Assembly: GCA_028695735.1 (NCBI GenBank) | Contig: JAQVIJ010000001.1 | Span: forward strand, 582,447 to 646,446 | Origin: Deltaproteobacteria bacterium | GTDB lineage: Bacteria; Desulfobacterota; Dissulfuribacteria; Dissulfuribacterales; DYLC01 | Reading direction: 5' to 3' | Length of the DNA: 64,000 bases | Part shown: positions 1-64,000 of the stretch, in pieces | How positions within the stretch are numbered: the stretch's first letter is position 1 | Layout of the letters: each line of letters starts with the position of its first letter | Translations under genes and position numbers: made by a program | Notes under the pieces: model-generated | Database searches by the model: none | Told to the model about the DNA's origin: nothing | Seen by the model: the letters and a program-made list of their open reading frames with translations, nothing else

Positions 1-21
1 GGAGTTCCGCAGGGACGAGAA

Positions 22-54
22 GGGCGGCAGCTGCCGCCCCCTTCCAATTTTTTT
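22..54 (+). terminator. Rho-independent terminator of an off-window upstream + strand gene
   Basis: Perfect palindrome GGGCGGCAG/CTGCCGCCC (22-39), followed by a T-run at 48-54. Confidence 0.55.
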
Positions 55-159
55 GTTCTTTAAATTCAATCACGGCATTTGGGTTGACAGTGGTATATTG
101 CCTAATTCTGCATTATTATTTCTTAATTTAACAGAACAAAATGGCAGGAGGGCCTCTTC

Positions 160-1752
160 ATGGAACCTGAATGGCTGGACGCATTGCTGAAGGTCTCTGG
201 GTCGAACCAAGCGGATACCCACCGTTTGATACAGACCCATATCTCATGGGTTATTTTGACCAATGAGATAGTATATAAGATCAAGAAACCCGTAAATTTC
301 GGTTTTCTTGACTATACCACCCTGGAAAAGCGCAGGTTTTTCTGTGAGGAAGAGGTGCGTCTGAACAGGCGGCTCTGTCCGGAGATATATCTGGGAGTGG
401 CGCCCATAGTCAAAACCCCTGACGGCGCCTATGCCTTTGACGCCCAGGGAGAGACCGTGGAATGGGCGGTCAAAATGCGTCGTATGCCTGAAGACGGCAT
501 CATGACACATCTCTTAAAAAGATATGAGCTCAATTCAGGGCATATCGACGCCATTTTGAACAAATTGGTGTCCTTTTATTCCTTGAATGCCGATGGAGAT
601 GCAAGGCATGCCCAGTTGGCTGCTGAAATGGGCTCCCTCGAGGTGATACGGCACAATACCGAGGAAAACTTTGCACAGATATCGCCATTTGTGGCGCAAA
701 TTATTCCATCCCAACTATACGAGGCCATTTGCTCTTATACTCGAGGCTTTTTACAGACCCAGGCAGACCTCTTTGAAAGGCGGCGCCAGGAGGGACACAT
801 TAAAGACGGCCATGGTGACCTCTATTCCGCCAATATCTGCTTCGATGCCTCTAAAAACCAGGTCTATATCTTTGATTGCATAGAATTCAATGACCGCTTT
901 CGCTACGGAGATGTGGCCTCTGATGCGGCCTTTTTGGCCATGGACCTGGACCTGCACGGCTATCCAGACCTGGCATCCTATTTTGTTTCGCAGCTTTCCC
1001 ATGCCCTAAATGACCCTGATATGCTGAAGCTGATGGATTTTTATAAATGTTACAGGGCGGTGGTGAGAGGCAAGATCGGCTGTTTTACATGGGCGGATTC
1101 AGGCATAGATGCAGCGGCCAGGGAGGCTGCGCTTGACAATGCCCTGCGCTATTTCAAGCTGGCCGGCCGCTATGTGCAGCCCAAGAGACCCAAGCTTTAT
1201 GTGGTTTATGGATTGAGCGGCACTGGCAAGACCACGGTGGCCAATATGTTGGCTGAGATGGCACATCTCCCTGTCTATCACTCGGACCAGGTGCGCAAGG
1301 AATTGGTGGCGGGCATCCCTGCCACAGAAAGGCGCCTGGAGGCCTTTGGTCAGGGCATTTATAGCCGGGAACTCTCTCAAAAGACATATCATGCCATGGC
1401 CCGTCTGGCTGCAAGGCATTTGGTGTTGAATGAGGATGTCATTCTGGATGCCACCTACATAAATGCACTTGAAAGAAAAAGATTGCTGGAGATCGTTGAA
1501 TACTGCAATGCCGAGCCCATATTCCTTCAGACCACCTGCCCTGAGCCTGAGGTGAAGAGGCGGTTGGCGAACAGGCTCAATCAGCCGCAGGAGGTGTCGG
1601 ACGGCAGATGGGAGATATATCTCAAACAAAAGGAACGTTTTATGCATAAAGAAGGTCTGGAAGAGTTGCCTGTAGAGGTGATCCCCACAGAGGACAAGGC
1701 AGTGATGCAGGAACATCTGAAGGCTGTGTTGAGTAAGTATAAAAACAAATAA
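160..1752 (+). CDS. Bifunctional aminoglycoside-phosphotransferase-like kinase / P-loop ATPase family protein
   Basis: 530-aa ORF. The N-terminal half has an APH/choline-kinase-type catalytic loop (GHGDLYSANICF) and a DxxEFNDRFRYGD motif. The C-terminal half has a Walker A motif (GLSGTGKTT). Confidence 0.7.
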   Translation: MEPEWLDALLKVSGSNQADTHRLIQTHISWVILTNEIVYKIKKPVNFGFLDYTTLEKRRFFCEEEVRLNRRLCPEIYLGVAPIVKTPDGAYAFDAQGETVEWAVKMRRMPEDGIMTHLLKRYELNSGHIDAILNKLVSFYSLNADGDARHAQLAAEMGSLEVIRHNTEENFAQISPFVAQIIPSQLYEAICSYTRGFLQTQADLFERRRQEGHIKDGHGDLYSANICFDASKNQVYIFDCIEFNDRFRYGDVASDAAFLAMDLDLHGYPDLASYFVSQLSHALNDPDMLKLMDFYKCYRAVVRGKIGCFTWADSGIDAAAREAALDNALRYFKLAGRYVQPKRPKLYVVYGLSGTGKTTVANMLAEMAHLPVYHSDQVRKELVAGIPATERRLEAFGQGIYSRELSQKTYHAMARLAARHLVLNEDVILDATYINALERKRLLEIVEYCNAEPIFLQTTCPEPEVKRRLANRLNQPQEVSDGRWEIYLKQKERFMHKEGLEELPVEVIPTEDKAVMQEHLKAVLSKYKNK

Positions 1753-1980
1753 AAACAGGTAGTTATGTTAACATTTTTTTGTGTTTCCACAGTGCAAAAA
1801 AACCCTTTACTTTTTTTGAAAAAGGTGTATTTACACTACTCCAGTTTTGGCTGTTACAAATTGTTTTAGCCGGATTGATGAGAGGTTGTGTTGAAATCTA
1901 TCGACAAGGTCATAATATCATTTATGCACCCATTCTTATTTTAGCCCCTTCCTTTTTTTATTCCCCAAGGAGAACAAACC

Positions 1981-4698
1981 ATGAAACCCTCAGGCATGAC
2001 AGTGTGTCTGAACCATTTGAAAACCTGGATCAAGGCCATTGCCGGGTTGGAAGTGAAATCCGTTACCATTCTGGTGATAGCCCTGATCGCCCTGACAAAT
2101 CTTTCCGTGTGGGCCTTTTTCAATCAACCTGCGCATGAAGAAGATTGGCGTGGTGTGATAGGCGGTTTGTCTTACAGCCCCTATCAGCGAGGTCAGGATC
2201 CATTCAAAGAAAAATACCCAAGCATCGACGACATAGCCGGCGACATGCGTTTCCTGAAGGGCAAGGCCTCCTCAGTGCGCACATATTCCTCCATCAACGG
2301 CGTGGAGGAGACGGCCCGGCTTGCTAAAGAGCAGGGCATTTTTGTTACAGCCGGCGCATGGCTGGACAAGCGTAAGGACAACAATGAACGTGAGATCAAC
2401 GGCCTCATTCAGATCGCGAAGAAATATGACAACATCGAGCGTGTGATCGTGGGGAACGAGGCGGTCCTGCGTGGAGATCTGACAGTCAAGGAACTGGCCG
2501 AGTATATCAGACGTGTCAAAAGAGAGGTGAAGGTCCCTGTGAGTACCGCTGAGCCATGGCACGTCTGGTTGACCCATCGGGAACTGGCCGATGAAGTGGA
2601 CTACATAGCCATACACGTCCTGCCTTACTGGGAAAAGATACCTGCCAATCAGGCGGTGGACTGGGCCTTGTCCAGGTATGAACAGGTGAAACAGACCTTT
2701 CCTGGCAAACATGTCATCTTCGGCGAGGTTGGCTGGCCCAGCGGAGGCAACAGATTGGAGGCGGCTGAGCCCAGTCTCACCAATCAGGCCAAATTTATTC
2801 GAAAGTTTTTGAACATCGCCAGCCGTGAAAAGATCGATTATTTCATCATGGAGGCCTTTGATCAGCCATGGAAAAGACCTCTTGAAGGCCCTGCGGGTAT
2901 GCACTGGGGTGTCTTCAATGTGGACCGCATGCCCAAGTTTCCCTTTACAGGAGAGATAGCCGAGAATCCCTTTTGGGCCAGACAGGCCGTAGCCGCCACG
3001 CTGTTCGCCCTGTTGCCCATGTTTCTTTTCCTGTTCGCATTCAAGGAGATTCAGTTGCCGGGCCAGGTGGTGTTTGCCGCCCTGATTCAGATTACGGCCT
3101 CTCTGGCTGTCTGGACCGGTTTCGTGCCTGTTGTTACAGACCTGCCCATAGAGAGCAAGGCCGTGTGGTTCGCCCTTTTCCCGGCCCAGTTGTTGTTATT
3201 GGGTGTGGTGCTTGTAAATGGTTTCGAGTTTACGGAGATGATCTGGAAGCCAGGTCTCAAACGCCTTTTCAGGCCTTTTACAAGATCGGATGTGGTGAAC
3301 AGGCGGCTTCCCATGGTCTCCATACATCTGCCCATCTGCAATGAGCCGCCTGACATGGTGATTCAGAGCCTGAACAGCCTGGCGCGACTGGATTATCAGA
3401 ATTATGAGGTGCTGGTCATCGACAACAATACAAAGGACGAGGCCGTCTGGAGGCCGGTGGAGAGACACTGCGCCAGCCTCGGGGCCAGATTCCGTTTTTT
3501 CCATCTTCCCAAATGGCCGGGCTTCAAGGCAGGCGCCCTGAATTTTGCCCTGACTCAAATGTCGCCCGAGGCCGAGATCGTTGGCGTGGTGGACAGCGAT
3601 TATGTAGTGAGGCCGGATTGGCTTTTGGCCCTTACCCCTTATTTTGAGGACTCAAAGGTCGCCTTTGTTCAGGCCCCTCAGGACAATCGCGATTGGGAAA
3701 ACAATCCCTTCAAGACCATGTGTAACTGGGAGTACAGCGGTTTCTTCCATATCGGTATGATGCATAGGAATGAAAGAAATGCCATTATACAACACGGGAC
3801 CATGACCCTTGTGCGGAAAACGGTTTTAAACAGCATGGGGAACTGGTCGGAGTGGTGTATCTGTGAGGACGCAGACCTGGGGCTTCGTATGCTGAATGCT
3901 GGCTATGACTCTATTTATGTCAATGACGCCTTTGGAAAGGGCGTCACTCCGGATTCCTTTGCTGCCTATCAGAAACAGCGTTTCCGTTGGGCCTATGGTG
4001 CCATGCAGATCATCAAGGGGCACTGGAGGTTGTTCCTGCCTACTTTCAAGGCGAATGGCGAGGACAGACTCAACAATGCCCAGCGTTATCACTTTGCAAG
4101 CGGTTGGATGCCCTGGTTTGCTGATGCCCTGCATCTGCTCTTTGCAATGGCAGGTATCTTTTGGTCTGCGGCCTTGGCCATTTGGCCTCAGTATTTCGAG
4201 TTTCCTTTGGCGGTCTTTTTGGCCCCGACCCTTGGCATATTTGTTCTAAAGGTCTTGCACAGCTTTTTGCTCTATAAGCACAGGGTGCCCTGTACCCTGA
4301 CACAGCGCATCGGCGCTGCCGTAGCAGGCATGGCCCTGACTCATACCATAGCCAAGGCAGTGATAGCTGGGCTGTTTACCTCCAGACTGCCTTTTATGAG
4401 AACGCCCAAGGGAGAGGCCACTGCACCTCTTGTTCACGGATTGTTGGTTGTGCGCGAGGAGTTGGCCATGTTTTTGCTGTTGACCCTGGCTGCCGTCAAC
4501 ATCTGGGTCGTGTATGGGACTCAATCCTTTGAAATAAATGCGTGGGCCGTGATTCTGCTAATTCAGTCCATTCCATACCTGGCCGCCATTGTATGCTCCC
4601 TGGCCAGTTCCATGCCCGATGCCTTCAGCTTCAAGTGGGCCAAGAGATGGCTGGATGCCTTGGCCCCTCAGCTTCAGGTCATCAAGGTGCGTATTTAA
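1981..4698 (+). CDS. Membrane GH17 glucanase-like domain fused to a processive family-2 glycosyltransferase (NdvB-like beta-glucan synthase)
   Basis: 905 aa. N-terminal TM helix, then GH17 signatures (VIVGNEAVLRGD acid/base region; FGEVGWPSGG nucleophile motif). TM helices follow, then a GT2 core (VLVIDNNT, VDSDY, QKQRFRWAYG = Q-x-x-RW processivity motif) and C-terminal TM helices. Confidence 0.75.
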   Translation: MKPSGMTVCLNHLKTWIKAIAGLEVKSVTILVIALIALTNLSVWAFFNQPAHEEDWRGVIGGLSYSPYQRGQDPFKEKYPSIDDIAGDMRFLKGKASSVRTYSSINGVEETARLAKEQGIFVTAGAWLDKRKDNNEREINGLIQIAKKYDNIERVIVGNEAVLRGDLTVKELAEYIRRVKREVKVPVSTAEPWHVWLTHRELADEVDYIAIHVLPYWEKIPANQAVDWALSRYEQVKQTFPGKHVIFGEVGWPSGGNRLEAAEPSLTNQAKFIRKFLNIASREKIDYFIMEAFDQPWKRPLEGPAGMHWGVFNVDRMPKFPFTGEIAENPFWARQAVAATLFALLPMFLFLFAFKEIQLPGQVVFAALIQITASLAVWTGFVPVVTDLPIESKAVWFALFPAQLLLLGVVLVNGFEFTEMIWKPGLKRLFRPFTRSDVVNRRLPMVSIHLPICNEPPDMVIQSLNSLARLDYQNYEVLVIDNNTKDEAVWRPVERHCASLGARFRFFHLPKWPGFKAGALNFALTQMSPEAEIVGVVDSDYVVRPDWLLALTPYFEDSKVAFVQAPQDNRDWENNPFKTMCNWEYSGFFHIGMMHRNERNAIIQHGTMTLVRKTVLNSMGNWSEWCICEDADLGLRMLNAGYDSIYVNDAFGKGVTPDSFAAYQKQRFRWAYGAMQIIKGHWRLFLPTFKANGEDRLNNAQRYHFASGWMPWFADALHLLFAMAGIFWSAALAIWPQYFEFPLAVFLAPTLGIFVLKVLHSFLLYKHRVPCTLTQRIGAAVAGMALTHTIAKAVIAGLFTSRLPFMRTPKGEATAPLVHGLLVVREELAMFLLLTLAAVNIWVVYGTQSFEINAWAVILLIQSIPYLAAIVCSLASSMPDAFSFKWAKRWLDALAPQLQVIKVRI

Positions 4699-4718
4699 CC
4701 AAGCGATGACAATTAGCT

Positions 4719-4763
4719 AACAAACGGCCTTTATTCAGAGTGCAGGAATAGAGGCCGTTTGTT
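4719..4763 (+). terminator. Long-stem hairpin after the GH17-GT2 gene (possible terminator or attenuator)
   Basis: AACAAACGGCC (4719-4729) pairs with GGCCGTTTGTT (4753-4763). The T-run is weak and the hairpin abuts the kup start region. Confidence 0.35.
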
Positions 4764-4766
4764 TAT

Positions 4767-6614
4767 GTGAAGCTAAAGAGAATGGAACCTTCCTTGCCCC
4801 AAAACCAGCAGACCTCATCCATAAAGGAGATAATCCATTCCATGGGGCTGGTGTTCGGGGATATCGGCACCAGCCCCATATATACACTTACCGTCATCTT
4901 TGCCCTGCTGCCGGTCACTGTGCCCAATGTCATGGGCATACTTTCCCTCATTGTTTGGACCCTCATGATCCTGGTAACTGTGGAATATGCCTGGCTTGCC
5001 ATGAGCCTGGGCAGAAAGGGCGAGGGCGGCACCATTGTGCTCAAGGAGATACTGGTGCGGCTTCTCAGGACGGGCAGGGCCGTGGGTTTTGTCACGGTTT
5101 TGTCTTATGTGGGTGTCTCATTGCTCATTGGCGATGGTGTCATCACTCCGGCCATTTCCATCCTTTCGGCCGTAGAAGGTATGAGACTGATACCTGCTTT
5201 CGAGGCCATGTCTCAAACAGATGTGATGCTCATTGCATTTGTGATAGTGGTTTTCTTGTTTTTGATGCAGTCCAGGGGGACCGAGCGGGTGGCGGGTATG
5301 TTCGGACCCATAATGGCCCTCTGGTTTTTTGCGCTGACCGCATTTGGTGCGGTCGCCATTTTGGCCTTCCCTGGCGTACTCAAGGCGGTCAATCCCTGGT
5401 ACGCCGTTTCCTTTTTCAGGGAACATGGTATAGCGGGTTTTTTCATACTTTCTGAGGTGATTCTCTGCGCCACCGGCGGCGAGGCCCTTTATGCCGATAT
5501 GGGACATCTGGGCAAGCGGCCCATCATAAGGGCGTGGTGTCTGGTAATGCTTGCGCTCGTCATAAACTATATGGGCCAGGGCGCCTATGTGATTAACCAT
5601 CCTCAAGAGAGCAATCTGCTGTTTTCCATGGTGAAATGGGAGATGCCTTTCATCTATCTGCCCTTTTTGCTACTTACCATCTCCGCCACCGTCATAGCAT
5701 CTCAGGCGCTCATAAGCGGTATGTTTTCCATAGTATATCAGGGAATAAACACCCGTATAATGCCGCTCATGAAGGTCATCTACACATCCTTGCATCTCAA
5801 ATCACAGATATACATACCATGGGTCAACTGGTCATTGATGTGTGCGGTATTGTTTATCATATTCGTGTTTCAGGCCTCTGAAAGACTTGCCATGGCATAC
5901 GGCCTTGCCGTAAGCTCCACTATGGCCATTACAGGCATCATGATGACCATGATCTTTGGCCGTACCTCCAGGTGGTGGCAGATGGGAATGGCGGCTTTTG
6001 TCACCTTTGTGGATATGTTGTTTTTGATGGCGAATCTCAACAAATTGCACCACGGCGGCTATTGGTCATTGGCGCTTGCCGCCTTTCCGCTTATGACAAT
6101 TTTTATCTGGACTCGAGGGAACAGGGCCCTTTACAGTTCCCTGAAACCCCTTGACAGGGATTCATTCCTGCATGGTTACCGCCAGATATACGAAACGGGC
6201 AGGACCATACCAGGTACGGCGCTGTTTCTGACACGTGATTTCAACAACATTCCGCCCTATGCAGTGCACTGCATTCTGCACAGCAATATCGTTTACGAGC
6301 ACAATATTTTTGTGTCCATTTTGCGCACAGATGAGCCTTTCGGCATCGAGACAGAGCTGAGGCGCGACATTGGCCCCGGCCTGGACCTCTTTATCATCAG
6401 GGCAGGTTATATGGAGCTTATCGATGTGGAGGCCCTGCTGCGAGCCAACGGCATTCAGGAAAAGGTCATATTCTACGGTGTGGAGGATATAGTCACTCCC
6501 AATTTTATCTGGAAGATATTCGCTCTGATCAGGAAGATCGCCCCGAATTTTGTGCAGTTTTACCGGTTACCAGCCAACAAGTTGCATGGTATTATTACCA
6601 GACTGGATATGTAA
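4767..6614 (+). CDS. kup: KUP/HAK/KT-family potassium uptake protein
   Basis: 615-aa polytopic ORF with the family signature GLVFGDIGTSPIYT near the N-terminus and a soluble C-terminal domain. The start is uncertain: GTG at 4767 or ATG at 4782. Confidence 0.9.
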   Translation: MKLKRMEPSLPQNQQTSSIKEIIHSMGLVFGDIGTSPIYTLTVIFALLPVTVPNVMGILSLIVWTLMILVTVEYAWLAMSLGRKGEGGTIVLKEILVRLLRTGRAVGFVTVLSYVGVSLLIGDGVITPAISILSAVEGMRLIPAFEAMSQTDVMLIAFVIVVFLFLMQSRGTERVAGMFGPIMALWFFALTAFGAVAILAFPGVLKAVNPWYAVSFFREHGIAGFFILSEVILCATGGEALYADMGHLGKRPIIRAWCLVMLALVINYMGQGAYVINHPQESNLLFSMVKWEMPFIYLPFLLLTISATVIASQALISGMFSIVYQGINTRIMPLMKVIYTSLHLKSQIYIPWVNWSLMCAVLFIIFVFQASERLAMAYGLAVSSTMAITGIMMTMIFGRTSRWWQMGMAAFVTFVDMLFLMANLNKLHHGGYWSLALAAFPLMTIFIWTRGNRALYSSLKPLDRDSFLHGYRQIYETGRTIPGTALFLTRDFNNIPPYAVHCILHSNIVYEHNIFVSILRTDEPFGIETELRRDIGPGLDLFIIRAGYMELIDVEALLRANGIQEKVIFYGVEDIVTPNFIWKIFALIRKIAPNFVQFYRLPANKLHGIITRLDM

Positions 6615-6732
6615 AAAAGAGAATAAGATATTCCATGCAGCGAAGAGCCGTGGGACTTTTTGGGTATGAGCCGAATACAAGGCAGTTGCCAGGCGCATTT
6701 GCCAAGGAAATTCCGTTGTTGGGCATACTTGA

Positions 6733-8067
6733 ATGATGAAACCAGACGATATTCAATACACAGCCGCCCGGCTTTGGGCATTTATTGCCTATGCCTCGCG
6801 TAAATTTTTAAGTGACCATTGCTTCAGCTTTGCCCAGGCCCTCACCTATACCACCATCTTCTCCATTATCCCCATACTGGCCATAGTATTTTCCATATTT
6901 CATTCATTGGGCGGGTTGGAGTCCCTGCACGATGTCATATTCGGTTATCTCTCAGAGATGCTCACCCCTGGCGGGCAGCACTTGGTTCAGGAGACCCTGC
7001 GGGAGCTTCTGGAAAAGGCACAATCAGCGCCCATCGGCTCCTTCAGTATAGTGTTTTTTATCGTAATTGCATTTTTGCTGCTCATGGAGCTGGAGGATGT
7101 CTTGAATTACATCTGGTCCGCCAGCGGGCACAGGCCGTTTTTGCGGCGCATCGCCCTTTACTGGTTGGCCTTTACCTTGGGGCCTGTGATTATGGTCATT
7201 CCTCTGCTCATGACCTTGTTTCTCAGTTCACAGGCAGAGGCATTCAAGTCTGTTTTGCTGTTCATCGACCCTTTTATGCAGTTTTTACGCCTGCTGCCCG
7301 TGCTGTCTATCTGGTTTTTTCTGTGGGCAACATATATGTTTCTGCCCAACACCTATATAAAGCCCGAGGCTGCAGCCGTCGGCACCCTGGTGGGCGGTTC
7401 CTTATGGCTTTTGGCCGCCAAGATCTATACCATATATAATACCTATGTCCTGACCTATTCCAAGCTATATGGTTCCTTGGGGGCCATTCCCATCTTTCTT
7501 CTGTGGCTGTTTATCAGTTGGTGCATCATCCTCTATGGCGCTGAAGTGGCCTATTGTTATCAGTATTGGCGTGGCATTCAAAGAAGGCAAGAGGGCACGG
7601 TCTTTGAGGAGGTCAATTCCGCCAATATTCTGGCATTGCATCTGGTCTTGTCAGTGTACTGGCGGTTTCAAAACGGTCTGCCAGGGCTCAGCCTGGTGGA
7701 GTTGTGCGCGGAATTGGGTGCCTCTCCCAGGGATGTCAGGCCGGTCTTAAATGCCCTGGAGAGACACGAGATTTTGACATTGGAGGCAAAGAAACACCGC
7801 ATTCTGCCCCTTCAGCCTGCGCATCTCTTGACTGTTTATGGAATCTGGAGCGCCATAGGCCACACCGCATCCAAACAGACTGACACGGCCTTGATGCCTG
7901 AGCCAGGGCCTTTTCATTCCATTCAGAGGCCTTGGGAGCCTGCGATCTCTGCCCTTTTATTGCAAGGAAACGCCTGTTTTTTGGAGAAGACAGGCAAAAT
8001 CACCGTAAGTGACCTGCTCTCTCAGGCTCACGCGGGGCCAGCAACGCCTGTGGATTTAGTGAAATAA
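6733..8067 (+). CDS. YihY/BrkB-family membrane protein with a C-terminal winged-helix-like extension
   Basis: 444 aa. Six predicted TM segments with the typical YihY layout (FAQALTYTTIFSIIPILAI...; LWLFISWCIILYGAEVAY). The roughly 150-aa soluble tail contains LSLVELCAELGASPRDVRPVLNALERHEIL. Confidence 0.7.
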   Translation: MMKPDDIQYTAARLWAFIAYASRKFLSDHCFSFAQALTYTTIFSIIPILAIVFSIFHSLGGLESLHDVIFGYLSEMLTPGGQHLVQETLRELLEKAQSAPIGSFSIVFFIVIAFLLLMELEDVLNYIWSASGHRPFLRRIALYWLAFTLGPVIMVIPLLMTLFLSSQAEAFKSVLLFIDPFMQFLRLLPVLSIWFFLWATYMFLPNTYIKPEAAAVGTLVGGSLWLLAAKIYTIYNTYVLTYSKLYGSLGAIPIFLLWLFISWCIILYGAEVAYCYQYWRGIQRRQEGTVFEEVNSANILALHLVLSVYWRFQNGLPGLSLVELCAELGASPRDVRPVLNALERHEILTLEAKKHRILPLQPAHLLTVYGIWSAIGHTASKQTDTALMPEPGPFHSIQRPWEPAISALLLQGNACFLEKTGKITVSDLLSQAHAGPATPVDLVK

Positions 8068-8746
8068 GCTGATTTATCAAGGTGTTGTGAGTGGAGTGGC
8101 GTATGAGGTGCATCCATCCGCCGATATAAACGGTTAAAAGCCCTGCCTTTGCTATGCGCTTAATGCGTCTGGCCAGGGTCTCTTCTCGCTTGCGCCAAAA
8201 CCCCTCTTCCATCCACTCCATTGAAGGCATGGGTTTCGGCCCCGGCTGTCCTTGTGGGCCTAATTGTGCACACAGGAGCTGTTGGGCTAATCGGTATTGG
8301 CCTGCCAGATATGTGTTGAGCTCAACATGCGGCTGTTCCACCAAGTAATTGAGGTTTTGTGCAGTTAAGAGCTCATTCCTCCACAAGGGCAGTTCCTCCT
8401 TGGCCAGTGAGTTGGAGTCTATGGGAAGCACATGAATGTCGTGTCTTTGGCCGTAGTGTCGGCCTATCTTCCACTCAAAGGGCATTCTGAGCTGTAGTTT
8501 GAGCAGTTCTATGGCGCCATGCCGCCTCTTTTCTTTGGGCCAATCCTTTGTGAGTCGGTATAATTGAGTGAGCCATTTGCGCTCATTGGCCCTGCGAAAT
8601 GCCACTGAAAAGGGGCTGATCTCCACCAAAATGATTTGAGGCCTGATCTGGCATAAAAGCCCGTAGAGCCCGGCCGCCTCTGCCCTTGCGTCCAGGTGAA
8701 CAGTTCCAATGAGATAAAGATGTGGTAAGTGGCATTTTTGTTGCAT
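8000..8746 (-). CDS. TraB/GumN-family-like protein
   Basis: I trimmed the ORF to the internal ATG at 8746, because the longer 349-aa ORF runs through the divergent pseB promoter. The N-terminus HLYLIGTVHLD resembles the TraB/GumN GT(V/I)H motif. The 3' end overlaps the convergent yihY-like gene by 68 nt. Confidence 0.45.
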   Translation of the reverse strand: MQQKCHLPHLYLIGTVHLDARAEAAGLYGLLCQIRPQIILVEISPFSVAFRRANERKWLTQLYRLTKDWPKEKRRHGAIELLKLQLRMPFEWKIGRHYGQRHDIHVLPIDSNSLAKEELPLWRNELLTAQNLNYLVEQPHVELNTYLAGQYRLAQQLLCAQLGPQGQPGPKPMPSMEWMEEGFWRKREETLARRIKRIAKAGLLTVYIGGWMHLIRHSTHNTLINQLISLNPQALLAPREPERAGHLR

Positions 8747-8791
8747 ATTTTTGTGATTGACAATTAACAATAAAAACAGGAGGGAGGCAAC

Positions 8792-9790
8792 ATGGCCAAC
8801 GGCAGTTTTGATTGGAGTAATAAGGTGGTGCTGGTGACAGGTGGAACAGGCACCTTTGGCAAGGCCTTTGTAAGGCATCTTTTGAAGCACCACAACCCCC
8901 ATGCCATTCGTATCTATAGTCGCGACGAGTTCAAGCAGTTTCATATGCAGCAGGAGTTTAGGGACGAGCGCCTGCGTTTTTTCATAGGTGATGTACGGGA
9001 TGGCGAACGATTGATCAAGGCATGTCGTGGTGTGGATGTGATAGTCCATGCCGCTGCCATGAAACAGGTGCCTGCCTGTGAATACAACCCATTTGAGGCA
9101 GTGAAGACCAATATCCTGGGGGCTACCAATGTAATAGATGCGGCCCTGTTCAATGAGGTCCCCAAGGTGGTGGCCTTGAGCACTGATAAGGCCGTAAACC
9201 CCGTAAATCTCTACGGCGCCACCAAACTCTGCTCAGACAAGCTCTTTATTCACTCCAATGCCTATAGCGGCGATAGATCCACCCGTTTTGCCTGTGTGCG
9301 CTATGGCAATGTATTGGGCTCTCGCGGGAGTGTGATCCCCTTGTTCTTGGAGCAGCGCAAGAGCGGCGTCATCACCCTGACGGACGAACGCATGACCCGC
9401 TTCTGGATCACCACAGAGGAGGCGGTGGGCCTGGTGGAGACAGCCCTTCATCTCATGCAGGGTGGAGAGATCTTTGTTCCGCATATCCCCAGTATGCGCA
9501 TTGTGGACCTGGCAGAGACCCTGGCCCATGGCTGCGAAAGACGAGTCATAGGCATTCGGCCCGGAGAAAAGTTGCACGAGGTGTTGATAAATGAGGATGA
9601 AGGCCGATATACCGTTCGATATCAAGGCATCTATATAGTTCAGCCGGCGATTGACCTTTGGAAATCCTCCAAATATGCCTCTGGTGAGCCTGTGGAGGCA
9701 CATTTTACCTATGCGAGTAACACCAATGACTGGTGGCTCTCTGGCGAGGAGCTGAAGGCCATGCTCATTCAACAGGGGATCAACATATGA
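8792..9790 (+). CDS. pseB: UDP-N-acetylglucosamine 4,6-dehydratase (inverting), PseB/FlaA1 type
   Basis: 332 aa. VLVTGGTGTFGKAFVRHLL Rossmann motif, YSRDEFKQ...FFIGDVRD and the YGATK catalytic region are typical of PseB. An AGGGAGG RBS lies upstream. Confidence 0.85.
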   Translation: MANGSFDWSNKVVLVTGGTGTFGKAFVRHLLKHHNPHAIRIYSRDEFKQFHMQQEFRDERLRFFIGDVRDGERLIKACRGVDVIVHAAAMKQVPACEYNPFEAVKTNILGATNVIDAALFNEVPKVVALSTDKAVNPVNLYGATKLCSDKLFIHSNAYSGDRSTRFACVRYGNVLGSRGSVIPLFLEQRKSGVITLTDERMTRFWITTEEAVGLVETALHLMQGGEIFVPHIPSMRIVDLAETLAHGCERRVIGIRPGEKLHEVLINEDEGRYTVRYQGIYIVQPAIDLWKSSKYASGEPVEAHFTYASNTNDWWLSGEELKAMLIQQGINI

Positions 9791-10920
9791 GGCTTCCTTA
9801 TGGCCGGCAACTGGTGGACGAAGGGGATATTCAAGCGGTCTCAGAGACCTTGCGCTCCGACTGGCTCACCACAGGGCCAGAGGTCCGTGCCTTTGAGGAG
9901 GAGGTGGCCAGGTTTACTGGCGCATCCTTTGCCGTGGCGGTGAGCAGCGGCACTGCTGCCCTGCATACTGCCATGCACTGTCTGAACATTGGGCCAGGGG
10001 ATGAGGTGATCGTGCCGGCCATGACCTTTGTGGCCACGGCCAATGCAGTGGTGTTTCAAGGTGGAAGACCGGTCTTTGCAGATGTAGATGCCGATACCTT
10101 GCTTTTGAATTCAGAGGATGTGAAGGCCAAAATCACTGGCCGCACCAAAGGCATCATAGCGGTGGACTATGCAGGTCAACCCTGCGATTATGAGGCATTG
10201 CGAAAGATAGCCCAGGACTATGGATTGTTTTTGGTGGCCGATGCCTGCCATAGTTTGGGTGCGGAGCTGAGGGGAAAAAGGGTGGGGACATTGGCGGACC
10301 TCACGGTCTTTAGCTTTCACCCTGTAAAACATATCACCACGGGCGAAGGCGGCATGGTGGTGACTCATCGAGAAGAACTGGCCCAAAAGGCGCGCAGGTT
10401 TCGCAATCATGGCATAGAGACGGACCACAGGCAACGGGAGGAACAGGGCACATGGCTTTATGACATGGTGGAACTGGGCTACAACTATCGTATTACGGAC
10501 ATTCAGTGTGCCTTGGGCAGGAGTCAACTGAAAAAACTGCCGGCCTGGCTACAGAGGCGCAGGGAGCTGGCGGCCCATTACTCCAGGCTTTTACAGGACC
10601 TTGAGTGGTTGACTCCCTTGAAGGCAGCGGTGGAGGGACATGCCTGGCACCTCTATGTGGTGAGGCTCAAAAGGCCTGAGTGGAGACGGCCTCTTTTCCA
10701 GTTCTTGCGCCGTCGCGAAATAGGCGCCAATGTGCACTACCTGCCCGTGCATCTGCATTCCTTTTATCGCACCCGCTTTGGAACAGGCCCTGGCATGTGC
10801 CCTGTGGCAGAGGCTGCCTATGAACAGATATTAACCCTTCCGCTTCATCAGGCCATGAGCCTTGAGCAGGTGGAATATGTGGTCAACAGCTTGAGGGCAT
10901 TTGAAGCAGAGGCTATGTGA
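9787..10920 (+). CDS. pseC: DegT/DnrJ/EryC1-family aminotransferase, PseC-like (UDP-4-amino-4,6-dideoxy-N-acetyl-beta-L-altrosamine transaminase)
   Basis: The start ATG at 9787 overlaps the pseB stop (ATGA). The N-terminus MRLPYGRQLVDEGDIQAVSETLRSDWLTTGP matches the PseC pattern. The PLP-lysine region is SFHPVKHITTGEGG. Confidence 0.8.
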   Translation: MRLPYGRQLVDEGDIQAVSETLRSDWLTTGPEVRAFEEEVARFTGASFAVAVSSGTAALHTAMHCLNIGPGDEVIVPAMTFVATANAVVFQGGRPVFADVDADTLLLNSEDVKAKITGRTKGIIAVDYAGQPCDYEALRKIAQDYGLFLVADACHSLGAELRGKRVGTLADLTVFSFHPVKHITTGEGGMVVTHREELAQKARRFRNHGIETDHRQREEQGTWLYDMVELGYNYRITDIQCALGRSQLKKLPAWLQRRRELAAHYSRLLQDLEWLTPLKAAVEGHAWHLYVVRLKRPEWRRPLFQFLRRREIGANVHYLPVHLHSFYRTRFGTGPGMCPVAEAAYEQILTLPLHQAMSLEQVEYVVNSLRAFEAEAM

Positions 10921-10922
10921 GT

Positions 10923-12065
10923 CTAAAAGTTGTAAGACAGGCTTCCAGTGCACTCCTCGAGGGTGGTCAAAATCTCTTCCTCAGGAACTACTGTCACCTC
11001 GCAATCCCCAATGCCTTTGTTGAGCACATAGTGAAGCTCACCGTCTTGAACCTTTTTGTCATGTTTCATGATGGTTAGGAGCTGTTGAGGCGTGAAACGG
11101 GAGGGAATCACATAGGGCAGGCCCACTTTCTCCAACAGCCTGACAAAGCGAGAGAATTCCTCAAAGACCATCTGCTGGCGCTTAAAGGCGATGCGGGCGG
11201 CCACCACCATGCCCATGCTCACAGCCTCTCCGTGTGAGATGGTATAATCAGCGGCTGCCTCTATGGCGTGACCGGCGGTATGGCCGAAGTTTAAGACCCG
11301 CCTGAGGCCTGCCTCTTTTTCATCCTGTTCCACTATGTCTGCCTTTATGGCACAGGACATGGCAACGATGGTGGTGATCACATCTGATTTGAGGGCCAAG
11401 ACCTCGTCCCACTGCTGCTCCAATATGCGAAAGAGCCGCGAGCTTCGAATCACGGCATATTTTATCACCTCAGCTAAGCCGTTTTTTAGCTCCTGTTCGA
11501 GTAGAGTGGAGAGGGTGTTGATGTCCGCCAGGACCAATTTGGGCTGGTAAAATGTGCCCAGAAGATTTTTCCCTTCGGGCAGGTCCACACCTGTCTTTCC
11601 GCCGATGGAGCTGTCCACCTGGGCAAGTAGAGTGGTGGGAAGCTGTATGAACGGAATGCCCCTCATATAGATGGAGGCCAGAAAGCCCGTGATATCCCCT
11701 GTTACGCCGCCGCCCAAGGCCAAGAGCATGGTCTTGCGGTCAGCGCCGATGCGTAGCAGCTCTTTGGCAAGGTATAAGATGGTCTCCATGTTTTTGCTGG
11801 CCTCGCCGGCAGGAAATGAGACGAGCTCTGCCTTGATGCCCCTGTCCTCCAACTGGTCTTGAAGGTTGGAGCCATAGAGGGTCTCTACAGTGGAGTCTGT
11901 GACGATCACATACCTGCTGGCCTGAAGGTGCCTTTGTTCTAAAAAGGACGGCAGGCAGGAGAGCAGGTCCGGACCGATGTAAATCTGGTACGAATGGTCC
12001 TTGAGCTGAACGGCAAGGGTCTGGGTTTCAAGGGGTAGATTTTGTGGAGTGAGAGGAGTGGCCAT
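10923..12065 (-). CDS. aroB: 3-dehydroquinate synthase
   Basis: 380 aa. GGGVTGDITGFLASIYMRGIPFIQLPTTLLAQVDSSIGGKTGVDL and NFGHTAGHAIE metal-binding motifs. Confidence 0.9.
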   Translation of the reverse strand: MATPLTPQNLPLETQTLAVQLKDHSYQIYIGPDLLSCLPSFLEQRHLQASRYVIVTDSTVETLYGSNLQDQLEDRGIKAELVSFPAGEASKNMETILYLAKELLRIGADRKTMLLALGGGVTGDITGFLASIYMRGIPFIQLPTTLLAQVDSSIGGKTGVDLPEGKNLLGTFYQPKLVLADINTLSTLLEQELKNGLAEVIKYAVIRSSRLFRILEQQWDEVLALKSDVITTIVAMSCAIKADIVEQDEKEAGLRRVLNFGHTAGHAIEAAADYTISHGEAVSMGMVVAARIAFKRQQMVFEEFSRFVRLLEKVGLPYVIPSRFTPQQLLTIMKHDKKVQDGELHYVLNKGIGDCEVTVVPEEEILTTLEECTGSLSYNF

Positions 12066-12101
12066 GGCTGTCTGTTATTCTTTGGAGTTTGAGTTGAAAT
12101 A

Positions 12102-12199
12102 TGGCGGAAGCGCATGGGAATCGAACCCACCCACGAAGCTCTTCACCCCGTGCACTGGATTTGAAGTCCAGGAGGGCCACCAGTGCCCTTTCCGCTTCC
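12102..12199 (-). tRNA. selC: tRNA-Sec (selenocysteine tRNA, anticodon UCA)
   Basis: The reverse complement reads GGAAGCGG...CCUGGACUUCAAAUCCAG...long variable arm...GGGUUCGAUUCCC...GCGCUUCCGCCA. The anticodon loop is CUUCAAA (UCA). The 98-nt length, long extra arm and GGAAG/CUUCCGCCA ends closely resemble E. coli selC. Confidence 0.9.
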
Positions 12200-12206
12200 A
12201 TTTTTT

Positions 12207-12235
12207 AACATAATGGCTTGTCATATGGTTGTCAA
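12207..12235 (-). promoter_or_regulatory. Candidate sigma-70 promoter of selC
   Basis: On the minus strand: TTGACA (12235-12230), a 17-nt spacer, TATGTT (12212-12207), then 7 nt to the tRNA 5' end. Confidence 0.45.
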
Positions 12236-12416
12236 TCACTGGGCAGGAAGGTGTGAGGGCCAAATATGGTTGCCCTAACGCCAGCCCTTGGTGTGTCTTA
12301 TCAGGTATTAGGCGGTATGTAATGCCCAAGATTAGCGCTGTACTTCCTATTGACAATGAGTATAATAAACATAACATGTAATGACGAGCACTACAAAGTA
12401 ACGTAAAGGGAGCCAT

Positions 12417-12653
12417 ATGAAAACCATCTCTGCTGCCGAAGCGAATCGCCGTTTCTACCCCCTATTGCGCGAAGTCACGGCTGGCGAGGTTATCACCATC
12501 CTCTCTCGCGGCAAGCCTGTTGCTACGATTGCGCCAGTGCAAGCGGACAAAGCCAAACGCGAAGTTGCTAGACTCAGCCTTCTCGAACGCCTGCGTCGGC
12601 AACAACCCCTTGGCGAATGTGATTGGAAGCGCGAGGAACTTTATGAAATTTAA
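12417..12653 (+). CDS. Type II antitoxin, Phd/YefM-like
   Basis: 78 aa. The N-terminus MKTISAAEANRRFYPLLREVTAGEVITILSRGKPVATI is a typical Phd/YefM-type fold signature. It lies 10 nt upstream of a PIN toxin gene. Confidence 0.7.
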   Translation: MKTISAAEANRRFYPLLREVTAGEVITILSRGKPVATIAPVQADKAKREVARLSLLERLRRQQPLGECDWKREELYEI

Positions 12654-12663
12654 GGCCTGATCT

Positions 12664-13134
12664 GTGAGAGTGGCCCTGGATACGAATATTTTGGCCTATG
12701 CTGAAGGGCTCGGGGATGAAGCCCGCTGTAGCGCGGCAATCCGCTTACTGGAACAACTACCAGGTGAAGCGGTATTGCTGCCGGCACAGACCTTAGGAGA
12801 GCTTTCTCGCGTTCTCTTGATCAAGGCCAAGCGCACGCCCAGCCAGGCACGCGAGGCTGTGTTGGACTGGGCAGACAGCTACGCAGTGGCGGACTCCACC
12901 TGGTCAGCCTTTCAATTTGCACTGGACTTGACCGCCGATCACGGCCTGCCCATCTGGGATGCATTGATTCTGGCCGTTGCCGCGGAAAACCATTGCCAAC
13001 TACTGCTCTCGGAAGACCTTCAGAATGGCTTCATCTGGCGCGGGGTGAGGGTGATCAATCCTTTTGTAGAGCCTCGCTCACCGCTGCTGATGAGTTTGTT
13101 GCAAGACTTCGGCAAAGACACAAAAGGCCAGTGA
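12664..13134 (+). CDS. vapC: PIN-domain toxin (VapC-like ribonuclease)
   Basis: 156 aa with a GTG start. PIN acidic residues are in the expected order (ALDTNIL..., ...GE..., DALILAVA, LLSED). Confidence 0.7.
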   Translation: MRVALDTNILAYAEGLGDEARCSAAIRLLEQLPGEAVLLPAQTLGELSRVLLIKAKRTPSQAREAVLDWADSYAVADSTWSAFQFALDLTADHGLPIWDALILAVAAENHCQLLLSEDLQNGFIWRGVRVINPFVEPRSPLLMSLLQDFGKDTKGQ

Positions 13135-13177
13135 AGACACAGATGCCCATTCACATCAACTTACTCCTGTGTTCAAT

Positions 13178-13206
13178 TTGACAAGGTAAAGATGCCTCAC
13201 TATATT
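13178..13206 (+). promoter_or_regulatory. Candidate sigma-70 promoter of the korA-tpx-korB operon
   Basis: TTGACA (13178-13183), a 17-nt spacer, TATATT (13201-13206). It lies about 95 nt upstream of the ATG at 13301. Confidence 0.45.
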
Positions 13207-13300
13207 GACACAAAAGGTCCCACCATGTCCATGTGCTTTGGCGGTAGAAGGGAGAAGATACATAGGCTCCCTTATTCATTCGGCTGATGAGAGGTCTTTT

Positions 13301-14986
13301 ATGCACAAATTAAACATCCTTATCTGCGGCGAGGCAGGCCAGGGCATAGTCACCATCGGCGAGATGTTAGCCAAGGCCATGGTGCGGGCTGGCTATTTCA
13401 TTCTGGTCACTCAGGATTACCAATCGCGCATTCGAGGCGGGCATAACTCCTTTTGTTTACTCGTGGGCACGCAACCGCTTTTTTCGCCCATAAAGACCGT
13501 AAATGTCTTGTTGGCCTTAAATAAAGAGGGCCTATTGTTACATAGAGATGACCTGCATGAAACTGGCATTGCCATTTATAGAAAAGATGCCTCGCTGAAC
13601 CTTCCAGGCCTTGCCGTGCCGTTTCAGGAGCTTGGGTCTGCCACCATGGAAAACACCATTGCCTTGGGTGTGTTATCCGTGCTCCTGGGCATGAATGAAG
13701 GCCTGTTTGTGCAATTGTTTCAAGAGGTCTTTGGCGCCAAACACCCGGAGGTCCTGCAGGAAAATCTCAAGGTCTTTGGCATGGCCAGGGCCTGGGCGGC
13801 GGCACAGCAGGTGGTGATGAATAACCCTCTGCCGGCGCCCATGCCTCAAGAGGTCAGGCGCCTTATGCTAAACGGCAATCAGGCCATTGCCCTGGGGGCC
13901 ATGGCGGCAGGTGTGAAGTTTTGTGCCTTCTATCCCATGACTCCAGCCACATCTATACCCATCTTTTTGGCAGGGCATGCCAAAGATATGGGATTGGTGG
14001 TGGAACAGGCGGAGGATGAGATAGCTGCCATCAACATGGCCATCGGAGCATCTTTTTGCGGCAGTCCGGCCATGGTGGCCACTTCAGGCGGTGGTTTTGC
14101 CCTGATGACAGAGGCTGTAAGCCTGGCAGGCATGACAGAGACGCCCCTCGTGATTGTGGTGGCCCAGAGGCCCGGCCCGGCCACCGGCCTTCCCACTCGC
14201 ACTGAACAAGGGGACTTGGAGTTTGTCCTGCATTCAGGTCATGGAGAGTTTCCCAGGGCCATCTTTGCCCCAGGCACCGTCGAAGAGTGCTTTAACCTGA
14301 TGTATCAGGCCTTTCATTTGGCCGAGGCATTTCAGGGGCCGGTCTTTGTGTTGACGGACCAGTTTCTGGCGGACTCCTATCGGGCTGTTGAGCCCTTTGA
14401 CCTTTCTGCATTAAGGCCAGTAGAATGGGGTAAAGACACGCTAACCGGCATAAAGGTGCCTTACAGGCGCTATGAGCTTACGGAAAATGGAGTGTCTTCA
14501 AGGTTGATTCCAGGCATGACCAATCAATTAGTGGTGGCAGACAGCGACGAGCACACAGAAGACGGTCACATCACAGAGGACCTGTCTGTGCGAAAGGCCA
14601 TGGTGGAAAAACGCCTCAAAAAACTCTGTCTGGTGTTTGAGCGAGTCTTGGCCCCGCAGTATCTGGGCCCTGATTCAGCGGATATCTTGCTTGTGAGCTG
14701 GGGTTCCACATTTGGTGCCGCAATAGAGGCAGGAGAAGAGCTGCGCAGACAGGGGAGGTCTGTGGCGAATCTGCATTTTTCCCAGGTCTGGCCCTTGAAT
14801 GCGGCCCATTTTGCCCAAAGGCTACGAGCAGCCAAACGGATTGTAGCAGTGGAAGGCAATGCCACAGGCCAGTTTGCACGCATTCTAAAGGCAGAGACAG
14901 GTATAGCTGCACACGACTATGTCCTGCGCTATGACGGCCTTCCTTTTACGGCCGAGTATCTGTTAAATAGCATTTCAAAACTATAA
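13301..14986 (+). CDS. korA: 2-oxoacid:ferredoxin oxidoreductase, fused gamma-alpha subunit (KorA-type)
   Basis: I trimmed the start to ATG 13301. The N-terminal gamma-like domain is ILICGEAGQGIVTIGEMLAKA. The alpha domain is NGNQAIALGAMAAGVKFCAFYPMTPATS...SGGGFALMTE...VIVVAQRPGPATGLPT. Confidence 0.85.
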   Translation: MHKLNILICGEAGQGIVTIGEMLAKAMVRAGYFILVTQDYQSRIRGGHNSFCLLVGTQPLFSPIKTVNVLLALNKEGLLLHRDDLHETGIAIYRKDASLNLPGLAVPFQELGSATMENTIALGVLSVLLGMNEGLFVQLFQEVFGAKHPEVLQENLKVFGMARAWAAAQQVVMNNPLPAPMPQEVRRLMLNGNQAIALGAMAAGVKFCAFYPMTPATSIPIFLAGHAKDMGLVVEQAEDEIAAINMAIGASFCGSPAMVATSGGGFALMTEAVSLAGMTETPLVIVVAQRPGPATGLPTRTEQGDLEFVLHSGHGEFPRAIFAPGTVEECFNLMYQAFHLAEAFQGPVFVLTDQFLADSYRAVEPFDLSALRPVEWGKDTLTGIKVPYRRYELTENGVSSRLIPGMTNQLVVADSDEHTEDGHITEDLSVRKAMVEKRLKKLCLVFERVLAPQYLGPDSADILLVSWGSTFGAAIEAGEELRRQGRSVANLHFSQVWPLNAAHFAQRLRAAKRIVAVEGNATGQFARILKAETGIAAHDYVLRYDGLPFTAEYLLNSISKL

Positions 14987-15002
14987 AAACAGGGGGTGTC
15001 TT

Positions 15003-15515
15003 ATGGAACGAAAAGGTCTGGTAACCATTCAAGGAAATCCGCTCACTTTAGTTGGAAATGAGCTGAAAACAGGGGATAGGGCACCTGATTTTCAGGTATT
15101 GAGCAAAGAACTCGCTGCGGTTTCCCTTGCTGATTTTAAGGGAAAAATAAAGGTGATCAGCGTTACGCCGTCTTTGGATACACCTGTCTGTGACCTGCAG
15201 ATTCGCCGTTTCAATCAAGAGGCCAGCGGCCTTTCAGACAAGGTGGTGGTCTTGAATATCAGTATGGACCTCCCTTTTGCCATCTCTCGCTTTTGCACTG
15301 CTGCCGGCATAGACAAGGTAGTGGCATTGTCAGACCACAGAGATGCCTCCTTTGGCATGAATTATGGCGTCTTGATTCAGGAGTTGCGTCTGTTGGCCAG
15401 GGCCATCTTTGTCATAGATACAGATGACTTCATTCGATACATGGAGATAGTCCCTGAAATAACCTCACCACCTGACTATGACAAGGCCATTCAGGCCATT
15501 AAAGGCCTTTTGTAG
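15003..15515 (+). CDS. tpx: Thiol peroxidase (atypical 2-Cys peroxiredoxin Tpx)
   Basis: 170 aa. GDRAPDF, KVISVTPSLDTPVCD (peroxidatic Cys) and ISRFCTAAGI (resolving Cys region). Confidence 0.9.
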   Translation: MERKGLVTIQGNPLTLVGNELKTGDRAPDFQVLSKELAAVSLADFKGKIKVISVTPSLDTPVCDLQIRRFNQEASGLSDKVVVLNISMDLPFAISRFCTAAGIDKVVALSDHRDASFGMNYGVLIQELRLLARAIFVIDTDDFIRYMEIVPEITSPPDYDKAIQAIKGLL

Positions 15516-15534
15516 GTTGCCAAAGGAATTGGCC

Positions 15535-16386
15535 ATGGTTGAGCTGAAAGACTACGGCAGTTTTGAAACAGCGTGGTGCCCTGGTTGTGGCAATTTTGCC
15601 ATTTTAAACAGCCTCAAGAAGGCCTTGGTGGCCTGCGGATTAGAGCCCTGGAATGTGCTGATGGTCTCTGGCATAGGTCAGGCAGCCAAGACCCCTCATT
15701 ACCTTTACTGTAATGTTTTCAATGGGTTGCATGGCAGGGCATTGCCTGTGGCAACAGGTGCCAAACTGGCCAATCCAAACCTAACCGTCATAGTGGAAAG
15801 CGGAGACGGTTGTGTGTACGGCGAGGGAGGCAATCATTTTTTGGCTGCCATTCGCAGAAATCCTGACATCACCTTGTTTGTGCACGACAATCAAGTCTAT
15901 GGGTTGACCAAGGGCCAGGCCAGCCCCACCTCTGAAAAGGGCTTTGTGACCAAGGCCCAGCCCGAGGGAAATCACTCCAGGCCATTTAACCCACTGGCAG
16001 TGGCCATTGTCATGGGCGCCACCTTTGTGGCCCGTGGTTTTGCCGGTATGCCTGAGCATCTCTCATCGCTCATGGTGGAGGCCATCAGGCATAAAGGGTT
16101 TTCCATAGTGGACATACTTCAGCCCTGTGTTTCATTTAACAAGATCAATACCTATGCCTGGTACAGGGAAAGGTGTTACGAGCTTCCTGCCTCTTATGAT
16201 GCCACTGACCGCATGAAGGCCATAGAAAAGGCGATGGAGTTTGAGGAGCGGATACCCATTGGTGTGCTCTTTCGAGGGGAGGATGTTCCATTGAATGAGT
16301 ATTTTGATGCGGTCAAAAACGGGCCGTTGGGGCAGCAGCCCGTAGATTACGAAAAATTACAGCACATTATAGCCGAGCTTGCATAG
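15535..16386 (+). CDS. korB: 2-oxoacid:ferredoxin oxidoreductase beta subunit (TPP-binding, KorB-type)
   Basis: I trimmed the start to ATG 15535. WCPGCGNFAIL, GIGQAAK and the TPP motif ESGDGCVYGEGGNH...HDNQVYGLTKGQ. Confidence 0.85.
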   Translation: MVELKDYGSFETAWCPGCGNFAILNSLKKALVACGLEPWNVLMVSGIGQAAKTPHYLYCNVFNGLHGRALPVATGAKLANPNLTVIVESGDGCVYGEGGNHFLAAIRRNPDITLFVHDNQVYGLTKGQASPTSEKGFVTKAQPEGNHSRPFNPLAVAIVMGATFVARGFAGMPEHLSSLMVEAIRHKGFSIVDILQPCVSFNKINTYAWYRERCYELPASYDATDRMKAIEKAMEFEERIPIGVLFRGEDVPLNEYFDAVKNGPLGQQPVDYEKLQHIIAELA

Positions 16387-16415
16387 GCTCAAGGCATTTC
16401 AAGTCAAACATGAGG

Positions 16416-16456
16416 CACGCCAGAGGCATACATCAAGGCCGCCCCTGGCGTGTTTT
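16416..16456. terminator. Terminator hairpin between convergent korB and katG
   Basis: CACGCCAGAGGC (16416-16427) pairs with GCCCCTGGCGTG (16441-16452) with one mismatch, followed by TTTT. Confidence 0.55.
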
Positions 16457-16477
16457 CAGTGGGTTTGGTAATGGAAT

Positions 16478-18700
<2,223 letters not shown>

Positions 18701-18716
18701 TTACCTAATTGATTCA

Positions 18717-19181
18717 TCAAGTTTTTGTTGATTCAGCTTCATTGGCACACTGGTGGCAGATACCTTTTATCTCCAATTGAATCTTTTGTATCTCACCTAT
18801 TTTTCTTACCGCATCTGGTATGTTAAGGTTACTTAGTTCTTCACTATAGAAGTCGTATATGGTTCCGCAGTTGGTGCAGATAAAGTGATGATGTGGTTTA
18901 GTGTTTGTATCAAAGCGCATACGGCTGTATTGAGTTCCGAAAATATCTATCAGCCCGAGCTTGGCAAAGAGCTGAAGGGTGCGATAGACAGTATCCAGAG
19001 AAATGGTTGGAAGCTTTGAAGCGATATTTTTATAAATGGTTTCAGCATCAGGATGCCCTGCTGTTTTGCAGAGTTCTTTAAAGATCTCAAGGCGTTGGTG
19101 CGTGACCTTGATCCCTGCCTGTATTAAGGTTTTTTGAAATATTTCCAGCAGCGCCTCTGGGTCGGTTTCATGTCTCTGCAT
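18717..19181 (-). CDS. Fur-family transcriptional regulator (FurA/PerR-like), immediately upstream of katG
   Basis: 154 aa. Winged helix (ISLDTVYRTLQLFAKLGLI), HHHFICTNCG...CHQC metal sites. A 46-nt gap separates it from katG on the same strand. Confidence 0.85.
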   Translation of the reverse strand: MQRHETDPEALLEIFQKTLIQAGIKVTHQRLEIFKELCKTAGHPDAETIYKNIASKLPTISLDTVYRTLQLFAKLGLIDIFGTQYSRMRFDTNTKPHHHFICTNCGTIYDFYSEELSNLNIPDAVRKIGEIQKIQLEIKGICHQCANEAESTKT

Positions 19182-19209
19182 TTTGCATTATTTTCCTAAA
19201 TCAGATTTT

Positions 19210-19223
19210 TTCTGAATTAAGAA
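19210..19223. promoter_or_regulatory. Imperfect 14-bp palindrome in the fur-katG promoter region (candidate operator)
   Basis: TTCTGAATTAAGAA (6 of 7 half-site symmetry), about 30 nt upstream of the fur-like start. A TTGACA on the minus strand lies nearby. Confidence 0.3.
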
Positions 19224-19558
19224 TAAATTGTAACATAGTATTTGTCAAGATTTTTTTGAAGCCATAGGCTGTTAAAAAAAAGTAGTATCTTGCTAACCAT
19301 GAAATCGGAAAATATCGCCCGGGGCAAGGTTCCTTTTGAGTCAACATATAGTTTTTGTTACAATGCCGATAGCACGGATATGATTGTATGGTCGGGATCA
19401 AGAGGGTGTTATGTGACAGATACTTCTATCACGGGAGTTATAATTTTAAAAAATACCAGAAAGTTGTCGAATGCCTTGGCCGTTGAATAAAAGGGCATTA
19501 TATTTTGTATAAAGTTAGGGCTGCATAGGCCTTTTGAGCCGCAAATGGAGTGATTTAT

Positions 19559-20185
19559 ATGCCTATAGCCGGTATATCATCGCAAAGCATGGCTGTTCCT
19601 GGGGGATTGCCAAATCCCTTGCAGGCCCAGGTCTTACCTCCATCTGTAGCCGATAATACGGCATCCTCTCTGGTCCAGCCCGATGGCCAGGGTAGATTCA
19701 AGGCCACAGACGAGAAAACGGGCCAGAAGGGCCGCACTGCATTTTCCCAATCCTCCAATGCCTCTAAACAGGAACTCACAGCCCAAGAGATGGCGGTGCT
19801 TCTGGAGCTTAAAAAGACGGATCAACAGGTGCGCCAGCACGAGGCCGCCCACATAGCCGCCGGCGGCAGCTATGTCTCCAAGGCAGCGTCCTATTCGTAT
19901 AAAGTAGGACCTGACGGCAATAGATATGCAGTGGCAGGCGAGGTGTCCATAGATGTCTCGCCCGAAAGGGACCCACGGGCCACGGTGCAGAAGATGGCAG
20001 TGGTCCAGCGCTCCGCCCTCGCGCCGCCGGATCCATCCCCTCAGGACCGGGCAGTGGCAGCCAAGGCCGCCATGATAGCCGCTCAGGCCCAGGCTCAACT
20101 GGTTCGGTTGCAGTATGAAAAGAACAAGGGCATGGCGGTCAGGTGGTCTGTGTCACCTGGCATGACCATCGACACATACGCCTGA
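19559..20185 (+). CDS. SprA-related / putative metalloprotease family protein (CJM1_0395-like)
   Basis: I trimmed the start to ATG 19559 (GGAG 8 nt upstream). The conserved block is ELKKTDQQVRQHEAAHIAAGGSYV...YSYKVGPDGNRYAVAGEVSIDVSPERDP...APPDPSPQD, recalled from the SprA-related family. Confidence 0.55.
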   Translation: MPIAGISSQSMAVPGGLPNPLQAQVLPPSVADNTASSLVQPDGQGRFKATDEKTGQKGRTAFSQSSNASKQELTAQEMAVLLELKKTDQQVRQHEAAHIAAGGSYVSKAASYSYKVGPDGNRYAVAGEVSIDVSPERDPRATVQKMAVVQRSALAPPDPSPQDRAVAAKAAMIAAQAQAQLVRLQYEKNKGMAVRWSVSPGMTIDTYA

Positions 20186-20195
20186 GCCCCTTGCC

Positions 20196-22730
20196 TTGCA
20201 CCATTTTCTATTCATAACAGCCATTTTCTCCTTCTGCCTCGGCATCATAGTCTCCTCCCGTTACTCACCGCTTTTTCTTCAGGCCATTCAAAGTGATGCA
20301 GCCTGGCTGCTCATGGGCTGGTCTTGTGTCCTTTTGGGCGGCTTCGGGCTTGTGTGGCAGTTGGTGCTGTTTGTGCGGCAAAAGAGGCAGGGTGTAGAAG
20401 GGTCTTTGCATATCTCCAGATGCCTGGTGTCCTGCCTTTTTGTGGCACTTTTGTTTTTAGGCATGGGCGGTTTGAATGTCAGGTTTTATGAAAAGGACTA
20501 TTTTGACGCGGGGCGGCCCCTCTGGGATATGGCGCAAAAAAATGAAGAGGTGGTGCTGGTGGGGCAGGTGATTCGCATGCCTGTTTTTAACAGCAGAGGC
20601 GAGACGCGTCTGCACATCGGCCTGTTGGCCCTGGCCGAACCATCGGGCCAGTCGCCTTTGAAGGGCGATATATTTTTGCATGTGAAGGGTCTGCGAATAG
20701 GAGATGTGCCGCCTGGCGATGTCTTGCGTTTTGCGGTGAGGCTGCGGGAGCCTAAGGGGTTTGCTGTGCCCGGGGCCTTTGATTCCAGGCTTTGGATGGA
20801 GATTCAGGGCATCCATGCAACGGCAAGCGTGGTTAGCCCCCTCAAGTGGGCTGTGATAGGCCATTTTCCCTCTTCGCCTGTGCTGCCTTACTGGCGATAT
20901 GTGCTGGAAACGGCCAGAATGCGGCTTGTCAGGGCATTACATCAGGCATTTCCTGCCAATGACACCCGTAGCCTTGCGGTGGGCCTGCTGCTGGGCGAGG
21001 CAGTGGGCATGGACATGAATGTGCTGGAGGTGGCTCAGGCCACAGGCATCAGCCATCTGCTGGCGGTTTCAGGCACCAATATGACTCTGGTGAGCCTTCT
21101 GGCCGGCTGGGTAGTGTATCGTCTCCTCATTCGCTGGCAGTTTCTTGCCTTGAGAACTTCAGTGCGGCGCATAGCGGCAGGTGTGGCTGTGCTGGCTGTT
21201 TTGGTATATGCCGGAATGGCGGGTTTTTCTGTTTCAGCCATGCGGGCTGTGCTGATGACCATCGCTGTCTCAGCCGCCTTTGTCCTGAATCGGCCACAAA
21301 GCCTTTTGAACGCACTGGCCCTGGCTGGTCTGGTCCTGTTGCTGTCTCAGCCGCTTCAGCTTTTCAGCCCATCCTTTCAGTTGTCCTTTGCTGCCGTCTT
21401 CTTTTTGTGCGCCCTGGCCACGCCTTTTTTGCAACAATTTGAAAAAGCAACCGATTTTGACAAGAATAGGCCTGTCTTGAAGAGATTGAAACATCATTTT
21501 GTCTCCCTGTTTGTAGCAGGGTCTGTGGCCCTTTTGGCCACTGCTCCCTTTATTGCATGGCATTTTCAGAGGTTTTCCCTGTTGGCCCTGCCTATAAATC
21601 TCCTTGCCGTGCCATTGACCGACTTTCTTTTGTTGCCTGGCCTTGTGCTTGGGGCATTGGCGCTGCCCTTTTCGCCGGAGCTATCCTTTGGCATCTGGCG
21701 AGTCATGGACTGTCTTCTCACCCTGTGTCTAACTGGTTTGCGGTGGGCAAGCCAATGGGAGTATGCCTCGTTTTGGTGCATCAAGCCATGGCTGTGGCAG
21801 GTGGTCATGGCAGTGCTTGCGCTTTTGTGCCTGGTGCTGGCCGTTCATCACAGGCCCTGGCTAAAGGGATGGCTCACACTCTCCTGTGTGCTTGTGCTGG
21901 TGTGCTTGAGTGGTTTTTGGTATCGCAGTGCCATGTTGGCCAGGAATACCACGCTGCGGCTTCATGTCCTGGATGTGGGGCAGGGCCTGGCCCAGGTGGT
22001 GGAGGGCCCCAAGGGTTTTTTGATGGTCATGGATGCAGGTGGCCTGGTGGCTAGTCCGGATTTCGATACGGGTGAAAGGCTGGTTGCCCCCTTTATTCGA
22101 TATTTAGGGTATAGAGGCATTGACCTGTTGGTGATGAGTCATCCTGAATATGATCACATGGGAGGGCTTCCCTATCTGATAGGACATTTTCCAGTAAGGG
22201 CCTTTTGGGCCAACGGCGATGAAGGAGAGGGCGAGACATGGCTCAGGCTTCAAGCAGCGCTTAATGAAAAAGGGCTTGGTATGCGGACACCGAAGGAGGA
22301 AAGCAGCCTTGAAATAAACGGTCTTGTGATACGCCCCCTTAAGCTTCAGGAATGTGAGGGTCTGGCCACACGCAATGCCCGTTCCTTGGTGCTGCTGCTC
22401 TTGTATCAGGGCCGCTCAATACTGTTGACAGGTGACATGGATGCCCAGAGGGAGGCCTGTATAGCCAATGGGCTCTCTCACATAGATGTCCTGGTTGCAC
22501 CCCACCACGGCAGCAGGTCCTCCAATTCACCCGTTTTAGTGCAGGCGGCCAGACCTGATGTGGTGATCTTTTCTGTGGGCAGGGCCAACCAGTTTCATCA
22601 GCCTCACAAGACAGTGCTGCGCCGTTATGAGGAAGTTGGAAGCAGGCTTTTGAGCACAGAACTGAATGGCACCATTACGGTGGAGGTGAATAAGGCAGGT
22701 GAAGTGGCTGTCTCAAAGACCTTGCCATAG
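20196..22730 (+). CDS. comEC: DNA internalization-related competence protein ComEC/Rec2
   Basis: 844 aa. N-terminal OB-like region, a polytopic competence domain (ATGISHLLAVSGTNMTLV) and a C-terminal metallo-beta-lactamase domain (HVLDVGQGLA...SHPEYDHMGG...VAPHHGS). The TTG start is uncertain. Confidence 0.85.
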   Translation: MHHFLFITAIFSFCLGIIVSSRYSPLFLQAIQSDAAWLLMGWSCVLLGGFGLVWQLVLFVRQKRQGVEGSLHISRCLVSCLFVALLFLGMGGLNVRFYEKDYFDAGRPLWDMAQKNEEVVLVGQVIRMPVFNSRGETRLHIGLLALAEPSGQSPLKGDIFLHVKGLRIGDVPPGDVLRFAVRLREPKGFAVPGAFDSRLWMEIQGIHATASVVSPLKWAVIGHFPSSPVLPYWRYVLETARMRLVRALHQAFPANDTRSLAVGLLLGEAVGMDMNVLEVAQATGISHLLAVSGTNMTLVSLLAGWVVYRLLIRWQFLALRTSVRRIAAGVAVLAVLVYAGMAGFSVSAMRAVLMTIAVSAAFVLNRPQSLLNALALAGLVLLLSQPLQLFSPSFQLSFAAVFFLCALATPFLQQFEKATDFDKNRPVLKRLKHHFVSLFVAGSVALLATAPFIAWHFQRFSLLALPINLLAVPLTDFLLLPGLVLGALALPFSPELSFGIWRVMDCLLTLCLTGLRWASQWEYASFWCIKPWLWQVVMAVLALLCLVLAVHHRPWLKGWLTLSCVLVLVCLSGFWYRSAMLARNTTLRLHVLDVGQGLAQVVEGPKGFLMVMDAGGLVASPDFDTGERLVAPFIRYLGYRGIDLLVMSHPEYDHMGGLPYLIGHFPVRAFWANGDEGEGETWLRLQAALNEKGLGMRTPKEESSLEINGLVIRPLKLQECEGLATRNARSLVLLLLYQGRSILLTGDMDAQREACIANGLSHIDVLVAPHHGSRSSNSPVLVQAARPDVVIFSVGRANQFHQPHKTVLRRYEEVGSRLLSTELNGTITVEVNKAGEVAVSKTLP

Positions 22731-22842
22731 GTGCTGTACATCTTATAAGATGGTAATGGTTTGTTTTTCAAGGAATCCATAAATGTTACCTTGCTGAAAG
22801 ACCACGGGTGCACTTAAACAGAAGTGAATAAGAGGTGAAGGC

Positions 22843-23424
22843 ATGAAAGAGCTGATACAAACCATAGACCAGGCAGTTGAGGCGCATTTGAAGGCCGTTT
22901 CCGTGGCGCGCTCGGCTGCTGAACAGCTGGCCCAAGTGGCTGTTCATATTGGGAATGCCCTGCAGCAAGGGGGCAAGGTGTTGGTCTTTGGAAACGGAGG
23001 CAGTGCCGCGGATGCCCAGCACCTGGCTGCTGAACTAGTGGGGCGCTTCAAAATGGAGCGCAAGGGCCTGCCTGCCATCGCCTTGACCACAGACACCTCC
23101 ATTTTGACGGCTGTGGCCAATGATTACGGTTTTGAGCAAGTCTTTGCCCGCCAGGTTCAGGCCTTGGCCCAAAGGGGTGATGTGCTCATAGGCATTACCA
23201 CCAGCGGCAATTCCGCCAATGTGTTGCAGGCCTTTGAACAAGGCAGACAGATTGGAGCAGGTCTTGTGGCCTTGACTGGCGCCTCAGGAGGCAGACTCGC
23301 TCAACAGCAGGATGTGTTGATGCTGCGCGCACCCTCTTCTGATACCCCTCGCATTCAGGAGATTCACGGGCTTTGGATTCATATCCTGTGTGACCTGGTG
23401 GAGAAACACCTCTTTACCAAATAG
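22843..23424 (+). CDS. gmhA: D-sedoheptulose-7-phosphate isomerase (SIS domain)
   Basis: 193 aa. VLVFGNGGSAADAQHLAAELVGRF, LTTDTSILTAVANDYGF and GITTSGNSANV. Confidence 0.85.
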   Translation: MKELIQTIDQAVEAHLKAVSVARSAAEQLAQVAVHIGNALQQGGKVLVFGNGGSAADAQHLAAELVGRFKMERKGLPAIALTTDTSILTAVANDYGFEQVFARQVQALAQRGDVLIGITTSGNSANVLQAFEQGRQIGAGLVALTGASGGRLAQQQDVLMLRAPSSDTPRIQEIHGLWIHILCDLVEKHLFTK

Positions 23425-23631
23425 CTCGAATCTCAACTCCCATATCGGCTATTCGCACTCAATCATTGGACATCAGATTTGCTTTGATTTGGCATATTCA
23501 AATTTATAAGAGAATGGGAATCGTTCATTTTCTATTTTTTGAATAACAATCACCCATTGTTGTTTAGTTTCTGTAGCAATGACAAGAAGATAATAGTCAA
23601 TTATTCAACTTTTGCTCATTAAGGCTGTTTT

Positions 23632-23662
23632 TGGCATATAGATATAGCAAATCAATATGCCA
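23632..23662. promoter_or_regulatory. Inverted repeat TGGCATAT-N15-ATATGCCA upstream of the cytochrome promoter (candidate operator or activator site)
   Basis: 8-bp perfect arms at 23632-23639 and 23655-23662. A third TTTGGCAT copy lies at about 23489 and a fourth overlaps the -35 element. Confidence 0.35.
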
Positions 23663-23669
23663 TTTGGCA

Positions 23670-23698
23670 TTGACAATTCCAATAGTCTTCTTTATAGA
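23670..23698 (+). promoter_or_regulatory. Candidate sigma-70 promoter of the Sec-cytochrome gene
   Basis: TTGACA (23670-23675), a 17-nt spacer, TATAGA (23693-23698). An AGGAGG RBS at 23722-23727 precedes the ATG at 23734. Confidence 0.5.
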
Positions 23699-23733
23699 AT
23701 GACATTATCAAACTTTTATTTAGGAGGAAGCCT

Positions 23734-25065
23734 ATGAAGTTCAAACAGTTGGGTTTGTTGTGCCTGTGCGGCTGCCTTTTGGCGTCTGCCGCCTATGGCG
23801 CAGCCAAGTCAGAGCCTGCCAAGCCGGCCAAGGCCAAGACCATGGCGGAACTGGCAGCCAAGTACGACTCCAAGTCGTGTGAGGAATGTCATCCGGATGT
23901 GTATGAGCAGTGGCAGAAGTCCATTCACTCCCGTTCCCTTTTGGGTACGGGTCGCACCGCTCCCACCATTCTCACGGCCATTGATATGGGTATCAAGAAG
24001 TTCCCATACTCTGGCGTGAAGGAAGACAAGGACCTGGAGGTGAGACACTTTATGCTCTGCGCTAAGTGTCACCTGCCCCAGATAGATGAGGCAAGTGACG
24101 AGGTGGTGAGGGAGATCATCGCTACCATCAGGGCCTGGCAGAAAGAGGATAATGATGCCAAGAGAGAGGAGTTGGAAAAAAAGATCTCCAGCGTAAATAT
24201 CGGCTGTATGGTCTGTCACAACAAGAAGGCCATCATTCACAAGTGGGCGGACGGCTATCCACAGCCCGATACCGTCTATGGTTCCAAGGCAGGCAAGCAT
24301 GAACACCCCAAATTTGACAAGATGGCCAAGGCACCGGCCCTGGGTGAGTCCATCTTTTGCGGCCAGTGCCATGGTTCAGGCCCGAACTTCGAGTTGGATG
24401 AGCCTTCACAGTGCGCCACACTCTATGGCAGCTATCTCTTTGCCTATGTGCCTGAGGGCGGGCATGAGAGCTGTCAGCAGTGTCACATGAAAAAATCAGG
24501 TTTGGGTCATGACATGGAGGCCTATCGCAGCGAGGCCATGAGAAAGATGGCCGTCAAGACAGAGGTGGATGGCAGGGCATTGTTCTGGAGAAAGAACAAG
24601 AAGGAAGGCGTGGTGCCCATGGGTATTATCAACGTGGAGCTTTTGAACAAGGCTGGGCACGTCATTCCGGATGGGTGACCTACTCCTAATAGAGTGGTCC
24701 TGGAAGTGACCGCCAAAACCAACGATGGAAAAGAGATATACAAGGAACAGAAGATATATATGCCGTTCCCAGGCCGTTTGGGCCGGGGAGAGGAGATGGG
24801 CCGTGGTCCTTATGAAAAGAGCGGCCTGTTGAGGGAGACGAGTCTGCCGCCTCTTCGTCCTGTAAAGGAGACCTTCGAGATACCATTCCCATATGTGGAT
24901 ACCACCAAGGACGGCAAGCCTTACAGGGAGCTGGCCAAGGACGAGATGACTGTGTCCGTCAAGCTCTGGTATGTGCCGTTCGGTGAGTTCGATGGCAACG
25001 AGGTCCTCTTCTTCAGTGAGGATAAAAAACTCGAGCTCAAAGGTGAATGGATGTGGCATAATTAG
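23734..25065 (+). CDS. Secreted pentahaem c-type cytochrome, predicted selenoprotein (in-frame UGA at 24676-24678 read as Sec315)
   Basis: ORFs 23734..24678 and 24694..25065 share one frame and are split only by a TGA. The product has a signal peptide and five CXXCH motifs (CEECH, CAKCH, CMVCH, CGQCH, CQQCH). The 443-aa read-through product is colinear with the 446-aa paralogue at 56261..57601, including across the junction motif. Confidence 0.65.
24694..24713 (+). other. Candidate bacterial SECIS stem-loop
   Basis: GUGGUC (24694-24699) pairs with GACCGC (24708-24713): 5 Watson-Crick pairs plus 1 G-U. The 8-nt loop is CUGGAAGU. The loop starts 24 nt after the U of UGA, within the spacing I recall for bacterial SECIS elements. 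Confidence 0.4.
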
Positions 25066-25094
25066 ACATTAACCCCTTATAAATTCAAAGATGA

Positions 25095-25131
25095 AGCGGG
25101 ATAGGCGGAAAAGGCCTTTCCCGCTTTTTTA
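25095..25131 (+). terminator. Rho-independent terminator after the Sec-cytochrome gene
   Basis: AGCGGGA (25095-25101) pairs with TCCCGCT (25119-25125), with an inner AGGC/GCCT pairing, followed by TTTTTT. Confidence 0.7.
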
Positions 25132-25220
25132 TTTTGATGATTGTTTTTTTAAGCGGAGAGGTTATTGTTAAAAAAATTCATTGCATCTTTGTGTGAAATT
25201 GCCGAAAGGAAAGAATCGCC

Positions 25221-25568
25221 ATGGAAAAGCAACCCATCGCCTTTTGTTGTCTTTCTCTTGTCTTGGTTGCCTTGTCGGCTGGTGCGGAAGCGGATGTCAA
25301 ATGCGAACGCATAGGCAATACCACTGTCTGTTCCGATGGGACAACTTACGAGCATAAGGGAGACAAGACCATACGCTCTGATGGCGTGGTGTATGAGCAT
25401 ATCGGCAATACCACCATCAGCTCCACAGGAAAGGTATATGAGCAGAAAGGGGACGAGGTAAAGGTCTCAGACGGCAAGGTTTATAAAAAGGTGGGCACCG
25501 TCATCATAGGCAGTGATGGAACGGTATGCCAGACCAAAAACGGAGTGGTGGTCTGTGAAAGACCATGA
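25221..25568 (+). CDS. Small secreted protein built of tandem ~13-aa repeats
   Basis: 115 aa. Signal peptide (MEKQPIAFCCLSLVLVALSAGAEA), then 5-6 repeats of G-x-T-x-x-S-D-G-x-x-Y-E-x-K. Symmetric Cys pairs lie at both ends (KCERIGNTTVC ... VCQTKNGVVVCERP). Confidence 0.5.
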   Translation: MEKQPIAFCCLSLVLVALSAGAEADVKCERIGNTTVCSDGTTYEHKGDKTIRSDGVVYEHIGNTTISSTGKVYEQKGDEVKVSDGKVYKKVGTVIIGSDGTVCQTKNGVVVCERP

Positions 25569-25645
25569 AAGCATCTCTTCACACCTTAATGCAAGCCTAA
25601 GAGTGAAGGCCGTGTGTCAGTGACCTTAATCAGGCGTAGGTTGTT

Positions 25646-26104
25646 TTAATTGAAGGCAAGCTCAATGGTGAAGTCGCCGTTCGGTGTGGTAAATGGCATG
25701 GCCACACACGGCCCTTTGCTGATGTGCTTTATGGTATGGCCTTGGCCTGATATCACGGTGGGTGTCCCTGCTTGCAGCACTATACCTGCCGCCTCCAGTC
25801 TTCTTCTTGCATCCCCGCAGATCATGTTGGTCAATTCACCCACAGCGTCTTTGACCTCTTCATTGAGCTCTGTGACAGGGGAGCCAAACAGATTTGAGAC
25901 AATGGCGCAGATACATGGAGTGGAAAAGGAAATGGACATGGACCCCTGTGCCTCACCTGTGATGCCTATGATGCCAGATGCATCGCCGTTGGCTGTCTGG
26001 TCTTTTTTCAAGAAGGGTTTGCCTGGGGTAACCTCCACCATGGCCATGGTCTTAAGCACATTTACGGCTGCTTCCAGAAAGGGATTTATGATCTTTGCGT
26101 CCAT
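25646..26104 (-). CDS. cheX: Chemotaxis phosphatase CheX-family protein
   Basis: 152 aa. The N-terminus MDAKIINPFLEAAVNVLKTMA and the ...GELTNMICG... motif are typical of CheX. Confidence 0.75.
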   Translation of the reverse strand: MDAKIINPFLEAAVNVLKTMAMVEVTPGKPFLKKDQTANGDASGIIGITGEAQGSMSISFSTPCICAIVSNLFGSPVTELNEEVKDAVGELTNMICGDARRRLEAAGIVLQAGTPTVISGQGHTIKHISKGPCVAMPFTTPNGDFTIELAFN

Positions 26105-26190
26105 TCCACTCTCCTGTTTTGTTTATGTTGACAATAATTTTCATTAGATAACCAAAAAATCCATAAAAAACAAGCCTGGTTGAGTGAATA

Positions 26191-26835
26191 TTATAAAAAA
26201 TGTGTTTCAACAGCTGCATAGAGTTCATCTATCTGTGACATGGAAAGCCCTGCCCCCAGGCCTACCTTTCTTGCAAATTCCTTGGTCATGAAGTCAGAAG
26301 GTGCGTGTCCGTCCGAATTGATGACCAGTGGCGCCCCGTATTCCACTGCCAGTCGAGCCACATGGCCGTTGGTGAGGGAGTGCCCTTTTCTGCCGGATAA
26401 TTCCAGAAATACCCCATTTTGAGCGGCCTTTTGCACATCTTCAGGGCTGATCAGGCCTGGGTGTGCCAGTATGTCCACTCCTGCCTCGATGGCGGCCCTG
26501 TTCGTGCCAGGGCATACTGGTTCTACGATGGTTTCTCCGTGGCAGACCACGAGCCTGGCCCCCAATCTTCGGGCCTCCTCTGTCAGGCGTGGAATGACAG
26601 CCGGCCGCACATGAGTGAGCTCCACGCCTGGCAGCAGCCGAGTGGCGCTATATTGATTGATATCTTTCAGGGTCTTTAAGAGATTGCACAGGATGTGCTC
26701 CAGGTTGGAGGCATCGGCATGGTCTGTGATGGCAATGGCCTTGTAACCCAATATCTCCACCCTTCTTACCAATTCTGACGGCAGCAGCTCTCCGTCACTG
26801 AATATGCTGTGACAGTGCAAATCTATCATAATCAC
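26191..26835 (-). CDS. PHP-domain metal-dependent phosphoesterase (histidinol-phosphatase-like)
   Basis: 214 aa. The N-terminal DLHCHSIFSDG motif, ITDHAD and later His/Asp ligands are typical of PHP domains. Confidence 0.75.
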   Translation of the reverse strand: MIMIDLHCHSIFSDGELLPSELVRRVEILGYKAIAITDHADASNLEHILCNLLKTLKDINQYSATRLLPGVELTHVRPAVIPRLTEEARRLGARLVVCHGETIVEPVCPGTNRAAIEAGVDILAHPGLISPEDVQKAAQNGVFLELSGRKGHSLTNGHVARLAVEYGAPLVINSDGHAPSDFMTKEFARKVGLGAGLSMSQIDELYAAVETHFL

Positions 26836-26836
26836 C

Positions 26837-27322
26837 TCACATCTTGTATTTGAAGTGCTCAGGACCCAATTCTTCCAGTACCTGATTCAGGTTTTGCTGC
26901 TGTGATGTACCATTTAGGGCATTTTCCAGCTGTATCACTCGCATCACTCGCTCGTTTACATAGATGGGGGCCTTGGTCTTCAGGGCAATGGCCACTGCAT
27001 CACTGGGCCGGGCATCGATTGTTGAGACGAGATCGTGATTTTTGGCTGTAATAACGGCATAAAAGGTATCATTTTTCATTTCAGAGATCTCTACCTCCAG
27101 GATTTCTATTCCCATTTTTTGGGCGAAGGTGACCAGCAGATCGTGTGTCATGGGCCGGGTAAACTGGAGCCGTTCCAGTTCCGAGGCTATCGCTGTGGCC
27201 TCCATGACACCGATCCAGATGGGCAGGGTGCGGGTCCCGTTCAGTTCCTGCAGAAGCAGTACCGGGGAATTGGAGTCTGGATCCAGTGTGATGGACTGTA
27301 CATATACGGGTATTCGATGCAT
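26837..27322 (-). CDS. Bifunctional nuclease (DNase/RNase, DUF151) family protein
   Basis: 161 aa. PVLLLQELNGTRTLPIWIGVMEATAIA...RPMTHDL...IDARPSDAVAIALK pattern. Confidence 0.8.
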   Translation of the reverse strand: MHRIPVYVQSITLDPDSNSPVLLLQELNGTRTLPIWIGVMEATAIASELERLQFTRPMTHDLLVTFAQKMGIEILEVEISEMKNDTFYAVITAKNHDLVSTIDARPSDAVAIALKTKAPIYVNERVMRVIQLENALNGTSQQQNLNQVLEELGPEHFKYKM

Positions 27323-27341
27323 TGGGCTCTCCTGATCGGTG

Positions 27342-27391
27342 GGGCACGTTGCAACGTGCCCTGTACGGTATCGGACGCGCAGAGTGCGTCC
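27342..27391. repeat. Two adjacent GC-rich palindromic hairpins downstream of miaB (terminator and/or REP-like element)
   Basis: Perfect 20-nt palindrome GGGCACGTTGCAACGTGCCC (27342-27361). A GGACGC/GCGTCC hairpin follows at 27373-27391. Confidence 0.6.
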
Positions 27392-27425
27392 CTATCTATG
27401 AAACTCGCAGTTTTTGTTTTGCAAT

Positions 27426-28748
27426 TCAGCCTTTGATCTGTAACTCGCCTCGCAAGGAATGGCAGAATGCCTCTGTGATCGTTATGTTAATGGTCTGACC
27501 TGTCAAATCGTCTGCGGTTTTGAAGTTTACCACATGATTGCCTCTGGTTCTACCTGCCATTTCCGATATATCTTTTGAGCTGACGCCGTCGACCAATACC
27601 TCGACTGTCTTGCCCAACAAACGCTCATGCCTTTTGCGGCTTATTTCATGCTGCATCTCCACTATCTGTGTGAGTCTGGCGGTTTTGAGTTCAAGGGGGA
27701 GCTGATGAGGCAGCCTGGCCGCGGTAGTGAAGGGTCTCGGTGAATAGTTGAAGACAAAGAGCTGTTCATACTGGACTTCCTGTAAAAGGGACAAGGTTTC
27801 CTGAAAATCCTCTTCGGTTTCACTCGGGAATCCCACGATCAGATCCGTTGTGAGAGAGATTTCAGGACAAAGCTCCCGTAATCTGTGGACCTTGCCAATG
27901 TATTCCTCCCTGGTGTATCTGCGGTTCATGGCCTTGAGAATGCGGGTGGAACCCGATTGCACCGGAAGGTGCAGGTGTTCGCAAAGGCAGTGAATCTCCA
28001 CAAAGCACCTCATGAGTTCCTCAGTCAGGTCTTTGGGATGGCTGGTCATGAATCTCAGTCGTTCCACTCCGCAATCCGCCACTGCTCTGAGCAGCTGTGC
28101 AAAATTAGATCTTCCCTCTTTTTTCCCATAGGAGTTGACATTCTGCCCCAAAAGCGTGACCTCTTTTACCCCTTGCCGAACGGCCTCCTTTACCTCGGCT
28201 AATATATCCTCCATAGGACGGCTGATCTCCCTACCCCTTACATAGGGCACCACACAATAAGAACAGAAGTTGTCGCAGCCCTGCATTATAGTGATGAACC
28301 GTTGAAATGGATGGGCATTAGGCGTGTGAGTGGTCAGAGTGGGGATGTGAAAATCCTGCCTGAGTTCCGTGCGGCAAACCCTGTGGCCTTTTTCAGCCTC
28401 TTGCAGTAAGGATGGCAGGTTGTAGAGGGTCTGAGGACCGAATACCAGGTCCACGTAAGGCAGTTTTTGCAGGAGCCGTTCCCCTTCCTGCTGCGCCACA
28501 CAGCCGCCTATGCCGAGAATCAGGTCTTTTTTCTGTTCCTTGAGCTTTCTGAATCTGCCTGCCATGCTATAGACCTTGTTTTCCGCCTTTTCGCGAATGG
28601 AACAGGTGTTGAGCAGTATCAGGTCTGCGTCTGCCGGGTTGTCCGTGGGCTCATAGGCAGGATATAATAATTGAAATATGCGCTGCGAGTCATGTTCGTT
28701 CATCTGGCAGCCGAATGTGATTATGTGAATGCGTTTAGAGGGTGTCAT
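27426..28748 (-). CDS. miaB: tRNA-i6A37 methylthiotransferase
   Basis: 440 aa. UPF0004 N-domain (ITFGCQMNEHDS), radical-SAM CDNFCSYC motif and a C-terminal TRAM domain. Confidence 0.9.
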   Translation of the reverse strand: MTPSKRIHIITFGCQMNEHDSQRIFQLLYPAYEPTDNPADADLILLNTCSIREKAENKVYSMAGRFRKLKEQKKDLILGIGGCVAQQEGERLLQKLPYVDLVFGPQTLYNLPSLLQEAEKGHRVCRTELRQDFHIPTLTTHTPNAHPFQRFITIMQGCDNFCSYCVVPYVRGREISRPMEDILAEVKEAVRQGVKEVTLLGQNVNSYGKKEGRSNFAQLLRAVADCGVERLRFMTSHPKDLTEELMRCFVEIHCLCEHLHLPVQSGSTRILKAMNRRYTREEYIGKVHRLRELCPEISLTTDLIVGFPSETEEDFQETLSLLQEVQYEQLFVFNYSPRPFTTAARLPHQLPLELKTARLTQIVEMQHEISRKRHERLLGKTVEVLVDGVSSKDISEMAGRTRGNHVVNFKTADDLTGQTINITITEAFCHSLRGELQIKG

Positions 28749-29022
28749 ATCTGGTGATAATTTGATAATCTCCTGTGATTTCGGTCAGTTCTTTTAAAAT
28801 ATCTTGCAGGTCCTTTTCGCTGTCTGTAACATGGCGTATCTCCACGAGGCCACAATCCCTGTCTATGGTGGTCATTATATATAAATTGTCGTAGGCCTCA
28901 AGAATAAAGCGTAAAAAATACACTGCTTGCGGCCGAATCCTGAGCCGCAATACATGCAGGTCTTCGTGTGATCGCACAAGATCATGCCCGTTAAATATAT
29001 GTTGCTTTTTATTCAGGTTCAT
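28735..29022 (-). CDS. Small conserved protein (DUF4911-like) upstream of miaB
   Basis: 95 aa, overlapping the miaB start by 14 nt. The motif YFLRFILEAYDNLYIMTTID resembles DUF4911, which I recall is often paired with miaB. Confidence 0.5.
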   Translation of the reverse strand: MNLNKKQHIFNGHDLVRSHEDLHVLRLRIRPQAVYFLRFILEAYDNLYIMTTIDRDCGLVEIRHVTDSEKDLQDILKELTEITGDYQIITRYDTL

Positions 29023-29079
29023 ATCATATTATCTGCCATACAACATATTTCATAAGAATCTTCAATAAAAGGGCGGCCT

Positions 29080-29481
29080 ATGTCTGAACGAAGAACCACA
29101 AAAAGATATCCCATACATCTGCGCGTATATTTCCCTGAGTATAATCTTTGGGGCTACACTCGTGATATCTCCAGGGACGGCTGCTGTATTCTTTCATCGA
29201 AGCCCCTTGCCGAGGGTATTGTCACCGATTTCTTGCTGGAATTGCCCATAATCGGCGCCATTCCCCTTCAATGTTACATTCAACACCAGCAGGAGGGTGC
29301 AGGCGACCTGGGGGTGCAGTTTGTGCATGTCCGGTTCTCGCAGGAACAGGCCGCCTATTATGAGCTGTACCGGAGCTTCTTCGCCCTGATACCAGCCATG
29401 GAGCAGATTCGGCATTATTATCTCGATCTGGTTGAAAAAGGCAAGATAAAATATCACGAACTTCCCAAAGAGGGGCCGTGA
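29080..29481 (+). CDS. PilZ-domain protein
   Basis: 133 aa. N-terminal RRxxxR-like motif (ERRTTKRYPI) and D-x-S-x-x-G (DISRDGCCI). Confidence 0.65.
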   Translation: MSERRTTKRYPIHLRVYFPEYNLWGYTRDISRDGCCILSSKPLAEGIVTDFLLELPIIGAIPLQCYIQHQQEGAGDLGVQFVHVRFSQEQAAYYELYRSFFALIPAMEQIRHYYLDLVEKGKIKYHELPKEGP

Positions 29482-29538
29482 AAAATTAGAATCTTCATTC
29501 GAGAACAAGGCGCGATGAAAGGCTGAAGATGTGCTGAA

Positions 29539-31092
29539 TCACGACCTCAACCTTATTACCTCAAAACGATATGTCTCATGGTCTGCATGAGAATTATGTT
29601 GTCCCGTGCCGCCTTTGTCTTCATGTCTTTCCCTCAAAGCGAGCATGGCGGGCCCTCGCACCAGAATCATAAACTCCCCTTTCAATGCATGTTGTTTCAC
29701 CAGTTGCTGCGCATAATCCGGCCAATTTTCCGGCAGTTTCTTCAGATAAAAAGGGGCTGCACCCCATGAGAAGAGCAGGTGTCGGCATATCTGTGCCGAG
29801 TCTGTAAATGCCGCCAGCCATACCGGCAGCCTGAGACGGGAGATGCGTCTCACCGTAGTGCCGCTTTGCGTCGGTATCATCACAACGGCTACCTGTAGAT
29901 GTGCCACCGCATTTTTAACGCTGGTGGAGATGATATCCTTCACGGCTGTGGTAGGGGCAATCCCCCGTGCCTGTCCATCAGAATAGTAGGCAGAATGGCA
30001 GGCCGATGTGCCTGCCCCTGCGTGCATCAAAAATCCCTTTTCTGTGGCCGTGGCTATGGCGGTCATCATCTTCACCGCCTCCACCGGGTATTCTCCTATG
30101 GCGGTTTCCTCTGAAAGCATGACACAGTCTGCGCCGTCCAGAATGGCGTTTGCCACATCAGTGGCCTCAGCCCGTGTGGGCCGTCGGTTGTGCAGCATGG
30201 ACTCTAACATCTGTGTGGCCAGGATTACGGGTTTTCCTGCCTCATTTGCCTTTGCTATGAGCCTTTTTTGCACCATGGCCATTTCTTCTATGGGTGTTTC
30301 CACTCCCAGGTCACCTCGGGCCACCATTATGCCGTCCGCCTTTTCGAGGATGTCTTCTATGTCAGCCACAGCCTGCATTCGTTCTATCTTGGCTATAATG
30401 AAGGGGTCATAGCCGAGGCCAGTTAGAATGCCTTGCAATTCATGAATGTCTTTTGCATTCTGGACGAAAGACAGGCTGACGGCATCCACTGCGTGCTGAG
30501 CGGCAAAGTCTATGGCCTCGCGATCCCTGTCTGTAATGGCGCTGATGTCCATATCCACGCCGGGCAGATTTACCCCCTTATGAGACATTAGAACGCCTCC
30601 AACCAGGACCTTGCAGTGAATTAGAGGGGGCTGCACATCTCTTACCGCCAATTGAACCATGCCGTCGTTGATGTAGATGATGTGATCTGGTTTTAATGCC
30701 TTCATGAAGAGGTCAGCGGCGTTTCCCTGATTGTTTCGTGTGCGGGCATTGATTTGAATGGGCAGGCAGGGTTCAGGCGGCGTTGGTTCGATGCTCATGC
30801 ATATCTCGTCATTGGCATGCACTATGAGGGGTTCCTGAGTCAGTCTGCCCAGTCGTATCTTGGGGCCCGGCAGGTCCAGGAGTATGGCCACATTTCTTTG
30901 AAGCTCATGGGCAGCGTGCCGGATGTGCCTTACAATAGCGGCATGGTCTTCAAATGAGCCGTGGGCGAAGTTCAGCCGGGCTATGGTCATGCCTGCCTCA
31001 ATGAGCTGTTTCAGGGCGTCGAATGAACTGGAGGCAGGGCCTATGGTGCATACGATTTTTGTCTTGGGATAGTTGAACATGTGCATAGACAT
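29539..31092 (-). CDS. pyk: Pyruvate kinase
   Basis: KTKIVCTIGPAS, ARLNFAHG, MVARGDLGVE and ATQMLESM motifs. I chose the ATG at 31092 (GAGG 9 nt upstream); 31086 and 31080 are alternative starts. Confidence 0.9.
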   Translation of the reverse strand: MSMHMFNYPKTKIVCTIGPASSSFDALKQLIEAGMTIARLNFAHGSFEDHAAIVRHIRHAAHELQRNVAILLDLPGPKIRLGRLTQEPLIVHANDEICMSIEPTPPEPCLPIQINARTRNNQGNAADLFMKALKPDHIIYINDGMVQLAVRDVQPPLIHCKVLVGGVLMSHKGVNLPGVDMDISAITDRDREAIDFAAQHAVDAVSLSFVQNAKDIHELQGILTGLGYDPFIIAKIERMQAVADIEDILEKADGIMVARGDLGVETPIEEMAMVQKRLIAKANEAGKPVILATQMLESMLHNRRPTRAEATDVANAILDGADCVMLSEETAIGEYPVEAVKMMTAIATATEKGFLMHAGAGTSACHSAYYSDGQARGIAPTTAVKDIISTSVKNAVAHLQVAVVMIPTQSGTTVRRISRLRLPVWLAAFTDSAQICRHLLFSWGAAPFYLKKLPENWPDYAQQLVKQHALKGEFMILVRGPAMLALRERHEDKGGTGQHNSHADHETYRFEVIRLRS

Positions 31093-31174
31093 CACTTGAT
31101 ACCTCACTTTATACTTGACCTTGTCCTTGTTTCCCAATAAGTTGAACACGAAAAGAAGTTGACTACAATCATAA

Positions 31175-32476
<1,302 letters not shown>

Positions 32477-32536
32477 TCACAATGAGATGGAGTAGAGGTA
32501 TGTGCAGACATGCCTCTACTGATGTGGAGGATCCAT

Positions 32537-33058
32537 ATGCAGAAGGATTGGCAGAGATGCGTGGAGTTTCATGGCCATGCCTGTCCTGGTTTGGCCATAG
32601 GTTTTAGGGCTTGCGAGGCGGCGAAACAGGCCATGGACATCCATTTTTCTCAGGATGAGGAGCTGGTCTGTGTAACGGAAAACGATGCCTGCGGCGTGGA
32701 TGCGGTGCAGGTGTTGACCGGCTGTACCTTCGGTAAGGGTAATCTCATTTATCGGGATGTGGGCAAGATGGCATTTACCTTCTTTGAACGGCATTCAGGC
32801 AAGGGTGTGCGGGTGGTGTTCAAGGGTGCCGTTCCCGAGGGCATGGATCGCAATAAATGGCAGGGACATATACTGACAGCGCCGATTCCTGAGTTGTTTC
32901 AAGTGACTGAGCCCAGATGTGAGCTGCCGCCAAAGGCCCGTATCGTTAAATCCGTAGAGTGCGCCTGCTGCAATGAGCGTACGATGGAGCACAAGACAAG
33001 ATTGCATGACGGAAAACCCTATTGCTCCGATTGCTTTGAGGGTGCCTTGAAAAAATAA
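32537..33058 (+). CDS. FmdE-family protein with a C-terminal zinc-ribbon
   Basis: FHGHACPGLAIGFR motif and ACGVDAVQVLTGCTFGKGNL. The C-terminal CxxC...CxxC is CACCNE...CSDC. The ATG at 32537 has GGAGG 6 nt upstream; 32510 is an alternative start. Confidence 0.75.
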   Translation: MQKDWQRCVEFHGHACPGLAIGFRACEAAKQAMDIHFSQDEELVCVTENDACGVDAVQVLTGCTFGKGNLIYRDVGKMAFTFFERHSGKGVRVVFKGAVPEGMDRNKWQGHILTAPIPELFQVTEPRCELPPKARIVKSVECACCNERTMEHKTRLHDGKPYCSDCFEGALKK

Positions 33059-33086
33059 TCCATTACCGTCTTACATAGAGATTCCC

Positions 33087-33479
33087 TTACGATGTCTTGC
33101 GTCTGACCTTCACTCGCTCCACAATTTTTCGGTAGTAAACCTGGTCTGTCTCCAGAGAGACCTTGGTGCGGCGCAGCATGTTCATTTTTGTGATAAGCAG
33201 ATTGAGTTTGTTGATCTGGCGGTAGCGTTCTTCCTCTGTGGAAAGATGTTCTATCATGTCCATGGTGGTGCGAATCTCTCTGGCTGTCTCCAGCTCGGGA
33301 GGCAGATAACCGGCGTTTTTGAGGATCTTGTAGGCCATGCGCAGGTCAGGCGGCACAAAGGAATCGTCTTCGTATTCAATGGGACGGCCCTTGCCTTGTA
33401 GATTGTCGAACTCCCCGCGTTGCATGGCCTCCTGAATGCGCTGCTCCGCGATGTATTCCAGAAAATTCAGGTTACTCAT
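33087..33479 (-). CDS. DUF1992 (YhdN/DnaJC28-like) protein
   Basis: I trimmed the start to ATG 33479. The motif is AEQRIQEAMQRGEFDNLQGKGRPI. Confidence 0.75.
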   Translation of the reverse strand: MSNLNFLEYIAEQRIQEAMQRGEFDNLQGKGRPIEYEDDSFVPPDLRMAYKILKNAGYLPPELETAREIRTTMDMIEHLSTEEERYRQINKLNLLITKMNMLRRTKVSLETDQVYYRKIVERVKVRRKTS

Positions 33480-33510
33480 AAAATCATTATGGGGTTCGGC
33501 AGGCCTACTG

Positions 33511-34869
33511 TCAAGGCAGCAGGCTGTCTTCCGCCTTGCCCTCACGTTTTTCTTTCCATCTCACAGGAAAGGTGCAGGTTACACAGGTGCCTTTGCCCGT
33601 CTCGCTTTCAATGGAGATATCCCCCTGGTGTTCTTCCAGTATCTCTTTGACCAGAAAAAGACCAAGCCCTGTGCCGCTGGGCTTGGTGGTGACAGGCATT
33701 GTAAAGAGTTTTTCTTTTATGCCTGGGGGAATGCCCGGACCCTGGTCGCAGATGATGACAGACGGCCTTCCCTCCTGACGCAGCAGTTTGATTTGAATGG
33801 CGCTGTGTGCAGGCGATGCCTCCAGCGCATTTCTGAGAATGTGAATAAACGCTGTTTTCAGGACTCGTTTGTTGGCCATGATCTCCAGGGGTTCCTGTGA
33901 AATGTCTATAGCAAATTTTATGTCTTTTTTGGCCAGACCTGGCCGCCATGTGTCCACGACCTCAGTGATGATGTTTTTGAGGTCTTCTTTTGTGAACGAA
34001 CGAATCTCTTTTGAGGCCAACTCCTCGAAGTTCTTTACGAAATCAGAGAGTTCCTGAATGGCCTTCTGGATTACTTCAAGTTTTTGGCGGGTATTTTCCG
34101 TTAATGCAGGGTCCTTTCTCAAAATAGTGGAGATGAGGCCTCCTGTCACCATCACAGGATTTCGAATGCGATCTGCGATGCGCAGTGCCATCTGTATGGT
34201 GGAGTGCTCTCTGGCCATCGCCTCCATGTCCTGACTCAGTTGCAGAAGCTCTGCGTTCATTCGGTCCAGCTGGTGGTTTTGCAGACTGGTCTGCTCCAGC
34301 AGCCGCAGCACCTCTTCATGTTTGAGCCGAAGATTTTCCAGATATGACTCTTCCGTGTCTCGAAAGAGTTCGTTTCTGAAGGAGGCCTCTTTTTTTTGGA
34401 TTTCGTCCCACGACTTCTGAATGCCCCATTTGACGGCCCTGATTTCAAGCGGGCTGTCGGCTGTTCCACCGGTTATATCGACCTCATCCAGCACCCTCTT
34501 CAGCCTGTTGATGATAGGCGTCTTTTTTAGTTCCGCCATGTCGGAAGGACATGTATCGCCGTCCGGATTGGCGGCATTGCACAGCCTTTCGCTGCGAAAG
34601 AGGAGTTCGATGCCGCTCTGTTCCTGCGTGCCCTGCATATTGTTTTTTGGATGTTCCTTGCAGCAGAGGATACCCAGCGTGACTGTGCCGGTCCCGGACA
34701 TGTGGACCATCCAGCGGGTCATCTCGGATGCGGATACAGCCACCTGTGTGGTGGCGATACGGTTCAAACCACATATATGGCACAGCAGCTTGCTCTTCAT
34801 GCGCACCTTTGGAATATCCCCCGGTCTTTTTACCACCAGGGTTAGCACATGCAGCCGGTTTATAGCCAT
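33511..34869 (-). CDS. Histidine-kinase-like ATPase with a degenerate H-box (His replaced by Asp) and a Cys-rich N-terminal domain
   Basis: 452 aa. The HATPase_c domain is complete: N box (ILRNALEAS), G1 (DQGPGI), G2 (GTGLGL). The DHp H-box reads ADRIRNPV, whereas the canonical kinase at 50317 reads AHEIRNPL. The start overlaps the upstream gene by 10 nt. Confidence 0.7.
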   Translation of the reverse strand: MAINRLHVLTLVVKRPGDIPKVRMKSKLLCHICGLNRIATTQVAVSASEMTRWMVHMSGTGTVTLGILCCKEHPKNNMQGTQEQSGIELLFRSERLCNAANPDGDTCPSDMAELKKTPIINRLKRVLDEVDITGGTADSPLEIRAVKWGIQKSWDEIQKKEASFRNELFRDTEESYLENLRLKHEEVLRLLEQTSLQNHQLDRMNAELLQLSQDMEAMAREHSTIQMALRIADRIRNPVMVTGGLISTILRKDPALTENTRQKLEVIQKAIQELSDFVKNFEELASKEIRSFTKEDLKNIITEVVDTWRPGLAKKDIKFAIDISQEPLEIMANKRVLKTAFIHILRNALEASPAHSAIQIKLLRQEGRPSVIICDQGPGIPPGIKEKLFTMPVTTKPSGTGLGLFLVKEILEEHQGDISIESETGKGTCVTCTFPVRWKEKREGKAEDSLLP

Positions 34870-36023
34870 CTCAGCACCGCCAGTGAGGAGTCGTCCATGG
34901 GTGTGTTTTTTGGCTGAAACAGGATCTGTGACCAGATGGCGGCGGATGCGCGGTTTGACAGATAATCCGTCAGGTCCGGTGGGTGAAGCACGCCGTCTGA
35001 GTGCATCACGATCAGGAGGTCTTCTGCGATGTCGTTGATGGAAGCCATCTGAATGGGATGTTGGCCGGGGGGTGTGTGCATGTTGCCCACCAGCCCTGGC
35101 CGAGGGACAACAATATGGCCCTTACCGGCAGAATAGATGGTGCATGCTGCGTTTCCCACGCCTACGGCCAGTATCTTTTTCAATCTGTAATCTATGGATA
35201 GCACTTGCACGGATGCCCCGTTTGAACCGGACAATGCTGCATTCAGTGCCTCAATGACCTGATCTGGTTCGTGGCTCACCGGCAGGTCTTCCAGCAGCCG
35301 GGCTGCGTCACGGGCTATGATGGCTGCGGTTTCTCCGTGGCCTGTGGCGTCTATGAGGGCCATACGGCAGAAAGAGCCGTCGTCTTGCAGGCATATTGTG
35401 TCTCCGGATTGGGTCTGACCAGGGCAGGGCCGAACAAGGCCAGAGACATGCAGCGACGGGCCTTTTGGTTTGTTGAATATGTCCGAGGGTTGTTCTTCAA
35501 TTGTGGCGGAGACTATCGTGGTATAGTTTTTATAAACAGGCGGGCGAGGACATGGCGAGAGCCCGAATTGCATGGAACAGATATGGAGCCGGTTTGACAG
35601 GCGTTTCACTGTGCCAAGGCCTATTCCCAGGCCTCCGGAGGTGCTGAAGCCATCTTCCAGGGCCTTTTCCACATTGGGAATGCCTGGCCCTTCATCAAGG
35701 CTCGCTATGGTTATGACAGGAATGCCATTCAGGTACATGCCGCTCATGCGTATCATGCCGTTTTGTGTGGCATGTGCCAGGTGGTTCTGGGCCAGCTCGC
35801 TGGCTATGAGGATTGTTTTCTGTCTGCGGGCAGGAGATGCAAAAAGCTGTCCAGCGGCTATACCCGCAAGCTGTCTGGCTATGGCCACATCCTTGGGCGT
35901 GCTTACAGGAATTTCAGACCATACGAAAGGCAGGCCGTTTTCCAACTGCTGCCCTTTGCGGCCTTCAGGCACATGGTCTGCGTCTATTCTGTCTGTTGTG
36001 ATGTTTGTCATGGCGACAGCCAT
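34860..36023 (-). CDS. Fused RsbT/HATPase-like domain and PP2C (SpoIIE/RsbX-type) phosphatase
   Basis: 387 aa. The N-terminal half has ELAQNHLAHA...DEGPGI...GLGIGLG. The C-terminal half has PPM motifs SGDTICL..., DATGHGETAA and MHSDGV. Confidence 0.7.
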   Translation of the reverse strand: MAVAMTNITTDRIDADHVPEGRKGQQLENGLPFVWSEIPVSTPKDVAIARQLAGIAAGQLFASPARRQKTILIASELAQNHLAHATQNGMIRMSGMYLNGIPVITIASLDEGPGIPNVEKALEDGFSTSGGLGIGLGTVKRLSNRLHICSMQFGLSPCPRPPVYKNYTTIVSATIEEQPSDIFNKPKGPSLHVSGLVRPCPGQTQSGDTICLQDDGSFCRMALIDATGHGETAAIIARDAARLLEDLPVSHEPDQVIEALNAALSGSNGASVQVLSIDYRLKKILAVGVGNAACTIYSAGKGHIVVPRPGLVGNMHTPPGQHPIQMASINDIAEDLLIVMHSDGVLHPPDLTDYLSNRASAAIWSQILFQPKNTPMDDSSLAVLRWL

Positions 36024-36436
36024 TTTATGACCTCGACTCGTGTGCCGTGTGGGAGCAGGTTGTCGATTTGAACCTTGTCAGATAGATTGGTGATGCCCGA
36101 AAGCCCCAGACCAAGCCCATTGTCCTCGGAAAATCCCGGCTGGCTGGCCTTTTTGATGTCAGCTATGCCTGGGCCTGAGTCGGTAGCCACTATCCTGAAA
36201 CCCAGCCTCCCTTCCTGTGTCAGCACCTCCAGGCAGATTTCGCCTCTGCCGGCGTGTCTCAGAATGTTTCCACCCAGTTCGTTTATGATGGTCAGCAGTT
36301 CGGTTGCCGGCTGTATGCGAATATGCAGGGAGTTGAAAAGGGCCCTGGCCTTTGTCCTGATCTTGCTGAGGCTGCTTGAAGGAGTGACGGCCGCGCATAT
36401 GCGTCGGCGGGCTGTGGTTGCGGCAGGGCTGTTCAT
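36008..36436 (-). CDS. RsbT-like anti-sigma regulatory Ser/Thr kinase (stressosome kinase)
   Basis: 142 aa. NELGGNILRHAG, TDSGPGI and GLGLGLSG (GHKL ATPase). Confidence 0.8.
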   Translation of the reverse strand: MNSPAATTARRRICAAVTPSSSLSKIRTKARALFNSLHIRIQPATELLTIINELGGNILRHAGRGEICLEVLTQEGRLGFRIVATDSGPGIADIKKASQPGFSEDNGLGLGLSGITNLSDKVQIDNLLPHGTRVEVIKWLSP

Positions 36437-36786
36437 CGCAATCTCGCAAGTGCCTGCTCCACATCCAGGGCAAACTCTACATTTTTGAGCCGAATGTTGA
36501 AATCTGTCAGTGTGAGGGCTACCGGTACCTGAATGCCTGCCACTACGACTCGCGACCTCAGCATGTGCAGAAAGGAGACAAGCTCTTCGATGTGTTCGGC
36601 AAGAAAGGTGTCCATGACCTCCACGTCGTGCATGTCTATAATTACCGCTCGGGTCTTGTTTTTTGAAACCTGTTTGCCAAGGTGATGGAGAAGGTGTTCT
36701 ATGCTCGAATCATCTATTTCTTCCTGAATAGAGACCAGCAGTATGTCTTCAAGGGAGAAGGTGGAAAAGGGCTCCATGCCGCTCAA
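36433..36786 (-). CDS. RsbS-like single STAS-domain protein
   Basis: 117 aa STAS fold. The phosphorylatable position reads IIDMHDVEVMDTF, with Thr where B. subtilis RsbS has Ser59. ATGA overlaps occur at both ends. Confidence 0.8.
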   Translation of the reverse strand: MSGMEPFSTFSLEDILLVSIQEEIDDSSIEHLLHHLGKQVSKNKTRAVIIDMHDVEVMDTFLAEHIEELVSFLHMLRSRVVVAGIQVPVALTLTDFNIRLKNVEFALDVEQALARLR

Positions 36787-37658
36787 TCCTTCAAAATGTC
36801 TCCATTTTTGAGGACATTCATGTCAGCCTTTCTTTTCTGTATCTCCATGAGGGCCAGGTGCAGGGCATCGCTCATGCGGCTGCGCACGGTTATGGTGGTC
36901 ATATTCACGCCAAGATGGGCCATGGTCAGGGCTATATGAGGCGAGATGCCGGTAAGAATGGCCTCGCTTCCCATGAGTCTCGTGGCGTCAACGGTCTGAA
37001 GGAGCCGGTTTGCCACCTCCGTATCCACAGTTGGAACACCGGTGATGTCGATTATGATAAATGGGGCCCTGGTCTTTTCTATGGTCTCCAGCAGGCGCTC
37101 CATGGCCATGCGCGCCCTATGGCTGTCCAGCGTGCCGATGAGCGGCAGGGCCAGCACACCTTCCCAGAGTTCTATTACCGGCGTGGAGAGTTCCAGCACC
37201 TCGTCTTGCAGGTGGCGGATATTCTCTTCCTGTCTGCGAAGGAGCTCCTCCTGTTGCTTTTGAATCAGTTGTTCCCGTTCAAGGCGTTCAGATATGTCAA
37301 CGAAGTGTTCCACACACCCAACAATCTTGCCCTCATGGTTTTTGAGGGGTCGGGCTGCATATTCTATGGGGATGTCCTTGCCGTTGTGGTGTAGAACCGT
37401 CTGGCCGTGGCACACCTCATCTGTTTCTGTTGCTATGAGACAGGCGCATTTCTCCGTGCCGCACATCTTGGTATCAAATATCTCATTGCATTTGCGGTCA
37501 AAGCACTCCCCTGGTGTCTTACCTACTATGGATGCCGCACTCTTGTTGAGGAGCAGAATGTTGTGTTCCAGATCGGTGACGAAGATGCCGGAGGGCACAG
37601 CGTTTATGATCTCGAACAGAAAGCCTTCGTCGTTTTTGTAATCACTGATGTTTTCCAT
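36783..37658 (-). CDS. RsbR-like PAS-STAS stressosome sensor
   Basis: 291 aa. N-terminal PAS domain with a Cys cluster (CFDRKCNEIFDTKMCGTEKCAC), a coiled linker, and a C-terminal RsbR-type STAS domain (STPVIELWEGVLALPLIGTLDS...IIDITGVPTVDT...ILTGISPHIA). Confidence 0.8.
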   Translation of the reverse strand: MENISDYKNDEGFLFEIINAVPSGIFVTDLEHNILLLNKSAASIVGKTPGECFDRKCNEIFDTKMCGTEKCACLIATETDEVCHGQTVLHHNGKDIPIEYAARPLKNHEGKIVGCVEHFVDISERLEREQLIQKQQEELLRRQEENIRHLQDEVLELSTPVIELWEGVLALPLIGTLDSHRARMAMERLLETIEKTRAPFIIIDITGVPTVDTEVANRLLQTVDATRLMGSEAILTGISPHIALTMAHLGVNMTTITVRSRMSDALHLALMEIQKRKADMNVLKNGDILKD

Positions 37659-37704
37659 AACAGCCTCTCCTTGATTTGATATAAGGGGGCCTAAACCATT
37701 CCTG

Positions 37705-37857
37705 TAACCCCACTCTGGCTTCCCTTATCAGGGTAGGGGATAACCCCACCCCGGCCCTCCCCTTGTCAGGGGAGGGGATAACCCCCCTTTTTCGTTACAT
37801 TCGTCACTGTACAAACTTCCCCCCTGATAAGGGGGGATTGAGGGGGGTTGTTTTTGA
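37705..37857. repeat. Composite G/C-tract hairpin repeat element, copy A
   Basis: Two tandem units of AACCCCAC..CCCTCCCCTTGTCAGGGGAGGGGATAACC, followed by CTTCCCCCCTGATAAGGGGGGATTGAGGGGGGTTGTTTTTGA. Near-identical modules occur at 54081-54267. Confidence 0.85.
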
Positions 37858-37875
37858 CTCATTGCTATTGAACCC

Positions 37876-38559
37876 TCATGCCGGTATGCCTATGGATAAT
37901 TTTTGGGCATCCATGCGCAATGTCCAGCCGATTGCAGCTGTTTTTACTGTAAGATATTTCTTGAGAAGCGAGGCCGGATAGACGGTTTCATAGGCCTGTT
38001 GAGCTGAGTTCGTTTTTTGTTCTTCCGTAAATGGTGAGCCATTCTGGCTGAATGTTATGGAGTATGCCGCAGGATTGTCTGTAATTGAGCAATCTATTGC
38101 AAAATTGCATGGTGTTTTTTGCCGCAGGCTTTCTATGCTCAATGCAATGCAGCTTCCCATGATCCCGCGCGCCGTCGCTTCTTGCGTTATGGTAAACACC
38201 TGTTTCTGAAACAGGTTGATTGTTTTATTTACCTTGTGTTTGAAAAATAAATCCGCATGCCAGAAAGTCAGTTCTTGTTCTATCATTTCATTCAGAATTA
38301 TCGGCTGGTCTTGCGTATTATTTGTGTCAGCATGATTTGCCATGCATTGTATCTGTTGTTGAAGTCTTGTTATGTTTGCTTGCAGATTGTCAATTTGCTG
38401 CTGATTGATGGATTTGATCTTATCTATCAATTCTGTCTGCATGGAGATTACCTGCAATGGACCATTTAGATTGTGGACAAGGCCTTTGATCAGCATGGCT
38501 GTTAATTGGGCTGGAAGATTGTCGAAAAGGTACTGGCATTCATCATTTGTGAGATTCAT
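37876..38559 (-). CDS. Hypothetical protein, distantly histidine-kinase-like (degenerate)
   Basis: 227-aa AT-rich ORF. It has an H-box-like GLVHNLNGPLQVI motif and a coiled region. No recognisable G1/G2 ATP-binding boxes. Confidence 0.4.
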   Translation of the reverse strand: MNLTNDECQYLFDNLPAQLTAMLIKGLVHNLNGPLQVISMQTELIDKIKSINQQQIDNLQANITRLQQQIQCMANHADTNNTQDQPIILNEMIEQELTFWHADLFFKHKVNKTINLFQKQVFTITQEATARGIMGSCIALSIESLRQKTPCNFAIDCSITDNPAAYSITFSQNGSPFTEEQKTNSAQQAYETVYPASLLKKYLTVKTAAIGWTLRMDAQKLSIGIPA

Positions 38560-38571
38560 AACCGGCCTCTA

Positions 38572-39210
38572 TTATATTTTGGCAAACAGTTTCTGCTTCA
38601 TGATATTGAATTCGTCCAGAGATATCAGGCCTTTTTCGTAAAGACTGCTCAGCCGTTCCAGATGTGTCAGCGCATCGTTTCCGCTCTGTGTCTGCGCATA
38701 ATAGGCCGACGGCGGTATGTCGGATGGATAGAGGAATATGGGCTGGCTGGGCTGGACCGGCGGTTCCGTCTGTTTCAGGCGGTCGAGTTCCTCGATCCGC
38801 TTCAAAAGCGCCTGGTTTTCTTTGAGCATCAGGATCCTCTCGCAGGCATTCTGCACACAGATCTCCAGTTCGTCCAGTCGAAACGGCTTGCGGATGTAAT
38901 CGTAGGCCCCGCCGTGAATGGCCTCTATGGCGGTGTCGAGGGAGGCATAGCCTGTCATGATGATTATCATGATCTCTGGATAGAGTTCCTTGGCCTTTTT
39001 CATAACCTCCATACCGTCTGCGCCCGGCATCATGAGGTCGGTGATGAGCAGGTCGTATGGTTGTGATTGGAGGGCTGCTATGGCATCCAGGCCGTTATAG
39101 ACGATCTGGAGCCGTCTTCCCGGCTGGGAAAGGCTGTTTACGAGCAGATCCCCTGTGGCCTTTTCATCTTCTGCGATAAGGATTCTGATGGATGGGCGTT
39201 CATCTGTCAT
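38572..39210 (-). CDS. Response regulator with receiver domain and a C-terminal SHOCT-like domain
   Basis: 212 aa. REC motifs (ILIAEDE, LLITDLMMPGADG, MTGY, KPF). The C-terminus LERLSSLYEKGLISLDEFNIMKQKL resembles SHOCT. Confidence 0.8.
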   Translation of the reverse strand: MTDERPSIRILIAEDEKATGDLLVNSLSQPGRRLQIVYNGLDAIAALQSQPYDLLITDLMMPGADGMEVMKKAKELYPEIMIIIMTGYASLDTAIEAIHGGAYDYIRKPFRLDELEICVQNACERILMLKENQALLKRIEELDRLKQTEPPVQPSQPIFLYPSDIPPSAYYAQTQSGNDALTHLERLSSLYEKGLISLDEFNIMKQKLFAKI

Positions 39211-39659
39211 GTATTCAGCCTGTTGAACGAAGTATGGGCGTATTGCATAGGCCCAGTATAGGGCATGTATAAGTTTATCTTTCAGATATATGACATTTTT
39301 TTTGCAAGATGTAAATGGCTGTCAAGCATTGTTGAGGAAATTATATGGATTTTTGAGCTTGTTTTTTGTTGTGAATGGTGGTAAAGGGCATAAAAATCGC
39401 AGCCTTCTTCATTTGCTGGTGGAGTTAATGATCGAACGCGGGCGACCGAGGAGCATACATACACGCCGCCGGCTCACGAATTCAGGGCCTTTTCATTTCG
39501 AGGTATGAACAAAATTAAATGGAAGACTATCACAGTTTAAGCGTATTTCGTTTGACTCTCAAATTTGGCGCCGCTACGCAACCAAGGCTGCTGCGCATGT
39601 GACGGTTTTGCACGCCCTGATTTACGTGCCTGTTCACTTGCGGCATTCTGGTTTGCGGA

Positions 39660-42338
39660 GTGTGGAGGTGGACAGTGCAAGGGCAAAATTCGTTCAAAAC
39701 AGACCCCCTTTTAAAAGAAAACAATGCAGGGCTCGGCCAGACAGATTCGGCTACAGAGTCCAGATTCATAGAATTCTGTCTATTACCCCTTCAAGATACC
39801 CTCTCAAGGCTTCGCACATCAATAAACGGTCTATCCTCGGAAGAGGCCGTCCGCAGATTGGCTGAATACGGGCCAAATGAGCCTGCCGAAACCAAAAGAC
39901 TGGGCCTTTTGCTGGAACTCCTTTCGAGATTGAAAAATCCGTTGAACCTTCAGCTGGCGGCCATCGCCTTTCTGTCCTTTTTGCTTGGGGAGGGGCTGGC
40001 CTCGGCTATCGTCCTGTCCATGATCGTTCTGAGTATGGGGTTATCCTTCGTGCTGGACAGGCGTTCTACAAAGGCCGTGGAGTCACTGGGTAAGCGTGTT
40101 CAGTCCAGGACCGTTGTGCTGCGGGACGGCGTCGAGACGGAGATTCGTATCTCCGAGGTCGTGCCGGGGGATATCGTGGTGCTCAGCGCCGGTTCCATTA
40201 TCCCTGCCGATGTGCGCTTGATTACGGCCAAGGATTTTTTTGTCAGCGAATCGGCCTTGACGGGTGAGTCCATGCCGGTGGAAAAGACCTCTGCGCCTTT
40301 ATCAGGTGGAGAGAAGAATAGAGCCATTGCCCTGAGTAACGCCTGTTTCCTGGGGACATTTGTGGTCAGTGGAGCGGCCAGGGCCCTGGTTGTCAACACA
40401 GGCAAGGGCACGCTTTTTGGCTCCATTGCCCAGAGCCTTACAGAACACCGGCACGAGACGAGTTTCGATAAGGGGATCAAGTCCCTGACCTGGCTGCTGA
40501 TGCGCCTTATGCTGGTGGTTGTGTCTATAGTCTTTTTAATCGTTGGGTTGACCAAAGGAAACTGGCTGGAGGCCCTGCTTTTCGGCCTTTCCGTGGCTGT
40601 GGGTCTTACGCCCGAGATGCTTCCCATGATTCTCACAGTGAACCTGGCCAAGGGTGCCCTGAGCATGGCGAAAAAGAAGGTCATCGTCAAACAGCTGCCT
40701 GCCATTCAGAACTTCGGTGCCATAGACATTCTATGTACAGACAAGACAGGCACGCTCACGCAGGACCGGGTGGTGCTGGAGAGGCATGTGGACATCATCG
40801 GGAACGAGAGCGAGGATGTCCTGAGCTATGCCTATCTCAACAGTTATTACCAGACAGGCCTTAGAAGCCTCATCGACCGCGCTGTACTCGACTATACGAA
40901 TCTGGATGCGGAACGCAATTGCAGGCTGGTGGACGAGCTGCCCTTTGATTTCCAGCGCAAACGCATGTCCGTGGTGGTGGACTATGAAGGCGACCATGTG
41001 CTCATCTGCAAGGGTGCTGTGGAGGAGATATACGGCTGTTGTACGCACTATCAGATAGGTGACGAGGTATATCCGCTGATAGACCTGCTCAGGGCCGAAC
41101 TCTTTGAGGACGTGGAGGAGCTGGGCAGAAACGGTTTTCGCGTGTTGGCAGTGGCATATCGGGAGTTTTCCCGGACCAAGACATCTTTTACTGTGGCTGA
41201 TGAGAGCAATCTGACCTTGCTCGGCTACATGGCCTTTTATGATCCGCCCAAGGATTCGGCCATGGACGCCATTCGTCTGCTCAAAAAGGCGGGGGTCAGC
41301 GTGAGGGTGCTGACCGGTGACAACGCCCTGGTGACTCAGAAGGTGTGTGTGGATGTGGGGTTGCAGGTGGGCCGCGTGGTGACTGGAAGTGAGCTGGCCG
41401 CCCTTTCTGAAAGGGATTTCGCAAAGGTGGTGCACGACGCCCAAGCCTTCGTCAAGCTCAGCCCTTCACAGAAGGAACAGATAGTCAAGGAGTTGCGCTC
41501 CCATGGTCATGTGGTGGGCTTTATGGGAGACGGTATCAATGACGTCCCTGCCCTGAAGGCTGCGGATGTGGGCATCTCTGTGGATTCAGCCGTGGATGTG
41601 GCCAAGGAGGCCGCGGATATCGTATTGTTGGAGAAGAGCCTGCTGGTCTTGGAAGAGGGGATTTTGGAGGGCAGGCGGGTCTTTATGAACATCATAAAAT
41701 ATATTCGAATGGGCGCCAGTTCCAATTTCGGCAATATGTTCAGCGTGATAGGGGCCAGTTATTTGCTGCCGTTTCTGCCCATGCAGCCCATTCAGATACT
41801 TACAAATAATCTCCTCTACGATTTTTCCCAGACAGGCATTCCAACGGACAATGTGGATGAGGAGCTCATTGCAAAACCGCTCAAATGGGATATCGAGGGC
41901 ATCAAGCGTTTTATCTTTTGCATAGGCCCCATCAGTTCCGTATTTGACTATGCCACATTCGCCCTTATGTGGTTTTATTATCGGGCGAATATCTTTGTGA
42001 ATGAAGCGGCTACGGCGGCCCAGAAGGGTTATGCCGAGCGTCTTTTTCAGACAGGCTGGTTTGTTGAGTCGCTTATTACTCAGACCCTCATCGTGTATAT
42101 CATCAGAACCAAGCGGATTCCTTTTGTTGAGAGTCAGCCGTCCCTGCCCATGCTCCTTGTAACTGTAATGGTTATGGCCTGTTGCGCCTGGTTGCCTTAT
42201 TCACCACTTTCTTCGTATCTTGGCATGGTGCCGCTGCCGGCGTCCTACTGGCTCTGGATAGCCGGATTCATGCTGTCCTACGGCGTTATAACCCACTGGG
42301 TCAAGCTGTGGTTTTATAAAAAATATAGAGGTCATTGA
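39660..42338 (+). CDS. mgtA: Magnesium-translocating P-type ATPase
   Basis: 892 aa. CTDKTGTLTQ phosphorylation site, TGES, GDGINDVPALKAADVGISV and an MgtA-type N-terminus (GLSSEEAVRRLAEYGPNE). The start is non-ATG and uncertain. Confidence 0.9.
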   Translation: MWRWTVQGQNSFKTDPLLKENNAGLGQTDSATESRFIEFCLLPLQDTLSRLRTSINGLSSEEAVRRLAEYGPNEPAETKRLGLLLELLSRLKNPLNLQLAAIAFLSFLLGEGLASAIVLSMIVLSMGLSFVLDRRSTKAVESLGKRVQSRTVVLRDGVETEIRISEVVPGDIVVLSAGSIIPADVRLITAKDFFVSESALTGESMPVEKTSAPLSGGEKNRAIALSNACFLGTFVVSGAARALVVNTGKGTLFGSIAQSLTEHRHETSFDKGIKSLTWLLMRLMLVVVSIVFLIVGLTKGNWLEALLFGLSVAVGLTPEMLPMILTVNLAKGALSMAKKKVIVKQLPAIQNFGAIDILCTDKTGTLTQDRVVLERHVDIIGNESEDVLSYAYLNSYYQTGLRSLIDRAVLDYTNLDAERNCRLVDELPFDFQRKRMSVVVDYEGDHVLICKGAVEEIYGCCTHYQIGDEVYPLIDLLRAELFEDVEELGRNGFRVLAVAYREFSRTKTSFTVADESNLTLLGYMAFYDPPKDSAMDAIRLLKKAGVSVRVLTGDNALVTQKVCVDVGLQVGRVVTGSELAALSERDFAKVVHDAQAFVKLSPSQKEQIVKELRSHGHVVGFMGDGINDVPALKAADVGISVDSAVDVAKEAADIVLLEKSLLVLEEGILEGRRVFMNIIKYIRMGASSNFGNMFSVIGASYLLPFLPMQPIQILTNNLLYDFSQTGIPTDNVDEELIAKPLKWDIEGIKRFIFCIGPISSVFDYATFALMWFYYRANIFVNEAATAAQKGYAERLFQTGWFVESLITQTLIVYIIRTKRIPFVESQPSLPMLLVTVMVMACCAWLPYSPLSSYLGMVPLPASYWLWIAGFMLSYGVITHWVKLWFYKKYRGH

Positions 42339-42340
42339 TC

Positions 42341-43147
42341 ATGGATACACTGTTAGACGCCCTTCAGGAAGGAAGATTGTTTGAGCTGCCGGAGAACGAC
42401 AAGGCGGACGCCATGCAGTTTCTCGCCCACATCATTGAGGCCTTTCCCGACATACCGCCGGGCACTGATATCGTTTCTGATGTCCTGGCCAGGGAAAAGG
42501 CCATCAATTCCTCCATAGGCAACGGATGGGCATGTCCGCAGGCAAAGGTGCCTTTTGAAGGAGACCTCATGTGTGTTGTTGGGTGGAGCCCCAATGGTAT
42601 TGATTACGGGGCCAGGGACGGTCGTGCCGTTTCGCTGATGGTCATGCACCTTGTGCCCATAAACCAGCGGAATCATTATCTGCGTGAGATTTCCATACTG
42701 GCCAAGGCCATAGAGGCCAGACCCGATGTGTCAAGGCTGGAGCGGGCCGCTGATTTGAATGATGTCAGGAATTATCTGCTGGACCTGATCTCCGAGACCA
42801 AGGGCATAGTCGGGCCTGACTCCAGGGCCCGTATGATAAAGCTTCAGGCGAAGATGATGCCCGAACCTCAAGGGGTATGGGATGTAGCCGGCCTGACAGT
42901 GGAGCCGGTTACTCTCATATTCGGGCCTGGTATGCAGAAGCCGCTGGTGTTGGGGCATAACGCCGGACTGGTGGAATGGCTGGACAGCGTTTCGGGTGTG
43001 TTGGAGTCTATCGAGACCGATGGTTTTTATCAGAATGGCAGTTGGCGGATCATGCGCTGGCAGAGTACGAATTTTCAGGGTGGGCGAGTGCTTTACAAGT
43101 GCATCGCCATGGCGACCGGTGGTTTGCCGGTTCGAAAATCCAGATAA
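42341..43147 (+). CDS. PTS EIIA(Ntr/Fru)-like domain protein with a degenerate phospho-site and an unknown C-terminal domain
   Basis: The start lies 3 nt after the mgtA stop. The EIIA_2-like N-domain reads GNGWACPQAK where canonical proteins have G-I-A-I-P-H-A, so His is replaced by Gln. The roughly 130-aa C-terminal region has no motif I recognise. Confidence 0.55.
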   Translation: MDTLLDALQEGRLFELPENDKADAMQFLAHIIEAFPDIPPGTDIVSDVLAREKAINSSIGNGWACPQAKVPFEGDLMCVVGWSPNGIDYGARDGRAVSLMVMHLVPINQRNHYLREISILAKAIEARPDVSRLERAADLNDVRNYLLDLISETKGIVGPDSRARMIKLQAKMMPEPQGVWDVAGLTVEPVTLIFGPGMQKPLVLGHNAGLVEWLDSVSGVLESIETDGFYQNGSWRIMRWQSTNFQGGRVLYKCIAMATGGLPVRKSR

Positions 43148-43523
43148 GTGGACATGAAAGCCTTGACAAAGCAAAAAATGGCGTGTTAACAAGAAGACAG
43201 TTGCCTTTGAAAGGCAGGGCAGATATGTGAGTGCCCGTAAGCGGTGTGTTAACATCTGTTTTTTCCATTGGCCTGATCGAATTGAGGCAGAGGATTCAAC
43301 GGCTGGCAAGGCGCTCATTCTCGGGGCGTAAAAACTGCGCTGCCGTTAGCCCATCGTTATGACGTTCATACAAAATCATAGTCAGATAGGTAGGAGCGCA
43401 TTGCCGGCGCCCTAAAGTGCTTGCAGTTGTCATTGCTATCAAAGCAATTCCATAATTTAATATGGTAATCGGTGCTGTTTATTAGTTGGTAATGTATTTA
43501 ATCCATAAAAAGGAGTCTCACAC

Positions 43524-44072
43524 ATGAAAGAAGTACGACTTCACGGTCGCGGCGGTCAAGGTGGTGTCACCTCCGCAGAGCTGGTGGCCACGGCAGCCAT
43601 AGCTGAAGGCCGATATGCCCAGGCCTTTCCAAGCTTTGGGCCGGAGCGCAGAGGCGCTCCTGTGGCGGCCTTTGTGCGTGTAAGTGACAAACAGATCCGT
43701 ACAAGGGAAAAGGTATATCACCCTGACATCGTATTGGTGCTGGATGCGTCTTTGCCTGGTATTGTAAAGGTTTCTGATGGTCTGAAGGATGGTGGCATAG
43801 TCATCCTCAATTCCTCTCTGTGCGAAGACGATATTCGCAAACAGTTCGGCCTCACGGCCAAGCTGGCTGTGGTGGATGCCAATACCATAGCCCAAGAGGT
43901 GTTGGGCATCCCCATAACCAATACCACCATGCTTGGTGCGCTTTTAAAGGCCACAGGCATAGTGGGGCTGGATGCCATCAGCGACGCCCTGGACAAGCGC
44001 TTCGGCAAGCTGGCGGAGAAGAACAAGGCGGCCCTGAGAAGGGCCTATGAAGAGACCGTGATATACGGTTGA
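43524..44072 (+). CDS. porG: Pyruvate/2-oxoisovalerate:ferredoxin oxidoreductase gamma subunit
   Basis: 182 aa. RLHGRGGQGGVTSAELVATAA... motif. Confidence 0.85.
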   Translation: MKEVRLHGRGGQGGVTSAELVATAAIAEGRYAQAFPSFGPERRGAPVAAFVRVSDKQIRTREKVYHPDIVLVLDASLPGIVKVSDGLKDGGIVILNSSLCEDDIRKQFGLTAKLAVVDANTIAQEVLGIPITNTTMLGALLKATGIVGLDAISDALDKRFGKLAEKNKAALRRAYEETVIYG

Positions 44073-44102
44073 TGGAATCTAACAGTTTTTAAGGAGAAGA
44101 AT

Positions 44103-44414
44103 ATGGCAATAAGCGACGCCATTATAGGATGGAAGACACTGCCTTTCGGCGGCCATGTGCTGGAACCGGGCAGTACGGCCAAATTCAAGACAGGGGACTG
44201 GAAATCCCAGCGGCCTGTCACAGATAATTCCAAGTGTATCAAATGCGGCATGTGTTGGATATTTTGTCCGGAGATGGCCTATCAACAGACCAAAGAAGGC
44301 TTTTATGTGGCAAACCTGGATTATTGCAAGGGGTGTGGCATCTGTGCCCATGAGTGTCCCAAGGGTGCCATCACCATGATTGCAGAGGAGGGCGGAAAAT
44401 GTCAAAGCGCGTAG
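44103..44414 (+). CDS. porD: Pyruvate/2-oxoisovalerate:ferredoxin oxidoreductase delta subunit (2x[4Fe-4S])
   Basis: 103 aa. CIKCGMCWIFCP and CKGCGICAHECP motifs. Confidence 0.85.
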   Translation: MAISDAIIGWKTLPFGGHVLEPGSTAKFKTGDWKSQRPVTDNSKCIKCGMCWIFCPEMAYQQTKEGFYVANLDYCKGCGICAHECPKGAITMIAEEGGKCQSA

Positions 44415-45577
44415 GAGTAGAGGTTTCCATTGCAGTGGCGGATGCCGTGGCCCTGGCAAGGGCCGAGGTGATCCCCGCCTATCCCATAACCCCCCAGACA
44501 CATATCGTAGAGCACCTGTCTGAGATCGTTGCCAACGGTCATTTAGATGCGGAGTTTATTCCGGTGGAGTCAGAGCATGCGGCCATGAGCTGCGCCTGCG
44601 GTTCTTCAGCGGCCGGTGCCCGCACCTTTACTGCCACCAGCTCCCAGGGCCTTTCTTTAATGAGTGAGATTCTATATCACCCGGGTCCCATGAGATTGCC
44701 CATTGTTATGGTGGTGGCCAATAGGGCATTGGCTGCGCCCATCAGCATCTGGAACGACCATCAGGACATCATGGTTCAGAGGGATATCGGCTGGATACAG
44801 ACCTTTGCCGAGAATGGGCAAGAGGCTGTGGACCTATTGCTTCACGCCTTTAGAGTGGCTGAAGACAGGCGTGTGGCCCTGCCGTTTATTGTGAATATCG
44901 ACGGTTTTACCCTAAGCCATGTGATAGAGCCCATCATCATGCCTGATCAGGAAGAGGTGGACAGATATATTCCACCATTCAAACCTCATTATAAATTAGA
45001 CCCGAGAAAGCCTGTGAGCATGGGGCCTGTGGGCATACCCGAGGTATATACTGAAGAGAGAATGGCCCATAATGAGGCATTAAAGGCATCCAAGCGTGTG
45101 ATTCTCCAGGGTTGGAAGGAGTTTGCCGAGATATTCGGCAGGCAGTACAACCCCGTGGAGGTCTATCGCACCGAGGATGCCGAGACCTTGCTGGTCACCA
45201 TGGGCAGCATCTCCGAGACCGCCATGACCGCAGTGGATGAAATGCGCAATGCCGGCAAAAAGGTCGGTCTGGTGCGCATTCGTCTCTGGAGACCATTCCC
45301 TGGCCCGGAATTTAGAAAGGCCATCGGCAAGGCCAAGACCCTGGCTGTCATCGACAGATGCCTGCCTCCAGGCGCGGTATGCGGCCCTGTGGGCGCTGAG
45401 TTGCGCTCCCTGCTCTATCGTGTGCCTGGTGCCCCGAAGATATTCAGCTTTGTGGCAGGTCTGGGCGGCAGGGATGTGACTGTGGATAGATTCAAGGAGA
45501 TAGTGGACAAGGCAGAACTGTATGCCAAGAAACGTCCTGTAGAACTTTATGAAGTGATAGGGGTGCGCGAAAAATGA
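44399..45577 (+). CDS. porA: Pyruvate/2-oxoisovalerate:ferredoxin oxidoreductase alpha subunit
   Basis: I trimmed the start to ATG 44399. AYPITPQT, the pattern TATSSQGLSLM, and a 16-nt overlap with porD. Confidence 0.9.
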   Translation: MSKRVGVEVSIAVADAVALARAEVIPAYPITPQTHIVEHLSEIVANGHLDAEFIPVESEHAAMSCACGSSAAGARTFTATSSQGLSLMSEILYHPGPMRLPIVMVVANRALAAPISIWNDHQDIMVQRDIGWIQTFAENGQEAVDLLLHAFRVAEDRRVALPFIVNIDGFTLSHVIEPIIMPDQEEVDRYIPPFKPHYKLDPRKPVSMGPVGIPEVYTEERMAHNEALKASKRVILQGWKEFAEIFGRQYNPVEVYRTEDAETLLVTMGSISETAMTAVDEMRNAGKKVGLVRIRLWRPFPGPEFRKAIGKAKTLAVIDRCLPPGAVCGPVGAELRSLLYRVPGAPKIFSFVAGLGGRDVTVDRFKEIVDKAELYAKKRPVELYEVIGVREK

Positions 45578-46509
45578 TACCTGAACTCGAAAAATTTGTC
45601 GGCTTTTCCGCCAAGAACCTCCCAAAAGATGAACCCCTTGCCTCTGGTCACAGGGCTTGTCAGGGTTGTGGAGAGGTATTGGCCCTGCGCATGGTCATGA
45701 AGGCCCTGGGCAGGGATGTAATAGTTTGCAATGCCACAGGCTGCATGGAGATCGTCACATCTCCCTTTCCACAGACCGCATGGAATGTGCCGTGGATACA
45801 CATAGCCTTTGAAAACGCCGCCTCTGTTGCCTCCGGCGTAGAGGCCGCCCGCAAGGTCCTGGCCCGCAAAGGTAAGATTCCCAAGAAGCATGTGGACATC
45901 CTGGCAGTGGGAGGTGACGGCGCCACTGGTGACATCGGCCTTCAGTGGATCTCCGGCGCCATGGAGCGTGGTCATGACTTTTTATATGTGTGTCTGGATA
46001 ACGAGGCATACATGAATACAGGTGTTCAGCGCTCAGGTTGTACGCCATACGGCGCCATGACCACCACCAGCCCTCCGGGCTCCCAGAGCTTCGGCCAGGT
46101 GACATGGAAAAAGAACGTGCCTGCCATTATGGCGGCCCATGGCATCAAATATGTTGCCACGGCCTCGCCTGCCTATTACCTGGACCTCATGAATAAGGTC
46201 AAGAAGGCGGCCATGGTCAAGGGGCCTGCCTATGTGCATATCTATTCGCCCTGTCCCACTGGTTGGGGAAGCGCTGGAGAGCGTTCCATTGAGATCGCCC
46301 GGTTGGTCGTGGAGACCAAGGTCTTTCCCCTCTACGAGGTCATAGACGGCAAGTACATAATGAGCCGTAAGATCACCAAACCCAAGCCTGTAACCGAATA
46401 TCTCAAGACGCAACGCCGTTTCCGTCATCTGAAAGAGGAACAGATAAATTACATACAGGCCAGAGTGGATGCCGAGTATGAAAAACTCTTAAAGCTTTCG
46501 GAGATGTAA
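45574..46509 (+). CDS. porB: Pyruvate/2-oxoisovalerate:ferredoxin oxidoreductase beta subunit (TPP)
   Basis: 311 aa. CQGCG, GGDGATGDIG...LDNEAYMNTGVQ TPP motif. ATGA overlap with porA. Confidence 0.9.
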   Translation: MIPELEKFVGFSAKNLPKDEPLASGHRACQGCGEVLALRMVMKALGRDVIVCNATGCMEIVTSPFPQTAWNVPWIHIAFENAASVASGVEAARKVLARKGKIPKKHVDILAVGGDGATGDIGLQWISGAMERGHDFLYVCLDNEAYMNTGVQRSGCTPYGAMTTTSPPGSQSFGQVTWKKNVPAIMAAHGIKYVATASPAYYLDLMNKVKKAAMVKGPAYVHIYSPCPTGWGSAGERSIEIARLVVETKVFPLYEVIDGKYIMSRKITKPKPVTEYLKTQRRFRHLKEEQINYIQARVDAEYEKLLKLSEM

Positions 46510-46538
46510 AATGACTCCTCAAGTCATGTGATTTTTTC

Positions 46539-46571
46539 GCCTCCTTTTTTTGAAAAAGGAGGCTTTTTTTT
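46539..46571 (+). terminator. Rho-independent terminator after porB
   Basis: GCCTCCTTTTT / AAAAAGGAGGC 11-bp stem followed by T8. A smaller ATGACT/AGTCAT hairpin lies just upstream. Confidence 0.8.
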
Positions 46572-46574
46572 GCC

Positions 46575-47507
46575 ATGAACAACCGATTGAGCGTAAAACA
46601 CATATTGGGTGTGGAGCAGCTTACCCTGGAGGATATACGCCTCATTCTTGACACAGCAGAGGCCTTAAAGGAGATATTGGATCGCCCCATTAAGAAGGTG
46701 CCGCCGCTGCGTGGCTGCACTGTGGTGACCCTCTTCTTTGAGCCCAGCACCCGCACACGGCTCTCCTTTGAGCTGGCGGCGAAACGTCTAAGTGCTGATA
46801 CCGTCTCCGTGTCTGCTGCCACCAGCAGTGTGCTCAAGGGTGAAACCCTTCTGGATACCGTCAAAAATGTAGAGGCCATGCGGCCTGACATACTGGTTGT
46901 GCGGCACTCCTCTTCAGGCGCCCCTCATTTTTTGGCCCGACACCTCACCGGTTGCTCTGTCATCAATGCAGGAGACGGCATAAACCAGCATCCCACTCAG
47001 GCCCTGCTGGACCTCTTTACTGTGCGGGAGCGTTTAGGCCGGGTGAAAGGGCTCAAGATAGCCATTTTAGGCGATATCCTGCACAGTCGAGTGGCCCATT
47101 CCGATATCCGTATCTTTAAGGCCATGGGTGCCCATGTCTTTGTGTCAGGGCCCGCCAGTCTGCTGCCCATTGGCCTGGAGGCACTGGGGGCTTGTGTGAC
47201 TACCAAGGTGGAAGAGGCATTGGCGAGTGCGGATGTGGTGATGCTTTTAAGGCTTCAGAAGGAGAGGCAGGGCAGGTCCCTTATCCCTTCTGAGCGCGAG
47301 TATGCCAATTTTTTTGGCCTGGTCCAGGAAAGATGTCTGAATTTGGCCTCCGATGCCATTTTCATGCACCCTGGGCCCATCAATCGGGGTGTAGAGCTCA
47401 CTTCGGAATTGGCTGACTCACAGCAATCGGTCATTTTGAATCAGGTAACCAACGGCGTGGCGGTTCGAATGGCCATTTTGTCCCTTTTATGGGCTGACCG
47501 GAGTTGA
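46575..47507 (+). CDS. pyrB: Aspartate carbamoyltransferase catalytic subunit
   Basis: 310 aa. [16 protein letters not shown] and HPGP motifs. Confidence 0.95.
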
Positions 47508-47519
47508 AGGAGGCTTGTG

Positions 47520-48821
47520 ATGGAGTTGCTTTTTGAAAATGCCAGGTTGATAGACCCTGCCTCAGGCCTTGATGAAATGGGTGCTGTTTTGGTGAGAAAT
47601 GGCCGCATTGCGGGCATATTTTTGCTCAAAGACGGTTTTTCTGGGGAATTTACGCATCTTTTGCCCTCGCAGCGTTTCAATCTAAAGGGCCGTTGGCTGG
47701 TGCCTGGTCTCATTGACATGCATGTGCATCTGCGGGAGCCTGGAGAGGAATATAAAGAGACCATTGCCACCGGCACCAGGGCGGCTGCAGCAGGCGGTTT
47801 TGTGGCCGTTGCCTGCATGCCCAATACCAAACCAGTAAACGACGATGTGACGGTCACCACCTTTATTCGGCATAAGGCCGCCATGGAGGGCAGTGCAAGA
47901 GTCTATCCTGTGGCCTGTATCACCAAGGGCCAGGCAGGCCAGGCCTTGACAGAGATGGGGATGTTGCTGGAGGCAGGGGCCATAGCCTTTTCAGACGATG
48001 GAAGGCCTGTGAAGGACTCGGCTGTGATGCGCCTGGCCATGGAGTATGCACGGGGCTTTGATGCCCTCATCATCTCCCATGCCGAGGAGCTGGGCCTGGT
48101 GGCAGATGGTGTCATGAATGAAGGCCGTATGTCTCAGCTCTTGGGCCTGAAGGGGATACCCTCGGTAGCCGAGGAGATAGCCGTGTTTCGTGACATAGCC
48201 CTGGCCAAATACACGGGTGCCAGGCTGCACATAGCCCATGTGAGCACAAAGGCCGCAGTGGAGCTGATTCGCAGGGCCAAGGCTGAAGGTGTGGGTGTGA
48301 CAGCCGAGACCGCCCCCCATTATTTCACGCTGACCGAGGAGGCCGTGAATGGCTACAACACCAATGCAAAGATGAACCCTCCCCTTCGCACAGAAGAGGA
48401 CCGGCAGGCTGTGATAGAGGGCTTGAAGGATGGGACATTGGATGCCATTGCCACTGACCATGCGCCTCATAGCAGCCTGGAAAAGGAGGTGGAATTCGAT
48501 AGGGCGGCCAACGGTATAATCGGCTTGGAGACCGCCGTCTCCCTTTCCTTGGAACTGGTGCGCAGACACGGCATGAACCCCTTACAGCTCATCGCCTGTC
48601 TTTCCTGGAACCCTGCCCGTATTTTAAGGGTGGCAGGAGGAAGCCTGCGAGTCAATGAACCTGCTGACCTCTGTGTCATAGATGTGGATATGCCCTTTGA
48701 GGTCACAAGGGAAAACCTCTTTTCCAAGAGCTGTAATACGCCGTTTTTAGGACAGCGCCTCACCGGTCGAGTGGTGTTGACCATGAAGGCAGGGGTTGTG
48801 ACACATAGCCTTCTCAATTAG
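47520..48821 (+). CDS. pyrC: Dihydroorotase
   Basis: About 433 aa. IDMHVHLREPG, the carbamyl-Lys region and TDHAPH motif. A GTG at 47517 is an alternative start. Confidence 0.9.
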   Translation: MELLFENARLIDPASGLDEMGAVLVRNGRIAGIFLLKDGFSGEFTHLLPSQRFNLKGRWLVPGLIDMHVHLREPGEEYKETIATGTRAAAAGGFVAVACMPNTKPVNDDVTVTTFIRHKAAMEGSARVYPVACITKGQAGQALTEMGMLLEAGAIAFSDDGRPVKDSAVMRLAMEYARGFDALIISHAEELGLVADGVMNEGRMSQLLGLKGIPSVAEEIAVFRDIALAKYTGARLHIAHVSTKAAVELIRRAKAEGVGVTAETAPHYFTLTEEAVNGYNTNAKMNPPLRTEEDRQAVIEGLKDGTLDAIATDHAPHSSLEKEVEFDRAANGIIGLETAVSLSLELVRRHGMNPLQLIACLSWNPARILRVAGGSLRVNEPADLCVIDVDMPFEVTRENLFSKSCNTPFLGQRLTGRVVLTMKAGVVTHSLLN

Positions 48822-48827
48822 GGACCT

Positions 48828-50315
48828 ATGGCTCTTATCCTTTTGGTGGACGATGATCGAAGCCTGCGGGAGTTTTTAGAGATATTCCTCAAAAAGGAGG
48901 GGTATAGTGTCCTGTCTGCGGCCAATGCCGCAGAGGCCTTGAATCTCCTGAAGGCCCATGAAGGGATTAGAGTGGTGATCAGTGATATCCGTATGCCTGA
49001 CATGAGTGGCATTGAGCTATTAAGGCATGTCAAGGCCTTGAGGCCAGAGTTGCCGGTGGTCTTGATCACTGCCTTCGCCTCCATGGATACGGCCATCTCG
49101 GCCATGAAGGAAGGGGCATGGGACTATCTGACCAAGCCCTTTCGATTAGATGAGGTGCGCAGGGTCTTACAGAATGCCTTAAGTAGTGGCGTATCGTCAG
49201 CAACTACCGCAGGCCCTGATGCAGTGAGTGTTTCTGACCGGATACTCCATGCCCGGGGGCAGACCGCCGAGGCCAGTCCTGGTGTCTGCCCCCCTATACA
49301 TCGTCTGGATGCCATGGTGGCATGCAGTCCTGCCATGCTCAAGGTCTTTCAGCTCATTAAAAGGGTGGCCTCCAGCCCTTCCAGCGTCTTGATAACAGGT
49401 GAAAGCGGCACGGGAAAGGAACTGGTTGCACGGGCACTGCACAACCTGGGCAATCGGGCAAGCCAGCCCTTTGTGGTGGTGAATTGCGGCGGCATTCCAG
49501 AAAACCTGCTGGAGACCGAGCTCTTTGGTCATGTAAAAGGGGCATTTACAGGTGCAGATCGAGAGAAGGTGGGGCTCTTTGCCCTGGCGGACACAGGGAC
49601 CCTCTTTTTGGATGAGATAGGTGAGTTGCCCATGTCGCTTCAAGTGAAGTTATTGCGGGTGGTGCAGCAGAAGACCTTTATGCCTGTGGGTGGCACCAGG
49701 GAACAGCGAGTGGATGTGCGCATCGTTGCTGCCACCAACAGGGATTTGGAACAAGAGGTCATGGCCAAAAGGTTTCGAGAGGACCTCTTCTATCGTCTAA
49801 ATGTCATTCACATACACATCCCTCCACTTCGGGAGCGGCCTGAGGATATCCCTGTGTTAGTTCAGTATTTTTTGGATAAATTTGCCAGGGAACAGGGTAA
49901 GAGCCTTCAGGGTATCTCCAGTTTTGCCATGCAGATTCTGCAGGGGTACTCCTTCCCCGGAAATGTCAGGGAGTTGGAAAACATAGTGGAAAGGAGCGTT
50001 GCCCTGGAGACCTCCGGTATTTTGCTGCCGGAAAGCCTCTCCATCTCCCGTTTCAAAGAGAAGACAGAGACCTCTTTGGCTCAACAAGGGGGAAAAGGGG
50101 AGAGCAGCGAGGAGATATGCGTGATCCCTTCCTTTGAGGCATTTGAGATACCCAGGGAAGGAATGGAGCTGGACGGATTTCTGGCGCGTATTGAAAAGAC
50201 TCTGATTTTAAAGGCATTGCAGGCAGCCCATGGTTCCAAGACAGAGGCCGCAAGGCTTCTAAAGATCAACTTTCGTTCCTTTCGCTATCGTCTGGATAAA
50301 TACGGCATAGAATAA
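48828..50315 (+). CDS. Sigma-54-dependent response regulator (REC-AAA+-HTH, NtrC family)
   Basis: 495 aa. REC (VISDIRMPDMSG), GESGTGKE Walker A, GAFTGA motif and a C-terminal Fis-type HTH. Confidence 0.9.
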   Translation: MALILLVDDDRSLREFLEIFLKKEGYSVLSAANAAEALNLLKAHEGIRVVISDIRMPDMSGIELLRHVKALRPELPVVLITAFASMDTAISAMKEGAWDYLTKPFRLDEVRRVLQNALSSGVSSATTAGPDAVSVSDRILHARGQTAEASPGVCPPIHRLDAMVACSPAMLKVFQLIKRVASSPSSVLITGESGTGKELVARALHNLGNRASQPFVVVNCGGIPENLLETELFGHVKGAFTGADREKVGLFALADTGTLFLDEIGELPMSLQVKLLRVVQQKTFMPVGGTREQRVDVRIVAATNRDLEQEVMAKRFREDLFYRLNVIHIHIPPLRERPEDIPVLVQYFLDKFAREQGKSLQGISSFAMQILQGYSFPGNVRELENIVERSVALETSGILLPESLSISRFKEKTETSLAQQGGKGESSEEICVIPSFEAFEIPREGMELDGFLARIEKTLILKALQAAHGSKTEAARLLKINFRSFRYRLDKYGIE

Positions 50316-50316
50316 A

Positions 50317-52095
50317 ATGCTCAATCATTTTCGCCGCGCCTTTCATTCGAAGGCCTCAGAAGAGGCAAAAGATACCCGCTTTTCCTTTGAATGGGAGTTG
50401 TTTTCTCCTGAACCCCTGGATTATAGGCAGTTTCAATGGCTCACATGGGGCAGGCTGGTCCTGGTGCTTTTTCTGCTTGCCGCCATCTTTCTGTTTTCCA
50501 ACTACCTCGGCCCCATTGGAAGGCTGCCGGATGTCTTGGTCAAGGTGGCCTATCTCTCTTTGGCTGCCCTGGCCGTAACCTATGGTTACATTCAGTGGTA
50601 TAAGACAGGCAAGTGGTTGAGACAGTTGTCCCTGCTTCAGATCTCTTTGGACATTCTGTTTGTAGCAGCGGTGGTCTATGTAACAGGAATGGCATTTAGT
50701 CCGTTTCTGTTTCTGTTCCCTGTCATTGTGGTGGCTGCCTGCCTGTTGCAGGGCAGACAGGGCGGTCAGTTTGCAGCGGTTGCCTGTACTGTGCTGTATG
50801 TGGGGATAGTCGGGCTGGACAGGGCCTTTTTTCTACAGGACACCTCCAATCTCATTGTTTTTTTTGTGAATATCATCGTGGTGAATATCACGGCCCTGTT
50901 GGTAGGCGTCCTGGCCGAGCGCTTGAGGCGTGCGGAACGCCGTCTCTCAGTGGCCGTTGTGGATCTGAGGCGTTTAAGGGAGATGGAGCGGCATCTGGCC
51001 GACAATTTAGTGTCAGGCCTTGTGATGTTAAATACTGAAGGTCATATTTTGGCATTGAACAGACGCGCAGAGGCCATTTTGGGGGTTAGGTCCACTGATT
51101 ATGCTGGCAGGCTGCTTTCTGAGCTCTGGCCTGCCATAGGGCCTGATTTTGATGAGATCAGGGCCTGGTTTGCAAAAACAGAGGGTCTGCGCAGGGAGAT
51201 ACTCCACAATGCACCTTCAGGTGAGATCCTTTTGGGGCTTTCAGGATTTGCCATGCAGGATGAAAAGGGTGGGCTTTTGGGCTATGGCATCATCTTTCAG
51301 GACCTGACCGAGATCAGACGGCAAGAGGAGAGGCTTCGACGAGTGGAGAGGCTGGCCTCTTTGGGCGAAATGGCCGCAGGCATGGCCCATGAGATTCGAA
51401 ATCCCCTGGCCTCCATATCAGGGGTGGTGGAATTTTTGCAGGAAGGGGGCATGGTAACCGCCGATGGCGCAAAACTTCTGGAAATCCTGCAGCGGGAGAT
51501 TCAACGGCTGACCGAGCTCACTCAGGCCTTTTTGTTGTATGCCAGGCCTGAAAGGGGCGGTGAGCAGCCTGTAAATCTCTTGAATGCCATAAATGAGACC
51601 CTGGGGCTTTTAAGCAGCCGCAAGTTGGCTGGCCTGCATGTGAATATACAGGTCCCTTCCGAGCTGTGTGTCGTGGTCAATCCCACCCAGTTTCGTCAGG
51701 TATTGTGGAATCTGCTTTTAAATGCTGTGCAGGCCATGATGCCCAAGCTGGAGAAGGGAGAGGATGTCACGCTATTTGTGGGAGTGGAACCAGTGAGCCA
51801 GGTGGGCGTTTTCGATGCGGTTGAGGCGAAAACTACTCAAAAAACCAGTGAGCAAAAGGCTCTCAGTCGAGTCAGCCTTATCGTGGAGGACAGTGGAGTG
51901 GGGATACCTGAAGGCCAGTTGAGTCGCATATTTGAGCCGTTTTTTACCACTCGAGGCGATGGCACTGGCCTGGGGCTTTCCATCGTGCAGAGGTTGGTGG
52001 AGGCCTGGGGAGGCTCTGTGGAGTGTTCTTCTCAAGAGGGTGTGGGGACCAGATTCAGGGTGCTGTTGCCTGTTTCAGATTCTCCAAAAACCTGA
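50317..52095 (+). CDS. Membrane sensor histidine kinase (multi-TM N-domain, PAS, HisKA, HATPase_c)
   Basis: 592 aa. 5-6 TM helices, canonical H-box MAHEIRNPL and G boxes (DSGVGI, GTGLGLS). Confidence 0.85.
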   Translation: MLNHFRRAFHSKASEEAKDTRFSFEWELFSPEPLDYRQFQWLTWGRLVLVLFLLAAIFLFSNYLGPIGRLPDVLVKVAYLSLAALAVTYGYIQWYKTGKWLRQLSLLQISLDILFVAAVVYVTGMAFSPFLFLFPVIVVAACLLQGRQGGQFAAVACTVLYVGIVGLDRAFFLQDTSNLIVFFVNIIVVNITALLVGVLAERLRRAERRLSVAVVDLRRLREMERHLADNLVSGLVMLNTEGHILALNRRAEAILGVRSTDYAGRLLSELWPAIGPDFDEIRAWFAKTEGLRREILHNAPSGEILLGLSGFAMQDEKGGLLGYGIIFQDLTEIRRQEERLRRVERLASLGEMAAGMAHEIRNPLASISGVVEFLQEGGMVTADGAKLLEILQREIQRLTELTQAFLLYARPERGGEQPVNLLNAINETLGLLSSRKLAGLHVNIQVPSELCVVVNPTQFRQVLWNLLLNAVQAMMPKLEKGEDVTLFVGVEPVSQVGVFDAVEAKTTQKTSEQKALSRVSLIVEDSGVGIPEGQLSRIFEPFFTTRGDGTGLGLSIVQRLVEAWGGSVECSSQEGVGTRFRVLLPVSDSPKT

Positions 52096-52762
52096 TCAAA
52101 AGCCCTTCCAGGGCAAGAAAATCCCCTTTTTTTGAAAATATGGTAGCGGTGTCCTGAATATAGGGCCCCTTTTCATTTGTGGCTTCCGCATCGTTTTTGA
52201 GCATGTCCTGGGCGCTGGCCCAGGTGGTCTCTAAATGAAACTGCAGTCCTACTGCCCTGTTGTCGAGCGTGGCAAAGGCCTGATTGCGACATGCCTTGGA
52301 ACTGGCCAATAGTTCTGCTGAGTCTGGAATCTCAAAGGTATCTCCGTGCCAGTGAAAGGCCTGAAATGTGGAGGGAATGCCCTTAAAAAGCGGGGAGTCA
52401 AGCCCGGCCTGCGTGAGCGTGACCGGAAACCAACCTATCTCCTTGTAGGCGTTTTTTCGCACTGAGGCACCCAGCACACTTGCCAGCACCTGCGCCCCAA
52501 GACAGATGCCCAGCACGGTCCTGGCGTTTTTGAGTGCTGTCTCTATAAAGGCCTTTTCGGTCTTCAGCCATGGAAACTTGTCCTCTTCATATGCGCCCAT
52601 GGAACCGCCCATGACCACAAGCCAGTCAAAGGAGTCAGGGGCTGGAAAGGCATCCCCTTTGTAGATATGAGTGAAGCTGGTGAAGGCGCCTTGTGCCACA
52701 GCCCAATCCAGTATGCCGGCAGGGCCTTCCAATGGTTCGTGTTGTATGAAATGTATGCGCAT
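52055..52762 (-). CDS. Class I glutamine amidotransferase-like protein
   Basis: 235 aa. GICLGAQ nucleophile elbow and HWH...E triad region. The 3' end overlaps the convergent kinase gene by 41 nt. Confidence 0.8.
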   Translation of the reverse strand: MRIHFIQHEPLEGPAGILDWAVAQGAFTSFTHIYKGDAFPAPDSFDWLVVMGGSMGAYEEDKFPWLKTEKAFIETALKNARTVLGICLGAQVLASVLGASVRKNAYKEIGWFPVTLTQAGLDSPLFKGIPSTFQAFHWHGDTFEIPDSAELLASSKACRNQAFATLDNRAVGLQFHLETTWASAQDMLKNDAEATNEKGPYIQDTATIFSKKGDFLALEGLLIRFLENLKQATAP

Positions 52763-52775
52763 TTTTAGCCTCTTT

Positions 52776-53906
52776 TTACTTGAGCAGGTTTTTCATGGCC
52801 TCTCGAGAGGCCAGTTCCCGGCGTTCTTCATATGCCCTTCTGGCGATTCTCACATCCTCAACAAAATACTCCAGTTCCCTCATGGTCAGGGCCTGCGGGC
52901 CGTCACACAAGGCCATTTCAGGCCTGGGATGGCACTCCACCAAGACCATATTTGCGCCTGCGATGACACCTTGGGCGCAGGCTTGAAACATGTCGAGTAT
53001 GCCGTCGCTGCCCCTGTCTTTTGTGCCCACAGCATGGGTTGGGTCCACACACACAGGCAGACGGGTCAGGCGCTTGACCACGGGCACATGAATGAAGTCC
53101 ACCAGATTGCGGTGGGGGTCGCCCAGACGGGTCTTTACACCGCGAAGACATACGATGATCTTGCGATTGCCCTCGCTGGCGATGTATTCGCAGGCATTCA
53201 AGGCCTCTTCCAGGGGTAGGCCCATGCCTCGCTTGTAGAGAACCGGGTATTCCTGCTGGGCCCCCACCTCTTTGAGCAGTTCAAAGTTTTGCGCATTTCG
53301 AGTGCCTATTTGCAGCATTACGCCCGTGGGTCTCCCAGCCTTTTCCAGGGCCTTTTGTATCTCTTCTATATGAATTTCCTTCAACACCTCCATGGCTACA
53401 ACTCGAATGCCGTATTTACCTGCCAGTTCAAAGAGCCAGGGCAGACAGGAGGCCCCATGGCCCTGAAAGTCATAGGGGCTGGTGCGGGGTTTGTATGCAC
53501 CCATTCGAGCGGTCTGTATGCCGAGGCGTTGCAGGTTCTTGAATACGATCTCCACATGTTCACGCGTATCCACCGCACAGAGCCCAAGGAATATGTGAAA
53601 GCTGTCTTGATTGAAGAGAAGGCCGTTGTATTCAAAACCCAGTTGGTCGAGCTGGCCTCCATGCCTGCCGATCTGCCTGTATTTGCTGGAGACCCGCACC
53701 ACGCGTTCCACGCCGGGCATGCGCTCGATGTGTTCTCCTGGAATGTCGTGCGTGGGGCCGATGAGGTATATCTCTGTCACTACGCGGCTGGTGCCCCGAA
53801 CACCCGAAACAGATGTCTTCAGGCCGGGGAAAAGGCTGAGGTACTCCAGAAGATTGGACATTTCAGGGCCGTTTGGGTCTATCTCGGGTTTCATTATGAT
53901 GATCAT
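52776..53906 (-). CDS. 3-deoxy-7-phosphoheptulonate (DAHP) synthase, type I-beta with an N-terminal regulatory domain
   Basis: 376 aa. KPRTSPYDFQG and DPTHA motifs. The roughly 80-aa N-terminal extension (MIIIMKPE...) is like Thermotoga-type enzymes. Confidence 0.85.
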   Translation of the reverse strand: MIIIMKPEIDPNGPEMSNLLEYLSLFPGLKTSVSGVRGTSRVVTEIYLIGPTHDIPGEHIERMPGVERVVRVSSKYRQIGRHGGQLDQLGFEYNGLLFNQDSFHIFLGLCAVDTREHVEIVFKNLQRLGIQTARMGAYKPRTSPYDFQGHGASCLPWLFELAGKYGIRVVAMEVLKEIHIEEIQKALEKAGRPTGVMLQIGTRNAQNFELLKEVGAQQEYPVLYKRGMGLPLEEALNACEYIASEGNRKIIVCLRGVKTRLGDPHRNLVDFIHVPVVKRLTRLPVCVDPTHAVGTKDRGSDGILDMFQACAQGVIAGANMVLVECHPRPEMALCDGPQALTMRELEYFVEDVRIARRAYEERRELASREAMKNLLK

Positions 53907-54080
53907 AGGGCATCCTTGAATTACAGGGAGATTATTAAAATCGCATTGAGAGCAAGATATTTCGAATGATTGCAGGTGTCAATATGAACTCAAATTTCGT
54001 GCCTGAATTTATTGCAACACGATAACATCCCAAATTGTGCGAACAAATGCCGGCTGCCCTTGCCCCAAAATTGTTTCCTT

Positions 54081-54267
54081 TAACCCCACCCCGTCCCTCC
54101 CCTTGTCAGGGGAGGGTGATAACCTGCAACTCGCGCCGGAAGATAACACTATCCGTGCCATCGTAGGGGCGACCGGCCGGTCGCCCCTACTTCCCCCCTG
54201 ATCTTCCCCCCCCCTGATAAGGGGGGATTGAGAGGGGTTGGGGGGATTGAGGGGGGTTGTTTTTGAT
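54081..54267. repeat. Composite G/C-tract hairpin repeat element, copy B, with an embedded 28-nt perfect palindrome
   Basis: TAACCCCACCCCGTCCCTCCCCTTGTCAGGGGAGGGTGATAACC (54081-54124). Palindrome GTAGGGGCGACCGG/CCGGTCGCCCCTAC (54163-54190). Then CTGATAAGGGGGGATTGAG(A/G)GGGGTT with a partial internal duplication, ending GTTGTTTTTGA as in copy A. Confidence 0.85.
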
Positions 54268-54356
54268 TCTGCCTCATGGTTGTTATTCCCTCACCAAATA
54301 GGCATGGTGGCTATGGGGATCGAAAAGAGAAAATTTTAGGAATGCTTGTTTTTTGC

Positions 54357-54385
54357 TTGACATGGCCAATCAAATATGCTTAATA
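54357..54385 (+). promoter_or_regulatory. Candidate sigma-70 promoter of the perR-like gene
   Basis: TTGACA (54357-54362), a 17-nt spacer, TTAATA (54380-54385). Confidence 0.5.
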
Positions 54386-54397
54386 ATAATCATTCAC
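54379..54397. promoter_or_regulatory. Fur/PerR-box-like operator overlapping the perR -10 element (autoregulation candidate)
   Basis: CTTAATAATAATCATTCAC matches 14 of 19 positions of the classical Fur box GATAATGATAATCATTATC. Confidence 0.4.
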
Positions 54398-54414
54398 ATC
54401 AAGGGGGTGTAAAT

Positions 54415-54825
54415 TTGAACACAAGTAGTGGAAAATTACGTAACACAGCCCAACGGACTATTATTTTAAATGCCTTAAGGGGCTTAAAAACCCATCCGAC
54501 TGCGGATGAGCTGTATGAAGTGGTCAAAAAAGAGATGCCGAAGATCAGCCTTGGCACCGTCTATCGCAATCTGGTGATGCTGGCAGAGATAGGCATGATT
54601 CGAAAGCTGGAGACAGCCGGCAAGCAGATGCGTTTTGATGGCGACATCTCTGCCCATGTGCACATCAGGTGTAGCAGATGCGGCAGAGTGGATGACATCT
54701 GGGCAGACCCCATATCCATTCCAGAGCACATGAAGACCATTGACTTTCGCGGCTACCAGGTGACCGGCTATGCCCTGGAATATGAGGGAATCTGTCCTGA
54801 TTGCGCCAAAAAAGGCATGAACTGA
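54415..54825 (+). CDS. perR: Fur-family peroxide-responsive repressor (PerR-like)
   Basis: Fur fold (ISLGTVYRNLVMLAEIGMI) with HIRCSRCG...CPDC sites. The ORF-track ATG at 54376 lies inside the predicted promoter, so I propose TTG 54415 (or GTG 54409) after the AGGGGG RBS. Confidence 0.75.
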   Translation: MNTSSGKLRNTAQRTIILNALRGLKTHPTADELYEVVKKEMPKISLGTVYRNLVMLAEIGMIRKLETAGKQMRFDGDISAHVHIRCSRCGRVDDIWADPISIPEHMKTIDFRGYQVTGYALEYEGICPDCAKKGMN

Positions 54826-54910
54826 TTTCAATTTTTGCATCTTGTCACTGTTTTTTGCCATAATTTTGCCCGTCTTGTCATTTGGATGTGGTAAAGGGCT
54901 TATTCTGCGC

Positions 54911-54925
54911 TTATAATTTTTATTG
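54911..54925. promoter_or_regulatory. PerR-box-like site overlapping a TATAAT -10 upstream of rbr
   Basis: TTATAATTTTTATTG against the B. subtilis PerR box TTATAATNATTATAA (11 of 14). TATAAT lies at 54912-54917. Confidence 0.4.
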
Positions 54926-54959
54926 TCTTTTGATTTGAAATTTACATACAGGAGGAGAC

Positions 54960-55535
54960 ATGAAAAAACTCAAAGGAACCCAGACCGAACGCAACATACT
55001 GACCGCCTTTGCCGGTGAATCCCAGGCACGAAACCGCTATACCTTTTTTGCCGGCCAGGCCAAGAAGGATGGCTATGTGCAGATAGCCGATATCTTTGAG
55101 GAGACGGCCAACCAGGAGAAGGAACACGCCAAGAGGCTCTTTAAGCTGTTGGAGGGCGGCGAGGTGGAGATTCAGGCCGCCTTTCCCGCCGGCATCATCT
55201 CCAATACCTATGACAATCTCATAGCCGCAGCCAATGGAGAAAACTATGAACAGACCATCATGTATCCTGGTTTTGCAAAGATAGCCATAGAGGAGGGCTT
55301 TCAGGAATTGGCCTGTATCTTTGAGGCCATAGCCGTGGCCGAACGCCAGCACGAGAAGCGCTATAGGGAGCTGGCTGCCAACATAGTGGCGGATCGGGTC
55401 TTCAAGCGGGATACAGAGGTGGTCTGGCGCTGCCGCAACTGCGGTTATCTGCATAAGGGTAGTGCCGCTCCGGAAAAGTGCCCTGCCTGTGCCCATCATA
55501 AGGCACATTTTGAGCTTTTGGCAGAGAATTGGTAG
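54960..55535 (+). CDS. rbr: Rubrerythrin
   Basis: 191 aa. Diiron four-helix bundle (E..E..H pairs: [29 protein letters not shown]) and a C-terminal rubredoxin-like CRNCG...CPAC. Confidence 0.95.
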
Positions 55536-55593
55536 TTTTTTGTATTTGCAACTCAAACCATATCAAACTAAATCAAAAAAGGAGGTACTTGTC

Positions 55594-56232
55594 ATGTGTG
55601 AGTTTGTTACCAACGAGGCACCTAACTTCAAGGCAACCGCTGTAATGGCCGACAATTCCTTTAAGGAGATCAGCCTGTCGGACTATAGGGGTAAGTATGT
55701 GCTCCTGTTCTTCTATCCGCTGGATTTTACCTTTGTCTGCCCTTCCGAGATACTGGCCTTTGACAGGGCGGTTGACGAATTTCAAAAGAGAAACTGTGAG
55801 GTGATCGGTGTGTCTGTGGACTCCCATTTCACTCACTTGGCCTGGAAGGAGACCCCTGTGGAAAAGGGCGGCATCGGTTCTGTGAGATTTCCATTGGTGG
55901 CCGACCTGTCCAAGTCCATCTCCCGTGACTATGGCGTGCTTTTGGAAAGCGGCATAGCCCTTCGCGGCCTGTTCCTCATAGACAAGGACGGCATTATTCG
56001 CCACATGCTGGTCAATGACCTGCCCCTGGGCAGAAGCGTGGATGAGGCCCTGAGAGTCCTGGATGCCCTCCAGTTTGTGGAGAAGCACGGAGAGGTCTGC
56101 CCTGCCAACTGGAAGCCTGGCGAAGAGGCCATGAAGCCTACCAAGGAGGGGGTGGCGGAGTACCTGGCCAAACATGCCAAGCCGGCTGCCTCCTGTTGCT
56201 CCACCGGCGGCGGTTCCTGTTGCTGTTCATAG
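55594..56232 (+). CDS. Typical 2-Cys peroxiredoxin (AhpC/Prx1 type) with a Cys-rich C-terminal tail
   Basis: I trimmed the start to ATG 55594 (GGAGG at 55581). The peroxidatic site is DFTFVCPSE and the resolving site is GEVCPANW. An extra tail follows: [18 protein letters not shown]. Confidence 0.9.
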
Positions 56233-56260
56233 TTACAGATTCCATTCATAAGGAGGACAT

Positions 56261-57601
56261 ATGAAGAGACTTCTATCAGTTATGGCTGTGAGTGCTGTGG
56301 TGGCGGCGCCTCTGTTTGTAGGCGCGGCAGAGATGGGCAAGTTCAAGTATGACGACTTTCAAAAACCCACTGACTGTGGCATGTGCCATACAGAGATATA
56401 TCAGGAGTGGAAGCAGGCCATGATGTCCCAGTCTTTTACCCATGAGTGGGATGAGGTGGAGTACTTCAAGTTGGCCCTGCCTCATTCTCAAAAATTGGAG
56501 AAGGTCTCTGGCGTAAAGGGGGGGTGTGTCGCCTGCCATGGGCCGCTGGCCTTTTTGTCAGGTGATATTCCGCCCAAGCCCGTAAAGGCCGGAACGCGCG
56601 CCAACGAAGGTGTCTCCTGCGAGATATGCCATAACATCACAGGCTCCACCGAGCAGACGCCCTTTAACTTCAGCTTTGTGATTCAGCCAGGGGATGTAAA
56701 GCAGGGGCCCAGAAAGGATGTGAAGTCTCCGGGCCATGGCGTGAATTTCTCTGAGTTTACTCGCAGTCCTGAGCTCTGTGCCACCTGTCACGATGAGCAG
56801 AGCCCTTACGGGGCATGGGTCAAGGAGACCTATCGGGAATGGAAGGCAGGCCCTTACAGCAAAGAAGGTGTGCGTTGTCAGGACTGCCACATGTATCGGG
56901 CGCCTGGCGTGCCTGGCATGGGTGGTCAGGAGCGCCCTGACATGGCGCATCACACCTTTCATGGCAGCCACTTCCCCAGCAAGCTGGCAGGGGCCATTGA
57001 TCTGGCCCTCTATGCAGAAGAGGATGAGGTGTCGCCTGGTAAGGGCCTCACAGTGCGTTCAGAGCTCTTTAACGGCAAGGCAGGGCATTATGTGCCATCC
57101 GGTTCCACTGAGGAGCGCATGCTCTGGTTAGAGGTGTGGCTCACCGATGCCAAAGGCAAAAGATATGCCTTAAAGGTGCAGCCCAAGGGCTTTAAGGGTG
57201 AGGAATACACGGTGGCTGATTCCAAGGCCATGGCCTATCAGGACATAGGTGAGATCATGGACCTGGCTAACTTTAAGGGCCTGAAGCGGGACGGCAATGT
57301 GCCCGATGGCTCCCGTATCTTTAGGCGCCCGTTCTTCAATCCCAAGGGCGAGATGACCGTAGCCCAGTGGTATACTGCCAAAAACGATGTGGTGGACTAT
57401 CGCATAGGGCCTCGTGAGACCAAGATTGAACACTTTAAGCTGGAACTGCCCAAGGATGTGGCAAAGGGCCAGGCCACTGTGACGGCACGGCTCCTCTATA
57501 GCCAGATTCCCAGTTCTGTAGGTGAGTTTTTCAAGCTCTCCAAGGAGGAATACGCCCCCATTTTGGTCAATGAGGCCAGAGTGATGGTGAATGTAAAATA
57601 G
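56261..57601 (+). CDS. Secreted pentahaem c-type cytochrome (paralogue of the Sec-cytochrome at 23734)
   Basis: 446 aa. Signal peptide ([10 protein letters not shown]) and five CXXCH motifs (CGMCH, CVACH, CEICH, CATCH, CQDCH). The conserved motif is [22 protein letters not shown], followed by a C-terminal non-haem domain. Confidence 0.8.
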
Positions 57602-57616
57602 TTGTTACAAAAGGCA

Positions 57617-57645
57617 CTTCGGCCTGTCTTTGGGGCAGGCCGAAG
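57617..57645 (+). other. Intra-operon 10-bp stem-loop between the cytochrome gene and dfx
   Basis: CTTCGGCCTG / CAGGCCGAAG with a 9-nt loop. No T-run follows. Confidence 0.5.
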
Positions 57646-57686
57646 CGAATTCAATCCCAAAACATACCTTGAAAGGAGGTATTCCA

Positions 57687-58061
57687 ATGACCGAAAGATT
57701 ACAGATTTACAAGTGTGAGATCTGTGGAAACATGGTGGAGATGGTGCATACAGGCGCGGGCCAGCTGGTCTGCTGTGGTCAGCCCATGAAGCTCATGACA
57801 GAAAATACAGTGGATGCGGCTAAGGAAAAGCATGTCCCTGTCATCGAAAAGGTAAGTGGCGGCTATAAGGTCAAGGTGGGCAGTGTAGCCCATCCCATGG
57901 AGGAAAAACACTACATCGAGTGGATCGAGCTCATTGCGGATGGCAAGGCATATAGGGAATTTTTGTCCCCTGGCCAGGCACCTGAGGCCTTTTTCTGCAT
58001 TCAGGCCGACACCGTGACCGCACGGGAGTTCTGCAATCTCCACGGTCTCTGGAAGGCATAA
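57687..58061 (+). CDS. dfx: Desulfoferrodoxin (2Fe superoxide reductase)
   Basis: I trimmed the start to ATG 57687 (AGGAGG upstream). The N-terminal desulforedoxin motif is [27 protein letters not shown]. The neelaredoxin domain has [14 protein letters not shown] and a C..H site. Confidence 0.9.
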
Positions 58062-58141
58062 AAGGGCGTTTTGTTGACAAGGCGGCGGCAGTTATCTGCC
58101 GCCATGTGAAATGGGGTTTTACCCATAAATAAGGAGTGCTT

Positions 58142-58663
58142 ATGTTGAGTCCTAAATTAGAAGAGGCATTAAATCAGCAAATAAACGCCGAATTGTATTC
58201 GGCATATCTATATTTTTCCATGGCAACCTATCTTTCTTCCATTGATTTGGCCGGCTGTGCCCATTGGATGCATGCCCAGACGCAGGAGGAGCTGCTTCAT
58301 TCCTCCAAGATGTATGAGTATGTAAATGAGCGAGGCGGCCGCGTGGTTTTGAATGCAATAAAGGCCCCCAAGACTCAATGGGCCTCCCCCCTTGAGGTGT
58401 TTGAAGACGCCTATCGGCATGAGCAGCATGTGACGAGCCTCATAAATAGCCTCATGGAGTTGGCTATCTCAGAAAAGGACCACGCCACTCAGATCTTTTT
58501 GCAGTGGTTTGTCTCCGAACAGGTGGAGGAAGAGGCCTCTGCCAATGGTGTGGTGCAGCGTATGAAGCTGGCTCAGGCCTCGCCTGGCGGGCTTTTTATG
58601 ATAGACAAGGAGTTATCCACTCGTCCCGTGCCTTTTGTCCTGGCAACAGCCAATAAGGCCTAA
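58142..58663 (+). CDS. ftn: Ferritin (non-haem, Ftn-type)
   Basis: 173 aa from ATG 58142 (AAGGAG 5 nt upstream). Ferroxidase residues sit in NAELYSAYLY, EELLHSSK and QWFVSEQVEEE. Confidence 0.9.
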   Translation: MLSPKLEEALNQQINAELYSAYLYFSMATYLSSIDLAGCAHWMHAQTQEELLHSSKMYEYVNERGGRVVLNAIKAPKTQWASPLEVFEDAYRHEQHVTSLINSLMELAISEKDHATQIFLQWFVSEQVEEEASANGVVQRMKLAQASPGGLFMIDKELSTRPVPFVLATANKA

Positions 58664-58686
58664 GAATTTATTGAAGGAGATTTTAT

Positions 58687-59082
58687 ATGAGCAGACCTGA
58701 AGATATGTGGCAGTGTCAGACCATCAATTGCGGTTACATCTATGACCCTGACAGAGGTGATAGAAAGGGCAAGATTCCCAAGGGGACCCGCTTTGAGGAC
58801 CTCCCCGATGACTGGAAGTGCCCTGTATGTGGGGCGGGTAAGTCCATGTTCAGGCCATTGGCCGGCCCTGGCTCGGTGATGGAGCGGGATAAACAGGAAA
58901 CTGTGGCCCCACAGGCCGATGCAGGTCCTAAGTATAGATGCAATGTCTGCGGCTATATCTATGACCCGGCGGTGGGGGATGCCTCACAGGGTGTGGCGCC
59001 TGGCACTGCCTTTGAGGCACTGCCTGAAAATTGGAAGTGCCCTGTGTGTGGCGCAAGCAAGGAGGAGTTTGAGGAGATCTGA
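58687..59082 (+). CDS. Tandem rubredoxin (CX4C-type domain plus canonical CX2C domain)
   Basis: 131 aa. Domain 1 is [14 protein letters not shown]...WKCPVCG, with four residues between the first Cys pair. Domain 2 is [12 protein letters not shown]...WKCPVCG. Confidence 0.85.
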
Positions 59083-59083
59083 C

Positions 59084-59437
59084 ATGACGGCCCAACGAAC
59101 GGTTATATTTGCGTTTAAGGGAGAGCCCATGTGTTTTATACATGTGCTTTTAAATGCCTTGGACATGCAGAATAAGGGCATGGCATGTGAGGTCGTTATA
59201 GAGGGTGAGGCCACCAAACTCCTGCCTGAACTGGAGCAACCATCCCATTTTTTGCATGACCTTTATACACAGGTCAAGACAAAGGGTCTGATAACGGCTG
59301 TGTGTAAGGCCTGTTCCAAGAAGATGGGGGTCCTTGAGCAGATTCAGGCCTTGAGTCTGCCTTTAAGTGACGAGATGTCAGGACACCCTTCCATGGCCAG
59401 GTTTATTTCACAGGGTTTTCATGTGATTGTAATGTAA
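59084..59437 (+). CDS. DsrE/DsrF-like (DrsE_2) small protein
   Basis: 117 aa, starting 1 nt after the rubredoxin stop. The pattern is VIFAFKGEPMCFIHVLLNAL...VVIEGEATKL...ITAVCKAC. Confidence 0.5.
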   Translation: MTAQRTVIFAFKGEPMCFIHVLLNALDMQNKGMACEVVIEGEATKLLPELEQPSHFLHDLYTQVKTKGLITAVCKACSKKMGVLEQIQALSLPLSDEMSGHPSMARFISQGFHVIVM

Positions 59438-59465
59438 TTTTACGTAAAAAAGGAGCAAAAAGGCA

Positions 59466-60662
59466 ATGATTACAGAGATCAAGAAGGATATCTATTGGGT
59501 GGGCGCCATTGATTGGACCATCAGGGACTTTCACGGCTACTCCACCTATGAAGGCACCACTTATAACGCCTATCTCTTGAAGGACGAGAAGACGGTACTC
59601 TTTGACACGGTGAAGAAGTCCAAGATGAGTGACCTGGTGCACCATATCCGTTCCCTTACCGATCCTCAAAAGATAGACTATATCGTGGTAAACCATGTGG
59701 AGATGGATCACTCAGGTTCATTGCCTGAGATGATAGACCTCATCAAGCCTGAGAAGGTGATCTGTTCCAGCATGGGCAAAAAGGCCCTGTTGGACCACTT
59801 TCATCGAGAGGATTGGCCCTATGAGGTGGTAGCGCCGGGTCAGGTGATCAGCGTGGGCAAGCGTTCCATTCAGTTCATCGAGACCCGTATGCTGCACTGG
59901 CCTGACAGCATGTTTTCTTATATTCCAGAGGAAAAGCTCCTCATCTCCAGCGATGCCTTCGGCGAACACTGGGCCACCAGCGAACGCTTTGACGACGAGG
60001 TGGACTTCACCACCTTGATGCAGCACAATGCCAAGTATTATGCCAACATACTGCTGCTCTACTCACCCCTGGTCGCTAAGCTCATCGAAAATGTGAAAAA
60101 GCTCGGCCTTCAGATCGATATGATCGCCCCTGACCACGGCCTCATCAAGCGTAAACATGTGGCCGAGATCCTGCAGGCATATGCAGACTGGGCCAACCAC
60201 AAGGCCAAGAAAAAGGCGGTGGTGGTCTATGACACCATGTGGCACAGCACAGAGATGATGGCCAAGGCAGTGGCGGACGGCCTCATGCGTGAGGGCGTGA
60301 GCGTAAAGCTCATGGACCTGCAGGTCTGCCACAGAAGCGATGTGATGACAGAGGTCCTGGACGCCAAGGCGGTTGTCCTGGGCTGTCCGACCCTGAACAA
60401 CGGCCTGCTGCCACGCATGGCGGGCTTTCTCATGTATATGCGGGGGCTTAAGCCAGGCGGAAAGATCGGCGCTGCCTTTGGTTCCTATGGCTGGAGCGGC
60501 GAGGCGGTGAAGCTCATGAACCAGGCCATGGAGGAGATGAAGTTCGATATCGTGCACGAGGGGATTCGCGTAAAATATGTCCCTGTGCACGAAAACCTCA
60601 AGGAATGCGTGGAATTGGGCAAAAAGGTCGGACAGGCTGTAAAGGCCGCTTTAGGAGAGTAA
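59466..60662 (+). CDS. Flavodiiron protein (rubredoxin:oxygen oxidoreductase / FprA type)
   Basis: 398 aa. Metallo-beta-lactamase-like diiron motif NHVEMDHSGS and a C-terminal flavodoxin domain (VVVYDTMWHSTE..., GCPTLNNG). Confidence 0.9.
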   Translation: MITEIKKDIYWVGAIDWTIRDFHGYSTYEGTTYNAYLLKDEKTVLFDTVKKSKMSDLVHHIRSLTDPQKIDYIVVNHVEMDHSGSLPEMIDLIKPEKVICSSMGKKALLDHFHREDWPYEVVAPGQVISVGKRSIQFIETRMLHWPDSMFSYIPEEKLLISSDAFGEHWATSERFDDEVDFTTLMQHNAKYYANILLLYSPLVAKLIENVKKLGLQIDMIAPDHGLIKRKHVAEILQAYADWANHKAKKKAVVVYDTMWHSTEMMAKAVADGLMREGVSVKLMDLQVCHRSDVMTEVLDAKAVVLGCPTLNNGLLPRMAGFLMYMRGLKPGGKIGAAFGSYGWSGEAVKLMNQAMEEMKFDIVHEGIRVKYVPVHENLKECVELGKKVGQAVKAALGE

Positions 60663-60997
60663 TGCCTATGCGTATCAATATAGACAAAAATGTGGTGGAA
60701 TTTATTCCTGAAAATCAGCAGGAGACCGCCTCCTTGGAGGTGCTTTGGCGCATGGTCTTGGACTGTGCCGGCGGCAACAACAAGAGTTTGAGCCCCATCG
60801 GCGAGTATGTGCCACAAAAGGAGAACCTGGCTCGCTTTGTGATAGAGGGGGCTGCCGGCGGAAAGACCGTGTTTTCCGAGATGGTATCTGAGGCAGAGTG
60901 CACCTACCTTTGCACCATCTGTAATAAATATATCCATATACATGTAGGGCAGGCCATTCCATACTGTTGTGGGCGCCTGATGGAGCCTGTGGATTAA
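60662..60997 (+). CDS. Hypothetical protein with a C-terminal desulforedoxin-like Cys4 domain
   Basis: 111 aa. The ATG overlaps the FDP stop (TAATG). The C-terminus YLCTICNKYIHIHVGQAIPYCCGRLMEP parallels the Dx motif of dfx in this window (YKCEICGN...VCCGQPM). The N-terminal ~75 aa has no motif I recognise. Confidence 0.55.
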   Translation: MPMRINIDKNVVEFIPENQQETASLEVLWRMVLDCAGGNNKSLSPIGEYVPQKENLARFVIEGAAGGKTVFSEMVSEAECTYLCTICNKYIHIHVGQAIPYCCGRLMEPVD

Positions 60998-61133
60998 ATG
61001 GGAAGACTAACAAAGTCGCAAGACTGCCTTTTACATTCCGATCAAGCAAGGTTCAAAGGGCATGTGGTGTTTTTAAGCGTCTTCTAATCTGGGCTTGGGG
61101 TCCCCGAAGGAAGATGAGTGGCCGGTGTTTGTG

Positions 61134-61186
61134 TTTGTGGAATAGACGCCACGAGGGCGCTGGCCACACATTACCGTCATAAAAGG
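61134..61186. repeat. Left copy of a ~53-bp inverted repeat pair flanking the 61319-63699 gene pair
   Basis: TTTGTGGAATAGACGCCACGAGGGCGCTGGCCACACATTACCGTCATAAAAGG is about 80% identical to the reverse complement of 63739-63792. Confidence 0.7.
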
Positions 61187-61195
61187 TGGTTATAT

Positions 61196-61232
61196 GTCGA
61201 AGCAATCTCCCGTTTTCAAGGGGATTGCTTCG
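61196..61232. repeat. 13-bp-stem hairpin element (CGAAGCAATCTCCC...GGGGATTGCTTCG) followed by GCTTCGCTCGCAATGAC
   Basis: The long imperfect inverted repeat is visible in the sequence. Its reverse strand translates to the SLRAKRSNP-type spurious peptide seen in ORF 61053..61265. Confidence 0.6.
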
Positions 61233-61318
61233 CTTCGCTCGCAATGACACCAAACTCATCGTCAAGCCAGGATCGCACTTAAGAGATTGCCTTTAATCGC
61301 CCAAAAACAAAATTTGTT

Positions 61319-61885
61319 ATGGCCAAATTCAGACACCTTTCCCATCAGCACATCAAAAAGGCCTTTTTGACTCAGGGGGTTGAGGAGTTGCTGGCTCAAT
61401 TGTCGGTTTTCCCCGTGAAAACTGCCCTTCATTCGGTGCTCTCCGCCCTCTATTCCACAGATGAAGCCGTTCGCTTCAAGTCAGTGACCCTCTTTGGCCT
61501 TTTGATGTCCAAATTGGCTCAAGAGGATATGGAGGCCGCCCGGCAGGTGATGCGCAGGCTGATGTGGAGCCTGAATGACGAATCCGGAGGTATCGGCTGG
61601 GGTGCACCCGAGGCCATGGCAGAGGCCATGGCCATGGACGCAGGTTTGGCACAGGAATATGCGCATATCCTGCTTTCCTATGTATGGGAGGAAGGGAACT
61701 ATTTGGAGTACCTACCCTTGAGACGAGGGGCGCTTAAGGGCATTGCCAGGCTTGCATGCGCCAGACCCCAGTTGTTAAATGCCCTTCAGGCACAGGAGCG
61801 CCTGCAACCATACCTAAATGATGCAGACGAGGAGTCCAGAGAGGCTGCTCAAAGCGGTCTTGCTTGTTTGAGACAGGCCAAATGA
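61319..61885 (+). CDS. Helical-repeat (HEAT/armadillo-like) hypothetical protein
   Basis: 188 aa, predicted all-alpha. No catalytic motif. The stop overlaps the start of the downstream sigma-54 activator (ATGA). Confidence 0.5.
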   Translation: MAKFRHLSHQHIKKAFLTQGVEELLAQLSVFPVKTALHSVLSALYSTDEAVRFKSVTLFGLLMSKLAQEDMEAARQVMRRLMWSLNDESGGIGWGAPEAMAEAMAMDAGLAQEYAHILLSYVWEEGNYLEYLPLRRGALKGIARLACARPQLLNALQAQERLQPYLNDADEESREAAQSGLACLRQAK

Positions 61886-63699
61886 AATCCATACTATTTT
61901 TTTCCTCAGACATGTTGTGTGCCGCCATGGCTGCTGCCATGGCCCATGCAAGGGCCACACAGGACCTGAAGATAGTGGCTGGCTGTGTTGGTAATCCTGT
62001 GATTACTCAGGAGATTCTGCAGTTCATGCGGCAGAAGGGGCTTAAAATCCCCTCCGATATTCTGAGCTTGGAGGATGTGGAGTCTCGCGTCTTTGACATC
62101 GTCATTCATGTAGGACGGGCAACTCTATCCCCTAAATTCTCAGGCAACCCCATTTTGGTGCAGTGGAATCTGAAGCAAGAGGCTGGTTACACAGAAGGGT
62201 GCTGTGGCGCCCTTTACTCCCCACTAAATGAACTGGTGACGCACCTCTTTGAGGAGGGTTATCTTGCCGCCCTGCTTCAGGCCAGAAGAAACCTCTTTTT
62301 GATTCTGGATAACCTGCGTGAGGGCATCATGGCCCATGACCTGAATCGTCGTATCTTTTATTTCAATAAGGCAGCAGAGGAAATAACGGGCTATAAAAAA
62401 GAAGAGGTGTTGGGCAGGGACTGCCACGAGGTATTTCCCAATAAGTTTTGCGGCAAGAGTTGTGGATTTTGTAATGGAATAAACAAGATACCCCTCTCTC
62501 CCTACTCTTATGACATCTCGGTTCAGACCAAGGACGGTAGCCAGAAGCGCCTTGGCATGTCTGTGGTGCCCATCTTTGCCTTTGAAGGCGAGGAGAAAAA
62601 GACAGAGGAGGTCTTGGGGGTGCTGGCCACCTTTGTGGACAATACTCGGGAGTTTGAGTTGTCTTCCCGTTTGGGGGAATTGAAGGAGTTTGCAGGTATA
62701 GTGGGCAATTCACCTGCCATGCTGGAACTCTATGAGATCATCAGGGATGTGGCCAATAGTGACATACCGGTTTTGATACAAGGGGAGTCTGGAACAGGCA
62801 AGGAACTGGTGGCTGCTGCCATACATAACGAGAGCCACAGGAGTCAACACCTCTTTGTGCCGGTCAATTGTGCGGCACTGCCCGACAGCCTGCTGGAGAG
62901 TGAGCTCTTTGGCCATGTAAAAGGTGCCTTTACCGGTGCCATTCGTGACAAAAAGGGGAGGTTTGAGTTGGCCGACGGCGGCACCCTTTTTTTGGACGAG
63001 ATAGGCGATATCAGCCCTGCCATGCAGGCCAAGCTTTTGCGAGTCTTGCAGGACGGGGTATTTGAGCGTGTGGGCGGCGAAAAGAGCATTCGAGTGAATG
63101 TGCGCATCATCTCAGCCACCAACAAGGACCTGCGAGAGGAGGTGAAGGCAGGCCGATTCAGGGAGGACCTGTTTTATCGCATCTGTGTCATGCCCATTTG
63201 GCTTCCTCCCCTGCGAGAGCGTGCTGCGGATATCCCGCTCCTGGTGGAACACCTGCTGGAACGCATCAAAAAGACCAGCTCCCTTGCCTATGAGCCGTCT
63301 GTTACTCATGAGGTTATGGATATCTTTTTGCAATATCACTGGCCTGGAAATGTGAGGGAGTTGATGAACTGCCTGCAGTATGCTGTGGTGCGGGCACGAG
63401 GCAGGGCTATGGAGCCTCAGCACCTGCCGTCGGCCATTTTATCTGCGCTGAAAGATTCAGGGCCCATGTCTGTGCAAGCCAGACCATTCAACACATCAGG
63501 CCAGCCTTTGGAAAGGAGACTCAAAGGAAATGAGTCTTTATTCCTGCGGCCCCGCACCTCCATTGTAACACCTCAACGAATTCAAGAGGCCTTGCAAAGG
63601 TTCAATGGCAACAGGACATTGGCGGCCAAGGCCCTTGGAGTCAGTCGCGCAACCTTTTATCGCCTGTTAAACAAATATGACTCAACATTTCGCGATTGA
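61882..63699 (+). CDS. Sigma-54-dependent transcriptional activator with a degenerate LMW-PTP/ArsC-like N-domain and a Cys-rich PAS domain
   Basis: 605 aa from ATG 61882. The N-domain ILFFSSDMLCAAMAAAM aligns to the CX5R P-loop of LMW phosphatases but lacks the Cys and the Arg. The PAS domain has CHEVFPNKFCGKSCGFC. The AAA+ domain has GESGTGKE and GAFTGA. A C-terminal HTH follows. Confidence 0.8.
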   Translation: MKSILFFSSDMLCAAMAAAMAHARATQDLKIVAGCVGNPVITQEILQFMRQKGLKIPSDILSLEDVESRVFDIVIHVGRATLSPKFSGNPILVQWNLKQEAGYTEGCCGALYSPLNELVTHLFEEGYLAALLQARRNLFLILDNLREGIMAHDLNRRIFYFNKAAEEITGYKKEEVLGRDCHEVFPNKFCGKSCGFCNGINKIPLSPYSYDISVQTKDGSQKRLGMSVVPIFAFEGEEKKTEEVLGVLATFVDNTREFELSSRLGELKEFAGIVGNSPAMLELYEIIRDVANSDIPVLIQGESGTGKELVAAAIHNESHRSQHLFVPVNCAALPDSLLESELFGHVKGAFTGAIRDKKGRFELADGGTLFLDEIGDISPAMQAKLLRVLQDGVFERVGGEKSIRVNVRIISATNKDLREEVKAGRFREDLFYRICVMPIWLPPLRERAADIPLLVEHLLERIKKTSSLAYEPSVTHEVMDIFLQYHWPGNVRELMNCLQYAVVRARGRAMEPQHLPSAILSALKDSGPMSVQARPFNTSGQPLERRLKGNESLFLRPRTSIVTPQRIQEALQRFNGNRTLAAKALGVSRATFYRLLNKYDSTFRD

Positions 63700-63738
63700 A
63701 TTGGCCAGAAGACAATAACCCCTTTCCACATTAACTGC

Positions 63739-63792
63739 CCTTCATGGCGGGGAATGTGTGGCCGGCGCCCTTCACAGCGCCTATTCTACAAA
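63739..63792. repeat. Right copy of the inverted repeat pair
   Basis: CCTTCATGGCGGGGAATGTGTGGCCGGCGCCCTTCACAGCGCCTATTCTACAAA is the reverse complement counterpart of 61134-61186. Confidence 0.7.
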
Positions 63793-64000
63793 TACTTCAC
63801 CGCTGCCGCCCAAGAAGTCTCATAGATCTTTTTTGTTTTTCAGATTCAATCGTGGATTTTAGGATTGAACGCCGGAGAATGTGCCTTTTGGTGCATATAA
63901 CTATTGATTATCAAAAATAATTCTTTTTTTCACAAGAATCTTTTTATTTGTATCAATGAATGACAATTCATTTTTTTCTTGACATTCCTGCAATCACCAT

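Follow-up and report, generated by a model that had tools for sequence, protein, structure and literature searches.

Positions 23734-25065 of the window (the whole 64,000-nucleotide stretch of DNA analysed here) very probably hold a single, monocistronic gene of the MccSep/ExtKL family, whose product would be a periplasmic pentahaem cytochrome enzyme with one selenocysteine (Sec). MccSep is a five-haem periplasmic selenoenzyme, purified and crystallised, which reduces polysulfide in sulfur respiration and whose Sec works beside a haem with His/Cys ligation (Mihara et al., Sci Adv 2026; PMC13510729). It is identical to ExtKL (GSU2937-2936) of Geobacter sulfurreducens PCA, and its structures are deposited as PDB 9WT8, 9WT9, 9WTA, 9WTB, and 9WTC (PMC13510729). 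The G. sulfurreducens enzyme is a homotetramer with 0.96 Se and 4.9 Fe per subunit, and its Sec peptide, VEMTNHAGHSIPDGUPTPNR, has been verified by mass spectrometry (MS) (PMC13510729). Both polysulfide and selenite are reduced by this sole characterised member, with polysulfide kinetically preferred; activity is lost upon U325A, U325C, and C239H substitution, the U325C variant being nearly inactive, and an mccSep knockout is impaired in S0 respiration (PMC13510729). ExtKL was predicted in silico before 2018, and both NCBIfam and reviews count it among the selenoprotein families. The structural paper lists 637 MccSep homologues (PMC13510729). The gene in the window is an ordinary member of this already known family. 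The original prediction had envisaged a haem/selenium redox site of a new kind; that site has already been described structurally and biochemically, while the accompanying guess that it might be chalcogen-reactive fits the published activity of the family on polysulfide and selenite (PMC13510729).

The two open reading frames (ORFs) at 23734..24678 and 24694..25065 are one gene with a single in-frame TGA (24676-24678) between them. This continuity is read directly from the sequence, as is the product of 443 sense codons from ATG 23734 to the TAG at 25063-25065, and both agree with what was first reported. The gene and its expression signals are as follows:

23670..23698, + strand: putative sigma-70 promoter (-35 TTGACA at 23670-23675, 17-nt spacer, -10 TATAGA at 23693-23698), read from the sequence
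23722-23727, + strand: Shine-Dalgarno AGGAGG, 6 nt 5' of the ATG
23734..25065 including TAG, + strand: mccSep/extKL, 443-aa pentahaem c-type cytochrome selenoprotein (NF040886, PDB 9wt9_A)
25093..25135, + strand: intrinsic terminator, a GC-rich stem of 9 bp that has a nested stem, followed by UUUUUUAUUUU

The block TTGGCATTGACAATTC...CTTTATAG is kept in the two closest relatives while the sequence upstream of it diverges, which is consistent with a sigma-70 promoter 5' of the gene; a consensus scanner made no promoter call because the final base of the -10 element is not T. The Shine-Dalgarno sequence is conserved in the related loci L001 and L002. The terminator region (25080-25140) folds at -26.0 kcal/mol, and was overlooked by a simple scanner because its loop exceeds 8 nt. 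A palindrome upstream of the -35 element, ATGCCATTTGGCAT, was considered as an operator and dropped, as it is conserved in neither L001 nor L002.

Family membership is clear. The read-through protein scores 580.9 bits against NF040886, "multiheme c-type cytochrome (seleno)protein ExtKL" (an NCBIfam equivalog with a curated cutoff of 250 bits), covering profile positions 7-423 of 423. It matches PDB 9wt9_A (MccSep) with E=5e-151 over residues 9-435 (chain residues 17-445), with 9wt8 and 9wt9 both at E of about 1e-150, and its identity to G. sulfurreducens MccSep is 51.5%. The original prediction had read the locus as one gene for a pentahaem c-type cytochrome, with the UGA as selenocysteine, and had tentatively mentioned ExtKL; the full-length matches, with the UGA falling on Sec325, support this reading and show ExtKL to be the correct family. 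Alignment to MccSep assigns the protein features:

23734..23799, + strand: probable Sec-type signal peptide by inspection, MKFKQ, hydrophobic core, then AYG/AAK (slash, cleavage)
23878..23892, + strand: haem 1 motif C49-E-E-C52-H53 (MccSep C58/C61/H62)
23953..23955, + strand: Arg74 (R83, anion-binding at the substrate channel)
24058..24072, + strand: haem 2 (active-site haem) motif C109-A-K-C112-H113, with H113 as proximal ligand (H122)
24205..24219, + strand: haem 3 motif C158-M-V-C161-H162
24358..24372, + strand: haem 4 motif C209-G-Q-C212-H213
24412..24414, + strand: Cys227 (C239, distal Cys ligand of haem 2)
24472..24486, + strand: haem 5 motif C247-Q-Q-C250-H251
24676..24678, + strand: UGA read as selenocysteine, Sec315 (U325), within the loop D313-G314-U315-P316; in the alignment it pairs with residue 325 in the crystal chain of the U325A variant
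24817..24819, + strand: Lys362 (K372, water-mediated contact to Sec, needed for Vmax)

The five CXXCH motifs that had been counted in the read-through protein (beginning at C49, C109, C158, C209, and C247) align one-to-one with those of PDB 9wt9, and the two proteins are colinear over their full length. All catalytic residues are present: the alignment to MccSep is identical at the positions of R83, H122, C239, D323-G324-U325-P326, and K372, and the Sec lies in a D-G-U-P loop within AGH.IPDGUPTPNR in both proteins. With H113 and C227 both in place, haem 2 is predicted to have His/Cys axial ligation as in Geobacter. On the other hand, the neighbouring C240 of the Geobacter enzyme is replaced here by Ala228; C239 is essential and strictly conserved, but C240 is neither conserved nor needed (PMC13510729). 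The putative signal peptide has a typical n/h/c layout and aligns with the leader region that is cleaved after residue 25 of G. sulfurreducens MccSep, as determined by Edman sequencing (PMC13510729). Judged by sequence, the shared C-terminal Ig-like beta-sandwich domain is likewise covered, as the alignment to the crystallised chain reaches residue 435 of 443.

The UGA itself is conserved among homologues, beyond what chance would give. TGA occupies the same column in 114 of the 117 homologous loci that cover the site, namely in 50 of 53 species-level genome loci (61-96% identity) and in all 64 metagenome loci of the Geobacter-type clade. The three exceptions (L050, L051, and L053) are the most divergent loci and carry Cys at this column (...FPDGCPSPNR...), so that residue 315, for which this alignment had been suggested as a check, pairs with Sec or Cys throughout. 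These Cys-type homologues, exemplified by a Thermodesulfovibrionales metagenome-assembled genome (MAG), share the architecture of MccSep and the motif IGHRFPDG-C-PSPNR at about 41% identity; they differ in having Cys for Sec, an uninterrupted ORF, and no hairpin after the codon. On these comparative grounds the in-frame UGA almost certainly encodes selenocysteine, and we infer that Sec is inserted in the source organism.

Public gene callers instead cut the gene into a product of 314 aa and a separate 'hypothetical' of 119/123 aa. This automatic annotation, and the presence of a GTG at 24694 in the window, would suit two genes, an 'ExtK' of 314 aa ending at the UGA and an 'ExtL' of about 120 aa translated independently, but such an arrangement is scarcely credible. 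The GTG is in frame with ATG 23734, 960 nt (320 codons) downstream, and it does lack a Shine-Dalgarno sequence, as was claimed at the outset: nothing resembling AGGAGG occurs in the 20 nt 5' of it. The supposed start, codon 321, is CTG (Leu) in 46 of 51 sequences, and the 15 nt from the TGA to the GTG encode PTPNR, which is invariant across loci. The ORFs of the Cys-type homologues run through this position uninterrupted. Moreover, the Geobacter product is one 49-kDa polypeptide by Western blot, MS, and crystallography, in which the C-terminal domain supplies the active-site Sec (PMC13510729). The halves of mccSep/extKL should therefore be merged, with Sec at codon 315, and the locus is a clear example of how standard callers turn one selenoprotein gene into two entries, a shortened cytochrome and a 'hypothetical protein'.

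The chance that the gene is a pseudogene, or that its TGA is a sequencing or assembly error, is practically negligible. Such a reading has the in-frame stop in its favour and nothing else, and the comparative data already refute it: the identical 314-aa product is present on 19 independent metagenome contigs, and 114 independent loci have a TGA in the same column, flanked on either side by sequence under purifying selection and accompanied by no further lesions. An altered genetic code, with UGA as a sense codon, was also considered and rejected, because other genes of the window use TGA as a normal stop codon: pseB, porC, and pyrB, which have full-length profile matches, all end at it. A screen for further TGA-split in-frame ORF pairs, as possible selenoproteins, gave only adjacent genes and shadow ORFs.

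The Sec-decoding machinery is represented in the window by its tRNA:

12102..12199, - strand: tRNA-Sec (selC), anticodon UCA, CCA encoded

This gene, noted in the first reading of the window, is found by ARAGORN and by Rfam RF01852, where it scores 73.2 bits (gathering score, 47) over model positions 1-91 of 91. No selA, selB, or selD was found among the scanned ORFs of at least 150 aa within the 64-kb window. UGA followed by C is a leaky stop context, and this context and the missing SelA, SelB, and SelD among the ORFs scanned are what could be said for read-through of the UGA by a near-cognate tRNA (Trp or Cys) in place of Sec-tRNASec. Decoding of this kind is very improbable, given the tRNA-Sec encoded in the window and a hairpin under RNA-level selection at SECIS distance. 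A non-Sec product would also be expected to be non-functional, since the Geobacter U325C variant is nearly inactive (PMC13510729), and this is hard to square with the strict conservation of the TGA.

Two RNA structures, both on the + strand, can form at or beyond the UGA:

24694..24713, + strand: SECIS-type hairpin, GUGGUCC-UGGAA-G(U)GACCGC, from comparative RNA evidence
24677..24699, + strand: UGA-proximal stem, GACC.ACUC/GAGUGGUC, from the minimum free energy fold of the window sequence

The stem of the SECIS-type hairpin starts 15 nt past the UGA and its apical loop 22 nt past it, with G at loop positions 2-3. The bSECISearch consensus attributed to Zhang and Gladyshev (2005) is reported to place the apical loop 16-37 nt past the UGA, with a G near the start of the loop, and the hairpin of the window shares both features. 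Over 37 sequences, 90.7% of cells are paired, with 2 compensatory pairs, a result reached by only 6 of 500 shuffles; owing to strong conservation of the encoded protein in this region, the covariation comprises few independent changes. L004, L005, and L009 have two amino acids changed, and yet retain a perfect hairpin with the same loop. Constraint at the RNA level is also evident from codon usage: among 143 columns (conserved codon columns of at least fourfold degeneracy), just four, codons 321, 322, 323, and 325, have a synonymous entropy of 0.5 bit or less, against a gene median of 1.81. The hairpin is absent from the Cys-type homologues. In the Geobacter clade, as in the window, the UGA is followed by a hairpin whose loop begins with UGG, but the two differ in sequence, and the distance from the UGA is about 6 nt greater for the window element (+18..+37 versus +13..+31). 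It extends beyond the 'UGA+30 nt' stretch folded in the MccSep paper (PMC13510729). Like bacterial SECIS elements of the E. coli fdhF type, it is a hairpin within the coding sequence soon after the UGA, with a bulged U in its 3' arm; it has no sequence similarity to these, and its stem is short (5 + 2 bp). The position of the SECIS of this clade at +18..+37, where synonymous variation drops sharply, is an incremental point that could guide recoding experiments.

The stem-loop that the original prediction placed after the UGA is probably the UGA-proximal stem. A stem-loop is indeed present there, but the single-sequence fold of 24670-24740 is no better than shuffles (z=0.07), which makes it no evidence in itself, and this obvious stem lacks comparative support; the relevant hairpin sits 15 nt past the UGA and not on top of it. 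The UGA-proximal stem contains the UGA itself and is thermodynamically preferred (-9.3 kcal/mol, pair probability about 0.88) over the SECIS-type hairpin, which alone folds at -7.7 kcal/mol. As a SECIS it was rejected: it shows 0 compensatory changes, pairing of its inner part is confined to the window and L002, and it breaks wherever GGUC changes, with unrepaired breaks in L004, L005, L009, L032, and L038. As GGUC is common to both structures, the helix at 24677-24699 and the hairpin at 24694-24713 are mutually exclusive. The UGA-proximal stem is probably incidental and competes with the SECIS for GGUC, though the two could also, as a rather improbable secondary possibility, constitute a ribosome-triggered switch, in which the SECIS is presented only once the ribosome melts the UGA-sequestering helix. 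A covariance-model check over the UGA region was negative, with tRNA-Sec as the sole Rfam match and no SECIS family reaching its gathering score in the whole window or E<=10 on 24640-24780, as is expected of bacterial SECIS elements, which are short and gene-specific.

A mechanism for the Sec-containing enzyme can be proposed largely from its Geobacter counterpart. With the ribosome at UGA 24676-24678, the hairpin at 24694-24713 would stand just beyond the mRNA channel and would recruit SelB-GTP-Sec-tRNASec, such that Sec315 is inserted without termination. The N-terminal helical domain would carry five haems in a Y-shaped chain, with haem 2 unusually ligated by His113 and Cys227. By analogy, the Sec315 selenolate would attack polysulfide (or selenite) held near Arg74, the Se-S adduct would swing toward Cys227, a Sec-Se-S-S-Cys bridge would form, and electrons from the haem chain would reduce this bridge, releasing sulfide. 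The functional partner of the Sec would be the haem-2-ligating Cys227, and not the His-x-x-Pro that had been pointed to at first. The periplasmic location, the tetrameric state, and the substrate of the window enzyme are likewise extrapolated from the Geobacter protein and should be taken as presumptive. The authors of the MccSep study name TsdA, SoxAX, and thioredoxin reductase as analogues (PMC13510729). TsdA and SoxAX are sulfur-metabolism enzymes with a His/Cys-ligated haem, and their chalcogen chemistry takes place at this Cys-ligated haem; the selenoprotein thioredoxin reductase has a Sec-Cys redox pair like that of MccSep. These are analogies only, as the folds are unrelated and none of the three is homologous to MccSep. 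Unlike MccSep, none of the three joins Sec to haem.

The genomic setting differs from that of Geobacter. In G. sulfurreducens, the ext context comprises extHIJ (rhodanese, porin, and small protein) and extMNOPQS (cytochromes, Rieske protein, and cytochrome b), whereas the window gene is stand-alone, with its own promoter-like element and terminator, outside any extHIJKLMNOPQS cluster. No extH/I/J or extM-S gene adjoins it in the window; its neighbours are comEC, gmhA, a gene for a small secreted repeat protein, cheX, and a PHP phosphatase gene. Across 54 loci there is no conserved partner gene, the best neighbour cluster being found in 18 of the 54. Because the Geobacter ext context is absent, neither the electron donor nor, as a consequence, the physiological role is confidently transferable. 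The host, in contrast to G. sulfurreducens, is an uncultured Desulfobulbales/Dissulfuribacterales-like bacterium, and the closest relatives are MAGs labelled Dissulfuribacterales or Desulfobulbaceae, taxa linked with sulfur reduction or disproportionation (PMC13510729). A role in sulfur or polysulfide respiration or disproportionation in such a host is suggested, which marks the organism as a likely selenium-dependent reducer or disproportionator of polysulfide or elemental sulfur.

Members of the same enzyme family could nevertheless do another job here, such as sulfur/polysulfide disproportionation, selenite detoxification or assimilation, or a stress response, in place of S0 respiration. 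This is unlikely. In its favour, flanking extH/I/J or extM-S genes and a conserved neighbour are missing, the nearest relatives belong to the sulfur-reducing or disproportionating taxa named above, and purified Geobacter enzyme also reduces selenite (PMC13510729). KatG and a PerR-like regulator 4.5 kb upstream also speak for another job, but these are on the opposite strand with three unrelated genes between. Against another job, every substrate-channel and catalytic residue is conserved, the only characterised member kinetically favours polysulfide (PMC13510729), and a tandem-rhodanese gene lies immediately downstream in nine relatives, which points to sulfur chemistry. More specifically, this solitary MccSep, uncoupled from the ext cluster, may use another donor for disproportionation or another chalcogen reaction in place of S0 respiration, a suggestion that we regard as rather improbable. 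As an MccSep/ExtKL gene, the locus is one more stand-alone, non-Geobacter example of a family whose mechanism has newly been solved, and it raises no new question by itself.

A second pentahaem protein of the window, the 446-aa product of 56261..57601, had been put forward as an uninterrupted paralogue. It does have five CXXCH motifs, and it aligns to the Sec-site motif KAGHVIPDG-U-PTPNR, but the proposed C-terminal homology is only partial, as the BLASTP alignment to the read-through protein (24% identity, E=8e-7) stops at residue 333. Among solved structures it matches cytochrome c552 (5ZE8) best, and its ExtKL model score of 58.5 bits is below the cutoff of 250. It was rejected as support for the Sec site and is best regarded as a distant relative in a cytochrome c552-like family. 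At the Sec position it has Ser, and the BLASTP alignment gives no equivalent of the haem-ligating Cys; because it belongs to a different pentahaem family, this Ser is uninformative on the Sec site. The cytochrome c552 family, this protein included, is weakly related in sequence to MccSep (E=2e-6 to 1e-9), with which it shares five CXXCH motifs, a similar length, and a signal peptide.

The two open reading frames at 23734-25065 constitute one gene, mccSep (extKL), whose frame is split by a single TGA and then stays open to a TAG, as the original prediction had held. A reading of 23600-25200 and translation of 23734-25065 give the following features:

23670-23675 and 23693-23698, + strand: putative near-consensus promoter read from the sequence (-35 TTGACA, 17-nt spacer, TATAGA)
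23734, + strand: start ATG, with AGGAGG ahead of it at 23722-23727
24676-24678, + strand: sole in-frame TGA
25063-25065, + strand: stop TAG, in the frame of the upstream part
25093-25135, + strand: strong intrinsic terminator, by folding

The read-through product has 443 sense codons and five CXXCH motifs. The GTG at 24694, which opens the second mechanical ORF, is in frame and, as predicted, lacks a Shine-Dalgarno-like sequence ahead of it.

With Cys put in place of the stop, the protein matches NCBIfam NF040886, "multiheme c-type cytochrome (seleno)protein ExtKL", at 580.9 bits over profile positions 7-423 of 423 (curated cutoff, 250 bits); Pfam returns generic multihaem domains alone. In the PDB it matches MccSep (9WT8, 9WT9, 9WTA, 9WTB, and 9WTC; E ~1e-150, residues 9-435), with 51.5% identity to the Geobacter protein over 425 positions. 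These matches bear out the earlier reading of a selenocysteine multihaem cytochrome, including its tentative link to ExtKL. The accompanying idea of a new type of haem/selenium site does not hold, since the family, its Sec, structure, activity, and physiological role are published, and a curated equivalog names it. The gene is a member of an already known family, which was predicted to be a selenoprotein family before 2018 (PMC5877670) and is entered as NF040886 in a 2026 review of prokaryotic selenoproteomes (PMC13188914).

In G. sulfurreducens, gsu2937-2936 (extKL) yields a single periplasmic 49-kDa polypeptide, a homotetramer with 0.96 Se and 4.9 Fe per subunit, from which the peptide VEMTNHAGHSIPDGUPTPNR was identified by MS (Mihara et al., Sci Adv 2026, PMC13510729); its equivalent in the window is VELLNKAGHVIPDG-UGA-PTPNR. 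MccSep acts on polysulfide (preferred) and selenite, and is inactive on sulfite, thiosulfate, nitrite, and the other compounds assayed; an mccSep knockout has a defect in S0 respiration (PMC13510729). In the crystal structures, five haems sit in an N-terminal domain, and a C-terminal Ig-like domain positions Sec325 beside haem 2 (ligands His122/Cys239); U325A, U325C, and C239H have almost no activity left, and both R83A and K372A are impaired (PMC13510729). In the mechanism proposed by the authors, the substrate is attacked by Sec, which then swings towards Cys239, giving a Se-(S/Se)-S bridge that is reduced by way of the haem chain (PMC13510729). Of the 637 homologues in their set, 394 came from UGA read-through; the set falls into five clades, chiefly of Nitrospirota and Desulfobacterota (PMC13510729). 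In the PDB alignment, the five CXXCH motifs correspond one-to-one, and the residues (Geobacter to window) as follows:

R83 to R74
H122 to H113
C239 to C227
C240 to Ala228 (C240 is dispensable and non-conserved according to the authors, PMC13510729)
D323-G324-U325-P326 to D313-G314-U315-P316
K372 to K362

Judged by its sequence, the window copy passes the sequence-level tests of MccSep/ExtKL membership, with a signal peptide that is probable; the sole test that fails is the Geobacter-specific cluster context, which is not family-defining. By homology, Sec insertion and activity would be expected of it as well; its electron donor and physiological role in this uncultured lineage are less certain.

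Residue 315 was compared across relatives. With one genome per species, TGA occupies exactly this column in 50 of 53 genome loci (61-96% identical); the frame is kept on either side of it, and the PTPNR that follows does not vary. In the remaining three, which are the most divergent (41% identical; Thermodesulfovibrionales and others), the ORF is unbroken and has Cys (...FPDGCPSPNR...). Starting from the Geobacter sequence, a metagenome scan found 71 loci; the site is covered in 64, and every one of these has TGA. Gene callers end the protein here: the best 120 of 1405 protein-database relatives are all 286-346 aa long, and the exact 314-aa window product occurs on 19 metagenome contigs with the same neighbours, the second half being called as a separate hypothetical protein of 119/123 aa. 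Within the window, pseB, porC, and pyrB use TGA as an ordinary stop. Taken together, the comparative loci and this stop usage exclude an altered genetic code, a pseudogene, a sequencing error, and two independent genes, the last being an outcome that would have spoken against the original prediction.

Two RNA structures follow from the sequence around the UGA. The minimum free energy fold of the window's own sequence, at -9.3 kcal/mol, is a stem with the UGA in it (24677-24699), and it does no better than shuffles. The other, a SECIS-type hairpin at +18..+37, recurs over 45 distinct sequences:

24694-24713, + strand: distal hairpin GUGGUCC-UGGAA-G(U)GACCGC, -7.7 kcal/mol folded alone

In an alignment of 37 distinct sequences with 500 shuffles, the distal hairpin has 90.7% of cells paired and two compensatory pairs (6/500 shuffles reach the observed value), the changes being G-C to A-U in L032 and L038; the UGA-proximal stem has 85.5% paired and none compensatory (reached by 227/500 and 500/500 shuffles, respectively), and is disrupted wherever GGUC varies. 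In three loci (L004, L005, L009) with V to I and T to S changes, the hairpin is still perfect, at 7 bp and with the same loop, UGGAU. The strongest evidence for the distal hairpin is at the codon level: over 143 alignment columns with a conserved amino acid and at least four-fold degeneracy, median synonymous codon entropy is 1.81 bits, and it falls to 0.5 bit or less in four columns only, residues 321, 322, 323, and 325 (24694-24708), exactly those of the hairpin. Its loop begins 22 nt past the UGA, with G at loop positions 2-3 and a bulged U, a geometry that agrees with the bacterial SECIS consensus reportedly described by Zhang and Gladyshev in 2005. In the Geobacter-type clade, the hairpin differs in sequence (ACCGAC-UGGUUCU-GUCGGU, +13..+31); that of a third subgroup resembles the window's and has the loop UGUAU, and the Cys-type genes have none.

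GGUC (24696-24699) can pair with GACC at 24677-24680 (the UGA-Pro codons) or at 24708-24711, so that the helix sequestering the UGA excludes the SECIS hairpin, and vice versa. Ribosome geometry suggests that the proximal stem, because it contains the UGA, would be melted with the UGA in the A site, which would set GGUC free for the distal hairpin. In the Geobacter clade, ACCGAC is similarly duplicated, and each copy is complementary to GUCGGU. The double pairing is possibly incidental, as the proximal helix is without covariation support.

The predicted tRNA-Sec was recovered by both ARAGORN and Rfam:

12102..12199, - strand: tRNA-Sec (RF01852, 73.2 bits, gathering score 47, full model)

It is flanked by aroB (10923..12065, same strand) and a PIN-domain ORF (12664..13134), beyond which lies an OAFO-type 2-oxoacid:acceptor oxidoreductase alpha subunit; neither selA nor selB adjoins it. 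No selA, selB, or selD was found among the larger ORFs of the 64-kb window.

The gene looks monocistronic; its promoter and 5'UTR are conserved in the two closest relatives, and sequence further upstream diverges. Upstream lie a SprA-related ORF, comEC, and gmhA; the genes that follow mccSep encode a 115-aa secreted repeat protein, CheX, a PHP phosphatase, a protein with a bifunctional-nuclease domain, and MiaB. The Geobacter ext genes are all missing from this neighbourhood. The 115-aa ORF (25221-25568, +), directly after the terminator, has a signal peptide and imperfect repeats of ~12-15 aa (GNTT.. SDG..VYEHKGD...), no Pfam/NCBIfam match, and a called gene on all related metagenome contigs. 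On L056 (1-1998, JGI 3300045276), a contig with an identical MccSep N-terminal product, comEC is two overlapping ORFs (415 and 449 aa) versus one 844-aa gene, which suggests a frameshift or assembly error.

Among 54 loci compared, mccSep has no universal neighbour. A histidine kinase, a sigma-54 (NtrC-type) response regulator, and pyrC adjoin it in about 10-16, flanking it convergently in L007, L014, L018-L025, and L031; in the window, this trio and pyrB lie 22 kb off (46575-52095, +). The two-component system near pyrC may be either a regulator of mccSep or a mere syntenic neighbour. In nine loci from Desulfofustis/Desulfocapsaceae-like genomes (L026, L028, L035, L036, L037, L040, L046, L047, L048), a tandem-rhodanese gene (~250 aa, two PF00581 domains, active-site loop CSTGAR) lies about 0.8-1.7 kb downstream, reminiscent of ExtH, the rhodanese encoded in the ext cluster of Geobacter; the window's mccSep has no such gene beside it.

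The catalase-peroxidase KatG (1299 bits) and a PerR-like regulator of the Fur family (16478-19181, -), encoded 4.5 kb upstream of mccSep on the opposite strand, are probably unrelated to the selenoprotein. The 446-aa pentahaem protein encoded at 56261..57601, proposed as a colinear paralogue, does have five CXXCH and a motif aligning with KAGHVIPDG-U-PTPNR, but the relationship is remote (24% identity, E=8e-7), and the BLASTP alignment stops at residue 333. Its best PDB match is cytochrome c552 (5ZE8). The genes around it (55462-60662, +) look like an oxidative-stress cluster, with an AhpC-type peroxiredoxin upstream (55462..56232, start probably Met45, unusual Cys-rich tail) and, downstream:

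58136..58663, + strand: ferritin-like protein
58919..59437, + strand: DsrE-like ORF, weak match
59466..60662, + strand: flavodiiron/flavorubredoxin-like protein

Follow-up and report, generated by a model that had tools for sequence, protein, structure and literature searches.

The window, the whole stretch of 64,000 nucleotides that was analysed, contains five tightly coupled genes on the minus strand in the order R-S-T-X-K. A coupled operon of this kind had been proposed in the original prediction, and its ORFs were confirmed. The five genes, the domains of K and the neighbouring features are located as follows.

36783–37658, minus strand: R, RsbR-like PAS-STAS sensor, 291 residues
36433–36786, minus strand: S, RsbS-like single-STAS protein, 117 residues (from TTG 36786) or 114 residues (from ATG 36777)
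36008–36436, minus strand: T, RsbT-like small GHKL Ser/Thr kinase, 142 residues, with intact N-box, G1 and G2
34860–36023, minus strand: X, GHKL kinase joined to an RsbX-type PP2C, 387 residues (383 from ATG 36011)
33511–34869, minus strand: K, pseudo-histidine kinase
34375–34869, minus strand: N-terminal domain of K, residues 1–165, degenerate RsbT-like GHKL domain (hhalign)
33985–34374, minus strand: signalling helix and DHp-like helical hairpin of K, residues ~166–295 (alignments)
33511–33984, minus strand: CA (HATPase_c) domain of K, residues ~296–452, with N, G1, F and G2 boxes
33087–33479, minus strand: DUF1992/DJC28_CD gene, 130 residues from ATG 33479 (Pfam, 5.3e-27)
37705–37850, no strand: GC-rich palindromic repeats of about 38 nt in the intergenic gap between U1 and R
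37876–38559, minus strand: U1, short histidine-kinase-like protein, 227 residues, with a weak HisKA match
38572–39210, minus strand: U2, response regulator, 212 residues, REC and a SHOCT C-terminal domain

The overlaps of 4, 4, 16 and 10 nt originally described hold if the first start codon is taken for every ORF. The start is ambiguous for S, with the two alternatives listed, and for X, whose likelier start is the second ATG (36011), the one chosen in the gene calls for relatives. The overlap of X with T is then the 4 nt of an ATGA instead of 16 nt.

R consists of an N-terminal PAS domain (residues 14–130; Pfam PAS_4, 1.4e-16), a coiled linker and a C-terminal STAS domain (residues 150–270; 1.7e-12). 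The solved structures nearest to the latter are stressosome RsbR chains (7o0i_B of Vibrio vulnificus, 1.9e-26; 6qcm, 5e-26), and Thr213 and Thr245 occupy both RsbR-type phospho-sites. S matches the Pfam STAS family (2e-11), and its best PDB matches are the RsbS proteins of B. subtilis (6jhk, 1.3e-15) and Listeria (2.1e-15). Its segment VEVMDTFLAE aligns to VDMIDSFIAK of B. subtilis RsbS, placing Thr60 opposite the phospho-Ser, as had been proposed. Judged by sequence, R is an RsbR-type and S an RsbS-type STAS protein, both with Thr in the canonical phosphorylation positions. T matches HATPase_c_2 (2.3e-10), and E53, N57, D86, G88, G90, G107, G109 and G111 are invariant. The best PDB match of a profile built from 12 orthologues is SpoIIAB (3.6e-12); by its motifs T is an intact GHKL Ser/Thr kinase domain, of a type that sequence does not separate from RsbW or SpoIIAB. 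The RsbR, RsbS and RsbT-type identities first assigned are thus upheld by the Pfam annotation and by the matches to solved stressosome RsbR and RsbS.

The six cysteines of the R PAS domain (C52, C57, C66, C71, C73 and C115) are invariant in 56 of 56 orthologues. Three of them, C57-x8-C66-x4-C71, align with the C-x8-C-x3-C pattern of OrpR-like PAS domains (C52-x8-C61-x3-C65 in OrpR of Desulfovibrio vulgaris), which binds a [4Fe-4S] cluster in OrpR (PMC8359166). This pattern agrees with the cysteine-bearing PAS input originally suggested. The nearest solved PAS domain by sequence is the [2Fe-2S] domain of NreB (9WEX, E 4e-4). In both OrpR and NreB, and putatively in R, the Cys ligands lie in the helical part of the PAS domain (PMC8359166; PMC13478379, PDB 9WEX). 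However, R has six invariant cysteines against three in OrpR, and its cluster is putative. The output domain of R is STAS, whereas that of OrpR and NreB is a sigma-54 AAA+ or kinase domain.

X comprises an N-terminal RsbT/RsbW-like GHKL domain (residues ~40–150) and a C-terminal RsbX-type PP2C domain (residues ~190–387), with matches to SpoIIE (2.4e-7) and, below the Pfam cut-off, to HATPase_c_2 (7.6e-5). In an alignment of 24 relatives, all ATP-binding residues (E76, N80, D110, G112, G114, G133, G135) and PP2C metal-binding residues (D208, D225, G228, H229, G230, D343, G344, D377, D378) are invariant. The fused HATPase-PP2C protein recognised earlier is thereby substantiated, and both halves, GHKL Ser/Thr kinase and RsbX-type PP2C, are intact by sequence. 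By profile, the PP2C is closest to MtX of Moorella (3zt9, 1.1e-32), then to B. subtilis RsbX (3w40, 2e-25); the X profile also matches SpoIIAB (3e-10) and Mycobacterium tuberculosis Rv1364c (PDB 3ke6, 1.8e-10). Like X, Rv1364c unites a PP2C and a GHKL anti-sigma-type kinase in one partner-switching polypeptide. Its PP2C precedes the kinase, whereas the kinase comes first in X; it is also fused to STAS, and is tied to a sigma factor, where X is tied to an RsbR/RsbS pair. X makes better sense as a fusion of RsbT and RsbX for control and feedback than as an output. Of the output pair X and K first put forward, K alone is read as the output.

K matches HATPase_c (4.2e-22), with a HisKA match below the Pfam cut-off. 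Its N-terminal domain, which had been overlooked, aligns with the T family (hhalign probability 97.2%, E 3.6e-11, 131 columns); its N-box has Arg for Asn, and it has lost G1 and G2. The secondary structure predicted by AlphaFold2, β-α-α-β-β ... α-β-β followed by a long helix, is GHKL-like, and pLDDT is mostly 81–94 in this block, with two short stretches at 56 and 68. Among 1.84 billion proteins, the domain was found in 19 representative clusters only, nearly all of 430–455 residues, and it occurs essentially only in the K architecture. A single long helix covers residues 173–252 in the model. The H-box reads ADRIRNP, with Asp233 (codon 34171–34173) where the phospho-accepting His is expected, so that the 'His-less' ATPase of the original prediction is precisely a His-to-Asp variant. 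Of 62 distinct K-family loci, 61 have this Asp, and Asn237 (+4 from Asp233) and Pro238 are invariant. The N, G1 (DQGPGI), F and G2 (GTGLGL) boxes of the CA domain are intact in the clade of the window, and G1 and/or G2 are absent in many Desulfobulbaceae-type orthologues. K is thus made up of an RsbT-like domain that is dead by sequence, the signalling helix, a DHp domain with Asp for His, and a CA domain.

The best fold matches of the DHp-CA part are ZraS, HK853 and DivL (4q20), as found with Foldseek. In Caulobacter DivL the phospho-His of the DHp-CA unit is replaced, as in K; this histidine pseudokinase senses the state of a response regulator and is thought to act by binding partners and not by phosphotransfer (PMC4211667; PDB 4q20). 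In DivL the His is replaced by Tyr and the N-terminal part consists of PAS domains, whereas K has Asp, an N-terminal pseudo-RsbT domain and a STAS operon. The likeness is limited to the general histidine-kinase fold, and closer homology is not claimed.

Gene order was counted in 48 Thermodesulfobacteriota loci with enough upstream DNA. The order is R-S-X-K in 24 loci, R-S-T-X-K in 19 and R-S-K in three, and K is alone in two (L033 and L059, with neither R nor S close by); R and S directly precede the rest of the module or K in 46 of the 48. K follows across these several orders, usually with overlapping reading frames, and the gene next downstream of the module in related loci is consistently K or another histidine kinase. 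X is the sole kinase in 24 loci without T. Downstream of the RSTX genes of L007, a distant locus, lies a true histidine kinase whose N-terminal domain, in the same place, is RsbT-like and intact. A standalone T goes with Thr at the R site (23/23) and at the S site (24/25), and loci without T have Ser in S (27/29) and Ala or Ser in R, a correlation that may merely reflect two clades. Three clades have a gene for a histidine kinase or a similar protein next to the module: U1 in the window, a PilS-like kinase in Dissulfurimicrobium (only ~26% identical to the DHp of K) and a Cys-PAS kinase in Desulfobulbaceae. The locus is a genuine operon, presumably for stress sensing, that is conserved in sulfur bacteria.

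As originally noted, genes of the RsbV, RsbW or SigB type are missing nearby. No sigma-70 family, RsbV or RsbW protein was found by Pfam among 49 large ORFs of the window, including the flanks of the operon, and phmmer, applied to every ORF of at least 60 residues in the window, found no STAS or small GHKL protein beyond R, S, T and X. No RsbU_N domain was found by Pfam on X, K or their nearest neighbours. Nor was an RsbVW-sigma module found to adjoin the operon in relatives: in 62 related loci the module has no additional STAS (RsbV-like) or small GHKL (RsbW-like) gene next to it, and no sigma-70 factor was found in those related-locus contexts that carry Pfam annotation.

With ATG 33479 as its start, the DUF1992 gene lies 31 nt 3' of K, as first described; its longest ORF, which begins with GTG, would overlap K. 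A promoter-like match (11/12) precedes it at 33514..33486. It adjoins K only in L001, L008, L011 and L012 and is missing at all other K loci, so that it is a neighbour in the window's own clade, outside the conserved module. Just upstream of R, beyond the region first described, lie the response regulator U2 and the short His-keeping U1. U1 retains the H-box His (VHNLNGPL) and has no ATP lid or G2 box; its alignment with the K family (hhalign probability 83.5%, E 8e-6) places His29 opposite Asp233. Its relatives form 9 clusters only, and the distant relative P0159 has a full CA domain. U2 matches Response_reg (4e-25) and SHOCT (1e-5) in Pfam, with a phospho-acceptor Asp at about position 58 (LLITDLMMPG), read by eye, and is syntenic in L001, L008 and L012. 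U1 and U2 are confined to close relatives of the window. The palindromic repeats are an insertion relative to orthologous loci, where the U1-R gap is 82 nt (L001) or 29 nt (L008).

The closest known arrangement is the rsbRSTX locus of Vibrio vulnificus and V. brasiliensis with VvD1 and VvD2 (Heinz 2022, PMC9237108; Jia 2016, PMC4976288; PMC10014275). It shares with the window the RsbR-RsbS-RsbT-PP2C series, the lack of a SigB cascade, a histidine-kinase-type gene directly after the module, and a sensor domain of R that answers, presumably in the window too, a gas or redox-type signal; VvRsbR is also the best solved match of the R STAS domain. In contrast, the Vibrio R senses through a haem globin and not a six-Cys PAS, and its PP2C is a single-domain protein (Heinz et al., PMC9237108), whereas the phosphatase of the window is fused to a second kinase domain. 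The downstream protein of the window has Asp for His and an N-terminal pseudo-RsbT domain, and the locus lacks a c-di-GMP output domain. An rsbRSTX module joined to two-component genes is therefore already known, and the form in the window differs from it. Moorella thermoacetica MtR-MtS-MtT-MtX is, like the window, a minimal RSTX set outside Bacillales with a non-sigma output (PDB entries 2vy9 and 3ztb for MtS, 3zt9 for MtX). The Moorella stressosome was reportedly linked to a diguanylate cyclase by Quin et al. in 2012. Its output is a GGDEF protein where that of the window is a pseudo-kinase, MtX is a single domain of 193 residues where X has two, and the N-terminal domain of MtR is of the non-haem globin type. 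B. subtilis and Listeria have the homologous STAS core (RsbR at about 1e-25) and conserved phospho-sites in common with the window, as well as an RsbX-type phosphatase and a gene for an RsbT-type kinase that follows rsbS. Unlike them, the window locus has no RsbU, RsbV, RsbW or sigma gene and no R paralogue near R, and the phospho-site of S is Thr instead of Ser.

We give about an even chance to a STAS scaffold of the stressosome type whose output is a pseudo-histidine kinase. In the best reading of these sequences, a redox-sensing scaffold would gate K, which would then modulate a two-component pathway. The six-Cys PAS of R would bind an Fe-S cluster or another metal and report the redox, O2 or sulfide state. 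The STAS domains of R and S would hold the two together, and the assembly would bind RsbT-like domains; a small partner-switch complex and a megadalton particle are equally compatible with the data. On a signal, T and/or the kinase domain of X would phosphorylate Thr60 of S and Thr213 and Thr245 of R, and the PP2C of X, recruited by its RsbT-like domain, would strip the phosphates and reset the scaffold. The pseudo-RsbT domain of K would fill an RsbT-type site on the scaffold without phosphorylating it, and the state of the scaffold would reach the K dimer through the conserved signalling helix (LF.DTEESYLENLR.KHEEVLRLL). Presumably unable to autophosphorylate on His, K would most likely be an adaptor or phosphatase-type modulator comparable to DivL, with adjacent U1 and U2 as candidate partners here and a neighbouring true histidine kinase elsewhere.

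The intact CA domain in the window's clade implies some ATP-dependent activity, which a pure adaptor leaves unexplained. K might instead be an active kinase whose target is its own Asp233, Ser/Thr residues in the STAS proteins or some other substrate. The missing His would then indicate altered chemistry and not lost function, with an acyl-phosphate on Asp233 as in receiver domains. The four CA boxes are kept across the T-containing clade down to 42–47% overall identity, and the near-invariance of Asp233 speaks against random substitution. His-to-Asp DHp variants of Nitrospirota and Deferribacteres have a full CA domain and normal sensors (REC-PAS, Tll0287-like), as expected of working enzymes. 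We nevertheless consider this unlikely: many Desulfobulbaceae-type orthologues that lost G1 and/or G2 retain Asp233, the signalling helix and the N-terminal domain, so that ATP use is not the common function of the family. To our knowledge, autophosphorylation of an Asp by a CA domain is without precedent, and none was found in a literature search.

Decidedly unlikely is a split histidine kinase in the window's lineage, in which K would provide the CA domain and U1 the His-bearing DHp, phosphorylated in trans under control of the STAS scaffold, with phosphate passing from K to U1 to U2. The defects are complementary: K combines Asp233 with intact CA motifs, and U1 has the His aligned with it and an invariant H-box (KG.VHNL.G), with G1 degenerate and the lid and G2, which P0159 keeps, deleted. 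All seven genes from U2 through R to K share one orientation, with the U1-R gap shrinking in L008 to the 29 nt given above. In Desulfobulbaceae, where the CA of K is dead, a complete kinase follows K, so that each clade retains at least one His and at least one live CA domain nearby. However, K with an intact CA is distributed far more widely than U1 and U2, the U1 model is unreliable (AlphaFold2 pLDDT 47), and a heterodimer is not expected from the different H-box types (IADRIRNP in K, VHNLNGPL in U1).

An ordinary RsbRST(X) partner switch, in which released T would act on an unlinked target (such as an RsbU-like phosphatase or a sigma/anti-sigma pair) and K would be independent and merely co-located, draws on the intact, standalone T, on a view limited to 64 kb of genome beyond which a target may lie, and on published stressosome loci that likewise leave the link to the downstream kinase unproven (a VvRsbT-VvD1 interaction was not detected by Heinz et al., PMC9237108), but is very unlikely given the position of K after the module in 46 of 48 loci, the 24 loci without T and three more with R, S and K that lack both T and X, the RsbT-like domain essentially restricted to K itself, and the lack of RsbU_N and sigma-70 proteins in the searches above. 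With K as a pseudo-histidine-kinase output of the STAS scaffold, the locus suggests how stressosome-type sensor complexes plug into two-component signalling.

The original prediction of five consecutive open reading frames on the minus strand, between 33511 and 37658 and in the order R-S-T-X-K, was confirmed. The overlaps of 4, 4, 16 and 10 nt are also right when the first start codon of every frame is taken:

36783-37658, minus strand, R, PAS-STAS RsbR-like protein, 291 aa
36433-36786, minus strand, S, single-STAS RsbS-like protein, 117 aa
36008-36436, minus strand, T, small GHKL RsbT-like kinase, 142 aa
34860-36023, minus strand, X, GHKL kinase domain with RsbX-type PP2C, 387 aa from the first start codon (383-387 aa)
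33511-34869, minus strand, K, histidine-kinase-like protein with Asp for the phospho-His, 452 aa

The junction sequences hold an alternative start for S at ATG 36777; the R and S frames overlap or are at most 6 nt apart. X more probably starts at its second ATG, 36011, as the resulting ATGA overlap agrees with the gene calls of relatives. Against Pfam and NCBIfam, R matched PAS_4 and STAS, S matched STAS, T matched HATPase_c_2, X matched SpoIIE with a sub-threshold HATPase_c_2, and K matched HATPase_c with a sub-threshold HisKA.

The distribution of the system was surveyed by scanning an alignment of K against 185,579 species genomes, which yielded 80 loci. Neighbouring genes were classed by phmmer with the window domains as queries, and gene orders were counted in those K-family loci that had over 3.3 kb of DNA upstream.

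Gene order in 48 K-family loci
R-S-X-K, 24 of 48 loci
R-S-T-X-K, 19 of 48 loci
R-S-K, 3 of 48 loci
K alone, 2 of 48 loci

R, S and K form the irreducible set; X is almost always present, and T is found in roughly two fifths of loci. The hosts are Dissulfuribacterales, Dissulfurimicrobium, Dissulfurirhabdus, Thermodesulfatator, Thermodesulfobacteriaceae and Desulfobulbaceae/Desulfobulbia, with Dissulfuribacterales MAGs closest to the window (86%). The flanking genes DUF1992, U1 and U2 are limited to close relatives of the window. In Desulfobulbaceae-type loci, the gene directly downstream encodes a true kinase with a Cys-PAS domain, and in some other clades a sigma-54 response regulator and a PilS-like kinase stand directly upstream of the module. 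The window also encodes orthologues of such a pair, a sigma-54 response regulator with a PilS-like PAS histidine kinase, 10 kb away (48828-52095, plus strand). They share 62% and 41% identity with the pair upstream of R-S-T-X-K in Dissulfurimicrobium and two other MAGs, which suggests an older linkage, broken in the lineage of the window. A pairing of K with the PilS-like kinase through similar DHp regions was tested, but the identity of about 26% was uninformative. Loci of the Thermodesulfatator type have an overlap of about 20 nt between K and a gene for a protein of 566-838 aa that has a hydrophobic N-terminus and no Pfam match (L018, 10272-13351; equivalents in L023, L024, L026, L033 and L035), followed by a gene for a DUF1318 protein. 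This linkage is kept in L033, where K lacks R or S upstream.

The absence of RsbV, RsbW and SigB-type genes near the operon was upheld. Pfam detected no sigma-70 family member, RsbV or RsbW among 49 large ORFs of the window, and phmmer, run on every window ORF of at least 60 aa, found no STAS or small GHKL protein besides R, S, T and X. Pfam searches of X, K, U1, U2 and DUF1992 gave no RsbU_N match with E up to 0.01. That a canonical RsbVW-sigma module had been lost from this genome was rejected on the neighbourhood survey: an RsbV-like STAS or RsbW-like small GHKL gene stood beside the module in none of 62 related loci searched by phmmer, and the Pfam-annotated contexts of related loci contained no sigma-70 factor.

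Downstream of K lies one further gene:

ATG at 33479, 31 nt after K, DUF1992 gene (Pfam DJC28_CD)

The predicted spacing of 31 nt is thus correct from this ATG. Membership of a conserved system is rejected, as the gene is absent from every locus outside the clade of the window. A TTGACA-17 nt-CATAAT sequence (33486-33514, minus strand), matching the sigma-70 consensus at 11 of 12 positions, lies across the stop codon of K. Its -10 box stops 6 nt short of the DUF1992 ATG, and a Shine-Dalgarno sequence is lacking; a promoter of its own and a leaderless transcript are possible for DUF1992.

Stressosomes are pseudo-icosahedral particles of RsbR and RsbS, about 1.5-1.8 MDa in mass, in which the kinase is sequestered. 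The conserved STAS phospho-sites in B. subtilis are Ser59 of RsbS, and Thr171 and Thr205 of RsbR. The best PDB matches of the STAS domain of R were all stressosome RsbR chains, with E-values from 1.9e-26 to 5e-25 (V. vulnificus 7o0i_B, 1.9e-26; Listeria 6qcm, 5e-26), and those of S (Pfam STAS, 2e-11) were RsbS of B. subtilis (6jhk, 1.3e-15) and Listeria (6qcm, 2.1e-15). In the alignment, Thr60 of S is opposite the phospho-Ser of RsbS. Thr213 of R, within VPTVDTE, and Thr245, within IALTMAHLG, occupy the positions of Thr171 and Thr205 of B. subtilis RsbRA. In loci with T, a Thr is found at the R site in 23 of 23 cases and at the S site in 24 of 25; in loci without T, the S site is Ser in 27 of 29, and the R site is Ala or Ser. 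This distribution fits a difference in kinase specificity, but may merely reflect two clades.

T agrees with an RsbT-type kinase in its position after S, its size of 142 aa, its HATPase_c_2 match and its intact ATP motifs, but its best PDB matches are SpoIIAB, and by sequence it could equally be an RsbW or SpoIIAB. In a profile of 24 X relatives, the C-terminal half matched MtX of Moorella (3zt9, 1.1e-32) and RsbX of B. subtilis (3w40, 2.3e-25), and the N-terminal half matched SpoIIAB and RsbW. Both the kinase motifs (N-box E76 and N80; G1 D110, G112 and G114; G2 G133 and G135) and the PP2C metal ligands (D208; D225/G228/H229/G230; D343/G344; D377/D378) are invariant in the 24 sequences. The prediction of a fused HATPase-PP2C protein was therefore sound, and, because all these motifs are invariant, X is two enzymes in one chain, an RsbT/RsbW-type kinase domain and an RsbX-type phosphatase, rather than a degenerate fusion. 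Whereas members of the RsbX subfamily are single domains of about 200 aa, X, with 383-387 aa, has an intact N-terminal GHKL domain; fusion of the phosphatase to a kinase domain distinguishes it from the described rsbRSTX cases. In a Trueperaceae MAG (L005, 5657-10653), genes for a protoglobin-STAS RsbR and an RsbS are directly followed by those for a HATPase-PP2C fusion and a hybrid kinase (REC, Hpt), without a standalone RsbT. Since this locus has such a fusion together with a protoglobin-STAS RsbR, the kinase-phosphatase fusion ranges well beyond Thermodesulfobacteriota and also occurs with haem-type sensors. Judged from the genes, R, S, the phospho-sites and X have the features of a stressosome module.

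The PAS domain of R contains six cysteines, C52, C57, C66, C71, C73 and C115, invariant in 56 of 56 orthologues. The spacing C57-x8-C66-x4-C71 parallels C52-x8-C61-x3-C65 of OrpR, the PAS domain of which holds a redox-sensitive [4Fe-4S] cluster (PMC8359166). The same OrpR pattern occurs in a second protein of the window:

61864-63699, plus strand, PAS-sigma-54 activator, PAS with C-x8-C-x3-C-x2-C as in the [4Fe-4S] redox sensor OrpR, adjoining an oxidative-stress island

The PAS domain of this activator aligns with that of R with the cysteines in register (E 5e-12), C57, C66 and C71 matching its C-x8-C-x3-C. The nearest solved PAS domain by sequence, although weakly matched (E 4e-4), is that of NreB (9WEX), which carries a [2Fe-2S] cluster. 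The motifs suggest that R most likely takes its input through a metal cofactor, Fe-S or other, reporting the redox, O2 or sulfide state. The adjoining island (54376-60662, plus strand) is dense in oxidative-stress defence genes, encoding a Fur/PerR-like regulator, rubrerythrin, peroxiredoxin, a multihaem cytochrome, desulfoferrodoxin, ferritin, a double rubredoxin and a flavodiiron protein. Outside this island, at 16478-18670 (minus strand) and 15003-15515 (plus strand), the window carries a catalase-peroxidase gene and a Redoxin gene, the latter between genes for pyruvate:ferredoxin oxidoreductase subunits. These genes are in keeping with an anaerobe that needs to sense redox and O2.

K had been predicted to be a histidine-kinase-like ATPase without the His, and it does lack the His of the H-box. 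Its H-box reads IADRIRNP, where true kinases have SHEFRTP or AHEIRNP, and Asp233 lies opposite their His. Asn237 and Pro238 never vary among 30 full-length relatives, and Asp233 hardly does; in the 62 distinct K-family loci, residue 233 is Asp in 61 and His in one (L059). K does have the DHp helical hairpin and CA fold of a classical HisKA kinase: its AlphaFold2 model (mean pLDDT 81.6) retrieved ZraS, HK853, WalK and DivL with Foldseek (E 1e-13 to 7e-16). In the clade of the window, the CA domain (HATPase_c, 4.2e-22) retains its N, G1, F and G2 boxes, and G1 and/or G2 are gone from many Desulfobulbaceae-type members.

Residues 1-165 of K constitute a separate domain, the profile of which matched that of the T family over 131 columns (97.2% probability, E 3.6e-11); against the PDB, a sequence-profile search with the domain gave nothing meaningful (best E 0.15). 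In the model, strands and helices follow a GHKL-like order before a single helix, 173-252, runs into the DHp-CA core. As Arg replaces the Asn of the N-box, and the G1 and G2 boxes are absent, the domain is, by its motifs, a dead RsbT-like domain. When 1.84 billion representative proteins were searched in full with HMMER, only 19 clusters matched, nearly all of 430-455 aa; the domain is essentially confined to the K architecture. In a distant RSTX locus (L007), the downstream gene encodes a His-containing hybrid kinase with an intact RsbT-like domain at the place of the dead one in K, which suggests how K may have originated.

Asp-for-His cores (..VADRVRNP..) are also found outside any STAS context in Nitrospirota, Deferribacteres and Chloroflexota MAGs, with ordinary sensor domains in REC-PAS and Tll0287-like architectures (L069, 8275-9756; L074, 3773-5302; L081, 86-1453; L085, 8209-9750; also L076 and L082). 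This wider class of Asp-type kinases appears to be undescribed. A His-containing paralogue, 360-380 aa long and very close to K in its DHp (LALRIAHxIRNPVMIIGG), is encoded in the same MAGs as K and found within the set L067-L090 (for example L071, 8042-9178, and L077, 8710-9837); the protein P0077, which has a hydrophobic N-terminus, is related. The paralogue is a candidate partner or ancestor of K.

From domain identities, motif conservation and gene order, we infer a set of interactions and activities that, as a whole, we consider about evenly balanced between right and wrong. R and S would build a STAS scaffold, the Thr sites of which would be phosphorylated by T, by the kinase domain of X, or by both, and reset by the PP2C domain of X, brought there by the RsbT-like domain of X itself. 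The pseudo-RsbT domain of K would bind the scaffold instead of T or in competition with it, and the state of the scaffold would be passed to the K dimer through the highly conserved helix LF.DTEESYLENLR.KHEEVLRLL. No phosphate can be carried on a His, and K most likely binds or dephosphorylates a two-component partner. This role is proposed because the His is missing and because ATP binding can be lost in the family, but Asp233, Asn237 and the N-terminal domain cannot. K would be comparable in its mode of action to the pseudokinase DivL (PMC4211667), and the Asn at +4 is described as needed by HisKA kinases for phosphatase activity (PMC3510030).

For the lineage of the window, an attractive alternative is that K forms a split kinase with the product of U1, one of two genes upstream of R:

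37876-38559, U1, short histidine-kinase-like gene
38572-39210, same strand as K and six genes upstream of it, U2, REC-SHOCT response regulator

U1 keeps the His of the H-box and has lost the ATP lid and the G2 box, and would thus complement K, which has a live CA domain and no His. However, U1 is clade-specific, and its H-box type differs from that of K. Its relationship to kinases was drawn from hhalign (83.5%) and one weak PDB match, the AlphaFold2 model (pLDDT 46.7) being too poor for a fold search. U2 is likewise found at this position in the close clade of the window only, and the neighbours differ in other clades. A gene for an MgtA-like P-type cation ATPase and one for a PTS EIIA-2 domain protein (39660-43147, plus strand) are divergent from U2 and syntenic in L001 and L008. 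The gap of 217 nt between U1 and R contains, at 37705-37850, two to three copies of a GC-rich palindromic unit of about 38 nt (CCCCTTGTCAGGGG-type hairpins). Because the orthologous gaps measure only 29 nt (L008) and 82 nt (L001), the repeats are an insertion specific to the genome of the window. They may serve as a terminator, a REP-like element or a binding site for a regulator. A window-wide repeat family was rejected: the 13-nt core has two exact copies, both in this gap, and the number of near matches in the window is within chance.

That K is instead an active enzyme, an Asp autokinase or a Ser/Thr kinase, is favoured by the conserved CA motifs in the clade of the window and by the Nitrospirota and Deferribacteres variants that combine Asp for His with ordinary sensor domains, but the loss of CA motifs from many orthologues argues that this is not the common function. 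Both the neighbourhood statistics and the loci without T speak against K being a bystander to a T that acts on an unlinked target.

Stressosomes are well understood solely where they feed a SigB cascade. In most other bacteria rsbRSTX adjoins two-component genes, and to our knowledge nobody has explained how the signal crosses. The locus is of a known kind: as originally stated, two-component-like outputs have been described in a few non-Firmicutes, including Vibrio and Moorella, and rsbRSTX modules with two-component or second-messenger outputs are on record (Pané-Farré 2005, via PMC9237108 and PMC10014275). It differs from these systems by a six-Cys PAS sensor, an RsbT-RsbX fusion able to replace standalone RsbT, a pseudo-kinase output with Asp for His, and an RsbT-like docking domain on that output. 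In agreement with the original view, which did not recognise the output pair as a described system, the literature search found no description of the RsbT-RsbX fusion, of Asp-for-His kinases or of the K family, although an earlier mention in the primary rsbRST survey (Pané-Farré et al. 2005) is possible. Nor was an RsbT-like docking domain on a stressosome output described in the literature covered. In Vibrio, an interaction between RsbT and the downstream kinase was sought by Heinz et al. and none was detected (PMC9237108).

A bolder reading, which we think improbable, is that K defines a new class of stressosome output, an RsbT-derived dock joined to a histidine-kinase core in which an invariant and functional Asp (a phospho-acceptor or a phospho-His mimic) has taken the place of the His, by which a STAS scaffold would directly gate a two-component pathway. 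Replacement of RsbT by the pseudo-RsbT domain on the RsbR/RsbS scaffold would then account for the minimal R-S-K loci. If this is true, K and the intact RsbT-like domain of the L007 kinase would be the missing physical link between stressosome and two-component system that was not found in the Vibrio work.

The R-S-K and R-S-X-K loci are natural minimal versions of the system. The kinase-phosphatase fusion of the family can substitute for standalone RsbT. The PAS domain of R is a candidate Fe-S input suited to anaerobes, and the kinase core is a conserved His-to-Asp variant that is present in other sensor architectures as well. With an RsbT-like domain of its own on the output, the K family offers a concrete hypothesis for the step from stressosome to two-component system.

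Follow-up and report, generated by a model that had tools for sequence, protein, structure and literature searches.

A probable oxygen and ROS defence cluster behind a PerR-type repressor in a Dissulfuribacterales-like anaerobe

Introduction

The PerR operons described in delta-proteobacteria include perR-rbr-rdl and rbo-rub-roo in D. vulgaris, perR-rbr-roo in Geobacter and, in G. sulfurreducens, the perR2 cluster perR2-hsc-grx-ccpA-rbr (Rodionov et al. 2004, PMC545781), where periplasmic c-type haem proteins (peroxidase homologues) are already mixed with a cytoplasmic rubrerythrin. For Desulfotalea psychrophila, a PerR box, GtTAATgATnATcATTAaC, was predicted in front of roo1-roo2 and of a stand-alone perR (PMC545781, Table 7). 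A self-repressed PerR operon is also known from C. difficile, rbr-perR-rbo-CD630_08280 (bioRxiv 10.1101/2024.09.17.613384).

The stretch of DNA analysed here (the window, 64,000 nt) carries a block that resembles the delta-proteobacterial operons in that perR comes first, with an operator over its −10 element, and is followed by rubrerythrin, rubredoxin-type carriers and ROO. Whereas those units comprise 3–5 genes, the block has 11–12 in a fixed order, its additions being a peroxiredoxin (Prx), a desulfoferrodoxin (Dfx), a ferritin, a differently folded pentahaem cytochrome and three or four uncharacterised families. By type, its operator groups with that of Desulfotalea rather than with those of Desulfovibrio or Geobacter, and it heads a supercluster; the box here and the D. 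psychrophila boxes are all predicted sites. With the C. difficile operon it shares rubrerythrin, desulfoferrodoxin and a rubredoxin-domain protein, a route from superoxide and H2O2 to water. That operon, however, consists of four genes with perR internal rather than first, has its own reductase (a glutamate-dehydrogenase-like rubredoxin fusion), which the block lacks, and is without a flavodiiron protein (FDP), Prx, ferritin or cytochrome.

Content and extent of the block

As the initial annotation had described, ten genes lie on the + strand between 54415 and 60997 in the order perR, rbr, prx, pentahaem cytochrome, dfx, ftn, double rubredoxin, dsrE-like, fdp and dxl, with intergenic gaps, recomputed from the open reading frames, of −1 to 134 nt. 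In the 5′ half these measure 134 (perR-rbr), 58 (rbr-prx), 28 (prx-cytochrome), 85 (cytochrome-dfx) and 80 nt (dfx-ftn), and in the 3′ half 23 (ftn-rubredoxin), 1 (rubredoxin-dsrE-like), 28 (dsrE-like-fdp) and −1 nt (fdp-dxl), the last becoming +5 nt with the ATG at 60668, the probable dxl start. A ribosome-binding (Shine-Dalgarno) site precedes every block gene, which, like the short or overlapping gaps, is an operon-like feature. The end of the cluster had been set too early at 60997: the conserved block continues, after a gap of 321 nt, with a HEAT gene, which a sigma-54 activator gene follows in the closest relatives. Transcription units could be separated at each of four gaps: the structured ones of 85 and 80 nt, the 134 nt before rbr and the 321 nt before the HEAT gene.

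The proposed family assignments all held against Pfam and NCBIfam, marginally so for the DsrE-like protein and, for the desulforedoxin domain, by profile-profile alignment and motif. The core enzymes and electron carriers are:

54960–55535, + strand: rubrerythrin (191 aa; NCBIfam RuberyRbr 295 bits, cut-off 200; Pfam Rubrerythrin and RUBY_RBDX)
55594–56232, + strand: typical 2-Cys peroxiredoxin (212 aa; Pfam AhpC-TSA 139 bits and 1-cysPrx_C)
57687–58061, + strand: desulfoferrodoxin, a 2Fe superoxide reductase (124 aa; TIGR00320 224.8 bits, cut-off 146.9)
58142–58663, + strand: non-haem ferritin (173 aa; Pfam Ferritin 142 bits)
58687–59082, + strand: fused double rubredoxin (131 aa; N-terminal Cx4C Rdl-type domain and C-terminal classical domain)
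59466–60662, + strand: class-A flavodiiron protein, a ROO-type O2/NO reductase (398 aa; Pfam ODP and Flavodoxin_1)

The peroxiredoxin carries FTFVCP and EVCPANW motifs and a Cys-rich C-terminal tail, and in about 19 of 32 loci the codon for the peroxidatic position of its orthologue is an in-frame TGA. The ferritin, whose start was corrected to the ATG at 58142, scores 129 bits with the NCBIfam non-haem ferritin model, below its cut-off; likewise, PRK11921 aligns with the flavodiiron protein over its full length at 447 bits, below cut-off. Pfam Rubredoxin matches two stretches of the double rubredoxin (157 bits; NCBIfam RubredRD 153.6 bits, cut-off 90), which in most other loci corresponds to two separate genes.

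By the known chemistry of these families, desulfoferrodoxin turns superoxide into H2O2, which rubrerythrin and 2-Cys peroxiredoxin reduce together with organic peroxides. O2 is converted to water (or NO to N2O) by the flavodiiron protein; electrons reach the detoxifying enzymes through the two rubredoxin domains, and ferritin keeps Fe2+ out of Fenton chemistry. Genes for rubredoxin reductase, a thioredoxin or AhpF-type Prx reductase, catalase, SOD and cytochrome bd are all missing from the block, so that its earlier description as essentially the whole anaerobe oxidative-stress toolkit goes too far.

Conservation of gene order

The initial annotation had called for a comparison of gene order across Desulfobacterota, and the same order does recur: all ten core genes are found in the same order and strand in 17 of 39 cytochrome-anchored loci with sufficient flank, and at least nine of the ten in the same order in 22. 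Look-ups anchored on the HEAT protein gave cytochrome-...-rd-fdp-HEAT, with the HEAT gene adjoining fdp, in three of three cases. With this order recurring across many genomes, chance falls far short of explaining the clustering. The block had been taken for a one-off concatenation but is a synteny unit conserved within Thermodesulfobacteriota, its hosts being sulfur-cycling members of that group. Thermodesulfatator has a reduced version (Prx-like-rd-cyt-cyt2), and in Dissulfurimicrobium cydAB comes after the block. We consider it probable that in this Dissulfuribacterales-like anaerobe the locus is a chromosomal oxygen/ROS defence cluster with an autoregulated PerR-type repressor at its head.

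Promoters, operators and stem-loops

The predicted control elements and the repressor gene are:

54357–54398, + strand: perR promoter (−35 TTGACA at 54357–54362, 17-nt spacer, −10 TTAATA at 54380–54385)
54379–54397, + strand: 7-1-7 operator over the perR −10 (19-mer CTTAATAATAATCATTCAC; core TAATAATCATTCACA at 54384–54398)
54415–54825, + strand: perR-like Fur-family repressor (136 aa, TTG start)
54909–54927, + strand: candidate second promoter and operator before rbr (TATAAT −10 at 54912–54917; matrix score 9.7)
57617–57645, + strand: stem-loop after the cytochrome gene (13 bp; fold −31 kcal/mol, z −4.1; no U tract)
58084–58103, + strand: stem-loop after dfx (8 bp, G+C-rich; fold z −3.3; no U tract)

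The Fur-box-like site previously noted over the perR −10 proved real and conserved. Scored with a matrix built from other genomes, the window being left out, it is the unique top site in 64 kb (17.1); a TTGAC-plus-box layout, with the box 20–33 nt downstream of TTGAC, recurs in more than 20 loci; and 15 of the 18 specified positions of the D. psychrophila PerR consensus agree (PMC545781, Table 7). This cross-genome conservation strongly supports the prediction of an autoregulatory operator. An ATG at 54376 was rejected as the perR start, as it falls inside the gene's own promoter; the TTG at 54415 has an AAGGGGG ribosome-binding site, is kept in the two nearest loci (L007 and L008) and yields the 136-aa product called on L001.

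A PerR-box-like site had also been proposed to overlap the rbr −10 (54911–54925), a claim that survives in part. The −10 and its sequence block, TATAAT included, are kept in the two nearest loci, and the site agrees at 13 of 19 positions with the one before perR in D. psychrophila, the two having a ATAATTTTTATT core in common; against it, the same matrix ranks it only fifth in the window and its −35 is poor. Most loci lack it and have a small wHTH gene in the perR-rbr gap. A second operator before rbr is thus a weakly supported prediction.

Folding confirmed both stem-loops reported earlier, yet they are not canonical terminators. It is possible, if rather doubtful, that the block is made of adjoining independent units (perR; rbr-prx-cytochrome; dfx; ftn-rd-dsrE-like-fdp-dxl; HEAT-sigma-54), with PerR-like control limited to the first one or two, the hairpins acting as terminators and the rest constitutive, as D. 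gigas rub-roo is reported to be. Stable hairpins at exactly these two junctions would fit such a division, a related one recurring at the cytochrome-dfx junction and others after dfx in both L007 and L008, as would the −10-like element and operator-like box before rbr, the terminator-like hairpin with a T run behind dxl in L007, and the finding of Rodionov et al. that PerR regulons of delta-proteobacteria are small and local, alongside which they cite constitutive rub-roo expression (PMC545781). What weighs against it is that both window hairpins are without a U tract, that no convincing sigma-70 or sigma-54 promoter was found inside the block (the scan count is not above that of shuffles), that most junctions are 1–28 nt or overlapping, and that in most other genomes a gene occupies even the space between perR and rbr.

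If the block is instead a cluster under an autoregulated PerR-type repressor, the metal-loaded protein would, in the reduced state, occupy the 7-1-7 operator overlapping the −10 of the strong sigma-70 promoter; peroxide would oxidise the metal-site His residues and release the repressor from DNA, and transcription would then run from perR into the closely spaced downstream genes, giving co-transcription and peroxide induction. In the window's lineage the weaker promoter/operator before rbr may contribute, and the two hairpins probably tune segment stability or partial termination rather than acting as full stops.

Peroxide or iron sensing by the repressor

The repressor (Pfam FUR, 96 bits) keeps the five metal-site residues H37, D85, H91, H93 and D104, as well as the four Cys of a Cys4 zinc site. 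Its operator is of Fur type, with TGATAAT half-sites, and residue 61, a DNA-reading position, is Arg as in Fur, not Asn; for these two reasons a response to iron is possible. That the regulator is a Fur iron sensor instead of a peroxide sensor, heading an iron-responsive set of iron proteins that includes ferritin, is nevertheless unlikely. Almost all products are indeed iron proteins, the operator consensus T[G/A]ATAATnATTATCA is a classical Fur 7-1-7 box and not TTATAATnATTATAA, and the best NCBIfam matches, the PerR models, lie well below their equivalog cut-offs; these models, however, score 105 and 91 bits against 72 for Fur, the best PDB match is B. subtilis PerR (2FE3, E 1e-20), position 104 is the PerR-typical Asp, the same box type is assigned to PerR in Desulfotalea, before roo and perR (PMC545781), and the operon encodes ROS enzymes without iron-uptake genes.

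The pentahaem cytochrome

56261–57601, + strand: secreted pentahaem c-type cytochrome (446 aa; signal peptide, five CXXCH motifs, C-terminal Ig-like domain)

By profile the cytochrome matches PDB 5ZE8 (E 5e-15), which is also the top Foldseek match (E 1.7e-17, TM 0.60/0.68) of its AF2 model (pLDDT 86.5), and the modelled fold is that of Thermochromatium c552 and MccSep. With the pentahaem cytochrome (PHC) superfamily (T. tepidum c552, PDB 5ZE8; MccSep/ExtKL, PDB 9WT8-9WTC; cable-bacteria sPHC/lPHC, PMC11976967) it shares a GHxxP[ST]G loop and a signal peptide, as well as the layout of a helical N-terminal domain that contains the five CXXCH motifs, followed by an Ig-like domain at the C-terminus. 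It is only 19% identical to T. tepidum c552 and belongs to a tight subfamily, with members 60–90% identical to each other, whose context is ROS genes, not ext or sulfur genes. In a 61-sequence alignment the only conserved Cys are those of the CXXCH motifs, and no catalytic residue can be assigned, the candidate columns varying across the superfamily. The nearest characterised relative is a polysulfide reductase, a caveat on any ROS reading.

It is correspondingly conceivable, though improbable, that the cytochrome reduces or oxidises sulfur compounds in the service of sulfur disproportionation and lies in the ROS block with no shared function. MccSep/ExtKL, the sole characterised superfamily member, reduces polysulfide and T. 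tepidum c552 is linked to sulfur metabolism (bioRxiv 10.1101/2025.11.18.688581; PMC11976967), and the hosts, as noted, cycle sulfur. Yet MccSep's defining haem-ligating Cys and catalytic Sec/Cys are both missing (Ser282 aligns with U325), the cytochrome is fixed between prx and dfx in 22 of 39 loci, and reduced contexts still link it to rubredoxin and a Prx-like gene. As part of an oxygen/ROS defence cluster, the cytochrome would form a periplasmic arm, a reductase or electron sink for O2/H2O2 ahead of the cytoplasm.

A role mainly in nitrosative stress, with the flavodiiron protein as NO reductase and the cytochrome as NO, nitrite or hydroxylamine reductase, is highly improbable: the flavodiiron protein's best NCBIfam matches are NO-reductase flavorubredoxin models and multihaem cytochromes are often promiscuous to nitrogen oxides (bioRxiv 10.1101/2025.11.18.688581), but those matches are below cut-offs, NorV's fused rubredoxin is lacking, superoxide reductase, rubrerythrin, Prx and the PerR-type regulator indicate oxygen species, and the block contains neither a NorR- or NsrR-type regulator nor Hcp.

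Conserved members without an assigned role

59084–59437, + strand: DsrE-like protein (117 aa; invariant C17, H20, C74xxC77 and H101)
60668–60997, + strand: dxl, small protein with a C-terminal desulforedoxin-type CxxC...CC (109 aa; unnamed family)
61319–61885, + strand: DVU0298-family HEAT-repeat protein, p188 (188 aa; NCBIfam NF045662 175 bits, cut-off 75)
61882–63699, + strand: sigma-54 activator (605 aa; N-terminal domain of no known family, PAS, AAA+ and HTH_8 by Pfam)

The DsrE-like CxxC protein, which reaches 23.1 bits with Pfam DsrE (cut-off 22.7) and matches PDB 2FB6 by profile (E 0.004), is encoded in only a subset of complete blocks and may be an optional accessory. The dxl product has no Pfam or NCBIfam match, PF06397 staying silent even at E ≤ 5, and its roughly 80 homologues, all annotated 'hypothetical', have C33, C82, C85, C100 and C101 invariant. 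Its C-terminal 30 residues nevertheless align with the Dfx N-terminal domain (hhalign probability 80.7%, E 1.3e-5), the four Cys being in register and 'CCGRxME' facing 'CCGQPM'; the Cys spacing is one residue shorter, and a 75-residue N-terminal domain with no detectable relative is added. In essentially every complete locus the HEAT gene, the last conserved block member, comes after fdp or dxl. Because the Dx-like and HEAT proteins always follow fdp, they are both likely to act as partners dedicated to the flavodiiron protein. The ATG of the sigma-54 activator overlaps the p188 stop (ATGA), indicating translational coupling, and its PAS domain bears a four-Cys motif, Cx9Cx3Cx2C; coupling and motif are kept in L007, L008 and L023, and also in a PAS-only protein of L002 encoded upstream of cydAB. 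In the window's lineage and its closest relatives the sigma-54 PAS regulator belongs to the block.

Discussion

The block varies a known theme, the PerR-linked ROS operons, in a large and conserved form, and its moderate interest comes mainly from its unassigned conserved members. Judged from its genes, this strictly anaerobic sulfur bacterium would hold nearly all of its oxygen- and peroxide-detoxifying genes in a single block behind a peroxide-sensing repressor.

Gene content and layout of the block

The plus-strand genes run unbroken from 54.4 to 63.7 kb (ORF listing over 52-64 kb), each gene of the block being preceded by a Shine-Dalgarno sequence. Pfam and NCBIfam searches bear out overall the identities proposed in the initial annotation, whose interpretation of the locus is supported, and the gaps between its ten genes, recomputed from the sequence, fall within the range of -1 to 134 nt that it had given (134, 58, 28, 85, 80, 23, 1, 28 and -1 nt).

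Genes of the block, in order
from 54415 (TTG), + strand: PerR-like Fur-family regulator (perR), 136 aa; Pfam FUR, 96 bits
following perR, + strand: rubrerythrin (rbr); NF045767, 295.1 bits (cut-off 200), with Pfam Rubrerythrin and RUBY_RBDX
55594-56232, + strand: typical 2-Cys peroxiredoxin (Prx; AhpC/Prx1); Pfam AhpC-TSA, 139 bits, and 1-cysPrx_C
following prx, + strand: cytochrome (cyt), 446 aa; signal peptide and five CXXCH motifs
following cyt, + strand: desulfoferrodoxin (Dfx; 2Fe-SOR); TIGR00320, 224.8 bits (cut-off 146.9), both Pfam domains
from 58142 (ATG), + strand: ferritin (ftn); Pfam Ferritin, 142 bits
58687-59082, + strand: double rubredoxin (rd), 131 aa; two Pfam Rubredoxin stretches, NF045768, 153.6 bits (cut-off 90)
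following rd, + strand: DsrE-like protein, 117 aa
following dsrE-like, + strand: class-A flavodiiron protein (FDP; ROO type), 398 aa; Pfam ODP, 81.6 bits, and Flavodoxin_1, 70.7 bits
60668 (probable start) to 60997, + strand: Dx-like protein (dxl), 109 aa
61319-61885, + strand: HEAT-repeat protein, DVU0298 family; NF045662, 175 bits (cut-off 75), more than 5000 homologues
61882-63699, + strand: sigma-54 activator, 3' of the HEAT gene in the window and in the related loci L007, L008 and L023

Rubrerythrin joins a diiron four-helix domain to a C-terminal rubredoxin-like domain and passes its equivalog cut-off; Dfx has an N-terminal Dx-type FeCys4 domain and a C-terminal neelaredoxin domain; and FDP, which aligns over its full length to PRK11921, consists of a metallo-beta-lactamase-like diiron domain and a flavodoxin domain, with no third domain. 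The rubredoxin carries the FeCys4 knuckle pair (CxxC...CPxC), the first domain being spaced Cx4C. The gene joins a Cx4C (Rdl/Rd-2-type) rubredoxin to a classical CxxC one, a fusion specific to the lineage; most related loci have two adjacent rubredoxin genes (73-77 and 53 aa) in its place. None of the unassigned genes of the block supplies a reductase for rubredoxin or Prx, so that the electron input must be encoded elsewhere.

Three starts were revised. The longest ORF of perR begins at ATG 54376, which falls between the -35 element and the transcription start of its own promoter; TTG 54415 is preceded by AAGGGGG, is kept in the two nearest loci and yields the 136-aa product annotated on an identical public contig. 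For dxl, the annotation of 109 aa on that contig (L001) and homologues of about 108 aa place the start probably at 60668. The ferritin ORF is read from ATG 58142. The block lies in ordinary chromosome, flanked by genes for 2-oxoacid:ferredoxin oxidoreductase, pyrB/pyrC, a two-component system and DAHP synthase, and the base composition is constant across it.

Conservation of gene order

Related loci (80) were taken from species-representative genomes via an alignment of cytochrome homologues, all twelve window proteins being located in them by tblastn; order counts cover the 39 loci with enough flanking DNA. In this comparison across genomes, which the initial annotation had proposed, the order recurs: perR, rbr, prx, cyt, dfx, ftn, rd, fdp, the Dx-like gene and the next downstream gene lie on one strand in the same order in 17/39 loci, and at least nine of these ten genes are present in 22/39. 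Genomes carrying the block bear labels such as Dissulfuribacterales, Thermodesulfobacteriota, Thermodesulfatator and Desulfobulbus; the cultivable Dissulfurimicrobium (CP085041) has it too. In the nearest loci the cytochrome is 87-90% identical to that of the window, and these loci come from one MAG of Dissulfuribacterales and one designated 'uncultured Desulfobulbaceae'. The end at 60997 adopted in the initial annotation is too early, as the conserved block goes on into the DVU0298-family HEAT gene. Loci anchored on three distant DVU0298-family members rather than on the cytochrome each show the arrangement multihaem cytochrome-...-rubredoxin-FDP-HEAT.

Variations are small: some loci have an 83-aa wHTH gene between perR and rbr, some an added SOR-only gene or second multihaem cytochrome gene behind cyt; the rubredoxins are encoded separately or as the fusion, and the DsrE-like gene is not always there. 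The extra SOR-only gene (147-149 aa) lies between cyt and dfx in many loci; the second cytochrome, which is larger (427-614 aa, Pfam Multi-haem_cyto) and absent from the window, adjoins the pentahaem one in several relatives. Loci noted for these additions are L002, L004, L023, L034, L087 and L089.

The PerR-like regulator and its candidate operators

The regulator aligns best with Bacillus subtilis PerR (2FE3, E 1e-20) and keeps all nine residues of the metal site (H37/D85/H91/H93/D104) and of the Cys4 zinc site (both CxxC pairs). It scores below the NCBIfam PerR equivalog cut-offs (105.1 vs 180 and 91.2 vs 200 bits), although the PerR models still outrank those for Fur (105 and 91 vs 72 bits). 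Instead of the B. subtilis-type PerR box TTATAATnATTATAA and Asn61, the operator reads T[G/A]ATAATnATTATCA and residue 61 is Arg, a Fur-type DNA-reading residue that fits the Fur-type half-sites of the operator. Peroxide, rather than iron, is the probable signal.

The perR promoter consists of TTGACA (54357-54362) and TTAATA (54380-54385), separated by 17 nt. In more than 20 loci, the 15-nt palindrome T[G/A]ATAATnATTATCA lies 20-33 nt 3' of TTGAC, over the -10 element and start site. A weight matrix built from those loci, with the window left out, finds its best match in the whole 64 kb at 54384-54398 (score 17.1; next unrelated match 12.4), in agreement with the Fur-box-like site that had been proposed at this promoter. 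Moreover, 54379-54397 agrees at 15 of 18 specified positions with GtTAATgATnATcATTAaC, the predicted Desulfotalea psychrophila PerR box (Rodionov et al., PMC545781, Table 7), and is the sole such match in the window. In view of the conserved palindrome, the top matrix score, the Desulfotalea box and the PerR-like residues, autoregulation of perR is a well-supported prediction.

The second site that the initial annotation had proposed, before rbr (54911-54925), fared less evenly: the block is kept in L007 and L008, where it accompanies a TATAAT/TATGAT -10 element, and it shares ATAATTTTTATT with the Desulfotalea perR site, but its matrix score is only 9.7 (rank five), its -35 element is poor, and it is missing where a gene fills the perR-rbr gap. 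An operator at this position is plausible only. High matrix scores at 38955 and 26129, in or beside unrelated genes, were treated as chance. Weak Fur/PerR-box-like matches (ATTGATTATCAAAAATAATTC; matrix scores 5-7) occur at 63890-63935, 3' of the sigma-54 activator, and a TTGACA at 63979-63984, near the window end.

Transcript architecture and non-coding elements

Both stem-loops that had been suggested to segment the mRNA fold as described: 57617-57645 has 13 bp (z -4.1) and 58084-58103 has 8 bp (z -3.3). Neither precedes a U run. In L007 and L008 these two junctions likewise hold hairpins, of different sequence, and the remaining ones measure 0-17 nt. This pattern fits stabilising or attenuating elements inside a long transcript, and sub-operons would be compatible with it as well. 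A generic promoter scan returned no more hits than shuffled sequences; terminator-like hits outnumber those in shuffles, but none lies at a gene junction of the block. An Rfam scan of 53900-64000 gave a single sub-threshold chance match.

The divergent intergenic region 5' of perR (54140-54280) contains a perfect 28-nt palindrome (54163-54190) and a tandem 19-nt G-rich repeat (54221-54258) opposing a C-rich run; its predicted fold has -75.7 kcal/mol (z -3.8), and no second copy exists in the window. The gap between the Dx-like and HEAT genes (60998-61318) is 321 nt in the window vs 62-128 nt in L007/L008, and comprises a G+C-rich hairpin at about 61118-61167 and a 13-bp hairpin at 61198-61232 followed by GCTTCGCTCGCAATGAC. 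This gap has the look of an inserted intergenic repeat, and other gaps in L008 contain comparable hairpin-rich elements.

The sigma-54 activator

The ATG of the activator overlaps the HEAT stop codon (ATGA) in the window; L007 and L008, where nuoABCDH (reported also as nuoA-H) lie downstream, likewise show overlap of the two ORFs. Its PAS domain holds a conserved DCHExFPxKFCxxxCxFC motif (Cx9Cx3Cx2C) and may be an Fe-S or metal redox sensor. In Dissulfurimicrobium, the same N-terminal-plus-PAS module makes up a separate PAS-only protein, with cydAB next in line. A search for sigma-54 promoters (TGGCAC-N5-TTGCW, at most two mismatches) gave 40 matches vs 54 expected and none in the intergenic parts of the block, which leaves the adjacent activator without a visible target here.

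Cysteine and probable selenocysteine peroxiredoxins

In the Prx translation, FTFVCP contains the peroxidatic Cys and a C-terminal VCPANW motif the resolving one; its NCBIfam PRK15000 score is 238.8 bits, under the cut-off of 301. In about 19 of 32 related loci the block Prx has an in-frame TGA at the peroxidatic position (FTFVUPTE), probably encoding a selenocysteine Prx, so the same block would alternate between Cys and selenocysteine peroxiredoxins among relatives. Loci of the TGA type include L005, L024, L026, L028, L033, L036 and L037, and gene callers break their Prx into 48 + 142 aa. Cys occupies this position in the window, L007 and L008, and these three alone have a Cys-rich C-terminal tail (56190-56229 in the window).

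The pentahaem cytochrome

More than 1900 homologues of the cytochrome (E <= 0.001), 60-90% identical, are unnamed. The family profile matches the pentahaem cytochrome c552 of Thermochromatium tepidum (5ZE8; hmmsearch E 5.3e-15) and, only weakly, the new MccSep/ExtKL structures. In an AlphaFold model (pLDDT 86.5, pTM 0.86), the protein is predicted to adopt the pentahaem c552-type (PHC) fold, with an N-terminal five-haem domain and a C-terminal Ig-like sandwich; 5ZE8 is the sole full-length PDB match of this model (Foldseek E 1.7e-17, TM 0.60/0.68), the others spanning the Ig-like domain only. Cable-bacteria work places c552, ExtKL and Gsu2801 in one 'PHC' family (PMC11976967). By exhaustive profile search the superfamily is very large, with 4258 representatives at E <= 0.001, or 333 when the threshold is E <= 1e-30. 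At 50% identity, the subfamily of the window's cytochrome reduces to two or three representatives.

MccSep is a periplasmic polysulfide reductase whose active site combines a His/Cys-ligated haem 2 with Sec325 on a loop of the Ig-like domain (bioRxiv 10.1101/2025.11.18.688581). Among 61 sequences of the window's family no Cys is conserved beyond CXXCH; U325 aligns with an invariant Ser282, and the region of the haem-2-ligating C239 with V187-K188. As there is neither an extra conserved Cys nor a Sec at the 325 column, the cytochrome is not a MccSep; its score with the NCBIfam ExtKL model is 58.5 bits (cut-off 250). A catalytic pocket read from the MccSep alignment (Ser282 and Glu-Glu-Arg284-286 near haem 2, with Lys188 in place of the ligating Cys) was dropped: in 80 representatives of the superfamily, R286 and the GHxxP[ST]G loop proved to be general features and the remaining columns freely variable, so that no catalytic inference is drawn.

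The argument for a putative role in oxygen defence rests on context, namely the fixed place between prx and dfx, the linkage to rubredoxin and Prx-like genes that persists in reduced versions of the block, and a precedent from Geobacter, whose perR2 cluster contains genes for periplasmic haem peroxidases (PMC545781).

Other unassigned proteins

About 80 homologues of the 109-aa Dx-like protein were detected, all annotated as hypothetical. Cys33 and C82xxC85...C100C101 are invariant, the motif in 25 homologues being CxxC-x14-CC vs CxxC-x15-CC in desulforedoxin, and in hhalign each Cys of this C-terminal end falls on a Cys of the desulforedoxin domain in the Dfx encoded by the window (probability 80.7%, E 1.3e-5). 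The protein matches no Pfam or NCBIfam family, PF06397 giving none at E <= 5, and Foldseek finds nothing below E 1 in the PDB for a whole-protein model (pLDDT 73.7). The gene always lies 3' of fdp, at -1 to about 20 nt.

The DsrE-like protein just exceeds the gathering score of Pfam PF02635 (23.1 vs 22.7 bits, residues 33-116 only) and has no NCBIfam match. C17, H20, C74xxC77 and H101 are invariant, and the only solved relative is an uncharacterised structural-genomics DsrE-like protein (2FB6, profile E 0.004). Its gene occurs in only a subset of complete blocks. Single-sequence PDB searches with the DsrE-like and Dx-like proteins gave nothing useful.

The HEAT protein (188 aa) carries an invariant RRLMWxLNDESGGIGWGAPEAMAE motif, without Cys or His ligands. 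The sole paper found that names DVU0298 has misprinted it for the CO-dehydrogenase locus. In P0244, a single protein from a metagenome contig of 2181 nt, the flavodoxin domain of an FDP is fused in frame to a DVU0298-family HEAT protein; it was not counted as a Rosetta-stone fusion because the fdp and HEAT genes are in different frames in all genome loci checked, and may reflect either a fusion that is rare in nature or an error of assembly.

Discussion

PerR-headed ROS operons of anaerobes are textbook material and normally have 3-5 genes. The nearest known systems are the delta-proteobacterial perR-rbr-rdl, rbo-rub-roo and perR-rbr-roo operons with the perR2-hsc-grx-ccpA-rbr cluster (PMC545781), and the four-gene rbr-perR-rbo-rd operon of C. 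difficile (bioRxiv 10.1101/2024.09.17.613384). Unlike both, the present block is larger, retains one fixed order of 11-12 genes across many species-level genomes, and includes a periplasmic cytochrome of another fold and four conserved families without assigned function. No description of it was found in the literature searched, coverage of which was incomplete.

In summary, the block would work like known PerR-linked operons, and its main value is as a functional lead for unassigned families: the conservation of order is guilt-by-association evidence for the pentahaem cytochrome subfamily, the DVU0298 HEAT family, the Dx-like 109-aa family and the CxxC DsrE-like family. The conserved operator and the four-Cys PAS sigma-54 regulator were likewise singled out for study. 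For the superfamily uniting c552, MccSep and the cable-bacteria cytochromes, the block constitutes a concrete, testable link to oxygen defence. A more speculative joint reading, which we consider rather unlikely, is that the cytochrome subfamily would be a new periplasmic O2- or H2O2-reducing enzyme, through which the PerR regulon of sulfur-disproportionating Thermodesulfobacteriota and their relatives in this phylum would reach into the periplasm, and that the Dx-like protein (as electron donor) and the HEAT protein (as scaffold or maturation factor) would be obligate partners of the class-A FDP. If true, this reading would provide the first functions for three widespread uncharacterised families and would lend weight to a proposal made for cable bacteria, in which cytochromes of the PHC type are oxygen-reducing.
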